A stretch of DNA of 64,000 bases, taken from Amphiscolops sp. MND2022 (Eukaryota). The notes below the pieces were generated by a model. The model ran no database searches. It was not told the origin of the DNA and was given only the letters and a program-made list of their open reading frames with translations. Both the position numbers and the translations under genes were made by a program. This document shows, piece after piece, positions 1 to 64,000 of this stretch (position 1 is the first letter of the stretch; each line of letters begins with the position of its first letter). The stretch is taken from NCBI GenBank assembly GCA_964187785.1, contig OZ076409.1, forward strand, positions 61,816,001 to 61,880,000. Direction: 5' to 3'.

Positions 1-101
1 CCGAGTAGCTGTAGTTGGGGCGGGTATTTCAGGACTTTCTTCTGCTTACCGACTTCTTTCATCTTACCACAAAGAAATCCAGCTAACTATTTTGTCAAAA
101 G
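1..101 (+). CDS. DAO: DAO-family oxidase gene 1, exon 1 (5' truncated by window)
   Basis: Frame 2 reads RVAVVGAGISGLSSAYRLLSSYHKEIQLTILSK with the GxGxxG FAD-binding motif; phase-1 donor G|GTGAGC at 102. Confidence 0.9.
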
Positions 102-265
102 GTGAGCAATACTGTGATTGCAGATTTTCCAAAACACGTCAAGTTTATCGTGTTGACTACAGTAAAAAACGGAGCCTGTCTAGTGTCACAGAGAACGCAA
201 ATGAAAGACTCTCTTTAAAGGAAGGCAATGTGAAAAATTTAACTTACTGTAAAATTTGAAATAGG

Positions 266-2530
266 TGTTATACGGTTCATCCGTCTTTACCTCTTCCGAG
301 TTTCGGTCTAGCCTACTTGCAAGTTGTTAATAAACAAACTTGGAAGAACTAAATTTGTATTAAGTTCATTTAAAATAATAGTTTTGGTATAAAGAACGGT
401 CGTTCGAGACAATGAAGTAATTTCAGTAATTCATGTTTCTCCTGAGGCTAGTGCTAGAAATAAACGTGGCGCCGCCAGCAAAATTTTTTGGAATTGAACC
501 GAACTTTTATCACAGAAAACAAATACCAAACACGGACGAAAAAACGACCGACCGTACCGAACCTTGAGGCAAAACTTCGGACAGAAACGCCGCATTCACA
601 TCAAAGACATTGGATAGAAAGATTCTGGCAATTCACAAAACAGGAACATAAAATAGACATAACCGCAATTCTGAAAAAAAAGAAGACATAGCCGAAAACG
701 TATCGTCCGGAAAAGCAGAAAATTACGAGATTTTTCACTTGGTTAGGATTTTACTTGGGGAGCTGGACCCGAAGCACTCTACCAAATAACGAGAGTCCAA
801 TACAAAACGAAACAGAAAAACATCAATATGAAGGATATATTCGGCTTATTTACCAAAAACTATCTACAGCTACGAAACTCTTGAGATTTGTTGTTCAAAA
901 CAAGCAGACGGCGAAACACCGGGCAATTTTAGAGACGATTGATCGAAATAGAAAAAAATGTGAGTTGAACACATCATCAGCGAAATTATGGAACAAGATG
1001 ATGAAAGAAAAACTCTTGGAGATGAGAGAAACGACCGAATGCGGAAGGAAGGTCCTTGCGTAAAACCATGCAGACAAACATTCAATAACAATCGAATAAT
1101 GATAAGATTAACTGAAAAACAAATAAGTGAACCGAACGAATCATGAAATGAGTTGAATGAAATTTTACATCATAACAAAAAAAATGAAACAAAGACGACT
1201 GAAGAAAAACACAAACATGACACAGCATTAGTGAAATCAAACGGAGTAAAGAAAGAACTTTTCGTGAATACCGGATCACCAAAAACATTGAAGCCGCCCA
1301 ACAAAAGATAATTGGAATCCACCGAGTTACATAGATCAACCTTCCGATGCCATGAGATGAACAAGTTCGAAGTAAATCTTCGCTATAAGATACCGTTAAA
1401 CATGGAATACGACATTGACAAACCAAAAATAGATTTCGAATTGCCCGAAATAATCAGCACAGACCACTACTCGGAACGAACTGGATGGAAACATTCATAC
1501 TTACTGTAAGAAAAACACATGTTTTTGAAAACAACAAAAAAGCAAAAGATAAAGTATTGAACGGGTTCCCGGTTCTTTTAGAAAACAACGAAGCAAATGA
1601 AGTTTTTGAGATTAACATCCAACGTCAATCAGATCAAAATTCGATGAAACAAAAGCCAAGACAGATACCGTTAGATCTACAAGGAAACATGGAAAGGGAA
1701 ATGGAGAGGCTAAAATAAACTGGACACTTGGAAAACGTAAATGACTTCGACAAACGTCATTTCGTGTCCCTGGTAGTAAGTACCGTGAAGAGTGAAAAAT
1801 CGGTTTAAAAAAGCATGAAATGCCAAGAACTGAAAAACAGATGCGGTAAAATAAGATTATATATGACAAACAAGGAAGAAGTGATAATCCAGACTTCGTT
1901 GAAATCACCTGAGAACAAACAGTAGGTTTTTTTTCATTTTGAAATACGACTCTTGTTACGCCAACGGGTATAAAACCTATATAAAGGCCAAAAATACGTG
2001 TTCGCAATAATTGGACGGAACTTTAGTGGATAATACAGATTCAACAAAAAGTTTCACGCCTGAATACCCACGATCTTTCAAGTAAAATTTGTCCGAACTT
2101 TCATTTACTGTTAGGCTAAAAGATATAATGGTGACAACCCGACGACAGAACAAGAACGTGAGAAAAATCTCGAACTCCCTAACTACTCGAGAAAACTGGA
2201 TACCGGTAAAGCAAAAAACTAAAAACACGGAAACAAAGTTGAAAAAAAAACAACAAAACGACGAAAATGTAAAATCCAAGCCAATTGCATACGGAAATAG
2301 ATTAAACCGATACCAAAAAGTAAATCTGTAAACTGGAATTTTTTGCAGTAGTGTAGGGAATAAGAGAAACCAATCTGACCTCTATGGAAAAAACGTTTGC
2401 AAATATACTGATCACCAGGTTTTCGAACCGTTGATAAAAAACACGACGGTTAGACCGGTTAACACATGGCGACATCGCAATGCAAAATACTGCAGGCAGC
2501 AATTTAAAAATCACCAATTACCTCAGGTCA
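266..2530 (+). mobile_element. Degenerate, 3'-truncated Gypsy remnant in DAO intron 1
   Basis: LTR-like TGTTATA start, PBS-like TGGCGCCG near 467, then broken gag/protease/RT/RNase H fragments collinear with the 16775 element (e.g. KPIAYGNR, TDHQ, RLDRL). Confidence 0.7.
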
Positions 2531-3657
2531 CTATCTAACTGCAGTAAGAGTCGGATCCTGTCACTAGTATCACAGAAAACGTGAATGAAAGACTTATTAA
2601 TAGGAGCAATGTGAAAAAATTTAGTTAATGTGTAATTCGAATTGAAAGGCAGTAGTAAAAGTTACATAGTCAAAAAGCAGTTGAATCTAATCGAATTTAT
2701 TTTATGTCGAATGGTCGAATGGTTGTTTTGGATACAGTTGAGTGTTTTAATTTATATCACGAACTTCTTATAAAAACTCGCACTGTACCCGGTTTTGCAC
2801 CCAGACACTCGAAGCAAAGACTTTCCGAGAGATTATTGCAAATTTCAAATTCGAGAACAATTTCGAGAAGTTTTCTGGAAGTTTACTTATTTTCATCCGT
2901 GTCTAGAAGTTTTCCTGTTTTAAGCAACTGAAATTAAACAGCGTTTCCGAGTTTTTTAAATCAATTTTGAAAAAATGAAGGTCAACGAAAGGTAATTTTT
3001 GTTGATGCTTACATGCAGACGAAAAAGATACACTGGAAAATTTAACGTAGGGTGGGGCCTCCCCAACAAAGCTTGTTCACAAGCAACGTATAATGATAGT
3101 GAAAACTTTTTACAAGCAAACCCTATAAACCAAAGCTTAAATTCAAAAAAAATCAGAATCGAAAACCCAAATGAAAATCAATCTTGCTTTGAGGAAATTT
3201 CCTTTTTGGTAAAGTTTTAAACGTTAATTTCGATTTTAGATCTCATTCAATTTTATAGAAGTTATTATCATTTGTTGACAAACTTCCGGATTTCGTTCTC
3301 TTTTAGATTTATTTTAACCACTACCGGTATGAATGAACGGCTGAAAAAAGTGGACTTTTCAGATATGTTCTTTGACTTGACGAGGAGAAACTAGTCTCTG
3401 TAATAGTTGGAAAATTTTCTGACAAAATGCGCCCACTATTTTGGCTGGCTGGTCAGACCTGCAGTAATCTTGCGTCTAAAACGCCTTTCTTTTGATTGCT
3501 CCTTTTTATCTTAGCTATGAAACCTTAAAACTGTTTTCGATATCTATGGACCTTCGAAAAACGCTTTTCAAATTTTCAGACAAACTAACATAAAGTTTAA
3601 CTATTCTCTTGAAATGGATAGTATGAATATTGAAATTTATTGCACAACTTTTGAAAG

Positions 3658-3798
3658 AGCACCACACCGACACAACGAGCTATGTGGCTGGGGGTATCTG
3701 GCTTCCGTTTGGCACCTTTGCACCAGAAGCAGAACACATGTTGCCCCAAATAAGGGACTGGTATTCGGAGACCAGAGAATATTTCGAAAGGCTGATGG
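3658..3798 (+). CDS. DAO: DAO gene 1 exon 2, copy a
   Basis: ttttgaaAG acceptor, GTTAGT donor, 141 nt, phase 1-1; EHHTDTTSYVAGGIWLPFGTFAPEAEHMLPQIRDWYSETREYFERLM matches the DAO TTSxxAxGxW motif. Confidence 0.88.
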
Positions 3799-4148
3799 GT
3801 TAGTTAGTCAGCAAATTTGATTTGTCAGTAGATTCGTTTCAAAAGCTTTTATATCCATACCCTACCTGAAAATATCAGAAGTTCTTTCAATTCTTCATAA
3901 AATTAGAATTGATTCTTTGAAATAATGTCTGAACATCAAGCATTTTGACCAAATGATGCTTCCAAAGATGATTCAGCTATTTCGTTTTACGCATTTTAAA
4001 ATGGTTCGCGAAAATGCCACGACTAATTATATGGGATAGCTCGAAAACCCATGGTCAAAAAGTCCGCAAAACCATAATGATTCTGAAGAAGACGTCGTTT
4101 CTGAACTCCGTTGTCCGGAATATACTTAGCGTTGTCCCTTCATTTCAG

Positions 4149-4252
4149 CAACAGGCGAAAGCAGCGAGAGAGGAGTTTCTCATTGCTTCACGATTGATTT
4201 TGTCTCTGAAACGCAATCAAAAAGTTCTGGAGTCAAAGAAATTTTCTTACCT
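4149..4252 (+). CDS. DAO: DAO gene 1 exon 3, copy a
   Basis: catttcAG acceptor, GTTAGT donor, 104 nt, phase 1-0; ATGESSERGVSHCFTIDFVSETQSKSSGVKEIFLP; phases bridge exon 2 and exon 4 exactly. Confidence 0.8.
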
Positions 4253-4344
4253 GTTAGTGAAATTTATTACCCCTGTTTTACACTCCAACGATATAGTCGC
4301 ATTTACAAAAATGAAAAGATGAAATACGTTGAAAAACTGGAGGC

Positions 4345-4475
4345 GGAAATTTCGCCGCCAGAAATTTTGTCGTAGGATATTTCGTCGTATTAGCAAATCC
4401 AGAAAATTCGTCGTCAGAAAATTCGTCTTCAGAAAATTCGTCGTCAGAAAATTCGTCGTCAGAAATTTCGTCGTA
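4345..4475 (+). repeat. 15-bp minisatellite (TCGTCGTCAGAAAAT-like); also at ~7517-7647 and ~10689-10819
   Basis: Direct repeats visible; source of the spurious DDEFS/RKFVV ORFs. Confidence 0.9.
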
Positions 4476-6829
4476 TTGGTTAGAATAACAGCGTTCACCA
4501 AAAGGTATCATTTGAAATATTCAATTATTTAACACAGAGGCGAAGCCGTGCTTCGCAAACACTTGCGAACTTTTGAAGAAAACAAAATAAGCAACATCAT
4601 ACGGAAAACCAAGGGTAAAAGGAGATTAAAAATTCATCAATTTTACAGCGCCAAAAAATACCCGAAGGGATACGCGTAAGTCTCGAAAACCATTCTTCCC
4701 CAACTGAGAACAGCAAAAAACCATCTTTCTCAACGAAACCCCTTTTAAAAAAATTGAGGAAAAAATTTTTTCGAAAATATTTTTGATGGTCTCCGTTAAG
4801 TCGCATAGTGCCGAAAACCTTGAGGAGTCCCTAACTCTCGCAAAACGTTTCGTTTCCGGCAAAAATTGAGGAGGGGCTTCGGTGAAACAAAAAAAGTCGC
4901 ATAGAAAAAAAACTTTTTTTAAAAAAAAACAAAAATCGGATATAGCGTGCTGGGCCTGAGAAAACCTAATTTTAACACGAAAATTATTCCTTTTGAAAAA
5001 TCTCACAATGCCGGAAACTGTGAAAGAGGGACCCTTTAAGATTTTTTAACATCCATTCTGTTGCAAAATTTGAAAAAAAGGGGAGTCTTTGGAGTTTTTA
5101 AAAAAATTTTCGAAAAAAAACAAAAATTAGAATTTTGAACAGTCTCATAGTGCCGAAAATTCTGAAAAAAGGGGGACCCTTTGGGATTTTTTAACATTCG
5201 TTCCGTTGCCAAATATCAAAAAAATTGAAAGGAGGACTCTTTGGGGACATTTAAAAAGCTTCGAAAAAAGTCTCACAAAGCCGAAAAGTCGAACTCCCTA
5301 ACTACTCGAGAAAACTGGATACCGGTAAAGCAAAAAACTAAAAACACGGAAACAAAGTTGAAAAAAAAACAACAAAACGACGAAAATGTAAAATCCAAGC
5401 CAATTGCATACGGAAATAGATTAAAACGATACCAAAAAGTAAATCTGTAAACTGGAATTTTTTGCAGTAGTGTAGGGAATAAGAGAAACCAATCTGACCT
5501 CTATGGAAAAAACGTTTGCAAATATACTGATCACCAGGTTTTCGAACCGTTGATAAAAAACACGACGGTTAGACCGGCTAACACATGGGGACATCGCAAT
5601 GCAAAATACTGCAGGCAGCAATTTAAAAATCACCAATTACCTCAGGTCACTATCTAACTGCAGTAAGAGTGGGATCCTGTCACTAGTATCACAGAAAACG
5701 TGAATGAAAGACTTATTAATAGGAGCAATGTGAAAAAATTTAGTTATTGTGTAATTCGAAATGAATGGCAGTAGTAAAAGTTACATAGTCAAAAAGCAGT
5801 TGAATCTAATCGAATTTATTTTATGTCGAATGGTCGAATGGTTGTTTTGGATACAGTTGAGTGTTTTAATTTATATCACGAACTTCTTATAAAAACTCGC
5901 ACTGTACCCGGTTTTGCACCCAGTCACTCGAAGCAAAGACTTTCCGAGAGATTATTGCAAATTTCAAACTAGTCCTGCAGTTGAATGAGTGAAACTAAAA
6001 CAGTATCTAAAAAAGTTGCATCCAAAACAATTTCGAGAAGTTTTCTGGAAGTTTACTCATTTTCATCCGCGTCTAGAAGGAAGTTTTCCTGTTTTAAGCA
6101 ACTGAAATTAAACAGCGTTTTCGAGTTTTTTAAATCAATTTTGATAAAATGAAGGTCGACGAAAGGTAATTTTTGTTGATGCTTACATGCAGACGAAAAA
6201 GATACACTGGAAAATTTAACATAGGGTGGGGCCTCCCCAACAAAGCTTGTTCACAAGCAACGTATAATGATAGTGAAAACTTTTTACAAGCAAACCCTAT
6301 AAACCAAAGCTTAAATTCGAAAATTCAGAATCGAAAGCCCAAGAGAAAATCAATCTTGCTTTGAGGAAGTTTCCCTTTTGGTAAAGTTTTAAACGTTAAT
6401 TTCGATTTTAGATCTCATTCAATTTTATAGAAGTTATTATCATTTGTTGACAAACTTCCGGATTTCGTTCTCTTTTAGATTTATTTTAACCACTACCGGT
6501 ATGAATGAACGGCTGAAAAAAGTGGACTTTTCTGATATGTTCTTTGACTTGACGAGGAGAAACTAGTCTCTGTAATAGTTGGAAAATTTTCTGACAAAAT
6601 GCGCCCACTATTTTGGCTGGCTGGTCAGACCTGCAGTAATCTTGCGTCTAAAACGCCTTTCTTTTGATTGCTCCTTTTTATCTTAGCTATGAAACCTTAA
6701 AACTGTTTTCGATATCTATGGACCTTCGAAAAACGCTTTTCAAATTTTCAGACAAACTAACATAAAGTTTAACTATTCTCTTGAAGTGGATAGTATGAAT
6801 ATTGAAATTTATTGCACAATTTTTGAAAG

Positions 6830-6970
6830 AGCACCACACCGACACAACGAGCTATGTGGCTGGGGGTATCTGGCTTCCGTTTGGCACCTTTGGACCAGAA
6901 GCAGAACACATGTTGCCCCAAATAAGGGACTGGTATTCGGAGACCAGAGAATATTTCGAAAGGCTGATGG
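6830..6970 (+). CDS. DAO: DAO gene 1 exon 2, copy b
   Basis: Intact splice sites and frame; GTFGPE instead of GTFAPE. Confidence 0.85.
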
Positions 6971-7320
6971 GTTAGTTAGTCAGCAAATTTGATTTGTCAG
7001 TAGATTCGTTTCAAAAGCTTTTATATCCATACCCTACCTGAAAATATCAGAAGTTCTTTCAATTCTTCATAAAATTAGAATTGATTCTTTGAAATAATGT
7101 CTGAACATCAAGCATTTTGACCAAATGATGCTTCCAAAGATGATTCAGCTATTTCGTTTTACGCATTTTAAAATGGTTCGCGAAAATGCCACGACTAATT
7201 ATATGGGATAGCTCGAAAACCCATGGTCAAAAAGACCGCAAAACCATAATGATTCTGAAGAAGACGTCGTTTCTGAACTCCGTTGTCCGGAATATACTTA
7301 GCGTTGTCCCTTCATTTCAG

Positions 7321-7424
7321 CAACAGGCGAAAGCAGCGAGAGAGGAGTTTCTCATTGCTTCACGATTGATTTTGTCTCTGAAACGCAATCAAAAAGTTCT
7401 GGAGTCAAAGAAATTTTCTTACCT
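7321..7424 (+). CDS. DAO: DAO gene 1 exon 3, copy b
   Basis: Same sequence and splice sites as copy a. Confidence 0.78.
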
Positions 7425-10001
7425 GTTAGTGAAATTTATTACCCCTGTTTTACACTCCAACGATATAGTCGCATTTACAAAAATGAAAAGATGAAATACG
7501 TTGAAAAACTGGAGGCGGAAATTTCGCCGCCAGAAATTTTGTCGTAGGATATTTCGTCGTATTAGCAAAACCAGAAATTTCGTCGTCAGAAAATTCGTCT
7601 TCAGAAAATTCGTCGTCAGAAAATTCGTCGTCAGAAATTTCGTCGTATTGGTTAGAATAACAGCGTTCACCAAAAGGTATCATTTGAATTATTCAATTAT
7701 TTAACACAGAGGCGAAGCCGTGCTTCGCAAACACTTGCGAACTTTTGAAGAAAACAAAATAAGCAACATCATACGGAAAACCAAGGGTAAAAGGAGATTA
7801 AAATTTCATCAATTTTACAGCGCCAAAAAATACCCGAAGGGATACGCGTAAGTCTCGAAAACCATTCTTCCCCAACTGAGAACAGCAAAAAACCATCTTT
7901 CTCAACGAAACCCCTTCTAAAAAAACTGAGGAAAAAATTTTTTCGAAAATACTTTTGATGGTCTCCGTTAAGTCGCATAGTGCCGAAAACCTTGAGGAGT
8001 CCTTAACTCTCGCAAAACGTTTCGTTTCCGGCAAAAATTGAGGAGGGGCTTCGGTGAAACAAAAAAAGTCGCATAGAAAAAAACCTTTTTTTTTAAAAAA
8101 ACAAAAATCGGATATAGCGTGCTGGGCCTGAGAAAACCTAATTTTAACACGAAAATTATTCCTTTTGAAAAATCTCACAATGCCGGAAACTGTGAAAGAG
8201 GGACCCTTTAAGATTTTTTAACATCCATTCTGTTGCAAAATTTGAAAAAAAGGGGAGTCTTTGGAGTTTTTAAAAAATTTTCGAAAAAACAACAAAAATG
8301 AGAATTTTGAACAGTCTCATAGTGCCGAAAATTCTGAAAAAAGGGGGACCCTTTGGGATTTTTTAACATTCGTTCCGTTGCCAAATATCAAAAAAATTGA
8401 AAAGAGGACTCTTTGGGGACATTTAAAAAGCTTCGAAAAAAGTCTCACAAAGCCGAAAAGTCGAACTCCCTAACTACTCGAGAAAACTGGATACCGGTAA
8501 AGCAAAAAACTAAAAACACGGAAACAAAGTTGAAAAAAAAACAACAAAACGACGAAAATGTAAAATCCAAGCCAATTGCATACGGAAATAGATTAAACCG
8601 ATACCAAAAAGTAAATCTGTAAACTGGAATTTTTTGCAGTAGTGTAGGGAATAAGAGAAACCAATCTGACTTCTATGGAAAAAACGTTTGCAAATATACT
8701 GATCACCAGGTTTTCGAACCGTTGATAAAAAACACGACGGTTAGACCGGCTAACACATGGGGACATCGCAATGCAAAATACTGCAGGCAGCAATTTAAAA
8801 ATCACCAATTACCTCAGGTCACTATCTAACTGCAGTAAGAGTGGGATCCTGTCACTAGTATCACAGAAAACGTGAATGAAAGACTTATTAATAGGAGCAA
8901 TGTGAAAAAATTTAGTTAATGTGTAATTCGAAATGAATGGCAGTAGTAAAAGTTACATAGTCAAAAAGCAGTTGAATCTAATCGAATTTATTTTATGTCG
9001 AATGGTCGAATGGTTGTTTTGGATACAGTTGAGTGTTTTAATTTATATCACGAACTTCTTATAAAAACTCGCACTGTACCCGGTTTTGCACCCAGTCACT
9101 CGAAGCAAAGACTTTCCGAGAGATTATTGCAAATTTCAAACTAGTCCTGCAGTTGAATGAGTGAAACTAAAACAGTATCTAAAAAAGTTGCATCCAAAAC
9201 AATTTCGAGAAGTTTTCTGGAAGTTTACTCATTTTCATCCGCGTCTAGAAGGAAGTTTTCCTGTTTTAAGCAACTGAAATTAAACAGCGTTTTCGAGTTT
9301 TTTAGATCAATTTTGATAAAATGAAGGTCGACGAAAGGTAATTTTTGTTGATGCTTACATGCAGACGAAAAAGATACACTGGAAAATTTAACATAGGGTG
9401 GGGCCTCCCCAACAAAGCTTGTTCACAAGCAACGTATAATGATAGTGAAAACTTTTTACAAGCAAACCCTATAAACCAAAGCTTAAATTCGAAAATTCAG
9501 AATCGAAAGCCCAAGAGAAAATCAATCTTGCTTTGAGGAAGTTTCCCTTTTGGTAAAGTTTTAAACGTTAATTTCGATTTTAGATCTCATTCAATTTTAT
9601 AGAAGTTATTATCATTTGTTGACAAACTTCCGGATTTCGTTCTCTTTTAGATTTATTTTAACCACTACCGGTATGAATGAACGGCTGAAAAAAGTGGACT
9701 TTTCAGATATGTTCTTTGACTTGACGAGGAGAAACTAGTCTCTGTAATAGTTGGAAAATTTTCTGACAAAATGCGCCCACTATTTTGGCTGGCTGGTCAG
9801 ACCTGCAGTAATCTTGCGTCTAAAACGCCTTTCTTTTGATTGCTCCTTTTTATCTTAGCTATGAAACCTTAAAACTGTTTTCGATATCTATGGACCTTCG
9901 AAAAACGCTTTTCAAATTTTCAGACAAACTAACATAAAGTTTAACTATTCTCTTGAAGTGGATAGTATGAATATTGAAATTGATTGCACAATTTTTGAAA
10001 G

Positions 10002-10142
10002 AGCACCACACCGACACAACGAGCTATGTTGCTGGGGGTATCTGGCTTCCGTTTGGCATCTTTGGACCAGAAGCAGAACACATGTTGCCCCAAATAAGGG
10101 ACTGGTATTCGGAGACCAGAGAATATTTCGAAAGGCTGATGG
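10002..10142 (+). CDS. DAO: DAO gene 1 exon 2, copy c
   Basis: Intact splice sites and frame; GIFGPE variant plus one synonymous change. Confidence 0.85.
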
Positions 10143-10492
10143 GTTAGTTAGTCAGCAAATTTGATTTGTCAGTAGATTCGTTTCAAAAGCTTTTATATCC
10201 ATACCCTACCTGAAAATATCAGAAGTTCTTTCAATTCTTCATAAAATTAGAATTGATTCTTTGAAATAATGTCTGAACATCAAGCATTTTGACCAAATGA
10301 TGCTTCCAAAGATGATTCAGCTATTTCGTTTTACGCATTTTAAAATGGTTCGCGAAAATGCCACGACTAATTATATGGGATAGCTCGAAAACCCATGGTC
10401 AAAAAGTCCGCAAAACCATAATGATTCTGAAGAAGACGTCGTTTCTGAACTCCGTTGTCCGGAATATACTTAGCGTTGTCCCTTCATTTCAG

Positions 10493-10596
10493 CAACAGGC
10501 GAAAGCAGCGAGAGAGGAGTTTCTCATTGCTTCACGATTGATTTTGTCTCTGAAACGCAATCAAAAAGTTCTGGAGTCAAAGAAATTTTCTTACCT
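10493..10596 (+). CDS. DAO: DAO gene 1 exon 3, copy c
   Basis: Same sequence and splice sites as copy a. Confidence 0.78.
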
Positions 10597-10874
10597 GTTA
10601 GTGAAATTTATTACCCCTGTTTTACACTCCAACGATATAGTCGCATTTACAAAAATGAAAAGATGAAATACGTTGAAAAACTGGAGGCGGAAATTTCGCC
10701 GCCAGAAATTTTGTCGTAGGATATTTCGTCGTATTAGCAAATCCAGAAATTTCGTCGTCAGAAAATTCGTCTTCAGAAAATTCGTCGTCAGAAAATTCGT
10801 CGTCAGAAATTTCGTCGTATTGGTTAGAATAACAGCGTTCACCAAAAGGTATCATTTGAATTATTCAATTATTT

Positions 10875-11860
10875 AACACAGAGGCGAAGCCGTGCTTCGC
10901 AAACACTTGCGAACTTTTGAAGAAAACAAAATAAGCAACATCATACGGAAAACCAAGGGTAAAAGGAGATTAAAATTTCATCAATTTTACAGCGCCAAAA
11001 TATACCCGAAGGGATACGCGTAAGTCTCGAAAACCATTCTTCCCCAACTGAGAACAGCAAAAAACCATCTTTCTCAACGAAACCCCTTTTAAAAAAATTG
11101 AGGAAAAAATTTTTTCGAAAATACTTTTGATGGTCTCCGTTAAGTCGCATAGTGCCGAAAACCTTGAGGAGTCCTTAACTCTCGCAAAACGTTTCGTTTC
11201 CGGCAAAAATTGAGGAGGGGCTTCGGTGAAACAAAAAAAGTCGCATAGAAAAAAACCTTTTTTAAAAAAAAAATAAAAATCGGATATAGCGTGCTGGGCC
11301 TGAGAAAACCTAATTTTAACACGAAAATTATTCCTTTTGAAAAATCTCACAATGCCGGAAACTGTGAAAGAGGGACCCTTTAAGATTTTTTAACATCCAT
11401 TCTGTTGCAAAATTTGAAAAAAAGGGGAGTCTTTGGAGTTTTTAAAAAAGTTTCGAAAAAAAAACAAAAATGAGAATTTTGAACAGTCTCATAGTGTCGA
11501 AAATTCTGAAAAAAGGGGGACCCTTTGGGATTTTTTAACATTCGTTCCGTTGCCAAATATCAAAAAAATTGAAAGGAGGACTCTTTGGGGACATTTAAAA
11601 AGCTTCGAAAAAAGTCTCACAAAGCCGAAAAGTCTCATAGTGTCGAAAAAAGTGAAAACTTTCTGCTTCGGAATACTTGTAAAAAAATTAGCGCATACCC
11701 ACGGGTTCGAAAACGAAACCTCTGGGTTGAAAAGCAAGAATCTTACCACTAGACCACGAACGCGTGAAACGTGCGAGTTGCCGCGTGAAATCAGAGAGTT
11801 GTCGCGCGGAAAAAAAAGCACCCGCACTTTCCCATAACACTTGCTTATCGCAAGTGTAAT
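10875..11860 (-). mobile_element. Non-autonomous Helentron-like element; truncated copies at ~4531-5288 and ~7703-8460
   Basis: Terminal hairpin GCGAAGC-cgt-GCTTCGC (10884-10900), subterminal inverted repeat ACACTTGCGA (10903-10912)/TCGCAAGTGT (11848-11857), internal catagtgccgaaaa/gggaccctt modules shared with other HINE-like copies. Confidence 0.6.
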
Positions 11861-12266
11861 TATTAAAATGAGATCTTAGGAACAAGTTTCATTTTGACAC
11901 CAAAATTGAGTCAAAAAGTTAATTGCATTCAATTAACTCATCAAGATGCTTATTGAGCAATGGTATATTTTCAGTCAGGTGGAACACAATTCAAGCTTGT
12001 TTTGGGGGGAATTTTGCTTTTCGCCAGAAAATTATCAAAAAATCCTGGTAATTTTTGCTTTAAGTGTCGAAACAACTTCGTGCTGTGGAATAAGAAACAA
12101 GGTGTATCTGGGGGGATAACGTCTGAAACTTTTTCTCTCAAAACCGTTAGTAAAAGTAGTCAATGATAGTAATAAATGCACAATTATCGATAATTATTAA
12201 GATTCAATGATAAGGCGATTCCTAATAAATTGAAGAAAATGCGACGTTAAATAGAACGTAATCACC

Positions 12267-12417
12267 GACGACGAAAATTCTGACGACGAAATTTCTGATA
12301 ACGAAATTTCTTGCGACGAAATTTCTTGCGACGAAATTTCTTGCGACGAAATTTCTTGCGACGAAATTTCTTGCGACGAAATTTCTGACGACAAAATTTC
12401 CGACGACGAAATTTCTG
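12267..12417 (+). repeat. 15-bp minisatellite (ACGAAATTTCTTGCG-like), ~10 units
   Basis: Direct repeats; reverse-complement relative of the array at 10689-10819. Confidence 0.9.
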
Positions 12418-13175
12418 GTAATCTTGAAAAACAAGTCAAAATAATTACTAACGTTTTTAGATGTACCGGTGATCTATCCCTGTGAATGCATCATGAGTGA
12501 AAGACACACCTGGCTAACCTGTATTTCAATTGGTCTAAGCAGATATTATCAAAAATTCGAAGTTTCTCTCAATTTAGTTGACAAAGATATGCTAAATGAA
12601 CATTTTTGTACTGCAGATATGCTAAATGAACCTCGATTTTTGGTATCATTGGCTCAATAAGACAAAAAAGTTTGAAATCTCTGGAAAAAATTTCTGAAAA
12701 CCCAAGATTAGACCATAATGTTTCAGCAGCGCTGAACGTATTCTGTCTGCATTAAACTCCCAGTCACTTTGTTTTTATGAGAAACGGTTTAAAAGAAAAC
12801 AGAAAAGGGTTAAATGAAAACTCTGAAAGAAGAATTGTCATGCTGCCAAATTTCAGACTTGGATAATTTCGAGCAATTTGAACTTCAAGCAGTTTGGAAC
12901 AGAGATTAAGTAAGGTTGCTCAGAACTTCATCTAATTTGCACACATGTTTCTTTCGATATCTCTTAGACAATAACTCGAGAAGTTATCTATGCCTCAATT
13001 TGCTGCGAGTTTGAGGTTTTCATAAAGTTTCGACCGTTTCGATCATGGGACTTTTGAAAAAGTTGATAGTCAATTAGTTCGAGTAATTCTACTGAATCCA
13101 TTGATGTGTTTTTCACGAAAATCATCGCATAGGAAAAAGATTTCTCATTTTCTGTACTAAACCAATTGTTTTCAG

Positions 13176-13466
13176 ATCCTGCCCTACGTCAAACAAGTGT
13201 CGAAAGAAGACCTAGGTAGAATGTACCCTCACGTTGATTTAAACGGGATAGCATTTGGCAACCTGATCAGTACTTTCTCCTGCAGACCTGCTATCTACAT
13301 GAGATGGCTGGAGAAAGAGATTGAGAAACTGGGAGGAACTTTTAGTTATGGAAAACATATAGGCCATCTGTCAACACTGGCGGAGTATGACTTAGTTATA
13401 AATACGGCCGCTTTGGGAGCGACGGAAACTGCCAGAGATGAAAATATGATACCAATCAGGGGACAA
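13176..13466 (+). CDS. DAO: DAO gene 1 exon 4
   Basis: ttttcAG acceptor, GTAAGT donor, 291 nt, phase 0-0; contains YMRWLEKEIEKLGG, YDLVINTAALGA and IPIRGQ motifs. Confidence 0.93.
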
Positions 13467-14158
13467 GTAAGTCTAATCGGTTCTTTGTAATTTTTCCACA
13501 CTTCCAAAATAAAAATATCTGTATGACTCTTGTAGAAACATGAGACACGTTTGCTTCCGTAATCTTTTTGTTAATCGCAACTCAAAAGAATTAGGGCGAG
13601 ATTGAAAACCCACTTAGTTTTTTGTTGTGCTTGTGTTTCGCTCTTTCTATTGAAAATTAATTTTCCGATTTTCAGTATGGAAGAAAAAAGTTTTCCTTTA
13701 AATACCTGCCTGGAAAGTTTTGCCAACGTAGATTGGCTTTTCGAAAAGTTTTTGAAAGGCGATTTATACGCAGGCGGTTATTGAAAATCTATTGAAAAGA
13801 CTAAACAAGCCGGCGACAGCTCAAATCGGGGTCCCTGTTAAAGTCTTTCGAATGTGCTGTTGTTGTCTCGATGGAAAGCGAAGATAAATATGAAAGAATC
13901 TATTCCAAGCAACATAAATACCACAACTGAAGTATCGTAGAAACAGTCTGATTGAGTTACAGTTTGTTCACAAACAACTTTCCATGTTTAGTTATTTAGC
14001 TGTGACCTCTGAGGTTGATGATGTAAATTTCTCCCCCAAATAGATTCGGCAGTGTGGGTACGATAGCAGGCAGGGCGTAGTTGTCTTTTCCCACAGCTGT
14101 AGTGTGTCCTAATTGGTATACATGGTCTTGGTGTAACGTGTAAAATGGAAGTACTGTT

Positions 14159-14712
14159 CTTTAGTCGGCGCATTTTAGTAGAAAATGTGCCCGACTATTA
14201 CAGTGGGTAGTTTTTTTTTAGACACGAAAGGTCCACTTTTTTGTTCATTTGTTCAACAACCTCAAACCTCAACAACTTCAAACCTCAATAACTCCAACCT
14301 CAGAAGCGCGTCCAAAACGAAAAGAAAAAACAAGACAGACGTCCACAACCTCGAAAACACACTAAAGATCCCACCTTAGCCCCACTTTCTTTCGGCACTA
14401 TGCGACTTTTTTTGAAGTTTTTTGGATTGCACCAGAGGGTCCCCCTTCATTTGTTTCGATATTTTGCAACACAATGGATGTCAAAAAATCGCAAAGGGTC
14501 CCCCCTTTTACATTTTTCGGCACTGTGACACTGTTCAAAAATCTCAATTAAAAAAATTTTTTTGGGAAATTTTTTCATGTCTCCAAAGGGTCCCCCCTTC
14601 AATTTTTTTCAAGTTTTTTGCAACCAGCTGGAGTTTCACAAAGCCCGAAGGGTCCCCCTTTTAAATTTTGAGCCTTAGATATGGCGCCGACTTTGGCCGT
14701 TCTCGGCTTGTT
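14159..14712 (+). mobile_element. Helentron/DINE-1-like non-autonomous element (HINE)
   Basis: Subterminal inverted repeat AGTCGGCGC...GCGCCGACT, 3' stem-loop GCCG-ttct-CGGC followed by TTGTT, T-run insertion site, no TSD seen. Confidence 0.7.
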
Positions 14713-15434
14713 TTTCGTTTTCATAGCCGATAACAAATGGAATTCCCCCTAGTACTACAGTTTGTTTAGCGAAAGAATCTTTTAGATTGGCGGATAGTTG
14801 TTTCGGACTTTTCTTTACCACCTCTTGATTTCGGGGTTCATTTTCATCCGAAGTTTGGGTCGTCCTTCGTGCTGGCGTGGATTGGATTCCCACCAATTTT
14901 GTTGTAGCGTTCGATATCATTGTTAAATTCGGTCATTTAGTCGTTGCATAAAATTGATTTTCGTTGAGGGTGAATTCTCTTCCGGCCGTGTTGCCGAGTC
15001 GCTCCTGTTTTCGTGGATGGGGTTTGATAACCTAGGTGTTTCTTTTCTCCAGTTTAATTCATTTATGTTTATGGAGCATGTTGACAAGTCACAGTTAGGT
15101 TAAATTTTCCTACTAAGAGCACTAGGAGTACTAGACGGTCTTTTTTGATGAACGTCAATACCTGTTCAAACGAGGTTCGGCAATTTTCCATTTGCTCAAC
15201 TCGAAGTTGTCTGTGTTCGATACAACTTCGGATAAAACAGACCGAAAAGTTTTTGGAGTCCACCGAAAAAGAATTGAAGATATTTTATTTGGCTCTAGTT
15301 TTCCTTTCGAAGTGTTGTTCGAAAGGTGTTTTCTTTAATTCAGAGTGTACTGTGAAGCGGCGTTCGTATAACTCAGGTATAAACTATCTATCGGATTAAT
15401 AAATTGAGTCGCACCAATTTGGTTGTAATCTCAA

Positions 15435-15990
15435 TCAATTCTGTGCCAGTTTGTATTCAAACGATTTCACTTCGCAGTTATATGTCTTTGTGACCATACT
15501 CTTCCTTTTTTCACTCCTTTTTTCCTTGATCCGTTTCTGATACACAGGACGACGCTTCCTGAGGAATATACTCCCACCATTCGCTGGTTTCTTTTTGCCC
15601 GTTACCCATGATTTTCTACCATATCTTTCAGAAACGAACTTCACAATGACAGGAGGTTTCTTTTTTCCTCTCTCAAACATTTCCTTTAGGTGGCAAGCCT
15701 TGAAATTTGTAGGTTGAGAGTCGTATATAGAATAAATTTAGAGGAAGTTGCAAACCTAAATTCCTAAGTTCATTTTACAAACTCCCAGGGGCATATTATC
15801 GATAATTAAGCAGTCTTTAGACGAGTAAGTTTCCATTTCGTTGACCCGTTCTTCCAAGCTTTGAACTTGGTTATTCAAATAAGTAATATCGTTGTTTTCA
15901 ACTTTCAGGAAACTGGGTAAATTGTTCGATCAAAAGACGTTTTTGAGGTGTTTCGACCTTTGAAAGTTCCGTTTGTCTTGCTTCCATGAT
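15435..15990 (-). pseudogene. Decayed LINE (L2/CR1-type) ORF1-like coiled-coil/RRM remnant
   Basis: Minus strand fragments VQSLEERVNEMETYSSKDCLIIDNMPLG and KKPPVIVKFV, broken by stops and frameshifts. Confidence 0.5.
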
Positions 15991-16169
15991 ATAATGTTGC
16001 GGTATGTTGTATTTCACTGCAAAAGTTCAATGCTGATTTCACTGATATTACGTAGCCACTCAGCAACTGTAACAAGACAGTTTCAATTTAGAACCGCCAT
16101 CAAGTTTAGCGCGTTTTTAGTCCGCGCTTTTCCTTTAAGGGAATAATGCCCGACTATAGCAGTGACTGT

Positions 16170-16532
16170 TTTTAGTCGGCGCCTTTTCCCTTAAGGAAAA
16201 AAGCCCGACTCTTACAGTGAGTAGTTTTTTTTTTTCAGTTGACAATCTCACTCTGAGTGGTCCACTTTTCTTACAATTTTTGTTCATCTTTCGTATTTGT
16301 TCATCTTTCATCTTCGACCCAGCCGGAGAGCGTGGGTTCGAATCCCGCACTAAACCATAAATTTTTTAATGAGTTTTTCGGCATTGTGCGACCTAAAAAA
16401 TACTTTTTTTCGAAAAAAAATCAAAATTTTTTTTTGAAAAAAAATTTTTTTTCCAAATTTTTCCAATAGTTGTTGCTTGAATATTTTTGAGCCTAAGATA
16501 TGGCGCCGACTTGGGACGTTCCCGTCTTGTTA
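16170..16532 (+). mobile_element. HINE-like element nested in the T-run of another HINE
   Basis: Own 5' TTTAGTCGGCGC and 3' GCGCCGACTTGGGACGTTCCCGTCTTGTT ends. Confidence 0.72.
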
Positions 16533-17008
16533 TTTTTCTTCGGACTACAATCATCACACTGATCGGTCCACTTTTTGGAAACATTCCAGAAACCACCTAA
16601 GGCGCCCAGTCCGTCCAAGGGGCCAAGGCAAACTGAGTGTAAAGGGTCCCCCTTTCTTTTTTACTTTTTCAAGGTAACCAGCAAAACCGGACGGGACTTA
16701 AGAGTCCCCCAATTCAATTTTTTTTCGGCACTGTGACACTTTTTTTGAAACTTTTTTTGTCTCCAAAGGGTCCCTGGAGAATGAGAAGAATTTAGAGGAC
16801 AAACTATGAGACGCTATTTAATCTATATAATTAGTCTCAAGTACCTGTTAATCTATCTCCTTCTTACGATGATTTATTTTAAGAAGCAGTGTGCTTGAAA
16901 TAGATAGAAAATACAGTTTTGCTGAAACTAAATTCTTGTAGCTTTACATTACAACATGGCGCAGTCAGTATCAGTCTAACTGATAAAAGAACACAAAGTA
17001 GCTTACAT

Positions 17009-20000
17009 ATGGACGACTCCAACAAAACTTCCCCATTAACGGGAAGCCAGCATAATCGGACAACCGATCAGTCAACAAGCAGTCGATCACTACCCAATGA
17101 CCAGACATTGAGGACGGGTGACCGGACGTGCACCCAGAAGCTATCCATACCAAGCCTGGAGAAATATGACAGCTCCAGTGCAAATCTCTGATGGCGGAAA
17201 TTTGTACAATATATCAAAATGACCAAAGATATTGATCTGTCAACTATGACAAACTCCAAAGGAAGACTGCCACAACACCGAGAACAACTGGAGATGGGCA
17301 TAAAAGACACTTTCCTATGGGCAATCGGACAAAGTGCACTAACAGAGATGACTAAAACGGTGAGAGAACGCGAACCCAGCATCTTACCATTACACAAACT
17401 ATACACACTATTCCGTTTACATTTCACTCCGGAGAGGAACGTCCAAAACAGTCGAGCCGACTTCTTTCATCTAAAAAGAGAAATAAACGAAACGGCGGCA
17501 GACGTATGGAAGAGAACATTGGATGTTGAAAAGAACTGTGAATTTGAGACAATAACAGCAGCCGAACTTATCGCCTCAAAATTCCTTTCACTAATAGGGA
17601 AATCCACAGGGGACTACGAACTAAAAAAGAAAATCAGAAAAAGCGACATGTCCATAGAAGCCATTACAGACGCAATACATGAGTACATGTACGAAAAACT
17701 GAATGAATCCCCAGAAACAGAAGAAGAAAAGAAAATTCGACACGTAGACAAAAGAAAACTAACGAAAAATACAGAACAAACCGAACGTTACCCGAAGACG
17801 AGACGACTGGACTGCAATAAATGCGGTGCACTTAACTGGTCCAAACAACATGAATGTCTCGCTAGAGGGAAGAAATGTGCAAAATGCGGTAAATTGGGCC
17901 ATTATGCAAAATGTTGCAGATCAATGTGGAAGATAAACCACATCGCGGATGAAGAAGCAGAAAGCGCAGATGAAGACGATTGGATACCAGACAAGATCCA
18001 TTCGATACAACAAAAAATAAATTCAGTCGGAACAGCGAATAAGAACGGAAATCCGGTCTACACAAAAACAATATTGGTCAACAACCGACCAATAAAATTC
18101 ATCGTCGATACAGGCTCACCGGTAACACTAATACCGAAGCTAAAATTTAACAGAATAACGGAGATCAATCCGGTACTAGAAGACTACCGGGATGTAAACG
18201 ATAACAAAATAAAATTTGAAGGTAAAACTTTAGCAAACATAGAATTTGACGGCAAATCAAAACAACTGAAACTACTGATAACCACAAAACAAACACACCC
18301 GCTACTTGTTCTCAACTGGTTGAAGAAACTGGGACTAACGCTGAAAACGGAAACCACACCCCAGTCCATAAACAACATTATCAGACCGGGCCTAAGCAAC
18401 AACAAAACCGACACTGACATCGCAACACTCAAAAGTAAGTTCCACAATTTTTTTTACAGAAAACCATACGGTTAAAAACGTAGAAGTTGACATCCAGCTA
18501 AAAGAAGGATCAAACTGAATCAACAAAAAGGGAGACCTATACCTATTCACTTGCAACCCGCGGTAGAAAAAGAAATCGAAAAACTGAAGAAACAAGGCCA
18601 CATCAAAAAAGCAAAAAATATCGACGAAAACTGTTTTGTAAGCCCCGCCGTTATCACAATTAAAAAAGATAGATCGGTAAAAATAGCCCTGGACTCAAGA
18701 AAGTTAAACGAAATTACGATAAAAAGAAAGGCACAAATGCCTAACATGGAGGAATTAATCTCCCGAATTTCCAGGAAAATAGCGGACGGACCAGCTGACG
18801 AAATTTGGATCTCAAAATTCGATCTCGATTACGCGTACGGTCAACTAAAACTCTCAAGGAGAGCAATGGACCTATGCATATTCGTGGTAATCGGTGGCAA
18901 CTTCACCGGATATTACCGGTTCCTAAAAGGCTTTTACGGACTGGCAGACATCCCCACAGTTTTTCAAGAAAAAATTGACCAAACACTGGAAAATAAACAC
19001 CCAGCGTGGCTAGACGATATAATCATAGTAACAAAAAACTCAGAGCAAAAACACATGGAAGAACTAATCGATGTGCTAACAAAATTGGAAAACGCAGGAT
19101 ACCGCCTCAGCGAAAGTGAATCCGAGTTTTTTAAAACGGAAATAGAGTGGATCGGTCACAAAATCGACCAAAACGGTATCAGACCGTTGCAAGACAAACT
19201 GCTGGCGATAAAAGAACTAAAAGAACCAAAAAACGAAAAGGAATTAAAATCCTTTTTAGGGGCAATTCAGTATTTGTCCAAATATATCGAAAATCTTTCG
19301 GCTCAAACAGACATCTTGAGACAACTACTGAAAAAGGACAGTAACTGGAACTGGACCACGGAACACACAAAAGCCTTTGAAAATTTAAAACAAAAAATCA
19401 CGGAAATACCGTGTCTGGCACATTACAATTCTGACTATCCAAACATAATTACCACAGACGCAAGCACAAAGGGCCTTGGAACCACAAGAACAACCGGACG
19501 GAAAATTAAAACCGATCGGATTTGCCAGTCGCTTCCTTTCGGATACGGAAAAGAAATACGCAATCAATGAACTGGAACTATTGGCGGTGGTTTGGGGGTT
19601 AGAACACTTCCGCTTATATATATACGGAAAACCGATAAAATTACTCACGGACCACCAAGCACTTGAACCTTTAATTAAACGCAACCGTTCAAATAAAACG
19701 TACAGAGCCAGGCTAACAAGGTGGTTGGACCGATTAGCTCACTTCTCAATTAACGTAAGCCATATTGCCGGCAAACACTTAGCACTCACGGATTATCTCA
19801 GTAGAAATCCGACCGCTCCACCACAAGCGGATGACGCATACGACGAAGAATACGTAATCAATAACATCGCGCCGCATCTCAAATTTATGAACAAATTCGG
19901 TTGCCTTAGCAACCAAATCGATCAATCACAACGCGAGAAATTACGTAATAAACCGAAACAATCCAAAACGCGCGAGCAAACTGCCATTGCTTGCCTTAAT

Positions 20001-22900
20001 CAACCGACAAATAGCTGCGCATACTTTGCACTCGGCAACTCAAAATCAATTATGGACGCACATACCATTGATAACCTCGAACGAACCGATCCTTCCGCAG
20101 AAACTAGAAATCTCATCGCACGATGGAGAGATATAGTAAAACCGGGAGTGTACAGAATATCCGGTGGTCGTTTGAAAAAATATCACGAACCGAGATGCTT
20201 GCGAAACGAGAGAAAAATTATCGAAGAACAACTCCAAATTGCAATTAGAAACCTGCAAAACAAAAACCCAAACCAACCCGAAGGCTTTCAACCACAAGAA
20301 AGGAGAAACGAGCAATGGACGGTAGACCCTTTCTGGGAGACGGACCGCCCACAACGCCCGCAAACCTCGACATCAACGGATAACACTCCGCCCCCAGGAC
20401 AACAACAATGGACACCGATGGAAGAAGGCGAGATCGGATCGGGATCAGAACAAGACCCGTCAGTACTGGAGGTCCCGGCAATCAACTGGGCCAAATACGT
20501 GGGCGTGAAGAGTGTCCAAAACATAACAAGACGAAAACGTCTAAAGTCGGCGCCATATCTAAGGCTCAAAAAGCGTAAAACACTTTTTTTGGAAAAAAAT
20601 TGAAATTTTTGAAAAAAAAATTTCTTTCAAAAGAAGTCGCATAGTGCCGAAAAATGTAAAAGGGGGGGCCCTTCTGGATTTATTAAAAAACATTCCGTTT
20701 TGTTTTCGAAAAAAAAATTATCTAAAAAAAATTTCGAAAAAAAGTCGCACAGTTCCGAAAAAAATCCAAAGGGGGGACCCTTTGGGCACGTCCGGTTTTG
20801 TATGTTTCCTTGAAAAAGTGAAAAATGAAAGGGGGGACCCTTTGGAGTAAAGCTTGCCTTGGGCGGACTTGGCCTCAGGTGCTCTGCGCAGAATTGAGAA
20901 TTGTAAAAAGTGGACCGATCAGTGTGAGGATTGTAGTCTGAAGAAAAAAAGAAAAAAAAGGTCACTGCTATAGTCGGGCATTTTTCCTTAAAAGGAAAAG
21001 GCGCCGACTAAAAACGGGGCACGCACCAAGAGTGGACGCTATCGAACAGAACAACTGGGACCTGGGAAACGCCGTCAGGGAAACGGAAAAACAAGTTGCA
21101 ACCGATCTGCAATTGTTGATTACGGAAACCACCAACGACCCGAGCTTGCTTAAAACATTGGTGTAACTCGAACGGCAACAGCACGACAACATTCCCGAGG
21201 AATATTCCATATATAAGAAGAAATTGTCTTCAAGATATGGCTGGTCTTTTTTGAAGACAAAATTATCGTGCCGAAAAATCTGAGAACAACAATTATTAGC
21301 CCTTTACACAAAGGGCACCCAGCAATAAATAAAATGTCAATGGCGGCAAGACACTTCTGGTGGCCACGGATTACCGAAGCGATCCAGAAGAAATGTGACA
21401 ACTGCGTCCCCTGCAAAATGGCCGGTAAGAGTATTAAACCTAACATACCCAGTACCGAAAAAAAACAGCTACCACCGCTAAGTAAACCAAACGATGAAAT
21501 ACAATTGGATTTCATCGGTCCAATCACCGAAAAGAACCGTAGATTTTACATTTTACTTTCAATGGACCGGTTCAGCAAATTGCCTGCGGCCAGTTTTTGC
21601 AAATCAACGGAAAGCCAAACGGCGGTAAAATTTTTGGAGCAATATATAAATCTAAACGGCATACCGAAAACAATTAGAACGGATAAAGCAACCGCTTTCA
21701 CAAGCCGGTCGTTTAGAGAATTCTGTAAAAACCACCAGATAAAATTGATATACGGAACGCCGTACATACATACCTCAAACGGACTGGTGGAACGGGGCGT
21801 AAGAACACTGAAAGAAATTTTACTGACTGACAAAAAAGCAGGCGAAAATTTCGGAAGAGCACTGGATATGGCTCTAGACGTATTGCGCAAAACACCCCAT
21901 ACAAGACTAAACAAATCCGCATTTGAACTGCATTACGGTCGGGAACCAAACACGGAAATCAGCAATTTATTAAACACTGACACCTTGAAAAAACTAACAA
22001 AAACGTCTATTTCACCCAAACCGGACACCTTACAGGTGTACTCATTCAACGGAGCTGGCGGTGTCTCTGACCAGCTGCCGATGAAACAGAAGAAAGGAGC
22101 TAAAGGAGTGAGTAAATACCCCTTCCTCTTTCACGAAAAAAAATAACAAAACCAAAATTCGGTAGTGCTTATTCGGAAAAAACTCAGCTAGCTATATCGG
22201 GTACAAACCATATCGTAACAACGGCCGATAACAAAATTATACATAGAAAAAACATAAGTAAACCAGTTTCTGAAATTACACAGGAGCCGAACAACAGAGG
22301 AACTGGGCCACGTGGACCGGACGGCCGATTCACAAAGTCACCCCGAACCTTCAACATACACGATTCGGACAGCGAATCGGAAGACACGGAAACGGAATCA
22401 CCGGCAGTGGTTACCCCCAAGAAGAGCGGTGCATTTGGAAGAGTACGCCCCACGAAACTGGTAAGAAACCGGTTAAGCTCGGCTTCACCCGGGGGACCAT
22501 CACCGTCAGCCCAGTCACAAAACACGTTCGGACCGATGACCATAATCACGGAAAACATGACATCCGAAGCTGTCGACCGCGCTATTGAAGACGCTAGGGA
22601 AACAGAGACGGAAATTCATCTCAAAGATCCTAACGGTAAGGCCTCTCATAATGTAACAAAATCCCCAAAAAAGGGGAGGAAGAGGAAGACGAACTAGAGA
22701 ATTCTGAACTAGAACTGCTGAGCAACCTTAGCTCAAGTACTGAAATAGAACAAGAAACAAAAGAACATAGCTTACGCAGATCAAAACGCTTAACCAAAAC
22801 TAACCCAATAATTAGACTGAACAATCCAGTACCTTCTGATTACAGGAAATACCGTCAAAAGACTCAACCAAAAAGCGAACCCAACTACAGAGTAAGGGCA
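17009..22900 (+). pseudogene. Disrupted gag-pol (Gag CCHC, protease, RT, RNase H, integrase)
   Basis: CAKCGKLGHYAKCC, FIVDTGS, DLDYAYGQL, WLDD, TDAS, LTDHQAL, HKGHP..CDNCVPC, LDFIGP, RTDKAT, SNGLVER in PR-RT-RH-IN order; several stops, frameshifts and one insertion; 3' end approximate. Confidence 0.93.
20525..21013 (-). mobile_element. HINE-like element inserted in the Gypsy pol
   Basis: Both diagnostic ends present in reverse orientation; interrupts pol at an AA/TT site without a TSD. Confidence 0.8.
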
Positions 22901-24011
22901 TCCAAACAACAGGCTTGTCCGGAAGAACTTCACAACGACCGGACCATACCAAATGACGCGACCGGAGAAACCGTGGCAATACCAAGCTTGGGCCGGCCTA
23001 CCGCTCACAAACTAAATCCTTACCCCCAATTGGACAGCAACCATCCAACCATGGAGGGGGGAATGAAGAATGAGAAGAGTTTAGAGGACAAACTATGAGA
23101 CGCTATTTAATCTATATAATTAGTCTCAAGTACCTGTTAATCTATCTCATTCTTACGATGATTTATTTTAAGAAGCAGTACGCTTGAAATAGATAGAAAA
23201 TACAGTTTTGCTGAAACTAAATTCTTGTAGCTTTACATTACAGTCCCCCCGTTCATTTTTTACTTTATAAACGTAACCTACAAAACCGGCCGAGACTAAA
23301 GGGTCCCCCCTTTTGATATTTTTGGCACTGTGCGACTTTTTTTCGAAAATTTTTAACGTCCCCAAATGGTCCCCCCTTTTGTTATTTTGCAACAGAATGC
23401 AAATTTATAAATCAAAAAGGGTCCCTCCTTTTACATTTTTTGGCGCTGTGCGACATTTTCCGAAAGAAAAAATTTTTCGAAAATTTCAAATTTTTTTCCA
23501 AAAGAAAATGTTTTGCGCTTTTTGAGCCTTAGATATAGCGCCGACTTTAGACGTTTCCGTCTTGTTTTATCTGGGCGCTACGAAACTTGCACAAAATTTC
23601 AAAACTTGAGAAGCTTACAATTAGCTGGATCATTTCGGAATAAATTCCGAGAACATTCGGTTTTGACTTTGAAAAAGTCTGATCGATTGGATTTTTATCA
23701 TCAATGAGACCTGTTCTTCTGTTGTTATCCATGTCTAGAAAAACAAAATTGAACAAAGCTTTGCATAAGAAGATGCAACTAGGAGTGGGTGAAATAACAG
23801 TAGAGTGAAGTTGCACATCGAATTACAGTTTTGACTAAATTGTCATTTCATTATAAGGTCTTTAACTACAGTAAAAAATACAACATCGAGTCGTTATTCC
23901 TGAAATAGCGGAATAGCAGAGAAATTAGTAAACAAGCAACCCTATAACAATCCTACTGTTATAAAAGTCCATCCAATTCCATTAGATGATTGGTCACTCT
24001 TTATTCTGTAG

Positions 24012-24203
24012 ATAGTGTATGTGGACGCCCCGTGGGTGAACACGGCACTGTTTTTTGGACACCACACCTATATAATTCCTGGGGGAGATGGTTCTGTGAG
24101 TCTGGGTGGGTGCTGGCAGCAGGGCAACGACGATACTTCCATAGATCCAGACATGAAGAGGGGAATATTGGAAAGGTGTTGCAAACTCATTCCTTCACTT
24201 AAA
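24012..24203 (+). CDS. DAO: DAO gene 1 exon 5
   Basis: ttctgtAG acceptor, GTTAGT donor, 192 nt, phase 0-0; IVYVDAPWV..TYIIPG..LGG..ILERCCKLIPSLK. Confidence 0.93.
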
Positions 24204-24547
24204 GTTAGTTCTTTTTTAAAATAAACTGTCTGGTTCTGTCTGTTTAAAAAGAATTATTATGTATTTTAGAATCAATCGATATCAGATAAAAATGGAGACT
24301 GTTGTTTATGACATTGGAAAATCCCGCTATTTCATTTCTCCAATCTCTATAGTCATTTTCTATAGTTTATGGGGAAATCAAAATACCAGGCTAGAATTAA
24401 TATTTTAAAAAATCAATTGAAACCAAACTTGGGTATTTGAAAATTATGGTCGACGAAATTGGATTCGATGCTCAAATTCATGTGTAAATTGGAGCTCCTG
24501 TCCAACTGATTGAAATGGTAAATTCAAAAATTGATACACTGTTTAAG

Positions 24548-24751
24548 AATGCCAGATATATCCGGGACATGGTTGGACTTCGTCCCTACAGAACTGGAGG
24601 TCCTCGAGTTGAACTGGAACAACTGGCAGATTCCAAGCTGGTTATAATCCATAACTACGGACACGGATCTGGGGGGTATGGTTTACATTGGGGCACAAGT
24701 GGCAAGGTTGTTGAGCTCTTCAGAGAATGGATGTCGAAACATGCTGTTTGA
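24548..24751 (+). CDS. DAO: DAO gene 1 exon 6 (terminal)
   Basis: gtttaAG acceptor; VGLRPYR (substrate-binding Arg) and IHNYGHGSGGYGLHWGTS DAO signature; TGA stop. Spliced product about 352 aa if the N-terminus matches gene 2. Confidence 0.95.
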   Translation, partial: NARYIRDMVGLRPYRTGGPRVELEQLADSKLVIIHNYGHGSGGYGLHWGTSGKVVELFREWMSKHAV

Positions 24752-24909
24752 GGCAGAACTGATAACTTCGAAGGAGTTGATCAACATGAACACTAAACAT
24801 GGACAGCATATAAACAAGCCCTCAATAGTCTGACCATCTAGCTTATTGTGTGGAAGATCAAAAAAGTGTTTTTGAAATATCCGAAAAAAGTTCTTGAGAT
24901 TATTTATCC

Positions 24910-24915
24910 AATAAA
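24910..24915 (+). promoter_or_regulatory. Candidate polyadenylation signal of DAO gene 1
   Basis: First AATAAA, ~160 nt after the stop codon. Confidence 0.5.
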
Positions 24916-27070
24916 AAAATCAAATTTCATATATCAAATCAACTTTTTCCAAAATAGGAAGAGAAAATTCTTAAAAGTGAAACATTATAAGCAATTACAC
25001 AAGCAATTAGAAAAATAACACTTTTCTCTGACTACCCAGCGATCGAAGACATGGTACGCTTGCCAAGAACCATGGTAAATCGCTAGCTAGCCTTGCCAAG
25101 ATCTTACCATGATCTTACTGTCACGACCCGCTCCCGGTCGTAATTTTACTTGCTGCTCTGGAATACCAGGATTCGGCAGAGGACACGGACAAGGGCAGAG
25201 TCAATACTTTTAAACTTTGTTAAACTAATCAAATTCTACTTACAGTACAGCTAAATAGGTGCGAATAATTTTCCAAATACAGAATTCAACGTAAGCGTTA
25301 CGGAAGATTTTCAGAAATGACTTTAAACTAGCTAAAACTTCCGGTCTAATGTTTTCACACGCAACACCGTTTTATTTCCGGTTTTATCTTCTGAGTTTTC
25401 TATTCCAATCTAAATACTAAATAATTTTGCAAACGGGATCATTTTGGCGCTCCACACTAGAATGAAAACACAGAAACGACATTTAACTCCGAGATCCCAA
25501 CGGAGTCCATAAGATCTAAAATGAAAGAACATACAAAAATAGAGTGGAAATGTATTCCAATATTAAAGTAGTTGTTAAATATCCACTTAAAACCGCAGTC
25601 AAGTGATTTTAAGTAAATGTTTACAACGTTATAACAGCGTCACTCAACTAGGCTAGCAACGGGTGTTTCTATTTTTGCGGACCAATAGCGTCGATCGCTG
25701 GCGGAATTATCTGAGCTCATACCAATAGAATTACGCTTGGTTGCCCCTAGCAACGCTTACTAGCTAAGAAAAGAGAATAGAATCGCATACGCTCTCCGTT
25801 TTCACTCCGCCTGCTACTGCTGCTCAGCTATAACCAATCTTAATACGTACGGAGTGCTTACGGGGCGGATTGTAAAATTGTATTCCGTTGCTCAGCTATA
25901 ACCAATCCTAATACATACGGAACGCATTCGGAGCAAATTGTAAAAACAGCAACTATGAAGTATTGTTCTAAACAGAATTTAAACGGGATTTTTCTGAATC
26001 GACGCATTTTAATGGTTTCAGGAATAACTTTTACATAGGAAAAGCTGTACTGTAGGAGAGAATTGAAAAGTTTACCGTGTGTTTTGATCTTGCATTGTAA
26101 AGATAATACGTTAACATCACGTTGCATGAGACTTCCTTTTTAAAAGATTAATAACGAATATCATATTATTACGTTCCGTTGACGTAGTTAAAAGGACAAC
26201 GTGAGGATAACGTTTGGTGCTAGTTGTACCTAAGTAATCCCTTCAGCTAAAGAACACACATGTTACTTTTATCAATGATAATCAAGTATGAAGTTAGTGT
26301 TAAGATTGCTATGAAGTTCCTCCCCTATATTGCGAACAACTTTCATTTTGATGCTTTATACTAATGTTGGCGTAACAACGCTGGAAGTTCATACTCCATG
26401 CCTTTTGCTACAATTACCGTTGTGTTTACGTTTTATATGATTTTGTACCAAATAAGTATTTTTGTCATTCCATGATGCCTAACAGTGGTTCTAAGGCGTT
26501 TTAGTGAAATTCTCTCAGCATCATTTATCCTCTCTAATAACTAGATATTTCCATTTTCCAAAATTCCTAATTCCGTTTCATTTCCGTCGTCATTTTTGAG
26601 CGTCATTCTTTTGCTTCGAATCTCAATTTCCCAACTTGAATGCTGAATAATTGATCACGCCGGCGAGCCTACGCTGATGAAAATGTCAGCTAGACTTCTA
26701 TTTTGCCGCAATTTTGAAGCTCAAACAGGAAATGGATTATCTGAACAAAAATGATTTCAACAAAATTTTACGGAATGGTGACGCAACTAGGAATTTCGAT
26801 ACCTGAATTTATGACGCTGTGCTGAAATAATTTGAATCATTAGCGCTTTTTGCTGAACAAACCCGATTTTACGATACTTAGGAATTTTTAGGTGAGGAAC
26901 AAATGATGCTGGGAAGGTATAAATATGTAAAACATACATGTAATTCATTCAGTTTTAACCTGTTTTATAACAATTAGTTCTGTTCCGTTATCACAACGTG
27001 TTCAAAAGAAAACTTAAATTTTTGAAGAATTCAACTTTTCCAAAGATACTTTCTCTCTCTTTCGGCTAAA

Positions 27071-28449
27071 ATGACAACCAGAAGTCAGAAAAGGAAAGCT
27101 GTAGCTGAGCTAGTCTCAGGTGACTTTGAAACCTCCGTAAACGAAAACTCCCCGTTCGAAAGCCTTGTAGCTAGTTCTAGCAAAGTTCCTAGAATAAAAC
27201 CCGAGGGTCTGGCTGAGATAAAAACATCTCTAAGGAAGGAAATTATGTCTGATCTAACTAAAATACTTGCGGAAAACCAAAAGGAAATGCTTAAACTGAT
27301 AGCACCTTTAAACAAGAAACAAACTGTCCACATGAATGCTCAAGGCTCAGACTCCGAAAAAGAGAATGTTTCCGTAGCAAGGACGCCTACCCCCGTCAAA
27401 ACTCATACTGCGACTAACTCTAAAACAACACCGGTAAATAGTCGTAACATAGTGACAGGAGTCCTCAATGACTCTACCAACCAACCCACGAAAAGATCGA
27501 AACAACAATGCGCATCCAACGAGCAAACAAAAGACCACAACCGCAAACATTTCCAGCTACCAACCTACTTCCGATGCCGAAAGCACTCACTGCTTCGCTT
27601 CCAGTCTTCGATGGTGAGTCTGAAAAGTTTGAACTTTTTGAGGACCTATCCCGAAATAATATCAAAATGTATCCTCACCTAACCGAGATACAAAAGATCA
27701 ACTACTTCCATTCACTCCTACGAGGAAACGCGCTACAAGCGTATTGTAATCTAGATGACACTAAAAAAGACAACCTAGAAGAAGTCATAACGGCATTCAA
27801 ACGTCGCTTTGGCGATTTCCAATCATCCGCTAAAGCGAGATGCGAGTGGGATGCGCTGCATTTTGACCCCACTAAACAGAAACTCCATGAGTTCCTTGAC
27901 GCCCTGCAAAAAACTGCAAAAGAAGCATTCGGCTCAGAAGCACAAAGATTCATTGATAAAGCAATCTACGCCAAAATGCCGGATCACGTCAAGAAGATCC
28001 TCAACAGAGCATATTTGGAAGATAAGCCCTACAATGACATAGTTTTGCATCTTGAGAGAGAAATGAGATTAAACGGACTAGGTGCGCCCGACGAAACAAC
28101 CCTAGTCCCACTCAACACAGTGGACGCAGTAGTGACGGACGATAAAAAAGACCAACAACAACGAGGCCATTGCTTTCACTGTGGCAAATATGGCCACTAT
28201 AAAGCACAGTGTCGCAGACTTCAACGAGAGCGTTACAATATCGCCAAAACAACCACAAAAGACCCAGCCCAAAACGAAGCACCCAAACACAAGTGTGATA
28301 CATGTGGCAAGATGCACAAAACTGAGAACTGTTGGAACGGAGCCAATGCGGCAAATGACCCCAGAAGGAAGAAACGAGAATTCACCATTCCAACCAACAA
28401 AATCAGTGAACAACCTGTACCCACACTGTTCTCCCAGCTAAAAAACTGA
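27071..28449 (+). pseudogene. Gag of element A (starts inside 5' LTR; one frameshift near 27535)
   Basis: LPVFDGE..FELFE capsid motif, zinc knuckles CFHCGKYGHYKAQC and CDTCGKMHKTENC. Confidence 0.88.
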
Positions 28450-28869
28450 AATCGCCGCGCCTACGATTTGGGGAAAAAGTAGACGCGAGGGCGTACACGA
28501 TGGAGGACCCCCCAAACAGGTATGAGGAAGATTTTTTAACCGAATGTAATGAAGAACCAACTCAAGACTGGCAACGCCGTTGGAACGTAGGCATGATACT
28601 CAGGCATAACGTCAGACACCCAGAAGATCCAACGCCACTACCCCAGTGGATAACGGAGTCGCCCGATAACTATGCGACACTCAAAAGACCTAAAAGCCGT
28701 TGCCGGAATCAAAAACAGACCGAATTTATATATATGACAGAGACTACAGATGTGACCATTGGGATGAACCAACTATCTATGATACAAATAAACTATCCTT
28801 CAAAATCCAAGTCTCAAACCCTCAAGCTCAATCTATGGAGATTACAAACCTACCATCACCGCCGTCACC

Positions 28870-30313
28870 GATCCTGAAAAGAACAACACCATCCCCAACA
28901 GTACCCGTCACGAAATCAGCAAACAACGGATTCAGGGCTAACATCCGACGATGCAACAATTTCCGACTGCTATATTTTTTCGTCTTCGGGCGCTCAAAGT
29001 GACTCTCCACTTTCTCAACAAGCTCGCTAAAGCCTATAATATACACAAAACCAATGAGCAAACGAAACACCCAAGGTAAACGTCACCGCAACGCACTACA
29101 CACCACCACTAGGAGGCCAATCACAAACAAACAACAAACCTGTCTGTATTTGCCGAGCCGTACCCTCTTCTACAGTTGAAGCCAACTGACGGCCCAACTG
29201 CATCATTTCGGGTGACACAGGAGTTGCCGAAAACGATACGTCTTCTGCCCCTTCCAACCGCTCAAGGTGGCATCAAGCTCTGGGACCCGTGCTGTCCTTT
29301 TTAATTTCGGAGAAGACTCCATGAACTTCACGCTCGTCTTTCGGAAAGGAAACACCTTCCAACCTACAACACAAGCGTGATAAGAACTGGAAACTAGAGC
29401 CCGATAAATTGGCAAAGAGGAAAAAAAGAAAAAAAACACCAACATAAAGAACACAATCATGCAAGTACACAACTTACAGCCTGGCGTATTCTCCTCCTCG
29501 ACAGCATTTTCTTCTCCTGTGGAGGTGGTAGCAGCCTCACCTCCATGAGGCTCCACACTGACATCAAAATTGCCCGGGACTACCTCGGACAAATCGGGAG
29601 GAACAGCAGAGGAAACATCAATGCCCGGAACAACTGCAGATTCAGTAGTAGAACAAGCGGGAAGCAACGTCGTCAAAGCATCATTGATAGACTGCTCAGG
29701 AACCAACACTGAAGTCACCGGAGGCAACCTCAAAGAAAAACCCAGTGATGATAACCCCACGGGGGTAGCAGAGGTCCCACCCGTGGTGGTAGCGGAAACA
29801 ACAGCCAAGGAAGTTCCAGGTTGAGTTACTGAAAATCAAGATCTGGTTCAGACGCGTCAGAGTTACGGGTAAGACAATAAAGGCTGATCACCAAAATAAC
29901 AATAGTCCTATTGCCCAGGAAGTCAGAAAGATTTTACCAACCTGAAGAAGTGACTACAACTTCCGTTTCCGAAGGATAAGCGTCGTCTTCAGTGAAGCAG
30001 AAGTTAGTCTCATGCCCACTGAGAAAGCCAGAGACACCAGGAGGAACAGCGTCTTCACTCATGACCAAAAGTGACAACAGCGATTGTCAACGCAATCTAA
30101 AAAAGGAAAAAGAAATCAACAAAATAGAAATCACGTCGAGTAAAAGTAAACACGCTAAAAGAAAATTAGCAACGTCATCCCTACCTAACCAGGAAAATCA
30201 TCTAATCTTCAACTTCAGTGAAAACCTATTATGGCATTGATGGAAACAAAACGTCTCCGAAATATTCTACAGGTGGACAAAAATCACCAAGAAGTTCTGA
30301 AGAAAGATGCCAT
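28870..30313 (-). pseudogene. Five-exon antisense accessory gene inside element A (decayed, unknown product)
   Basis: Exons 30313-30185, 30096-29942, 29828-29478, 29363-29140, 29033-~28870 separated by four 88-114-nt T-rich GT-AG introns; three of four junctions keep phase. Confidence 0.65.
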
Positions 30314-30668
30314 TTTGGAAATTACGGAATATGAACGTAGAATATTCGAGAAGAAATCATTGATGTCATGACGTCATTGACCGAGAAAGAAACGGAACGT
30401 AAAATTAGAAACTTTTTCCTATAAGTTTCGACCAATCACAACGCATTTAGCAAGCTTTCCTTTCCCGACTCAAGTCGCACCGATACGAAAGCGAAAAAAC
30501 CGACCAATAGAATTTCGATGAAAATTTCGAAGGAAAGGAAATTGAAAGGGTCATTTGTCGTCCAAATCTTCAGCTTGACCAGCTCAACGCATAGAAATTT
30601 CAAATCTATTCCAGTTTTTCTGCAACTCAGAACCTGAAAATTGTCTCGAAAGCTCTCCGTTAAACAAA
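30314..30668. promoter_or_regulatory. Candidate internal bidirectional promoter of element A
   Basis: Lies between two divergent ATGs, each preceded by CAAA(A); palindromic TGACGTCA at 30369-30376; CCAAT at 30432 and 30504. Confidence 0.5.
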
Positions 30669-31354
30669 ATGAACAGCTACTCTTTAGTCATCGACATATC
30701 TTCTGATGAAGAAAACGCAAAAACGAGCACACCACTGAAAACACTACCGCTCAACATGATTGGCTCACTAAGTGATTCATCAATTGAAGTTTATCGCGGA
30801 AGCGATGCGGAACTGATTTCCACTTCCGGGTCACCTGAAACGGCACCGACGCCTAAGAAGAAAAGGAAAACAGGAAGAGTCACGTTCAATCACCAGCAGC
30901 CGACTCTGACACGGAATACTACGAAGAGCCAGACTCCCCGCAACGCCTACCTTCCCAAAAAAAACGTACTCCTGTTCTGAAGGAGACGGAAAATAACCCT
31001 GTTCTGGGAAATGAAAGAATACCAAACGCGGCAAAATTGAACGACCTGAATGAGCCGTCCTTGGCGGAATTGGAAGCTCTATACGGCCTGGACTTAGAGG
31101 ACCGAAATTACCTCGCATCCTTAGGCCGTGGACGCGGTCGGCACGCAACAAATATAAATCTGCCGCATCTAAAAGAAAACCTGCATCCTGTCGGCATAAT
31201 TAGACCCCCCGAGTGCTGTCCGGAGGAAATAGAACGCCTAGAGAAAGAAGTCCGTGAGTTGGACGAGGAAGAAAGGAAAATTAGAGACATGAAGGCGGGA
31301 AGAGGACGTGGCCCACTCCAGTCAAGGAAATACAATGGTCGCCCCCCCCCGTAA
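30669..31354 (+). pseudogene. Sense accessory ORF of element A (~228 aa after restoring one base in an A8 run)
   Basis: ORFs 30669-30980 and 31037-31354 join in the -1 frame through KRTPVLKETENN; motifs VIDISSDEE, PKKKRK, GRGRG. Confidence 0.6.
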
Positions 31355-33377
31355 TAATAAGGAAAGAAGTCCCACACTGTTATGCTTTACCCCTGTCACT
31401 CGCATCAAGAGGGGCCCTGTCACGACCCGCTCCCGGTCGTAATTTTACTTGCTGCTCTGGAATACCAGGATTCGGCAGAGGACACGGACAAGGGCAGAGT
31501 CAATACTTTTAAACTTTGTTAAACTAATCAAATTCTACTTACAGTACAGCTAAATAAGTGCGAATAATATTCCGAATACAGAATTCAACGTAAGCGTTAC
31601 GGAAGATTTTCAGAAATGACTTTAAACTAGCTAAAACTTCCGGTCTAATGTTTTCACACGCAACACCGTTTTATTAACGGTTTTATCTTCTGAGTTTTCC
31701 ATTCCAATCTAAATACCAAATAATTTTGCAAACGGGATCATTTTGGCGCTCCACACTAAAATGAAAACACAGAAACGACATTTAACTCCGAGATCTCAAC
31801 GGAGTCCATAAGATCTAAAATGAAAGAACATACAAAAATAGATTGGAAATGTATTCCAATATTAAAGTAGTTTTTAAATATCCACTTAAAACCGCAGTCA
31901 AGTGATTTTAAGTAAATGTTTACAACGTTGTGACAGCGTCACTCAACTAGGCTAGCAATGGGTATTTCTATTTTTACGGACCAATAGCGTCGCTCGCTGG
32001 CGGAATTATCTGAGCTCATACCAATAGAATTACGCTTGGTTGCCCCTCTAGCAACGCTTACTAGCTAAGAAAAGAGAATAGAATCGCATACGCTCTCCGT
32101 TTTCACTCCGCCTGCTACTGCTGCTCAGCTATAACCAATCCTAATACGTACGGAGCGCTTACGGGGCGGATTGTAAAATTGTATTCCGTTGCTCAGCTAT
32201 AACCAATCCTAATACATACGGAACGCATTCGGAGCAAATTGTAAAAACAGCAACTATGAAGTATTGTTCTAAACAGAATTTAAACGGGATTTTTCTGAAT
32301 CGACGCATTTTAATGGTTTCAGGAATAACTTTTACATAGGAAAAGCTGTACTGTAGGAGAGAATTGAAAAGTTTACCGTGTGTTTTGATCTTGCATTGTA
32401 AAGATAATACGTTAACATCACGTTGCATGAGACTTCCTTTTTAAAAGATTAATAACGAATATCATATTATTACGTTCCGTTGACGTAGTTAAAAGGACAA
32501 CGTGAGGATAACGTTTGGTGCTAGTTGTACCTAAGTAATCCCTTCAGCTAAAGAACACACATGTTACTTTTATCAATGATAATCAAGTATGAAGTTAGTG
32601 TTAAGATTGCTATGAAGTTCCTCCCCTATATTGCGAACAACTTTCATTTTGATGCTTTATACTAATGTTGGCGTAACAACGCTGGAAGTTCATACTCCAT
32701 GCCTTTTGCTACAATTACCGTTGTGTTTACGTTTTATATGATTTTGTACCAAATAAGTATTTTTGTCATTCCATGATGCCTAACAGTGGTTCTAAGGTGT
32801 TTTAGTGAAATTCTCTCAGCATCATTTATCCTCTCTAGTAACTAGATATTTCCATTTTCCGAAATTCTTAATTCCGTTTCATTTCCGTCGTCATTTTTGA
32901 GCGTCATTCTCTTGCTTCGAATCTCAATTTCCCAACTTGAATGCTGACTACTTGATCACGCCGGCGTGCCTACGCTGATGAAAATGTCAGCTAGACTTCT
33001 ATTTTGCCGCAATTTTGAAGCTCAAACAGGAAATGGATTATCTGAACAAAAATGATTTCAACAAAGTTTTACAGAATAGTGACGCAATTAGAAATTTCGA
33101 TACATGAATTTATGACGCCGTGCTGAAATAATTTGAATCATTAGCGCTTTTTGCTGAACAAACCCGATTTTACGATACCTAGGAATTTTTAGGTGAGGAA
33201 CAAATGATGCTGGGAATGTATAAATATGTAAAACATACATGTAATTCATTCAGTTTTAACCTGTTTTGTAACAATTAGTTCTGTTCCGTTATCACAACGT
33301 GTTCAAAAGAAAACTTAAATCTTTGAAGAATTCAACTTTTCCAAAGATACTTTCTCTCTCTCTCTCTTTCGGCTAAA

Positions 33378-34067
33378 ATGACAACCAGAAGTCAGAAAAG
33401 GAAAGCTGTAGCTGAGCTAGTCTCAGGTGACTTTGAAACCTCCGTAAACGAAAACTCCCCGTTCGAAAGCCTTGTAGCTAGTTCTAGCAAAGTTCCTAGA
33501 ATAAAACCCGAGGGTCTGGCTGAGATAAAAACATCTCTAAGGAAGGAAATTATGTCTGATCTAACTAAAATACTTGCGGAAAACCAAAAGGAAGTGCTTA
33601 AACTGATAGCACCTTTAAACAAGAAACAAACTGTCCACATGAATGCTCAAGACTCAGACTCCGAATCAGAGAATGTTTCCGTAGCAAGGACGTCTACCCC
33701 CGTCAAAAGTCATACTGCGACTAACTCTAAAAGAACACCGGTTAATAGTCGTAGCTCTTACCAAGATCTTGTCAAGGATACCATGATTATGCAAGATCGT
33801 GCCAAGCGTACCATGTTTCACCATGATCTTGGCAAGGATGCCAAGATTAGCCATGATCTTGACAGGGGTACCATGGTTAACCATGATTTAGCAAGATTAA
33901 CCATGATCTTGGCAAGCTTAGCGTGTCTTCGATCGCTGGGTAGAAAAATCAAAAGACAACCTGTTGACAAAAAATTATATTCCCATTTAAAAAATGAAGC
34001 TTTCCGCATACCGAAGTCTAGCGACGGGCGTTTTCTGACTAGTGGAATGATTATTAAATTTACATGA
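33378..34067 (+). other. Chimeric ORF: 3'-LTR copy of Gag N-terminus reading into flanking MITE/host DNA
   Basis: First ~126 aa match the 27071 ORF; the rest translates the MITE and flank. Confidence 0.75.
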
Positions 34068-36899
34068 TGTTTGTCCCATTCGATGTTGCATAAATTAGTT
34101 TGAAGTAACTCCAAATTAAACAGAAAACATCCAGAAGTTGTCAAAGAAGTTCATATGTGTGACGTAATCGGATCGAAACTTGGCGTTCACACCTTGTATG
34201 TTCTAGAAACTCTAAACACATGTATATAACCAGCATGTCGGTGCTTAGTAGCTTGTCTTAGTATTCTTTTCCATTTCTGGTTTTTAGTGAAGCAGTCACG
34301 ATGACTTTTGATATAAAATTAAAACGGAGGTTAGCGGAGACAAAAATTCTAGAAATCAGTGCTTGACAAAGACAAGATAGGATTTATAATAGCTAGATTT
34401 GTTGCACCGATGGCATCACATTAAAACCATGAAACATTTGTTTTTCTGTCACAGTGTACTTTGATGTCTTTAATTTGACACTCAGCGCATTTCCCTCGAA
34501 CAAATCTATTAGTCATTTATGCCAATGGCTCCGCTTCGACAACTTTACATGCAACATGAAAGCATCTTACATCTTGCACATTTCTCTCTGTTCTCTGCCG
34601 CCTTGCAGAAACTGCAATTGCAATGGTGTTAGCTATGGGAAATAGGGGGGTTCTTCGGTTCGATCCAATTGATTACACAGATTACAAAGCAAAAAACAAT
34701 GCGACATTGATGGTCATTCATGCTTTCAGCCGCTGACATTTATCTTTCATTGTCCTTATCATTTACAATTGTATCGTGTTACAATTTGTCAGTGCCAAGC
34801 TCTTAGTCAGCGAAAATTGGTCAGAACTCCGGCGATTCGTTTCTGCTTGACTTTGCACCATTTCTGTAATCGAATACTACTCTGTACATTGAGTCGGCCA
34901 GCCTTCGCTGTAGTCCCAAACATTTTCATGTTTTCTGCTACTTTTACAGGCGCCGGTTATAAAACTATAAAAGTTACAAGCGTGTAGAAGCTCAACAATT
35001 CTCAATATATTAAGTGCATAGATAACATTCTCAAGCGTTTCTTGAAATTCAGTTTCCATTATATTCAAACATTCTTTCCCCAATACATTGCCGCGACTTT
35101 CATCAACTAGCACCAGTTAACATACCACGATTTATAACACAGACTCCTACTCCGGTTTCTGTAAAGTCCAGTCAACTTAATAGACATAATCACAAAGTGG
35201 TAATTCCAAGCCTGTATACTGAAAACATCCGAAGACGGTAAGTTTGGAATTCTCTTCAATTTAATCCCCCTTTGTTAGTAAATTGATGCGCTCCGATTAA
35301 AATGAGCGATGTTCCGTTCTGACAGCGCCAACTTTGTATATCAATCAAACTAACTTTGATCTGCAAAATTGGCCCGAACACTCGTGTTTCTCGTATCAGA
35401 ATATTCAGTTATATCAAATAGTTTTAACTGCAGTTTAGCTCACTGGGTTTGAAAATGGCTCCCTCAACCGAAACCGGGAATTTCGGCGTGATCATCAAAG
35501 TGAAACAGTTTTTCAGAAGAAGTAAGACAAAGAATTTTTCGCTTGAAACACCGTTTTGTTACACACACGTTTGAGTAAAACGAATGTTCACCTCTAAATA
35601 TCTTGAAAAACAAACGGAGTAGTTCCAATGAAACAATATACAACTTGAAAACAAGAGCGGTCTCAAGGCTAAAGAAGACCAGAATCCGTTTCAATATGCT
35701 CAGTAAAACTCACCATGCTGAAAATATCCAAACGCGGGACCATTTAGGATCGAAAATATATATATTTTTTCTTCCTAAACAGAAACATCCCAGTGTCAAA
35801 TATCGTAAATCTCGTACCTAAATCTCGCATATTCGTACATTATTACGTTCACTCTTGAAAGCCTTGATAAGATCTTGTTTATTCTTGCTTCACAAAATCC
35901 CTTGATTTGTTGATAGGAATCTTGGTATGAATCAAGAGCCTCGAGATTGAAAAACTTGCAAAAAAATGTTTTCATTTACAAACACTGTCCTAATGTTCGC
36001 ACTACCAGTTACACTATATTTCTTTCAAGCCTTGCTTTTAGACCAACGCAGAGTATTGTGTCGCGTTATGACCAACGTTTTTGACCAACAGTCACTATTT
36101 GAAAAACACCGAAATTATTAAAAAACTAAACAATCACCCCAAGAGTACAGTGCGGTTTATATTCAAAAAATACCTGCAGAAATAAAAAGCATAACAATCC
36201 TCTTTGTGCTACTGTGCCGTTTATAATTACAAAACACCTGCACTAAAAAAACTCATCAATCATCCCATGGCTACGGTGCTGTTTGTATTCAAAAAACACC
36301 TGCAAAAACAAAACAGTAAACTGAACTGACCTGGAGAAAAGAGGGGGATGGAGATTAATAAATAATGAAGAACGCAGCTGTAAAACAATAACTGCAGCCA
36401 AACAAAAGAAAAATAGGAGATACTAACACCGCAGGATTGCACAAGTGAAAACATCTTTAATTTACCGCGGTGATATAAATTTTAAGCAAAGCTGTGATTG
36501 GTTGCTTGCAAATCATGCCGGCCAGGCACCCTCTCAGATTTCTTTTGCGGTTTTTATACGACGAACGCTGGCTGAAGATTCATTCTGCCAGCAAAACCGG
36601 AGGTGCTTCAACACAAAAAAGCTCTCTTCCTCCTTCAATTCTCTCTCACTTATCATCCCTTGCTCCATCTCTCCCTCTTTCCTTAATTTTCCTTTTTTGA
36701 GTTAATTTTCATTTGGACTTAAAACGTCTATCTTTTTCTCTCTCCTTCTCTTGTTTTGGTTCTCTTCCCAGCAAATTTCTTTTGTCCCAAAGTTTGCTAA
36801 GTTACACTTCTCCCAACGGAATTTTCTTTTTTTCCCTACTTTTCTCTCGTGGAGATTTTTCTCTTTTCTAACTAAATTGTAAGAATAATTCTTAAAATA

Positions 36900-37555
36900 T
36901 AAATTATCTTATAATAATTCCGCTCGTTTCATTCTGTGACTGTTTAAATTCTATCTTAGAACAATTCCGCTGATTTCATTCTGCAGCTGTTTAAGTTTTA
37001 TTTTAGAATAATTCCACTGATTTCATTCTGCGGTTGTTTATTTCCTATCTTAAAATGAATCCGTTGAGTTCATTCGGCGGCTGTTTAACGTCTACCCTAA
37101 AAGAATTTCGCTGATTTCATTCTGTGGTTGTTTAGTTTCTATCTTAGAATAAATCCGTTGAGTTCACTCTGTGCCTGTTTAAAAATTATCCTAGGCGAAT
37201 TCCGCTGATTTCACTCTGCAGTTGTTTAATTTCTATCTTAGAATTATTACGGTGGTATCATTGTGCGCGGTTGTTTAATTTCTATCTTAGAATAAATCCG
37301 TTGAGTTCATTTTGCGGCAGTTTAAAGTTTATCCTAGACGAATTCCGCTGATTTCTTCCGGCGTTTGTTTACTTTCTATCATAGAATAATTACGCTTGTA
37401 TCATTGTGAGTTCCGCTGTTTTCATTCTGCGGTTGTTCAAATTCTATCTTAGAATAATTCCGCCGGTTTCATTCCGCGATTGTTTAAATTCTATCTTAGA
37501 ATAATTCCGCTGATTTCACTCTGCGGTTGTTGAATTTTGATCTTTGAAAATTCCG
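36900..37555 (+). repeat. 47-bp satellite, ~14 units
   Basis: Consensus ATTCTATCTTAGAATAATTCCGCTGATTTCATTCTGCGGTTGTTTAA. Confidence 0.92.
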
Positions 37556-40542
37556 TTCTTTTGCTGAGGTAAATAACAAGTTGACGTTACATAAGTTTAC
37601 CTAAGTAATTTTACCAAGTTCGTCTTGTAATGTTTTTTCCCTCAGCAGTCTTAATGCTATTCAAGTATCCACTGAATAGAGACATTGAAAAACAAAAACT
37701 CGTCAGTTTAAACTAGTACTGATTTGTAAACTGTATTTGTTATGACGTGATCTAAAAACTTTTTCAAAATGAATAGTTTCTATAACTATATGTTTTATAA
37801 CTGAATGACTATAACTATGTTCTGATATACTAAGAAGTGAACTCAGAGCAACTTTTTGTTGAAGAAAGATTTACGGCACTCGCTACTGAAGGTAACAAGA
37901 ATTGGAATGAATACTGCTTTGCCTAGAAAATATTACTCTGTATTATTGCTGTTCACGTGATACAATTCAACAAATTTATTGCCTATACCTCTTCTTTTTA
38001 CAGATAGCTCATTCACATACACTGCCTTGCACTTACTCACGCGTTTCCCTTCGTTCGCACGTACACGCAAGGCACTTCATTTTTGTCAATACTCGGAGTA
38101 AGCTATTGGGACTTCCTTTCTCATTTCTAGTCATTAATAGACGGTCGCCTGAAAGTACCTTACAAAACGCAAAAGCAGCTGTGCTGACTAATGCTCACAA
38201 GAGTATAACAGTCCCCTGAAAATGAAAACAAGAAATCATAAATGAAAAAGTTTTCCTATGCGTGCGGCAACTGAAATTGAGAATGTGATAGTTTGGTTGG
38301 TATTATGAACGGCCACGATTTATTAGGTACGCTGAACGCGCCGCAACTGAGGTCGGTTTTTGTTTTTCTTTTCTTTTATTTTTGTAAGCTTTTCCTTGAA
38401 ACTTTTGGCAAGATCGTAAATTTTCTAATGAAAAGATTTTTTTTGAGATTCTCAACAAAGCTTTCACAAAAGTTCAAGATTCCTATCAAAAAACCAAAAG
38501 TTTTCAAACAAGGATAGACTATCCAAGGGCGAAAACTTATAGAGAACTAAAAAAAAGTTCCAGGAGAAGATTGCTGCAAAGTCCCAAAAGGTGACACGTT
38601 TGTATCGTCTAATTTTATTACAATCAACATAAAATTATAAAATAGTTTTCATTTAACCCCGAGACTGCTTGACAAAAAGTAGCCTACGTTATCTCTTTGT
38701 TTCGCGCGGGAAAATGGTTTCCATTTCTTATCCAGTTTTGAGAAATACAAGATACGAATTGGAAAAACTTTCGACATCTTTTTCATCCTCCTTTTTACCC
38801 AAAAAAAACTAAGAATGAAAAAAACTTTTTCGTCATTTTTAGGCTAAAATGTAGCCTATAAAATGCTTTTGCAATTTACGAAACCAAGGACTCGGTATTC
38901 GGTCTCGGTTCTGAGATAAAGGTGATCAAAGGTGAAAAACACTCAAAAATTGCGAAAGTTTTCAAACTTTTTTGCCAAAAAACCATGCAGTCATTTTTTT
39001 GAAACATTTTTTCGGTGAAAATATAGGCTAGGATCTTGCGCAACGTTTAGCGAAAACATGGTAACCATATCTATTCTCTGTTTTGAGAATTTTGCCTCAC
39101 AAATTTGAAAATTATGCACATGTCATGAAATATGCGAAAAAACTCGACCATATGGGCATCTATTACAGCTCGCAGCCCCAACAAGAGAATGTAATTACCT
39201 TACAATAATGGAAGGTTTTCTAGGTGAGCTAGGAATTTCAGTTACAACAATAAACTCCCGATTTCAGATTAAAAGTTTCAAGCTCAAAAAGTTTTTCATA
39301 CAGTCTTTTTTTCCTCCATTTTGGGTTTGGTTCATGTCACTGAGAAGTAACATGAATGAGGCCTTTCAATTTGTAAAATGATACAGCTAAATTTTATTTG
39401 AGAGTGCTGAAACTCTCATATGCTGCAGGCCTGCATGCATGGTAGTTTTTAAGTAAAACCTGAAAATTCTGAAAACATCTGGCGGTAAAGTTTTGTGCAT
39501 TACTCTGCAGTTTAGCAGTTTCCATATTAAAATTAAAACTGGAAAATTTTACACTTAGTAACCGACATGATCACTTGGTTTCCACAGTTTGACTTCTCAA
39601 CCACTCTTCTGATACAATAACCGCTTCTCAAATTCTTAATATGATGCTAGTTTCTATTGTAGATGAAGTCAATTTGCAATAATATGGCGGTAAAATTGAT
39701 AACTTCTCAGCTGTTTTAAGAATAAAACTGCTTTTCGATGAAACCTGCAGACTTCAAGGAGCTTGATGAAAGTTGCTGAATACAACAGGCAAAATTTTAC
39801 GCCTGAAAGATTCCGTAACAGTTTCAGAAAATCATAGTAAAAGTTGTTGTCAACCTTCAACAATTTGAAAATTTTCTAAAACTGAGTAAAATTCTTGTTT
39901 TAAATGTTTTAAATGTTTTAAAAATCCCGATGACTTGTCAACTGAATCACTCTAAAACTGAAAACTTGTATTCAGAATATATGCTTTTCAAACTTGCATC
40001 TATTCTGTAAAGTATACTAGAGTACATCTTCTTCTCAGTACTTTACAACGGCGACAGAAGTTGGCGAGTTGAAGCAGCTGTCTCTGGGTGTATTTTTTGG
40101 CGCTACAAACCGCTCGTCCAATGCATGCAATAAACGTTTTGGATGAAACACTGATTCGAGGACTTCCAGATTAATAATTTAAAAAATATATCAGCCCACC
40201 AGACCATTTCGCATTTTCGGAATTACGGGAATTCATAAATTTTTACAGCTCAACGACAGTTTTGCTGATTCTACATAGAAGTTTGTCAACACTCGGTACA
40301 CGTGAGGCAATTGTCTTTGAAGAATTGGAGTCAAGAAAAAAATAATGAAATATTGCATATGAAAATGTAATTGAGATGAGAACATCTTAAGGACTAGGTA
40401 AGTGGAGAAAAAGGAAGGGAATAATATTTTTTACGATTTAAACCTTTAGAATTTTATGAACGGTATTTTTGGCGTCAATCAAGTTCTTAATCATGATACT
40501 GTTCATTTTGTACATTTAGCCACTCAAATAAGACACTTGACA

Positions 40543-41398
40543 ATGCCCAGTGACAACAGCGAGCGACGCAACTTCGACTGTAAGGTCACTCGGAAGACTC
40601 CAGAAGGGGCGTGGGACTTAACGGGCAGGAACGCCCACCTGATTTGGGGGGTGAACATGGGTGCAAGTGTCATCTGGTACGACTGTGTGACAACTAGTGG
40701 TCAGTCCAGCGTCAACAACTTGACCGATGAGTCACTGGAGAAAACTCAAACATCAGATGACTGCGAAGGTGAGTTGAAAGCTTGTCCGGGTTCGCAAAGT
40801 TGATAACTCTTGATTCATGGGGGGTGGGGTTGTTGAACTCTTCAGTTATGAGGTGACTTTGATGAAAATTCATGAAATTTTTACGAGTTTTCTAAAATAT
40901 TGTTGGAACTAATTAATTTTACACTAAATTGTCTCGGAATTACGAAGTGCAACATACAAGTTGAAAAAAGTATATAAAAGTTACTCACAAAAATTTGAAA
41001 TTACATATTTATACATTGAAACGTAGAACGTTTCCTAGATTAAGTTGACACGCATATCTAATTTAAAACGCACAATGCCTTTAATCTCCACAAGTAAAAA
41101 TGCTACGAACCTATCTTTTTATCGTTGAACTCCGTGGAATCTACATCTTTTGAATGAAAAATTGTAGCATGGCAGGATTATTGAGAAAAGGCATCTGAGA
41201 AATTTTATTTTCACATATAGAAATATGGGCAGAAATTAAACAAAAGTCACACAATGAAAATTTGGAGGTATTTCAGCTAACGTGATCACATTCACCGACA
41301 CAGAAGACAATCGAAGGAGAAGCTATATGTTCACCAACTCCGAACAAGCTCAGCAACTATTCGATCTACTCAAGAACAAAGATGCATCTGAGGATTAG
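40543..41398 (+). CDS. Two-exon gene (40543-40768, 41277-41398), 115-aa putative PH/EVH1/RanBD-like domain protein
   Basis: Strong donor AAG|GTGAGT and acceptor atttcAG, both phase 1, giving an open product MPSDNSERRNFDCKVTRKTPEGAWDLTG...VITFTDTEDNRRRSYMFTNSEQAQQLFDLLKNKDASED*; possible 5'UTR exon 40249-40397. Confidence 0.72.
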
Positions 41399-41668
41399 AA
41401 ACAGCAAAACTTGCATTTGAATTTGGAACTTTATTATCATGTATTATCAAGCGGAAATTTCAACTTTTCACACATTTGATAAATAAGAATTACAATGACC
41501 GTTTACACCGGTAGCTTTCAAATACTGGCTAGTAGCGAGATGTTCGTAAAAGCAACCAGCTAAAAGTGACCGTTTCAAAACAGTTAAAAACACCGCCATG
41601 TTTCGAAAGCAAACCCTATTACTAAAAAATTTCGAAGAACAAAGAAGTTAGAATACAGAGCTTATAAA

Positions 41669-42319
41669 TCAAAAGAAAACCCAAAAACTACAGTTTTTGG
41701 AATCTTTACTTGATAATTTCAACTGACAGTACTCTGAAGCTCCTTTATGCCCGGGGTTATTGTAAGGACTTAGGTTCCTCAAATCACATGCAGACCTGGA
41801 GACCTTCTTCGAAATTTTTGATCTCAACCCATTTATCTGTTCTCCATTCTCCTGACTCTTTGGGGACGAACTGACCTCAGTGTCCTTGTTTCCTGATGAA
41901 GGCATGGAACTTACAAAACTACGGATTTCTGGTATTACCCTGTCAGATATAGCAGAGCTTATAGCCCTGTTGATCTGAGAATGCATCATGGACATCATAG
42001 AGTCCATCTCCTGGGAAAGTCTCAGATTAAACTCAGTCGTAAACGTTTCTTTTGATTGTAAAACTTCATCTCGTCTAGGAATGTTGTCTTCACAACTAAT
42101 ATTTCCAAAATCACCTTCATGGTGAAAGTTATCCATTGGACGCTGATCGGACTCAATGCCATATTGGACTGTTGATTCCTCAATACCATTAGCTAGTTCT
42201 CTCTCAATTGGATTAATGTTTTCATTGCCTACTATTATGTCTAAATTATCAAAGTCAGACATCATGTCCATTTCTCTAGATCTCCTTGCTTTCGCTTTCT
42301 GTCTCCTCGTAGAAGGCAT
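41669..42319 (-). CDS. LTR-encoded Gag N-terminal domain ORF (216 aa, last ~30 aa from flank)
   Basis: Homologous to the start of the 59647 ORF (RLSQEMDSMM..QINRAISSAISDRVIPEI vs RISREMDEMM..QIQRAINDAISNQVLPQI). Confidence 0.7.
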   Translation of the reverse strand: MPSTRRQKAKARRSREMDMMSDFDNLDIIVGNENINPIERELANGIEESTVQYGIESDQRPMDNFHHEGDFGNISCEDNIPRRDEVLQSKETFTTEFNLRLSQEMDSMMSMMHSQINRAISSAISDRVIPEIRSFVSSMPSSGNKDTEVSSSPKSQENGEQINGLRSKISKKVSRSACDLRNLSPYNNPGHKGASEYCQLKLSSKDSKNCSFWVFF

Positions 42320-43348
42320 AAGAAATGGTTACAAGGGAAGAATCGAATTGAATCTTTATCTTGTAAAACAAATTTGGTATCGGTTGTATAAATGAACAAT
42401 GACTAGTTTCAACAAGTTGTGTCGGGACTTGAGGTCCCAGGTATTTATATATTCATATTTGCATGACTAGCAACTTTATGAGTGTCATGTTCTAAAAATA
42501 GCCTGAAGGGCTTTCTAGCAACAATGACGTCATATTTGCAAATCGACTACAAAGCAATATCTTGGCGACACAAGTGACTGATGACATGAAGGCGTTGATA
42601 TTCAAGTGTCCTCAAAAACAAGCATCAATACATGTAACTACTTTCAAAATTCCATGCAGCTATACATGGAACTATATTTTACATGTGAAATAGTGTACAT
42701 TGAGTATCTATATATTTCAACATAACACTCCTACTATTGTAAGGCCTACTAGTACACAGGATTGCTATTTAAATTCGCAAATTCTTCATTCATGAGTACC
42801 AATATTTTGAATCAGGACTCAGTACCCATTCATTGTGATTGATTGGTGACGTAAGGCAAATAGCCTCGGTGACCTTTAAAGTAAAGCACTTTAGTTAAAA
42901 AATGGAAACTGCAACGTAATTGGTCTGAATGAGTTTTGGACAGCGTGTTCAGTGCGACAGGCGAGGAAATATTTGAACACGTTTCCTCTGCCTGTACGGC
43001 TTGGAGTCCATTATTAACAACGCATCAATTTTCTACATGTATATTTATACTAAAGCAACAACATATCAACTTGATAATACTAATTTGAGCCGAACTGGAA
43101 TGATTGCAAAATTCGGTCCGATTAATAATTTGGTTTGCATTATCAAACAAAATATTAACATCAATATTAATATGAAACAAAGCTCCCAGTTTAAGTTTTA
43201 AATTCTTGGGTTGGGCGTCCTCCCTGCGGTTAAGGAAAATTGTTCCCAGCAGGGATTCTTTATTCAAGAAGGATCGTACCAGGGATAGTGTTATAATGAT
43301 TGTATGAGATGGAGTACCAATTCCCATCGCATGCGGCCGCCTGCGACA
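41761..43348 (-). mobile_element. Solo long LTR related to element B
   Basis: Minus strand begins TGTCGCAGG (same as the 58049 LTR) and ends CCTTACA; flanks GTTAT/TTTAT (TSD with one mismatch); TATA box ~125 nt before the ORF. Confidence 0.75.
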
Positions 43349-45253
43349 TTTATTAGTTACAGGGGGTGTCATAGTATAATTTGAGACAGTGCGTGTAGTC
43401 CTGAAAGAGGAGTTTGAACGACACAATGACTCACGTAAACAACTTATTTACTCACATTGATTGATAATCATATAATGTAAGGTTTTATATGTGACCCCAT
43501 TCCAGTTCTTCAATCCGCACCAGAAGAAGTCTTCTCTTAAAGTTAAACTGTTCTCTTTTTTTTTGAGAATTAAAACTAGTACAAAAAGTTTCCCTTCAGT
43601 TTCATTGGAACAACTTTCTCCCTAACTTGTTGGTTCAACCCACGAGGAACAAGGTTAGTAGTTCTTCAACAGGCACACAGTTTTCAAAATTGAAGCTGCG
43701 AATTGTAACGTTGGAAGCAATTAATAGCAAATGTCGTGAACTCAAGTCAACAATGTTTTTCCGAAGTACCAAGTATCTAAAAGAACAATGTTGAGAAGTC
43801 GATATACAAGTTTTCCGGAACGAAACGGTCAACAAAACGACAAAACGGAGCCTTCGACAAAAAGTTTTGCTTCACGAACTTATATTCGAAAGACATTAAT
43901 CTCGAAGGATTTTGTGAGAATTTACATTGACGAAAATGAAGAATTTAATCTTGACTCTGAAATCGTCAATGAAACTATTGTGAAGCTAGTATAGTGAGCA
44001 AAACTACAAAAAACAATGTTGTTCATTCGCAGAGTTCTTCCTTCCGTCCAAGAAAAACATACAGAACAATAAAATAAAACTCGAGATGACCTACGACAGT
44101 CAGTAATTCTGTTCAAGTAGTAATGACGAAAGCAAGGAATGTGTTCAAAAACCAAGTTTGGCAGAGAAATTGTCACTACAACGTTTGAGAAAAACAAAAG
44201 TTTTTGATAGATGTTCGACAAGATGCAGCTTCAATGACAACAAAAACATCATGCTCAATGTCGAAGTCTTTCCAAAAAGCACTACAATCAGTGGATTCTA
44301 CAAAGTAGGTCGGACCGGGAGTGAATTAAAAAGGTTAGACTGGGTTGGCCTTTTGACCGCTTTTTGACAGCTGGTAGATGACGAATGCCGAAAAGATGAC
44401 CAAACTCCAATTGTTGTGACAGATCCCGCATATATTCTGATCCACGGATATGGATGTATCGGCGCTTCCTACAAAACTGCTAAGAACAAATTCAAAAGCT
44501 GCTTTGGAAACCTAACTGACGTTTTTCAGAGTATTTGCTCCGCCTACAAAGAGTTCAACATCCGACATTGGAACAACCCTCCAACGTTCAAGCCTTTTCG
44601 AATTTTCCTTTCACACTGCTGGACACTTTGAAACAACTCTTTTCATCATGATCTACATTCAGCAGCGAATGTGGAGCAGATGCTTGGGTAACTTTCTATC
44701 ACCGTCAAACATGAGTGGCACCGACGGGCTTCAGCAGTCGAAGCGGATCAACAAACGCTGTCTCAGATAACTGAATGTATCGAAGAGTACGCTATACCGC
44801 TTGTGAAGTTCTACCGAACAACACAACTGAAACACAAGACACGTAAATGCCCAGAATTTTCAACGTCAGAGGTGTTTTAAAGACAAAAGGCTAGAAATGT
44901 CAACACTATAGTAGACAGCCAACAGCATCAGCGATGCTCACTACTTCCACTCTTTGAACTTTTTTGTCACATTCCAGTCAGCCAAAGATAAGTTAACAAT
45001 TGAAGTTATGTTTCAAACGCATTTGCCCTAATCTCTTCAAAGACTGTAAATCAACACTTACAGTCAAACAGCCATGTTGTGACGAACAACATTATGCACT
45101 CTTTCACCAGGACTTATAAATTGTGTCACCATATTGACAGCAACCTACCTGATCGGCGGAATGAGATCGACTTTTTTGTTGCCGATTATACAAGTAAAAT
45201 GGCCAGGCAGTTCAAAAACAATCAACAACTCCGCTCTTTTGGATTCCATGTTC

Positions 45254-45915
45254 TTTAGTCGGCGCTTTTATTATTAAAAGAGCCCGAACAAAACAGTCAC
45301 TCGTTTTTTTCTTTTTTTTTTTACTGACTCGAAGCGACGAACGTAAAAGGTTCAACTAACGGAAACTGAATGAATACCCAGGAAACGCATCTAAGTTATT
45401 CTAAAGGGTCCCCCTTCGCTTTTTTACTTTTCGAACGTAACCTAAAAATGGTTAAAGGGCTAAAGGGCGTCCCTTTCGATTTTTTTTCGACACTAAGCGA
45501 ATTTTTTTTTGAATTTTTTTGTCCCCAAAGAGTTCCCCTTTTGGATTTTTTCTTCTTGAACGTAGCTTACAAAACCGGATGGGTTTAAAAGGCCCTCTTT
45601 TTTACTTTTTCAAGGAAACCCACAAAGCCGAACGTGCCTAAACGGTCCCCTCTTTGAATTCTTTTTCGGCATTGTTCGAATTTTTTCGAAAATTGTTTTA
45701 ATGTCCCCAAAGGGTCTCCCCTTCGAGTTTTTTGATGTTTTGCAACTGATTGTAAGTTATTAAATCCGAAAGGGGCCTCCTTTTACATTTTTCGGCACTG
45801 TGCGACGTTTTCCGAGAGAAAAAAAATTTCAAAAATTTCAAAGTTTTTTTGAAAAATGTTTGGGTTTTTTTGAGCCTTAGATATAGCGCTGACTTTAGGC
45901 GTTCTCGTCTCTTTT
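45254..45915 (+). mobile_element. HINE-like element within the BEL remnant
   Basis: 5' TTTAGTCGGCGC and 3' GAGCCTTAGATATAGCGCTGACTTTAGGCGTTCTCGTCTT. Confidence 0.72.
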
Positions 45916-47729
45916 TTACACTACTCAGAGTTGCGGTGGCAAGACAATTTGTTCCTGACATAGAACTCAACCAGGCAATTACAATGGTTGGGTTCAATTG
46001 AACTATAGAAGAACTAGCCGCATCTAAACAGCCTGTGACTCGACCTCGCCAGACCTACATTCTTGGCAACGTTGTTACAGTTCCCCGAAAGAATCTTAAC
46101 AATGTACAACCGATATATTCAAGAAAGATCGCCGGGCAATGCCACACTTCAGTCATAAAATAATACCTACAAAAATAATTCTCCTCTAATTAGAAAGACT
46201 TCATTTGACAAACTATTGAAAAGAGGGGTGTTCGATAGAACACCAAACACACCTAAAGCAATCAACACACTTTTAAGATGAACCTTCGCGGTGGCAATTC
46301 AACCGCACCGCATGTGGTACAGACTAATACTCAACAATGACCACGAATTGATGATTTTGACTGCGATTTGTATCAACAAGTTTCGAATCGGATATAATTC
46401 GATGCAAAGAGAGTAACTAACTCATGAAGTTTCCAGCAATTTGCAAGAAGACCAAAAGTCCTTGAAGATTCTCGAATCGACCACAAACCACAAAACTTGC
46501 TGATGGCCATTACGGAATGGGACTGATGTGGAAAGACGGCTTTATAATACCGAAACATTGGATGATTGCCGAGCTACAACTAAGATCTTCACTGCACGTA
46601 CTACCATTGAATAATCTCCATTGAAAAACCATTGACTCGGATGTCGCTAGAAAATAAATCACCACTGGGTACCCGAGAACAAACACAGCAGCCGAAGCTG
46701 AATTTTTACTGTATGTTCGATTACTACCATCAACAAATCAGGAAAAGTAAGAAGAGTGACCAATGCCAGCAGTACATAACAAAACGCATCACTCAAGAGC
46801 AGCTTACTAACAAGACTCGATCATCTATGCAACTTGACAGGACTTGTCAAGTGATTTTGACACAGAGCAATTGCAATCTCAGCCGACATAGATGCATTGA
46901 TTATGAAGTGAAAATGAAACCGAAGTGAAAACTGCTTCGCGATTTTTGTGTAGGAAGACCGGAAATCAGATCACGTACCAGTATTATTTTTGCTGATAAA
47001 ACGCAACAAATGGTTGGTGTTAAATAGAAATCTCCAACCTACACGGTTTGTGCATTTGACCTCGTCTTTTTTTACACTACTCAGAGTCGCGGTGGCAAGA
47101 CAATTTGTCCCTGACATAGAACTCAACCAGGCAATTACAATGGTTGGGTTCAATTGAACTATAGAAGAACTAGCCGCATCTAAACAGCCTGTGACTCGAC
47201 CTCGCCAGACCTACATTCTTGGCAACGTTGTTACAGTTCCCCGAAAGAATCTTAACAATGTACAACCGATATATTCAAGAAAGATCGCCGGGCAATGCCA
47301 CACTTCAGTCATAAAGTAATACCTACAAAAATAATTCTCCTCTAATTAGAAAGACTTCATTTGACAAACTATTCAAGAGAGGGGTGTTCGATAGAACACC
47401 AAACACACCTAAAGCAATCAACACACTTTTAAGATGAACCTTCGCAGTGGCGATTCATCCGCACCGCATGTGGTACAGACTAATACTCAACAATGACCAC
47501 GAATTGATGATTTTGACTGCGATTTGTATCAACAAGTTTCGAATCGGATATAATTCGATGCAAAGAGAGTAACTCATGAAGTTTCCAGCAATTTGCAAGA
47601 AGACCAAAAGTCGTTGAAGATTCTCGAATCGACCACAAACCACAAAACTTGCTGATGGCCATTACGGAATGGGACTGATGTGGAAAGACGGCTTTATAAT
47701 ACCGAAACATTGGATGATTGCCGAGCTAC
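45905..47729 (+). repeat. ~670-bp direct duplication (45905-46579 and 47061-47729)
   Basis: Near-identical sequence; duplicated ORF-track peptides. Confidence 0.93.
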
Positions 47730-50394
47730 AATCAGCTACTTGGACTGACAGGACCGATAACAATATCGGCAAGCTCTTCAGGAGACATGGAAACAACACT
47801 TGGGCTGCGACACTATAGTTGATAAGATAGCCACCTACCCAACCTGTGTATTTCATTCTAGGAGAAAGGTAATTTTGGAGACTTTCAATCCCTCGACATT
47901 ACTTCAAAAACAATTCACACACTGTACTGCAACTTCACATATCGAACGACATATCAGAATGAACGAACTCCAATGTAGCTTATTTCCGCATCCATCATCC
48001 AGAAAGATCAACGTGTTCAAGTCCATTTCATCAACTGTAAGAACACATTAATACCACTGAAACGGATGACAGTACCCAACTTGGAGCTACAACCAGCAGC
48101 TAACGGAGTGCCACTTGCCATTTCCTCTTAAAAGAGCGCCGTTGGTTGATAAACATTCTGCTGGACAGATAGTACCGCAGATCTAAAATGGAATAACACT
48201 GCAAGCAGATGTCAAATGTTGTTCATTGACGCCTGTCTTGACTTCATATTATAAACAACCAGAACTAAATGGACCTACGTTCGAAGTGAGAACACTCAAG
48301 CCGACGACAGAACCCGAGGCTACAAAGCCGCAGAAATGACTTCAAAGAGCAGATTTGTTAAAGGACCCACATTTCAGCTCCTACCACCAAACGAATGACC
48401 ACACAACCGCTATCACATATAATATTAGATGATGCAACACCCAACACTTGCAGTCATTTGCATCAAGTTTGACATTCGACCAACAAAATGTTCGGAAAGA
48501 ATGGACACACAGAAGTTCAGTATTTGGACCCGAAATCTCAGAGGACTTTTGTAGTGTTCCTTGTTATCAGGTATCATGCGGAATACGGATTCAGTACTAA
48601 ACCTTGACAGCCCAAAATTTGACCAAAGCATTCTCTTACATGACAGGAAATTCGCAACGACCAAAATTGGGAGATGACATCACCGAACTACAGAAAAAAC
48701 AATATATGACAACTATAAGCTGTCGACTTAAAAAACACAATCGTATCGCAAACGGACACGTTGCACTGGAATATTCAAGAGCAGAAACACTTCAAGAGCA
48801 CTACTGGATTCTTCGACTGATTCAGCACTACAGGATTCAGCACTACTGGATTCAGCACTACTGGATACTGAAAAAGGGAGCAAATACAGTCCTTGCCGGG
48901 CAACTTGACAGGACATTCAACAACCACTCATGGGCGACTTTCCACGGCATCGCCTGTCGAATAACACCTCTCACCAGTTCGTAACAACAGGAGTTGACTA
49001 TCGTGGTTCATGTTGATTCACGACAGAAAATCATTCCTTCGAACAGTACGAGCTTCATTGGAGCAAACAATACCCTCAAGCTTGGAATTGCGATACTGCA
49101 AAACAAATTCTCTGTTTTACAAGACCTGTTCTTACCTTAAAGTATAACCTGGGTACCTCACCTGCCATCAGCGCCACATTTTGGAGGAGCTTGGGAAAGA
49201 ATCATCAGAATCTTCAAAAACACTTTTTCATAATTGCAGGGATATAACAGCTGATGCAATTTACTCCACTCGAAAATTGACTATCGCAATAGTAAGCATA
49301 ACAGATACAACTATCTTTTCCGACCACTGTAATAGTGTGGTCAAGTTTATAAGTGGCAGACCTCGTTTAGTTATTGGAGGACTTCAGTCCACGTGGATTG
49401 TGGCCATTGGGACGACTCAACAGACTCTCAAAAGTTCTGGACTTGTAATATGTTCAACATAGTGTCGCCATAACAAGACCCACGCCGAGAACGTGGCCTC
49501 TGAAGGGTCTCAAAAATTGTAAATATATCTAACTAACAATACTTCAACCCTGTGGTGTGTTAGAAAATGAACACATGGTCCAGTTTATGTTTGAACATTT
49601 TGCTTACTGGCATGATCAAATCAAATCAAGTAAAACATTAGTTCAAATCAGTAAACTCTAAATTGACATAATTAGTTAGTTACACTAAATGACTTGAATT
49701 CTTTTGCATGCATGTGTCATCCAATGTAAACTTTACTGTATGTATGTATGTATGTGTTTAATGTACGTATGCGGCAATTGTTTAATCGCGTAATTCATTC
49801 AAAGTTAATGTGTAATTTAGTCAAAGTAATGAAAAGCCAAACAACTATTCAATGTAAATTGATGTGTTTGAAGTAATTATTAAATTGCCGTAAACTCTTT
49901 GACTAATTTTGCCGGAAACTTTGACTAATTTACATTTTTCGGTAGTTTTATAAATGAGTACTCCCTAAAAGTGAAATTCAATCAAACTTTCACTAACTTA
50001 CACCCTTCTAAATTAGCTTGTAAATTTTGACTGTTTTACACCATTAACTAACTACGCATTTTGACTGGAATTCACCGCGTTCATATTACACTTTGCTGCA
50101 CCACTACACTAATGGATTACTATAGACTTTGACAAATTTAGAGTGATTGACTATTTTACCCAAAATACTGTTTACACCAAGTGATCACTTTCCACTTTTG
50201 CGGGACATGTATCGTAATGTTTGCTGAAAACTAAATAACCGTATTTGCGTACCGCCAAATGAGCCGGACTCCTTGACTCACATAATTAGAAGTAAAGTTT
50301 TGATTGCATACATAAAAGCATCGTAAGAATTTCATGCAGTCAACTCTTTCTTAAATTCAGTGATGAAAACCTCAACTTGATGAGAAAACTTTGT

Positions 50395-50703
50395 TTACCC
50401 TGCACTAGAGTCTCCCGGACCTTTATTGGTATTTAACTCCTTTACGTAACGTGAGGCCATATAGGCGTGGTCAGAAATGAGGCTGATTTGTCTCGCAAAT
50501 GGATAATTTGTACGGAGGGCGCCCACTTTTTGTCCCATGGGTCGGTCTAAAACGAACCTTGCCGGAGATGAACTAAGACCCTTTTGGGATTTGCTTCCGT
50601 TAGTAAACACCTAAGCCAGGTGTACAGCTTCGGTGGCGTCCACTACTTTGAAAACGCAAAAGCGTTTTTTGCAAAGCTTGATCACAGAGGGAGCGAGGTG
50701 ATT

Positions 50704-50741
<38 letters not shown>

Positions 50742-51480
50742 CTGGTCGAGTATCGGCTGAACCACTCAATCTCTTCGTGATAGGCGACCGGCCAGTTTGA
50801 AGAACTTCTGTACACCAAATTTACCAGTACGTGGCTTGAAGGTTTCATCCAATATAGTGAAAGCATGTGTGCAGATGATGATAGAGACTTCTTCCACGGA
50901 CGTTAGAATTGCTAATCGAATATATCAGACTCTTCGATAGACAGTTTCCAGATAAATGCGTTGGTGCTGTGTCGACTCCCAATACAAAAATTGCAGGTGG
51001 ACTGCCAGTAGCTGGAGAATTGAAGGCACCCCTCTCGCTCTTTTGAAAAGACGGTGGAGCGTAACTGCAACTGAACTAATTCATCGTTCGAATTTCAAAA
51101 TTTTCAGCCAGCGGCATTTTAGTGCTTAAGACATTGGATCAGCTTTACATGTTTAAGACAGCAAGGAAGTCGTTTTTCCATGTGATGTTTCTTACAATTG
51201 GATGTCGTACCAGTGTCTCAGATCCAGTCGCAGACTGGAAAGGAATATCTTTGTCAGCACTGGTTAGTCCAGACCAATTAGAGTTTAGGTCTAAACAGTC
51301 ATTTTTAGGTCCCATTGCTTCCCATAGCTCCAGTTCGGACTCCAATGCTCTTTACTTCAGTTCAGTTGCAATTTGTCCAACTCCCATATTCCCATATGGC
51401 AAACCCAAGGCCGCATTAGGTTTTGTTGTTGACGTTACTGCCGGTAAGGTGGTAAAATCACAATAAAAAATCGCATTCGA
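50395..51480 (-). pseudogene. Possible decayed non-LTR retrotransposon 3' region with RNase H-like remnant
   Basis: VFTNGSKS..ISLISD..KGPG resembles RNase H motif order (FTDGS..SDS..WxPGH); weak. Confidence 0.28.
50707..50739 (+). repeat. (TG)16 microsatellite
   Basis: Direct reading. Confidence 0.97.
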
Positions 51481-51862
51481 TGCATTCCTTTCAATTCAAT
51501 TACCGGGAAATTGTACTTTGTTCGACTTTTGCATTAGACTATCCTCGGCTGTGGGAAAAAATGTGTGGGAAAAATGCCGCGGTATTTTTTCTGAAGTTTT
51601 CGTCTTTTAGTTGCGGTATTTTTTTTGTTACGTCAGTTCGATAAAAAATTAAAAACCAAAAACAAGACATTTTTGGAAAAATTGAAATTGTTTCAAAATT
51701 TTTGCGCAGTTGCAAAAATCAAAAGTAACACCCAAAATTCTTTTTTTTTGAGAATGTATGTGAAAATACGAACAGCGAGACCTTTACGACCAATAAGCTA
51801 TTTGTAAAATTTTGGATTGTGGCATTCGGCACGAATCAGTCATCTCGACCGGATTGAAAACA

Positions 51863-52418
51863 AAGAAGACGGAAAAGTCTAAAGTCGGCGCTACATTTAA
51901 GCCTCAAAAAGCGCAAAGCTTTTAAAATGTGCCTAGGACGTTTTAATGAAAAACTCAGAAACAGTTTCGAAACACCCAAAAAGTGCCTTACATGCTCGAA
52001 AAGCCTCGGAAACCACTTTTTCCCAAGTGGAAACAAAAAAACTTTCCAAAAGTTGGATTTTTTCGGAAAATGTCACATAGTGCCAAAAACCCTCAAGAGT
52101 TCTCTTTCCTCGCAAAACGTTTCGTTTCTAGTAAAAATTGAGGGGGCTTCGATAAAAACAAATCGGAAAAAAGTTGCATAGTGCCGAGAGAAAAGACGAT
52201 TTCAAAAAAAGCAAAATTCAGAAATAGCGTGCTGGTCCACTGAGAAAACCAAAATTTGAAGAAGAAAAATAGGAATTTTGACCAGGGACCCTTTGGGCTT
52301 TATCAACATCCATTTTATTTCAAAACATCAAAAAAACGAAAAGGGGGGAATCTCACAGTGCCGAAAAATTAGGCTCACTGCAAAAAGCGCGTTTCATTCC
52401 ATAAAGCGCCGACTAAAA
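51863..52418 (-). mobile_element. HINE-like element
   Basis: Both diagnostic ends in reverse orientation (AAAGTCGGCGC...GCGCCGACTAAAA). Confidence 0.72.
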
Positions 52419-55345
52419 TACTTCCGTTTCAATAAAAATGAAAGTGAAGACAAACTCGAAGTTTTGATCTCAGATTTGATCCCAATAAATTGGAAAGGTA
52501 TCGAAACCGCGAAAGTCCACTGAAATTGTCAAGACCTCAGAATTGTTTCACAACTTCGTGAAAGCAGACTATAAATTTTCAATTTTGCTAAGAAGATGTG
52601 ATGTGGTCATCCATCTGTGAAAAATGAGGGTGTTTTTCAAACATTGTCTGTAGAAAGTTTTGAATGCGAGGGCGAAGAGAATTTCGAAAGAATCTAACTA
52701 TCAGAAAAATTTTTTGATAATCAGATCGACTCTTTTTATCGTGAACACGCTCACGCAGCATCTCTACAGGAGCTCAGCTTAATCGGCTCTCTTGAAAAGA
52801 TTAGGAAAGTTGAAGTAATTCTGGAATTACTTTTTGTTTTAAAAAAGTTACATCTGGTTCTGTATCAGTATTCACTAACAAACATCTATTCGCTATTCAA
52901 TCAACTAAGCTGAAGCGCAAAACACAAGTTCCAGACACGCAGGAACTCAATCTGTCGCTCCTGGAGCTAGCAACGAACCAGTTTTTTTCGATAAGACAAA
53001 ATTCTTGCCCCTGTCTCGAGGGTCACTTTGCTTGTAGCTCTCGAACTCGATTGGGTCTTTTCCAGTATTTTCGAATTCGGCCTCAATGAGATTTCCTCAT
53101 TGGACGTGTTTCTAGTGATCTCATCTTCATGTTTTATCATATCTGACATTTAGATTACTGGACCTTGGAATCTAAAGTTCGCATGTGGTCACTTTCGTCT
53201 TCACCTATTCTAGTGAGCGCAAGTAGTTAAACTTCGACTTAACATTTTTCACAGCCAGCGAAAGATAGTTCAACAGCCTGACTGAAGTTCACTTTCCATA
53301 ATATATCAAGTCTCTCAAGATTTTCCCATACTCAAGAGAGTCATTCAATGACTTACATTGCTGACATAGTCTCTACACCTGGGTGCACTCTTCGGTCATT
53401 CTTAGTGCGGTTCATTGCAAGTCCTCCCGCCTAATTGAAATCCAAAAGTTATCACGCAAAACAATTCACTAGAAACTTGTTCAGGAGGTTGGAACCGAGT
53501 CCGGGCCCTGACTCAGTTCTAAATTTATAAACCAGTTGCATAACAACTCATGTATACCGGTGACAAAATTCAGGTTTGTACGATTAATAGTCTCCTAGAA
53601 AACACTCTCTGGCGGTGGTTTTCAAGATGTGTCTAACTTGGTTTTTCAACAGGGTGTCTTAGAATGTTTTCGTTCAAAAGTGAACTTTAGTAAATTTCGC
53701 TCTAAGAGAGCAGCTCCGTCTTAACTGATTCGAACAACTACATCGCTGACGTAACTCGATATCTGGTAGTAGTGGAACGTGTCGTCTATCAATAAATGAA
53801 CACCAAGTAAGCTTTATCAAGGGACCTTATAGTCAGTTTTTTTGAAACCACCAACAATCTATGAAGTCTACATTTCCAGTAGTGGTTGCGGAAACCTCTA
53901 AAAGTGTCCAAAACACCTACACCAAGTTCTGAGAGTAGTTTATTTTCACCAAAACTGTTATTTTTCTTTGTTTTTGAGCAATTTCGATCCAGGTGTTTCA
54001 ATTTTGTATTGCAACACTGAATAATTACCGGAATCTTCAAATATTTTTTGTCCCTTTCAACTGTTTTAGTCTCTGTTTGCTTTTGATCATCAACCAATCA
54101 CAATGTAATATGCATGCGATTAAAACTTGAAGGTGGCATGTTCAAATACTCTCACGTTTAATCTAAATATGTCCGGACAATCAAAACAAGACGCAAACTG
54201 AGAGGCGAGATAATTTCCACCCCAAACTGTTCTACAACTAAATAAATTTGAGGCTCAAGAAAGGCCAATGCACTATAAAATTGCAAAGAAGTTCGAAGCA
54301 AGGAAATCCTTTGGTCAAAGAGTATCCCCTTGCTTTGACAGCTGATTTCGGCTTGAGAAAAGTACTTTTGCGAGCTGAAACTCGTTTCGCCATCACAGAA
54401 CTTTACCGGAACAAAATCAACAATGGGCATAAAAAATCAACAAATATATTGTGCATAAAGTGGTTTCCTATTCACAGGCGTATGTCTTGAGGTGATTTTT
54501 GGCACTGAGAAAATAATGAAAGCTTGAAACTAGGTCCTTTGCAAATTTAAGAAAGTTCAGCGATCCCGGTTTGTTATATTATTGCATAGAGTTTCTCCAG
54601 ATAGTGTCAAAACTTGGAAATAGTATTGACAAGCTTGGGATCAATTTGAGGAACTTTTCTAACATGAGTCTACAGATGTCTTTTCGAAGATAAGCCTACT
54701 GGACACCGAGTTTAGCTGTTGTTGAATTGTACCCCATTAGAAGGTGTATTCTTATCTAGTGATTTTGCTTTGAGGTTTTTGAATATTAAATATAGGGTAA
54801 ATGAGGTCAAAACTTACGTTTTCAAGTAAAGTTTTTGAAAGTTGGAAAAAAACTTGTCTGATGTCTTTTCGAAACACTACCCGTAGCTACAGGTTTCAGT
54901 GGTCCTTCTGATTGAAGTAAATTTTCGTAGAGGTCCAAACTTGGGAGTATTTTGTTGAAAATTAAAAAAGTTCGGAACTTTTGACACTTTTGTGGTACAC
55001 TAGATGACCTTCATGCCACTTTTTTCCATAATTGCGTTTTGAAAACCCTATAGTTTCAACGCTCAGGTCATTGGAAGTTTTTTTCTTCAAAAACGTTCGT
55101 GGTTTGAATCATCATTGTGATTAGTTTGTCGATCAACGTGCTTTCTTGTTGTTTCATGGATTTTTGGGTGTTTTAGTGCCAATTCTAACAAAAAAATGCA
55201 GTTGATTATTCAAAATTGCCTTCTGGAGATACCCGGATTAGTCATTGTTGAGTTTTTGAAAACATTTTATGCAAGGAAGTAGCTCAAAATTTGTAGAGAA
55301 TAGTGTTTTTGAAGCAAAACACTGCAAGGTTCTCTTCAAAAAACG

Positions 55346-55575
55346 TATTGCAAAGCTTTCTTTCGTTTTTGAGTTGCTTGTGTTGGAACTTACAATGAAA
55401 TCGCTCAGAAATGGACAGAGAGTGCATCAAAAACGACAAAAGCTTCAAATTTTTGACAAAGCTATTGCAAAGCTTTCTTTCGTTTTTGAGTTGCTTGTGT
55501 TGGAACTTACAATGAAATCGCTCAGAAATGGACAGAGAGTGCATCAAAAACGACAAAAGCTTCAAATTTTTGACA
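55346..55575 (+). repeat. Exact 113-bp tandem duplication with 4-nt filler
   Basis: Period 117; copies 55346-55458 and 55463-55575. Confidence 0.93.
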
Positions 55576-55699
55576 GTTCAGGGTCAATTTGAGGCATTTT
55601 TCTTTCTTAAAATGAACTTATCTCGTGACTAAAGCTCACCAATTGACCACATTTGCCCATGTTTTAGGCGTTTTAGCATTCTAGTTCACCAAGTCTATC

Positions 55700-56700
55700 G
55701 ATATTTTGACAAAAGTCGAAGGAAAAAAGTGAAAATCTAAAACTTTTGGAAATTTGTCTTTTTCGATGTCAATTTCGAACAGTTTTCGTTTAGAAAACTA
55801 CATTTATCTCTTTCTAGACATCCTGGAAAACACATTCTTCTGTTGTTGACCCTTTTCAACGTTCCATTTGACGAAGTCGAAAATTTGGAAAAAATGCTCA
55901 AAATCTATGAAAATTGGAACGTTTTGGGATTTTTGTCATTTTCTGTGTCAGTTTGAGACCGTTTGATTCAAAACAATGCAATCATCTTTTCAAAAAAGAC
56001 TACTGGACTACCAACGTTTCCCCTGTTGACCCTTTGAAACATTCCCATTCGCGAAGTCTGTTGAAACTCTAACAAAAAATGCATAAAAACTTTGAAATTT
56101 GGAAAGTTTTTGGTTTTTGTCATTTTTATGTCAATTTGAGACTTTTTCAGGAAACAAAACTTCAACAAACTCTTCGGAAAAGCCTACTGGACAACACATT
56201 TTTCCTTTATTGACCTGTTTCAACATTCCAATGCACAAAGTCTGTCAAAAATTTAGGAAAAAATGCATGAAAACTTTGGGAAACTGAAAAGTTTTGGAAT
56301 TTTTGTCATTTTCTGAGTCAATTTTTGGATTCTGAGATTTTTTCATATGGAAAACAGCAATTATCTCTTCGGAAAAACTTACTGGACAACTAATTAGTGC
56401 GAAGTGAGCATTTGCAACATTTTAATCCACGAAGTTTACCGAAAATTTGACAAAAATTGCATAAAAACTTTAAGAATTGGGAAATTTTTGTTTTTTTGTC
56501 ATTTTTGGGACTTTTTCTTTCCACAAAAAACCGCATTCTTCTCTTCATGAGCGAATACTGGACAACAAATTCTTGCCTTGTTGAACCTTTTCAACATTGT
56601 AATCCACGACATCTATCAAAAATTGACAAAAACTTCAATAAAACACCAAAAACATTGGAAATTTTTGCAAGTTCTTCACTATTTTTGGGGTCATTTTTGG
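55700..56700 (+). repeat. Degenerate ~180-195-bp tandem repeat, ~5.5 units
   Basis: Recurring ctactggacaac / tttcaacattcc / tttttgtcattttt blocks near 55823, 56003, 56187, 56383, 56558. Confidence 0.8.
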
Positions 56701-57343
56701 ATCATTCTGGGGTCCCTGGGGTCAACTAAAAAAGTCCAGATATCTCCACAAATACAAATCGCACGAAGCTAAATATATGTGAGTTGAATTCTATGGGAAA
56801 CACCCTTAAAGTTAAATATAAATTTAGTGCTTGGCAAATTTTTTTTTAAAAAACCGTTTGATTTAAATTTTCCTTTCCCATATGAAATATGGGCGGAAAA
56901 TAACAAATTCGATCAATTAATTGCAACCATATATATGCTACCGATTTTGCAAACACTGCCTTGAGGTCTTTTGTGATGACATTTAATTGCACTTCGACCT
57001 TAGAACAATTGATCACCACAATTTGAAACGAAAGCGTTCTAAACCACATTTCCAACGTCAAAATTTCTTAACATTTACCATCCGTATCATAATGAGTGAA
57101 GGCAAATCACCAACAACTTTGACTTTTGTCTAGCTTCCTGGACTCATTGAACAAATTTGAAGGCAAAATTGAAGCCAATAAATGATGCGTGGTCTGACAA
57201 AACTCAACAACTCCTTTACTTATCAAAATAACGCCGTGATCACACCTAACAAATACTTCAAAAGTTTCACATTTCAAATCACACCTCGTGCCAACAAGTT
57301 TTCGTTGTCGTGCAACAAAGATTTCCAACAAAGGTTTACTAAA

Positions 57344-57470
57344 ATGGCAAATGAATCTTCCAGCAAACTCCGAGTAGCAGTGGTCGGGGCGGGTATTTCA
57401 GGACTTTCTTCTGCTTACCAACTTCTTTCATCTTACCACAAAGAAATCCAACTGACTGTTTTGTCAAAAG
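57344..57470 (+). CDS. DAO: DAO-family gene 2, exon 1
   Basis: AAAATG start; MANESSSKLRVAVVGAGISGLSSAYQLLSSYHKEIQLTVLSK; phase-1 donor G|GTGCGC; 7 differences in 101 nt from gene 1 exon 1. Confidence 0.9.
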
Positions 57471-59646
57471 GTGCGCAAAACTGTCTTTGCAGTTTTTCCA
57501 AAATACGTCACGTTTATCAAGCTAACTGCAGTAAGAGTGGGATCCTGTCACTAGTATCACAGAAAACGTGAATGAAAGACTTATTTATAGGGACAATGTG
57601 AAAAATTTCAGTTAATGTGTAATTCAAAATGAAAGGCACTGGTAAAAGTTATATAGTCAAAAAGCAGTTGAATCTAATCCAATTTATTTTATGTCGAATG
57701 GTTGTTTTGGATACAGTTGAGTATTTTAATTTCTATCACGAACTTCTTATAAAAACTCGCAGTCTGTACCCGGTTCTGAACCCAGACATTTAAAGCAACG
57801 ACTTTCCGAGAGATTATTGCAAATTTCAAACTAGTCCTGCAGTTGAATGAGTGAAACTAAAACAGTATCTGAAAAAGTTGCATCCAAAACAATTTCGAAA
57901 AGTTTTCTGGAAGTTTACTTATTTTCATCCGCGTCTAGAAGTTTTCCTGTTTTAAGCAACTAAATTTAAACAGCGTTTTCGAGTGTTTTAGATCAATTTC
58001 GAAAAAATGAACGTCGACGAAAGGTAATTTTTGTTGATGCTTACATGCTGTCGCAGGCTGCCTCCTGCAAATTAACCAATCACAGTGCAGTATAGCTAGT
58101 ATTAGCATTATCTCTCAGCAATACATTATTTGGCCGGTTATGGCCGCTTGCCTAATCTAACTACTATGCTCGCGAACGCTGGTCCAATGGCCGGTTCCGG
58201 CCTATTTAGCTTTTATCAAGTAATCTGTGCTATTTAATCAGTAGTGCTGTGTATTTTCTTGGAAAGTACTTGAAGCTGTCTTAATACGTCAGATGCCATG
58301 ATTAAAAGTGTTAGAAGAAGTATTGGTAATTGTTTTAATTATAGTTGCTATTGATAAAATCCCGTACCAGATACGTCACTTGAGCACGCGGCCTTGTCCA
58401 ATCAAATTACTCCATTTGCTACGCAGTTAATACTTCCATTCATTATTGGCCGAATACGGCCTGTGGACATAACTTCGCTACTTTTAATAAATATCCAGTC
58501 AGACGGCCGGTTCCGGCCATTTCACAAAAAGCGCAATTGTGATGCTAATTATTCTCACACTTAACCAGGATTCATGTGCTTGTACTCTTAGGCTGAATAA
58601 CCCCTCTAGTGCAGTATTAACTAACTACACCACAGACTTAGCTCTTTCAGACGGTTAAGGCCGTTTGACCAGTATTTTAATAATGTTTACTTAATACCAG
58701 GCAATTAGCCTATTCAGGCCAGATTGTGTAAAAGCGCTGTACACGTTTTTAATTGATTGGCCGTATATGGCCACTTGACGTTATATTAGATTGGTAATGC
58801 AGGACAAAAGGCAAATGGCCGGTTTAGGCCATTTTGCTTATTATTATTAGAGATGCTTTTAAGCATGAATGAGTTTGTTTTACAGTCATGTAAGATTATA
58901 TTTATATACTTGAAGATGTTAATGAGCTTTTTAAATCCAATTAGTGCAATAATAACGACCAGTAGTAGCAATCCGAATACCCGTCACCTGTCCTATTCCG
59001 GCCTTCACTATTGGCCAGCTCCCAAGTCCAATGGCCGTATTAGGCCATATTGCTATATTATGTTCATTTCTATTGCATGAAACTGTGTCTTCGTTTTGTT
59101 GATTCTACGCACGTGTGTAGGCACGTGCCGCTAAATAGTTTACATTCCTCTCACTGTAAACAATTTGAAAGTATTAGTTTTGATGTTTGGTCAAAGTGTT
59201 GTTTGCCTAATATAATAAGGCTAAATTCCTCCGCTCCCCTTTGATGATAGTATTTGCAGTTAGAAAATGCATTTGAGTGCATTCCATATTTTATGTAAAC
59301 TTTAAATGATTTTGCTGCGAATGAATTAGGTATGAATTCCCTTTGGCCCTAACGGGACAAATTCCTAAAGTGCTTTGATGCAGTTGACGCCGCTGAAAAT
59401 GAATGAATGTTAGTGGTCACCCGCCATGGTCATTTGCCCTTTATGGAATTTGTAAATAGATTGTCATGCAAGGAATGTGAGTGTCACCCTCTCAGGGGTA
59501 TATATATTAGTATTTTTCATGAGAGGGACACAATTGTATTTTGCTTCTCCAAGTTTAGTTTGATATACCTGTTTACGATACAACGTACAAAAGCCTATTT
59601 TCCGAATAAAACCTAATTCACTGTTTTACCTCGGACTTTCTTTCTA

Positions 59647-61356
59647 ATGCCTACAACAAGAAAGCAGAAGAAAACCAGAAAATCTAGAGGAGTTGAGATA
59701 ATTTCGGACATTGAAAATGTAGATATGATGCTCGGAGAAAATCATTTCAGTAGAAATGAGAGAGATGAAAGCCTCAGTAGTAATCAAACCAGAAGACCTG
59801 AAAGTACTTTTGGTGATCAATTTGAAAATAATGATGAAAACAGGTACTTAAATTCAAGAAATGACGGACTTAGTCCAAATGCCGATTACGGCCAAAACTC
59901 TGCTGGAGGTAATTCTAGTGCTGAGATAAATAGACTGTCGAGTGAATTGAATTCCCGAATATCTAGAGAGATGGACGAGATGATGAATAGTGTCAGTGTT
60001 CAGATACAGAGAGCCATAAATGATGCAATTAGCAATCAGGTTTTACCCCAGATTCAAAATGCCATTGTGGCCGGATCGGGACATTTGACCAGAGAAAGAT
60101 GGAACGTTCCGGCCGAGAGACCGGAAGGATATTCCGAAGTTCTGCGAAACTCAGATTCCAGAGATAACTCGAGAAGTAAGCCATTTATGGACTGTCAGAA
60201 AGACGGTCCAACTACATCCACAAACGCGCGTGCTTACGACATGGTGACAGGAGAAAACGAATCTCCAACTGATATTCCTGAGTTTCTCACGGGACGAATG
60301 CCATCAAGAAGTCATCTCAACCGATCTCATGATGACCTCAATCCCCTGCTCGACACGACGATCCCAGCACAAGAAAGGACCGTTCCGGCCCCGGAACAAG
60401 ATCCTATCAACAAGCTAGCTGATGTCTTGACCAGTATGCAGAACCGTCCAACAGCCCAACAACCCACTATCCGCCCAGTCAACTCAAACACTATGACTTT
60501 TGAGGGCAAAAGCAAGAAGTTCGGGCTGTTCGTATATCTATTCCACACGATGATCAAGTTGATGTCCGAGCAGATGAAAATTAATCATTTTCATTCGCTT
60601 TTGAGAAAAAACGCTCTGCAAACATTCCGAAACATTAGCACAGCTAACAGACAAACTCTCGAGGACGTATTAGTCATCTTCAGACGGAAATACGTCAAAC
60701 CCGAATCTCAAGCAACTGCCAAACATAAATGGCACCGTCTGGTATTTGATCCAAATACGACAAAACTACCACATTTTTTTGAAGAGCTGAATCAAGGCGC
60801 AGAAAAAGCATTCGGAGACCATGCCCAAAAGATTATTGACAGTCTCCTATACGCAAAACTGCCGCCCAAGCAAAAAAGATCAGTAAATATGGCCAGATTA
60901 GAGAACGGCTCCTATGACGAAATTGTCGCTCATCTTGAGAGAGAATTGGAGCTAAACGCGCTTGAAGAATCTGATGACCTACCAATGGCATCAATGACGT
61001 CTTCAGCCACAAAAACAAAAACTGTTCCATCAAACGTCCAAATGAGTGACATTACCTGCAACTATTGCAAAGAAAAGGGCCACATCGTCAAAGACTGTGA
61101 AAAGCGCAAAAAGAAGAAGGAGAAAGATGCCCAACAAGGCAAGCCCACACCGAAAAAGGTTTATCCTAAATGTGGGACATGTGGCAAGACAAACCACCCT
61201 GAGGAGAGATGCTGGCAAGGTGCTGGTGCGCATCTCAAGCCCAAACGCACCAGGCCAGAGGACTCGTCGGACAGCGATCCTGACCCCAAATCCTCAAAAC
61301 CCCATCACAAGCCAACATCATCCAATTCCCAATCCTCATCAAGCAAAGATGAGTAA
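59647..61356 (+). CDS. Gag of element B, 569 aa, first ~198 codons inside the LTR
   Basis: Open ORF homologous to element A Gag (KINHFHSLLRKNALQ, IVAHLERELELN) with knuckles CNYCKEKGHIVKDC and CGTCGKTNHPEERC. Confidence 0.9.
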   Translation: MPTTRKQKKTRKSRGVEIISDIENVDMMLGENHFSRNERDESLSSNQTRRPESTFGDQFENNDENRYLNSRNDGLSPNADYGQNSAGGNSSAEINRLSSELNSRISREMDEMMNSVSVQIQRAINDAISNQVLPQIQNAIVAGSGHLTRERWNVPAERPEGYSEVLRNSDSRDNSRSKPFMDCQKDGPTTSTNARAYDMVTGENESPTDIPEFLTGRMPSRSHLNRSHDDLNPLLDTTIPAQERTVPAPEQDPINKLADVLTSMQNRPTAQQPTIRPVNSNTMTFEGKSKKFGLFVYLFHTMIKLMSEQMKINHFHSLLRKNALQTFRNISTANRQTLEDVLVIFRRKYVKPESQATAKHKWHRLVFDPNTTKLPHFFEELNQGAEKAFGDHAQKIIDSLLYAKLPPKQKRSVNMARLENGSYDEIVAHLERELELNALEESDDLPMASMTSSATKTKTVPSNVQMSDITCNYCKEKGHIVKDCEKRKKKKEKDAQQGKPTPKKVYPKCGTCGKTNHPEERCWQGAGAHLKPKRTRPEDSSDSDPDPKSSKPHHKPTSSNSQSSSSKDE

Positions 61357-61361
61357 AAAAA

Positions 61362-62599
61362 CTAGCTTCGCCACCACTCCAATACAACCAACTAGTCTCT
61401 GTCCGTCAATACATCAAATCGGACCCTCAAACCAAAAACTTTCATAATTACCAACAACAATTGATGGGCTATCCTTCTGTTGTCCTTCTGTTGAAAAAGC
61501 TATCATTATTACCTATAATAATACCCATTTGTTCCAGAAATCAATTCCTGTTTGGGATCCTGATTACACAACTACCTTTACTACCCGATTCAGGCCCATT
61601 CCCTTAGTAGACGACTACAACCCTACATACATCGACCCAGATTATGGAAGAGATCACTACTGGGACACTGAGATCTGCAACCAGGATCTATTGCAATTTC
61701 AATATGTTCTAGACGATATTGAACATTGCAACAAGACAGTCCACGAGAACCCTCCAATTACCCATAACAAGAAAACCAGAGCGCTAAACCATCCGATGTT
61801 TCCAAACCCCTTGGGAACCGAGAATATCGAAAACTGTGCAGAATCAATTCCACAATCGCTACTAGACGAAAGACAGTTCCAGAATGTACTCATTACCAAA
61901 AATGGTGAACCAGACTGTATACCCCTGTCAACCAACAGTAACCTTAAAACTCAGATCTTGCATCGAATTCGCCTCAAAAAGTTTGTCCCCAATCAACCGC
62001 TTGAGGACAATTTCCGAGAAGAGCGATTACTGCCGGACGAAGAAATTGTCATTCCGCAGGACGATTTGTACACAATTACGTGGGAAACAAACTTTGGTGA
62101 ACAACTAGCTACACGAGGCAGCGAGCCTATTCCGGCTAGCTTGCCGAATGGCGAAAGACTGACTACGGCAAAAGCGAACGCAGATAACGCAAGCGAGAAT
62201 GAAGCGGATTACATAATCACGACTGATCGTCCGAATGACGTCAACGATACAGTGCACAGCCGAGATAAAAGAATGAAAAGTGACGTCAGCAATGCAAATG
62301 AAGATAGTGATGCTACTAGAAATGAAAACTCTGATTGGCCGGATTCGGCCGTTTACCACAAAAACCCAAAAAAATCTTTGCCGGATCTCTCCGAAAGACA
62401 AGGAAACGATGCAAATTTTTCAGAACGAAATTCTGCTAATGATAGCGATGCACAAAAGTCTCCAAAAAAGGGGGGTGATATTATCGTGCCCGAAATATCG
62501 CAAAATGATGAAGGAAATGAAAATCGGAGTCCTAGAGGTGGAAGATATAATCTGAGACCTAATCCTAATCCAAACTACTCGGAAGACTTCAGATACTAG
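61362..62599 (+). pseudogene. Pol remnant: N-terminal linker fused to integrase C-terminal tail
   Basis: Opens in the -1 frame after A-AAA-AAC; no protease, RT, RNase H or DDE motifs; TQILHRIRLKKF resembles the post-integrase motif; ends RYNLRPNP. Confidence 0.65.
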
Positions 62600-64000
62600 G
62601 AAAAGATTAATAAGCGTCCAAGAAGGAACACTGCTCTCTTTTCTTCTTTTCCTTTTCATTTTTAAAGTCCTTCCTCCCTCTGCTTCTACCTCTCCTTCTA
62701 CTTCTCCTCCTACTGCATCTACCCTTCTTCCTTCTTCGTCCTTTGTCTCTTGGTCGCCATGAATGATTCAGCGACCTGTGACCCTTCTAGCAATTGGAGC
62801 ATGGAGTCTGACCTTTTCGTCAGCGTAAGCTGTAACATCAACACTGTCAGTACTACTTGGGGACCTCTCTACTCTAAGAGGAGGAAACAGGGGCGGTGAA
62901 AACACAACAGCATAACCTGTACCCACGGGTGAATTGGGATCTGGTGTTCGAGTAGTCTCTTTGTTCTGATTCTATAAACAGAAAGAGATGAAATTTGGCG
63001 GTTAGCTTCCTTGAAAGAAATCCATTTTGCCGCGTCAGAAATCTTTCGAAAGTGTTCTAAAAATTTGAATGAAACGTGTTATCACGTGTTTAGTGATGGA
63101 AGCAGGAAGCATTTTGTGAACAAATTTTAACCCTGATCAAGTTAAATTAGTTCAAAATAAAAATCCAGATCAACTTGTGTTTGAAGACATCCTGCAGTGA
63201 TGGAAACTCCTTCTGGGTAACCGTCCTTATTCGGCTGGTGAAGTTGGGGAAAGTGGCCGAGCTCGGCTGAAAAGGGGAAGATGCTCCGGAATACTCCGAG
63301 GAAGATGTAGTCAGCAACAAAGTTGAAGTCAGAGAGAGATGGACGTCGTAAAGATGAATTCAAATGAACAAAAATCCAAATAAAAAAAGGAATTAGAATA
63401 ATGATACTCAAAATTGAAAAGTTGGAGTTCGTGGCTGAAGAGATTACCGGGTTAATATTTTATGGCTATTTACGAATTTAAAACTGTGCAAGGAGTCTGC
63501 CAGCGAAATGTACAGAAGAGTGCTCATTATTTACAAATTAGTTAGTTAGAAGCCGATTATGGCCATTTACCTTGTTCCGTTTTGCCGTTTTGTTCCGTTG
63601 CCCTTATTACCATTTAGTTAGAATTTCCGCATTCTGGATTATTTTAGTTATTATTTTCACCATTTTACTATCCAATTTCCATTTTATCGAAAGTCAATTT
63701 TGATTGGCTAAAACCATTTTAAGAGAAACCTTTGGTGCGTGCCGTTAATTGCCTCCAAGCGACTCGTTAATTACCCACTTGAGACGAGTGTATTTGATAT
63801 TAACAACTTGAGCATTGTTCACACCTATTCTGATGACGGGAGTGGTAAGGAGATCAACACCAAGAGGTGAACCGGCCTACGTCACAGCAATGATGAAGGA
63901 AGCTTATTTGAAAAGACTGAATGCAGGGTCGTTTTTATTTATTCCACCCGCAGTGTCGCAGGCTGCCTCCTGCAAATTAACCAATCACAGTGCAGTATAG

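Follow-up and report, generated by a model that had tools for sequence, protein, structure and literature searches.

An LTR retroelement in the genome of Amphiscolops sp. MND2022 carries, on the strand opposite to its own genes, a row of coding-like blocks separated by introns, and the question raised by this locus is whether these blocks are the remains of a functional gene, what protein such a gene would encode and what use a retroelement could make of it. The region was analysed as a window of 64,000 nucleotides (contig OZ076409.1, positions 61,816,001 to 61,880,000), for which a preliminary description, made from the letters alone, had proposed five coding blocks and four introns on the minus strand. 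The features found in the element are collected in Table 1.

Table 1 Features of the retroelement and of its antisense gene, in coordinates of the window
Feature	Position	Strand	Details
Target-site duplication CTTAC, 5 bp	25114..25118; second copy 33757-33761	+
5' LTR	25119..27449	+	TG...CA, 2.33 kb; includes the first ~380 nt of gag; self-BLAST
gag	27071..28449	+	start within LTR; two frames in window copy
pol, 5' remnant	28410..28902	+	remainder removed by deletion
Deletion junction	28903..28911		9-nt microhomology common to pol and exon 5
Exon 5, first 131 nt	28903..29033	-	578 nt in full copies, there encoding a C2H2 zinc finger
Intron 4	29034..29139	-	106 nt, phase 1
Exon 4	29140..29363	-	224 nt; 225 in most copies; frameshift near 29252
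Intron 3	29364..29477	-	114 nt, phase 1; in-frame alternative donor 63 nt upstream
Exon 3	29478..29828	-	351 nt, S/T/P- and acid-rich, open frame
Intron 2	29829..29941	-	113 nt, phase 1; position kept in all three clades
Palindrome GACGCGTC in intron 2	29851..29858		25/29 loci; GGCGCGCC in 2; broken in 2
Conserved hairpin in intron 2	29867..29916	+	loop hexamer TGATCA at 29885-29890
Exon 2	29942..30096	-	start ATG at 30062
Intron 1	30097..30184	-	88 nt, 5' untranslated region; donor uncertain
Exon 1 of the preliminary description	30185..30313	-	non-coding, possible 5' untranslated exon
Candidate two-way promoter region	30330..30660		TGACGTCA at 30369, CCAAT at 30432 and 30504; motif reading alone
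ORF3, second extra gene	30669..31354	+	acidic, 230-301 aa in open copies; frameshifted in window copy
Polypurine tract	31407..31417	+
3' LTR	31418..33756	+	last three bases unlike 5' LTR end

The carrier was characterised from its ends and from the order of its domains. In the window element, two TG...CA LTRs, a short target-site duplication and a polypurine tract were found, the end bases of the 3' LTR being altered, and the two LTRs differ at 48 of 2330 alignment columns. The gag region gave matches to DUF1759, Retrotrans_gag and a zinc knuckle. In a full copy, a frame of 1,792 aa contains Pfam domains in the order protease, RT, RNase H, integrase, by which the carrier is identified as a Ty3/gypsy LTR retrotransposon. 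Full copies are arranged as gag, pol and then the antisense gene, which stands tail to tail with pol and ends ~150 bases past the pol stop. From the window copy, ~7.8 kb are missing at position 28903 (7,843 bases in a comparison copy). The end of the gene, placed near 28870 in the preliminary description, was corrected accordingly, as 28870-28902 is pol sequence past the deletion junction. An amplified non-autonomous subfamily was also considered for this deleted form and was ruled out, the junction occurring only once in the genome.

Some further properties of the element and its surroundings were recorded. Gag starts inside the LTR, so that ~125 of its codons are duplicated at both ends of the element (27071-27449 and 33378-33756); comparable gag-like starts were seen in the window at 59617 (plus strand) and 41669-42328 (minus strand), as well as in intron-rich families. 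ORF3 is placed between the antisense gene and the 3' LTR, often continues into the LTR and begins with a (L/V)IDISS-acidic motif, which we take to resemble a SUMO-interacting motif. This short, acidic frame was found in the window family and in six other loci (L029, L002 and the L082-L092 group); it had no Pfam match and was not found by pattern search in three loci of the third clade described below. Elsewhere in the window, pieces of a host FAD-dependent oxidase (DAO-like) gene were recognised by Pfam at 13161-13490 and ~24550-24750, apparently scattered around inserted elements. Between 17192 and 22700 lies a Gypsy element distinct from the present one and itself frameshifted, in which gag, protease, RT, RNase H and integrase were recognised; near 20516-20838, its sequence is broken up by an element with inverted repeats. 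At 2165-11570, a unit of 3.1-3.2 kb occurs in three tandem copies at 98-100% identity, together with a 15-base minisatellite, and a tandem repeat of 47 bases in 12 overlapping copies lies at 36858-37619.

The exon and intron structure was then compared between copies in the same genome, where 40 of 1,521 candidates were scored, 43 matches were obtained and 30 loci were taken. All four proposed introns were recovered at their places and with the GT donors and AG acceptors originally quoted. Their description as T-rich holds for three of them (47-53% T, compared with 23-33% in exons 2-5); intron 2 is lower, at 38%. For introns 1-4, GT was kept in 30, 30, 30 and 29 and AG in 28, 30, 30 and 29 of the 30 genomic copies, in total 236 of 240 splice dinucleotides. 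Since other GT/AG pairs within the introns were equally kept in 31 of 51 cases, retention among such close copies is modest evidence when taken alone; the strong evidence for a gene consists of selection together with intron positions common to distant families.

Several details of the gene model had to be revised. The outermost block, first read as a coding exon 1, is interrupted by stops in all 30 copies, with one or more in each frame and 1-3 in the best one, and its AG|GT reads TTAG in the window copy only. The conserved start is instead the ATG in exon 2, found in 30/30 copies; the acceptor of intron 1, just before this ATG, is kept across families, and exon 2 encodes a SG(H/N)ET motif common to the intron-rich families. 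No base has to be removed at junction 3, as junctions 2, 3 and 4 are all in phase 1 and in frame. The real break is a one-base frameshift inside exon 4, so that the peptide LEGVSFPKDEREVHG given in the preliminary description represents the wrong frame. C>T changes are likewise not needed to account for stops, exons 2, 3 and 5 being without stops in the conserved frame.

In full copies, the gene comprises seven coding exons of 121, 351, 225, 578, 621, 76 and 1,343 bases (3,315 nt, ~1,104 codons), intact copies having three exons more than are seen in the window. Of 20 full copies, 5 are open over the whole gene, and a sixth candidate has an internal stop and a lost acceptor. The window copy retains 276 of ~1,104 codons and represents, in broken form, the 5' quarter of an antisense gene with introns.

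Selection was assessed between two subfamilies. For the antisense gene, a dN/dS of 0.197 was obtained (bootstrap 0.155-0.245), for the 3' part of pol 0.135 (0.10-0.17; 19 of the 20 copies) and for the 276 codons left in the window 0.286 (0.175-0.473); the core exons are the most constrained (0.09-0.13). Variants found in a single copy had a pN/pS of 0.83, compared with 0.17 for shared variants. All 18 stops and all 24 exon frameshifts were private to single copies, and the introns carry 12 shared non-triplet indels. The antisense gene is under purifying selection, and the pattern is that of a gene which is important during replication and decays after insertion. Constraint imposed by another reading frame was rejected as a source of these values, as shifted and opposite frames gave dN/dS of 1.2-1.6; the exception is the opposite-strand frame sharing third positions (0.27).

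These data also bear on a rival explanation, namely that an old hAT transposon or a host gene was inserted and has been copied along as a passenger without use. The window copy is indeed dead, and of the 20 full copies, 15 are damaged by one or more stops, frameshifts or splice-site losses, as would be expected of a passenger. Against this, no lesion is found in more than one copy, the changes that copies have in common are mainly synonymous, and both reading frames and intron positions have been maintained between families with 25-50% protein identity, by which this explanation is largely refuted already and hardly credible. GT/AG positions, frame and a dN/dS below 1 across genomic copies had been named at the outset as the check on the proposed gene, and all three held. 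Given conserved splice sites and frame, a dN/dS well below 1 and Wnt genes in the host genome, the evidence supports reading the feature as an accessory gene with several exons that an animal LTR family carries in antisense.

For homologues in other families, exon 8 was used as query, by which 442 cluster representatives were obtained at E ≤ 0.001; none of the cluster members examined bore a name, and a word-based search with exon 8 among longer proteins found no homologue. The genomic neighbourhood was inspected at 9 and a further 19 loci from many families, and at 28/28 (9/9 and 19/19) the homologue lies antisense beside integrase and RT and inside an LTR element, the loci having been chosen from high-scoring matches, not at random, so that copies outside LTR elements may be missed. 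Seven complete LTR pairs among these loci were 97.8-99.9% identical.

RT and antisense gene trees share three deep clades, with Mantel r of 0.82 and 0.79 (22 of 30 loci; 8 were omitted for short matches), and have just 6 of 19 splits in common, with 1-2 strongly supported conflicts within clades. From this pattern we infer one capture followed by recombination. Between the deepest clades, the antisense proteins are ~32% identical, compared with 74% for RT and 52% for integrase. Intron 5 was found at the same codon position, in the same phase and with GT-AG in 21 of 22 loci of the two intron-rich clades (lengths 99-204), and is absent in 8/8 loci of the third clade. In one clade (L051-L062, L130-L131, L136-L140), the protein core is a single exon of ~870 codons with introns in the 5' part only, which is a case of intron gain or loss inside a retroelement. 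In the other families, the first coding intron alone was taken from a home-made splice predictor, which recovered 2 of 3 control introns and is unreliable for the middle 5' introns of these families.

Two of the homologous proteins bear on the spread of the gene family. Their best matches in this genome were only ~49-53% (P0144) and 35% (P0095) identical among the best candidates, so both are probably from other species and, judged by these identities, the gene family probably extends beyond this genome. A metagenome scan with P0144 gave 61 pattern matches, none of which was confirmed.

Sequence comparison did not name the protein. Pfam scans of exons and homologues yielded no family above cut-off and no hAT family, and PDB sequence searches gave no useful match. 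DUF4371 was not matched anywhere in the genome, its control being equally blank. The CxxC...HxxxxH finger is kept, with C2H2 Pfam matches below threshold and no zf-BED, and a basic C-terminal tail is retained. Structure prediction, which had been suggested at the outset, was informative for a homologue and less so for the window family itself. The model was made for P0221, the 861-aa core, encoded in a single exon, of a homologue that shares 28-32% identity with exons 5, 6 and 8 of the window family; its pLDDT is 81.6. In Foldseek, ranks 1-10 were all Hermes (best E 1.1e-4, probability 1.0); by VIA, Hermes was found with Z 12.5, rmsd 5.1 and 400 aligned residues, the next match being at 6.6. 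TM-scores against Hermes ranged from 0.3 (query) to 0.5 (target), and the best match in the viral library was a hAT protein. For exon 8 of the window family, VIA again placed Hermes first, weakly (Z 6.2, rmsd 7.1, 185 aligned), and Foldseek gave no match at E ≤ 0.001. ESM Atlas neighbours with assigned families were mostly of hAT type, all under 0.9; with exon 8, there was no match at 0.9 and the families were mixed. On these models, the antisense protein very probably has a hAT transposase fold.

Catalytic residues were sought at the places of the hAT D, D and E, taken here as the end of strand 1, the end of strand 4 and the stretch past the C-terminal helix. No conserved D/E was seen at the end of strand 1 and no conserved E after the C-terminal helix, while the end of strand 4 has G in 20 of 25 rows, the positions having been placed through secondary structure and hAT motifs rather than by residue-level superposition. 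The hAT sequence signature (Dimer_Tnp_hAT; TRW and P...SER motifs) is absent from the antisense proteins scanned, and a profile comparison with 14 hAT transposase frames of the same genome gave an hhalign probability of 0.14 and a best hmmsearch E of 0.23. The predicted protein has probably lost catalysis, a conclusion held nearly as firmly as the fold, and is likely a hAT-derived pseudo-transposase, with the build of a hAT enzyme and without its catalytic residues or sequence signature. If the protein were still an active nuclease or recombinase whose active site is of an unusual kind, this would account for the several acidic columns that are well conserved elsewhere in the protein (E268, E278, E395, D462, D576 and E608 in P0221 numbering) and for the strongest constraint falling on the core exons; such activity is nevertheless very improbable, as no acidic column is conserved at the presumed hAT catalytic places and the elements keep a complete integrase.

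A retained fold with seemingly lost catalytic residues is also what would be expected of a decoy or weapon, which, as a dominant-negative mimic of a transposase, would titrate anti-transposon proteins or small-RNA responses of the host or interfere with rival hAT transposons. Targets would be plentiful, the genome containing at least 150 hAT frames (150 of 150 scored matches were over cut-off), and the fast divergence of the protein would fit an arms race. Mixed oligomers are unlikely, given that sequence comparison detected no resemblance of the protein to the 14 hAT frames of the genome with which it was compared, and a benefit common to all elements should be weakly selected, yet the dN/dS is near that of pol. 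We regard such a decoy as improbable.

The reading that we prefer, with a probability of roughly one half, is that a whole Ty3/gypsy clade carries an antisense gene whose product has a hAT fold, is likely catalytically dead and likely acts as a nuclear DNA-binding accessory factor keeping its own family transcribed or unsilenced. An ancestral element would have captured a hAT transposase gene in backward orientation. Antisense introns escape the spliceosome on the genomic RNA, as this RNA reads the other strand, and hence survive copying. An internal promoter, for which the region with CCAAT and TGACGTCA is a candidate, possibly shared with the sense ORF3, very probably makes a spliced antisense mRNA. 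The protein would enter the nucleus and bind DNA or chromatin of its own family, whereby transcription would be kept or silencing blocked. In this process, zinc finger and transposase scaffold might bind the element's DNA or chromatin and the acidic low-complexity N-terminus might recruit host factors, a division of labour to which we give a little under even odds; a role as regulator is proposed on anatomical grounds and by analogy.

The same domains could serve integration instead, with the dead transposase scaffold binding cDNA ends or integrase and bringing them to the nucleus or to chosen chromatin. Such an integration chaperone would suit the origin in an end-binding, integrase-like fold, the kept zinc finger and basic tail and the inheritance together with pol, and nuclear import is one of the ideas put forward for the plant antisense genes in the available text of PMC7264820. 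The protein diverges much faster than RT or integrase, and a separate mRNA would leave it no obvious route into its own particle, so that we consider this role unlikely, though less so than a decoy.

Intron 2 needs separate discussion, as it is the least diverged intron (0.06, compared with 0.08-0.18) and contains a conserved hairpin. Within a clade of 13 sequences, 8 of 19 pairs were changed on both sides (shuffles 2.8, 0/500; slid controls 1-4), the structure having been derived from the same alignment and related sequences inflating covariation counts. A perfectly self-complementary loop hexamer was present at 27 of 29 loci and in 67 of 377 background windows, and the hexamer differs by clade (TGATCA 8, AGGCCT 12, TGGCCA 7, imperfect 2); the counts are not independent, the 29 loci being related to one another and having the 8-base motif as their common anchor. 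The palindrome of the same intron overlaps a branch-point-like CTGAC on the minus strand. An Rfam search over the element gave three chance-level matches, none of them on the hairpin.

In the 13-sequence clade, the genomic-RNA strand is favoured (consensus -12.6 vs -6.5 kcal/mol; 15 G-U vs 4 A-C cells), and in the window's own clade the strands are not distinguished (-13.8 vs -15.1 kcal/mol). From these sequence features, the hairpin probably acts on the genomic RNA, and the chances seem balanced that intron 2 doubles as a genomic-RNA hairpin, which may be a kissing-loop dimerisation or packaging signal. A splicing element or a protein site is possible as well. The DIS of HIV-1 is a retroviral kissing-loop dimerisation signal. 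Signals of this kind are known from retroviruses and, as reported in PMC5454406 and PMC6844567, from Ty1. The known signals share with the present hairpin a self-complementary loop in genomic RNA and lie near the 5' end, whereas the intron-2 hairpin lies ~1.5 kb before the 3' LTR and within an intron of the opposite strand. If the proposal is true, the same bases form an intron on one strand and a genomic-RNA structure on the other, and the hairpin suggests that antisense introns are useful in offering room for signals of the RNA read from the opposite strand. The fullest version of the history, in which a Gypsy clade captured and disarmed a hAT transposase before host species split, used it as a spliced accessory factor and hid an RNA dimerisation or packaging signal in its intron, is tentative and is held less firmly than the accessory factor as such.

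For decades, LTR retrotransposons of plants and of one fungal group have been known to carry extra genes in antisense, to which no function has been assigned. The gene brtn of Boty-like elements in Botrytis and Sclerotinia, reportedly described by Zhao et al. in 2011, occupies, like the present gene, the antisense strand of a Ty3/gypsy element, after pol and before the 3' LTR. An antisense gene at this place is given for Boty in Botrytis in the available text of PMC7264820. In plant Ty3/gypsy elements, genes of this position and orientation (aORF-3R) are gene23 of Grande, that of RIRE2, TRP28 of Retand (PF04195) and that of PvRetro13; as far as the available text of two papers goes (PMC7264820, PMC11963269), they are found in most copies, are conserved like pol and have no assigned function, and gene23 is reported to be nuclear and transcribed from its own promoter. 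The gene described here has the same place and orientation and is likewise conserved like pol, in copies that were collected through the gene itself. It differs in its animal host, its length of ~1,100 aa, its introns, of which there are up to seven, and its predicted whole hAT-transposase fold. The word 'intron' does not occur in the main text of the two plant papers. Unlike TRP28 of Retand, the antisense protein has no TRP28 or other Pfam domain, Transposase_28 (PF04195) being without match in the scans of exons and homologues. In the literature searched, which covered few subscription journals and no Repbase or repeat-database reports, we found no animal LTR element with an antisense gene that is derived from hAT or has several introns, and the available text of PMC5408684, PMC6451197, PMC12477816 and PMC11410931 contains nothing comparable for LTR elements. 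The present gene adds an animal case, in many young copies, and a predicted fold through which DNA binding, oligomer state and the lack of cleavage become directly testable; as families differ in their introns, they form a natural series in which the gain or loss of introns within a retroelement can be followed.

Compared with Hermes (PDB 8edg, 8sjd, 4d1q, 2bw3), the predicted order of parts is the same, with an N-terminal zinc finger, a helical domain and an RNase H-like core with a large helical insertion, whereas the antisense protein is only 8-12% identical, does not conserve the DDE positions and has an extra low-complexity N-terminus of ~240 aa as well as a long C-terminal helix with a basic tail. 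Its gene lies within an LTR element and was not seen as a DNA transposon. Among the ESM Atlas neighbours, ZBED, FAM200 and ZNF862-like families were found. In these domesticated host hAT proteins, a transposase has been turned into a likely non-cutting DNA-binding protein. If our reading is true, a transposase has here been domesticated by a retrotransposon instead of by the host, so that, in contrast to the host-domesticated hAT proteins, the domesticator would itself be a mobile element, and the gene is present in many copies and continues to move.

What the first reader, a model, noticed from the sequence alone, without database searches (positions are those of the whole stretch)
30314..31354. 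Divergent partner ORF with SIM-like, NLS-like and RG motifs behind a bidirectional promoter
Seen: 355 bp from the antisense ATG a sense ORF begins MNSYSLVIDISSDEE, contains TPKKKRKT and two GRGRG tracts, and ends just before the 3' LTR; one -1 shift in an A8 run restores ~228 aa. The spacer has TGACGTCA and two CCAAT boxes. Established: hydrophobic core plus S/D/E is the SUMO-interacting motif consensus, PKKKRK is an SV40-type NLS, and SUMO participates in transposon silencing. No signal peptide or TM segment is evident, so this is not env. Inference: a nuclear accessory protein, possibly anti-silencing, forming a two-gene cassette with the antisense gene.
Basis: partly seen in the sequence, partly recalled or inferred. 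Interest (0 to 1): 0.7.

Follow-up and report, generated by a model that had tools for sequence, protein, structure and literature searches.

The report
Divergent accessory gene pair in retrotransposon
A damaged jumping gene carries an extra, family-wide gene for a predicted-disordered protein that starts with a highly conserved motif likely to bind SUMO, set back to back with a likely spliced gene on the other strand, so these elements may bring their own nuclear regulators.

Summary
The ORF is a real accessory gene of a large LTR-retrotransposon family, broken in this copy. Searches found 117 relatives at the 50%-identity level, none named and none with a Pfam family. The SIM-like start is nearly invariant (33 of 37). 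The PKKKRK signal is confined to one branch (18 of 40).

The frame breaks at 30890-30893 and again near 31345-31351, not at the A8 run. The gene does not stop before the 3' LTR: unbroken copies (about 244-289 aa) run through the polypurine tract and about 30 codons into the LTR, with a conserved His/Cys tail.

The antisense partner is likely a multi-exon gene with four ~100-nt GT-AG introns. Distant relatives carry a BED-like zinc finger that this copy lacks. Its apparent membrane segment is likely an intron.

A shared promoter is plausible (CRE plus two CCAAT boxes, 0.08% of shuffles) but untested. SUMO binding and anti-silencing are inferred only. [quoted passage not shown]

The parts
25114..25118 (+). 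left target-site duplication CTTAC (right copy 33757-33761)
   Evidence: sequence
25119..27449 (+). 5' LTR, TG...CA, 2.3 kb; its first ~90 nt repeat the tail of the sense gene and its last ~380 nt hold the start of gag
   Evidence: 97.7% identical to the 3' LTR, 46 mismatches; tail match at 25118-25210
27450..27461 (+). primer-binding-site-like stretch directly after the LTR (tRNA not identified)
   Evidence: near-identical 12-mer inside the related gag at about 60222
27071..28449 (+). gag, starting inside the 5' LTR, frame broken once near 27500-27680
   Evidence: DUF1759 E 9e-9 (above cut-off); Retrotrans_gag and zf-CCHC below cut-off; 36% identical to the gag at 59647
28410..28900 (+). likely start of pol after an A6C slippery site, cut off; no protease, RT or integrase follows
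   Evidence: ORF; no Pfam hit; inferred from position only
28900..29033 (-). last surviving exon of the antisense partner gene; similarity to relatives ends just before their zinc finger
   Evidence: 44% over 48 aa to P0199, E 1e-10; 45% over 29 aa to P0297/P0303
29034..29139 (-). predicted intron 4 (106 nt, GT-AG)
29140..29363 (-). predicted exon of the partner gene; frame broken in this copy between about 29230 and 29310
   Evidence: 35 of 36 natural copies keep frame here
29364..29477 (-). predicted intron 3 (114 nt, GTAAGT donor, T-rich); reads as a false membrane segment
   Evidence: only 27 of 58 natural copies keep frame across it
29478..29828 (-). predicted exon, S/T/P/V-rich, with a 17-aa unit present in 1-3 copies among relatives
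   Evidence: 47 of 53 natural copies keep frame; spans 103/106/123/140 aa
29829..29941 (-). predicted intron 2 (113 nt)
29942..30313 (-). 5' part of the partner gene: predicted intron 30097-30189, candidate starts at 30313 (9 codons open) and 30062; true start unresolved
   Evidence: no relative covers it
30314..30668 (.). spacer, candidate bidirectional promoter: TGACGTCA 30369, CCAAT 30432 and 30504, CpG observed/expected 1.5
   Evidence: read-through translations P0196 and P0226 are compatible with both CCAAT boxes 73 nt apart, against 72 here
30669..30890 (+). sense accessory gene, first segment: SIM-like VIDISSDEE, STPLK, NLS-like TPKKKRK
30893..31348 (+). sense accessory gene, second segment: YYEEPDSP, LNDLxEP, GRGRG, one long helix, second GRGRG
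31345..31512 (+). sense accessory gene, tail: IPHC...RGALSRPAPGR...CC, running over the polypurine tract (31407-31414) into the 3' LTR
31418..33756 (+). 3' LTR; terminal CA is altered in this copy

Best explanation
This is a conserved accessory gene of an LTR-retrotransposon family, broken twice in this copy, whose predicted-disordered product likely docks on SUMO-modified nuclear proteins through its N-terminal motif and, probably with the zinc-finger protein of the likely spliced gene beside it, would help keep the element expressed. Shown: the gene family, its motifs, its overlap with the LTR, the break sites, the partner's head-to-head position in this copy, and frame loss in the partner's T-rich stretch. 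Inferred: both genes are transcribed outward from the 355-bp spacer. The partner's introns survive because they lie antisense to the genomic RNA that is reverse-transcribed. The sense gene has no intron for the mirror reason. The partner supplies DNA binding, and the sense protein is a phospho-regulated SIM scaffold that meets the host's SUMO-dependent chromatin machinery. This copy lacks most of pol and the partner's zinc finger.
For: 41 relatives of 220 candidates and 117 representatives at 50% identity among 1.84 billion proteins. In two large clusters 13 of 15 listed members share one full length (287 aa; 244 aa). SIM pattern in 25 of 37 (strict) and 33 of 37 (loose) representatives anchored by a different motif, with conservative V/I/L/F exchanges. 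The pattern arises in 1.4-1.8% of shuffles and fits the hydrophobic core plus Ser/acidic stretch described in PMC12751080 (passages). The model is mostly low-confidence coil with one confident helix, 177-203. Tie to the element: the tail lies in both LTRs, and P0223 joins a gag start to the tail. Partner: frame kept in 47 of 53 and 35 of 36 copies over predicted exons against 27 of 58 over the predicted intron. Four GT-AG introns of 93-114 nt. Relatives P0199/P0297/P0303 hold a CxxC...H...H finger, with an atlas lead to zf-BED/zf-C2H2_12. SUMO is needed for piRNA-guided silencing in Drosophila (10.1101/533091, abstract).
Against: No RNA, promoter or binding data. The SIM is a loose motif, and the profile that collected the relatives includes it, which biases the count upward. 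The NLS is absent from one whole branch. No Pfam hit for the finger; the atlas score of 0.86-0.87 is a lead only. P0297/P0303 are distant, and whether they lie in retrotransposons is unknown. Only 4 of 65 contig lengths holding the partner also hold a close sense relative (control 1 of 65). P0199 joins the finger exon and the sense tail on one strand, which a plain deletion in a divergent layout cannot give. Part of the tail's conservation may reflect the polypurine tract and LTR end rather than protein.
Confidence: 0.45

Rival explanations
1. Rev/CERV-like RNA adaptor: the Arg/Gly-rich, His/Cys-bearing C-terminal half binds the element's genomic RNA and promotes its nuclear export or stability, with the SIM only setting location or turnover.
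For: GRG kept in 23 of 25 and IPHC in 28 of 37 representatives; 7-10 RG dipeptides in three near-branch members. Cer1 CERV is a nuclear accessory protein from the same position that exports genomic RNA (PMC10309623, passages).
Against: No sequence link to CERV was found; CERV has predicted folded domains and is spliced to gag exons. RG is sparse (2-4) in the divergent branch. The SIM is at least as well kept as the RG part.
Confidence: 0.2
2. Integration or cell-cycle cofactor: SIM plus S/T-P-x-K sites tether the integration complex to SUMO-rich chromatin or time retrotransposition in dividing cells.
For: An S/T-P-x-K/R site in all 6 members examined and KEN in 4 of 6. Nuclear import of the integration complex is one role proposed for extra ORFs (PMC7264820).
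Against: Such short motifs are common in disordered proteins, and no chance control was run for them. A separate promoter fits a trans-acting regulator better than a particle component.
Confidence: 0.12
3. Self-limiting module: the pair recruits, rather than resists, SUMO-dependent repression, or the antisense RNA dampens the element.
For: SIM proteins also act on the silencing side. Antisense transcripts may feed small-RNA silencing (PMC7264820).
Against: The family is large and diverse, with many unbroken copies. The partner keeps protein-level frame.
Confidence: 0.1
4. The motif is not a SIM (another short linear motif, or DNA/RNA-level constraint), or the ORF is a passenger without current function.
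For: No binding test; loose consensus. The tail overlaps obligatory LTR signals. This copy is broken.
Against: Hydrophobic-to-hydrophobic exchanges and a kept acidic run across branches of about 30-45% identity. Length-uniform unbroken clusters.
Confidence: 0.13

Closest known systems
[quoted passage not shown]
   Same: Position, family-wide conservation, antisense orientation of one gene, own internal promoter and nuclear protein (shown for Grande gene23), non-autonomous derivatives.
   Different: Here two genes face outward from one short spacer. The sense gene has no membrane segment and ends inside the LTR. No TRP28 or other Pfam domain. The passages read report no SIM, intron or bidirectional promoter for Retand (0 hits for these words).
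CERV of C. elegans Cer1 (PMC10309623)
   Same: Non-env nuclear accessory protein in the env position of an animal LTR element; NLS candidate, Cys motif, phosphorylation.
   Different: CERV is 517 aa, has predicted folded domains and is spliced to gag exons; 'SUMO' does not occur in that paper's main text. This protein is predicted disordered, unspliced, and showed no detectable similarity.
VANC anti-silencing proteins of Arabidopsis VANDAL DNA transposons (PMC5735166, PMC10398659; listing only)
   Same: A transposon-encoded trans factor that counters silencing is the role proposed here.
   Different: Different element class and kingdom; no homology shown; function untested here.
Viral SIM-bearing antagonists such as HSV-1 ICP0 (PMC3174244; listing only, SIM detail recalled)
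   Same: A SIM used by a mobile element to reach SUMO-dependent repression.
   Different: ICP0 has a RING ligase domain (recalled); no enzyme domain is seen here.

Membership tests
LTR retrotransposon (non-autonomous copy) | two LTRs, target-site duplication, PBS/PPT, gag | tested here: met
Ty3/Gypsy versus BEL/Pao | RT phylogeny and pol domain order | not testable with these tools
   pol is missing in this copy; gag hits DUF1759 above cut-off and Retrotrans_gag below; no DNA of complete copies was found
additional ORF 3' of pol (aORF-3S / aORF-3R) | ORF between pol position and 3' LTR, kept in many copies | tested here: met
env / env-like | signal peptide and transmembrane segment | tested here: not met
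   max KD19 0.41-0.76 in 6 members; the partner's hydrophobic stretch behaves as an intron
SUMO-interacting motif | four-residue V/I/L core followed by Ser/acidic run, in a disordered region | tested here: met
SUMO-interacting motif | binds SUMO | not testable with these tools
   no eukaryotic SUMO sequence was at hand for a complex prediction; needs an experiment
classical NLS protein | K(K/R)x(K/R) cluster kept across the family | tested here: inconclusive
   18 of 40 representatives; confined to one side of a 99/97 branch
bidirectional promoter | divergent transcription starts in the spacer | not testable with these tools
   motif content above chance; no read data could be examined
Retand antisense ORF | TRP28 (PF04195) domain | tested here: not met
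   no Pfam hit for P0045, P0199, P0297, P0303
BED-type zinc-finger protein (partner gene) | CxxC...H...H finger scoring against zf-BED | tested here: inconclusive
   pattern visible in P0199/P0297/P0303; atlas lead 0.86-0.87; no Pfam score; finger absent from the window copy
CERV / Rev-like | homology or genomic-RNA export activity | tested here: inconclusive
   no named, Pfam or PDB relative; activity untested
VANC-like anti-silencing factor | sequence-specific loss of silencing at cognate elements | not testable with these tools
   needs an experiment

The most novel reading that the evidence does not exclude
An animal LTR-retrotransposon lineage carries its own two-component counter-silencing system: one bidirectional promoter drives a spliced zinc-finger protein that recognises the element's DNA and a SIM scaffold that intercepts the host's SUMO-dependent (piRNA-type) chromatin silencing. 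It would be a retrotransposon counterpart of plant VANC.
Probability: 0.2. Interest if true: 0.85.

Novelty: new variant of a known kind. Interest (0 to 1): 0.58.

Why it matters
SUMO is central to piRNA-guided transposon silencing in animals (10.1101/533091, abstract). My searches turned up no retrotransposon-encoded SIM protein or animal counterpart of VANC. A family-wide SIM protein with hundreds of natural variants makes the question 'do animal retrotransposons encode counter-silencers?' directly testable. The layout is also unusual: genes overlap both ends of the LTR, and a multi-intron gene rides antisense inside a reverse-transcribed element. Prokaryote-style ORF calling misreads one of those introns as a membrane segment.

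Tried and rejected
No whole genome is held. No sequencing run and no RNA holder was listed, which is no evidence either way.

No related locus was found in the viral, metagenome or prokaryote collections, by protein profile or by DNA pattern. Copy-level DNA comparison, dN/dS and a direct pairing test were therefore impossible.

No family hit for the sense protein: Pfam (0 of 15 members with a convincing hit), NCBIfam, PDB sequences (best E 1), atlas. For the partner's relative P0303: nothing in Pfam or NCBIfam, and only weak tweety matches over the hydrophobic stretch.

The single-sequence model of P0297 had mean pLDDT 39, and the sense model is mostly coil. No fold search was run on either, and no complex prediction was sent.

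A search for long (>370 aa) partner relatives gave 1 of 258 candidates. Earlier scan notes held nothing by place or sequence.

Rejected: frame break at the A8 run; a 228-aa protein ending before the LTR; env; the partner as a membrane protein; CCAAT pair alone as evidence. The putative pol start shows no similarity to the pol remnant at 61448.

The contig-length co-location test (4 of 65 against 1 of 65) is inconclusive: gene calls miss these ORFs, and this copy's own two proteins were not listed.

Full report
Setting. The finding lies in an 8.6-kb LTR element (25119-33756). Its 2.3-kb LTRs are 97.7% identical (46 mismatches), and it has a CTTAC target-site duplication, a PBS-like stretch and a short polypurine tract. 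Gag starts inside the 5' LTR (27071) and scores against DUF1759. After a slippery A6C site about 150 codons of a likely pol start follow, then no protease, RT or integrase. This copy is therefore non-autonomous, and its superfamily cannot be fixed.

Observation. The motifs and distances are as stated. Two CCAAT boxes alone are unremarkable (12.4% of 5000 shuffles); with TGACGTCA the combination is rare (0.08%). The frame story is wrong. Natural relatives match the first frame to 30890 and the second from 30893, so the A8 run is not the break. A second break lies at 31345-31351, and matches continue to 31509, inside the 3' LTR. Of 75 held relatives that reach this point, 53 read on into the tail.

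The gene is real. The second-frame segment found 41 relatives among 220 candidates, all unnamed ENA proteins without Pfam domains. A profile of 15 natural members found 117 representatives at the 50%-identity level. All that I read look like members or fragments of this family. Clusters of 82 and 19 members each have 13 of 15 listed members at one full length, 287 and 244 aa. Of 236 proteins held, 60 run unbroken from the SIM to the LTR tail; these range from 54 to 289 aa and so include internally deleted ones.

Motif counts among the 117 representatives that cover each position: SIM 25 of 37 strict and 33 of 37 loose (two of the four misses are starts called inside the motif); YYEEP 43 of 50; LNDLxEP 29 of 41; GRG 23 of 25; IPHC 28 of 37; RGALSRPAP 23 of 36; basic NLS-like cluster 18 of 40. 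The patterns were drawn up after seeing the alignment, and the collecting profile contains the SIM, so these counts lean high. The SIM pattern arises in 1.4-1.8% of 20,000 shuffles per protein. On a tree of 24 chosen members the NLS-bearing 13 form one side of a 99/97 branch. The two GRG tracts appear to come from a duplicated LNDLxEP...GRG module; the divergent branch has one (by eye). AlphaFold on a 45-row alignment of natural members gives mean pLDDT 59, pTM 0.24 and one confident helix at 177-203. The tail overlaps the polypurine tract and the LTR start, so part of its conservation may be at the DNA level. Its His-Cys and Cys residues may bind metal (inference).

The partner. The longest antisense frame (29206-29835) found 28 relatives among 524 candidates; with cluster members I held 74. 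Four GT-AG introns of 93, 113, 114 and 106 nt with pyrimidine-rich acceptors can be drawn. The last three join the flanking frames in phase. Natural copies keep frame over the predicted exons (47 of 53; 35 of 36) but leave it over the third intron in 31 of 58 cases. That T-rich stretch, which reads as a membrane segment, is therefore likely an intron. The last exon matches P0199 (44% over 48 aa, E 1e-10) and more weakly P0297/P0303 (the preceding exon matches P0303 at E 0.004). These go on into a CxxC...H...H finger and, in P0297/P0303, some 350 further residues that include another intron-like stretch. The atlas links the finger loosely to zf-BED/zf-C2H2_12 (0.86-0.87, a lead only); Pfam does not score it. 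In this copy the likeness stops at about 28900, where the presumed pol start ends, so one deletion probably removed most of pol and the finger (inference). The ATG at 30313 has the AAAATG context of the element's other starts but opens 9 codons; 30062 is the alternative.

Cassette and promoter. Read-through translations show the spacer is homologous in other copies (P0003, P0169, P0188, P0190, P0196). Two proteins from the divergent branch (P0196, P0226) read peptides compatible with both CCAAT boxes 73 nt apart, against 72 here; codon degeneracy leaves this unproven. Pairing in other copies is not shown. Only 4 of 65 partner-bearing contig lengths recur among close sense relatives (control 1 of 65), and the gene calls are patchy. 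P0199 joins the finger exon and the sense tail on one strand, which is unexplained. No DNA of other copies and no reads could be obtained.

Mechanism. Most likely (0.45): an internal promoter drives both genes. The partner binds DNA, and the sense protein docks on SUMO-modified chromatin factors through a phospho-SIM, favouring the element's expression. The SIM definition is from PMC12751080 (passages); SUMO's role in piRNA silencing is from 10.1101/533091 (abstract). I put the gene being real and element-borne at about 0.95, SUMO binding at about 0.6, and a true counter-silencing role at about 0.2-0.3. Rivals: Rev-like RNA adaptor 0.2, integration or cell-cycle cofactor 0.12, self-limiting module 0.1, non-SIM or passenger 0.13.

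Comparison. Sense and antisense extra ORFs 3' of pol are well known in plants and fungi; Grande gene23 is nuclear and has its own promoter (PMC7264820, parts 1-2 of 3 read; PMC11963269, passages). Bdelloid rotifer elements carry varied ORF3s (PMC5408684, passages), and Cer1 CERV is the functional animal precedent (PMC10309623, passages). Boty brtn is an antisense gene (PMC8365987, passages); that such genes are spliced I have only from unchecked scan notes. PMC13524379 held nothing relevant (passages). Searches listed no paper on a divergent accessory pair, an LTR-crossing SIM gene, or a retrotransposon-encoded SIM protein. I saw listings only, the library lacks most subscription papers, and no supplements were read.

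Verdict. Observation partly confirmed, interpretation partly supported. New variant of a known kind; interest 0.58.

Noticed in passing
window 59617-62599: A second, related element: gag 36% identical, read through a near-identical PBS-like 12-mer (about 60222), then a pol start joined to what looks like an integrase tail (internal deletion; integrase likeness recalled, no Pfam hit).
   Followed up: partly
window 16775-23242: Gypsy-type element with 179-bp LTRs (97.2%) and protease, RT, RNase H and integrase hits; a stretch of shorter repeats (about 20500-21000) is inserted between RNase H and integrase.
   Followed up: partly
window 2170-11634: Three tandem copies of a 3.17-kb unit, 97-98% identical, with 15-nt microrepeats; a diverged partial copy lies at 57522-58048.
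   Followed up: no
window 41669-42328 (minus): ORF resembling the gag N-terminus of the 59647 element (MPSTRRQKAKARRSREM...), probably an LTR-borne gag start of another family.
   Followed up: no
P0199 and P0223: Natural chimeras: finger exon fused to the sense tail on one strand (unexplained), and gag start fused to the sense tail (internal deletion).
   Followed up: partly
window 45904-46579 and 47061-47731: A 676-bp direct repeat at 97.9% identity, 1156 bp apart; possibly a small LTR pair or tandem duplication.
   Followed up: no
window 36891-37570 and 55664-56702: Degenerate tandem arrays (47-nt unit; about 184-194-nt unit).
   Followed up: no
window 29034-30189 (minus) and P0297: Several predicted donors read AG/TG|GTT rather than GTA/GTG; if confirmed, this is a host splice-site habit.
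   Followed up: no
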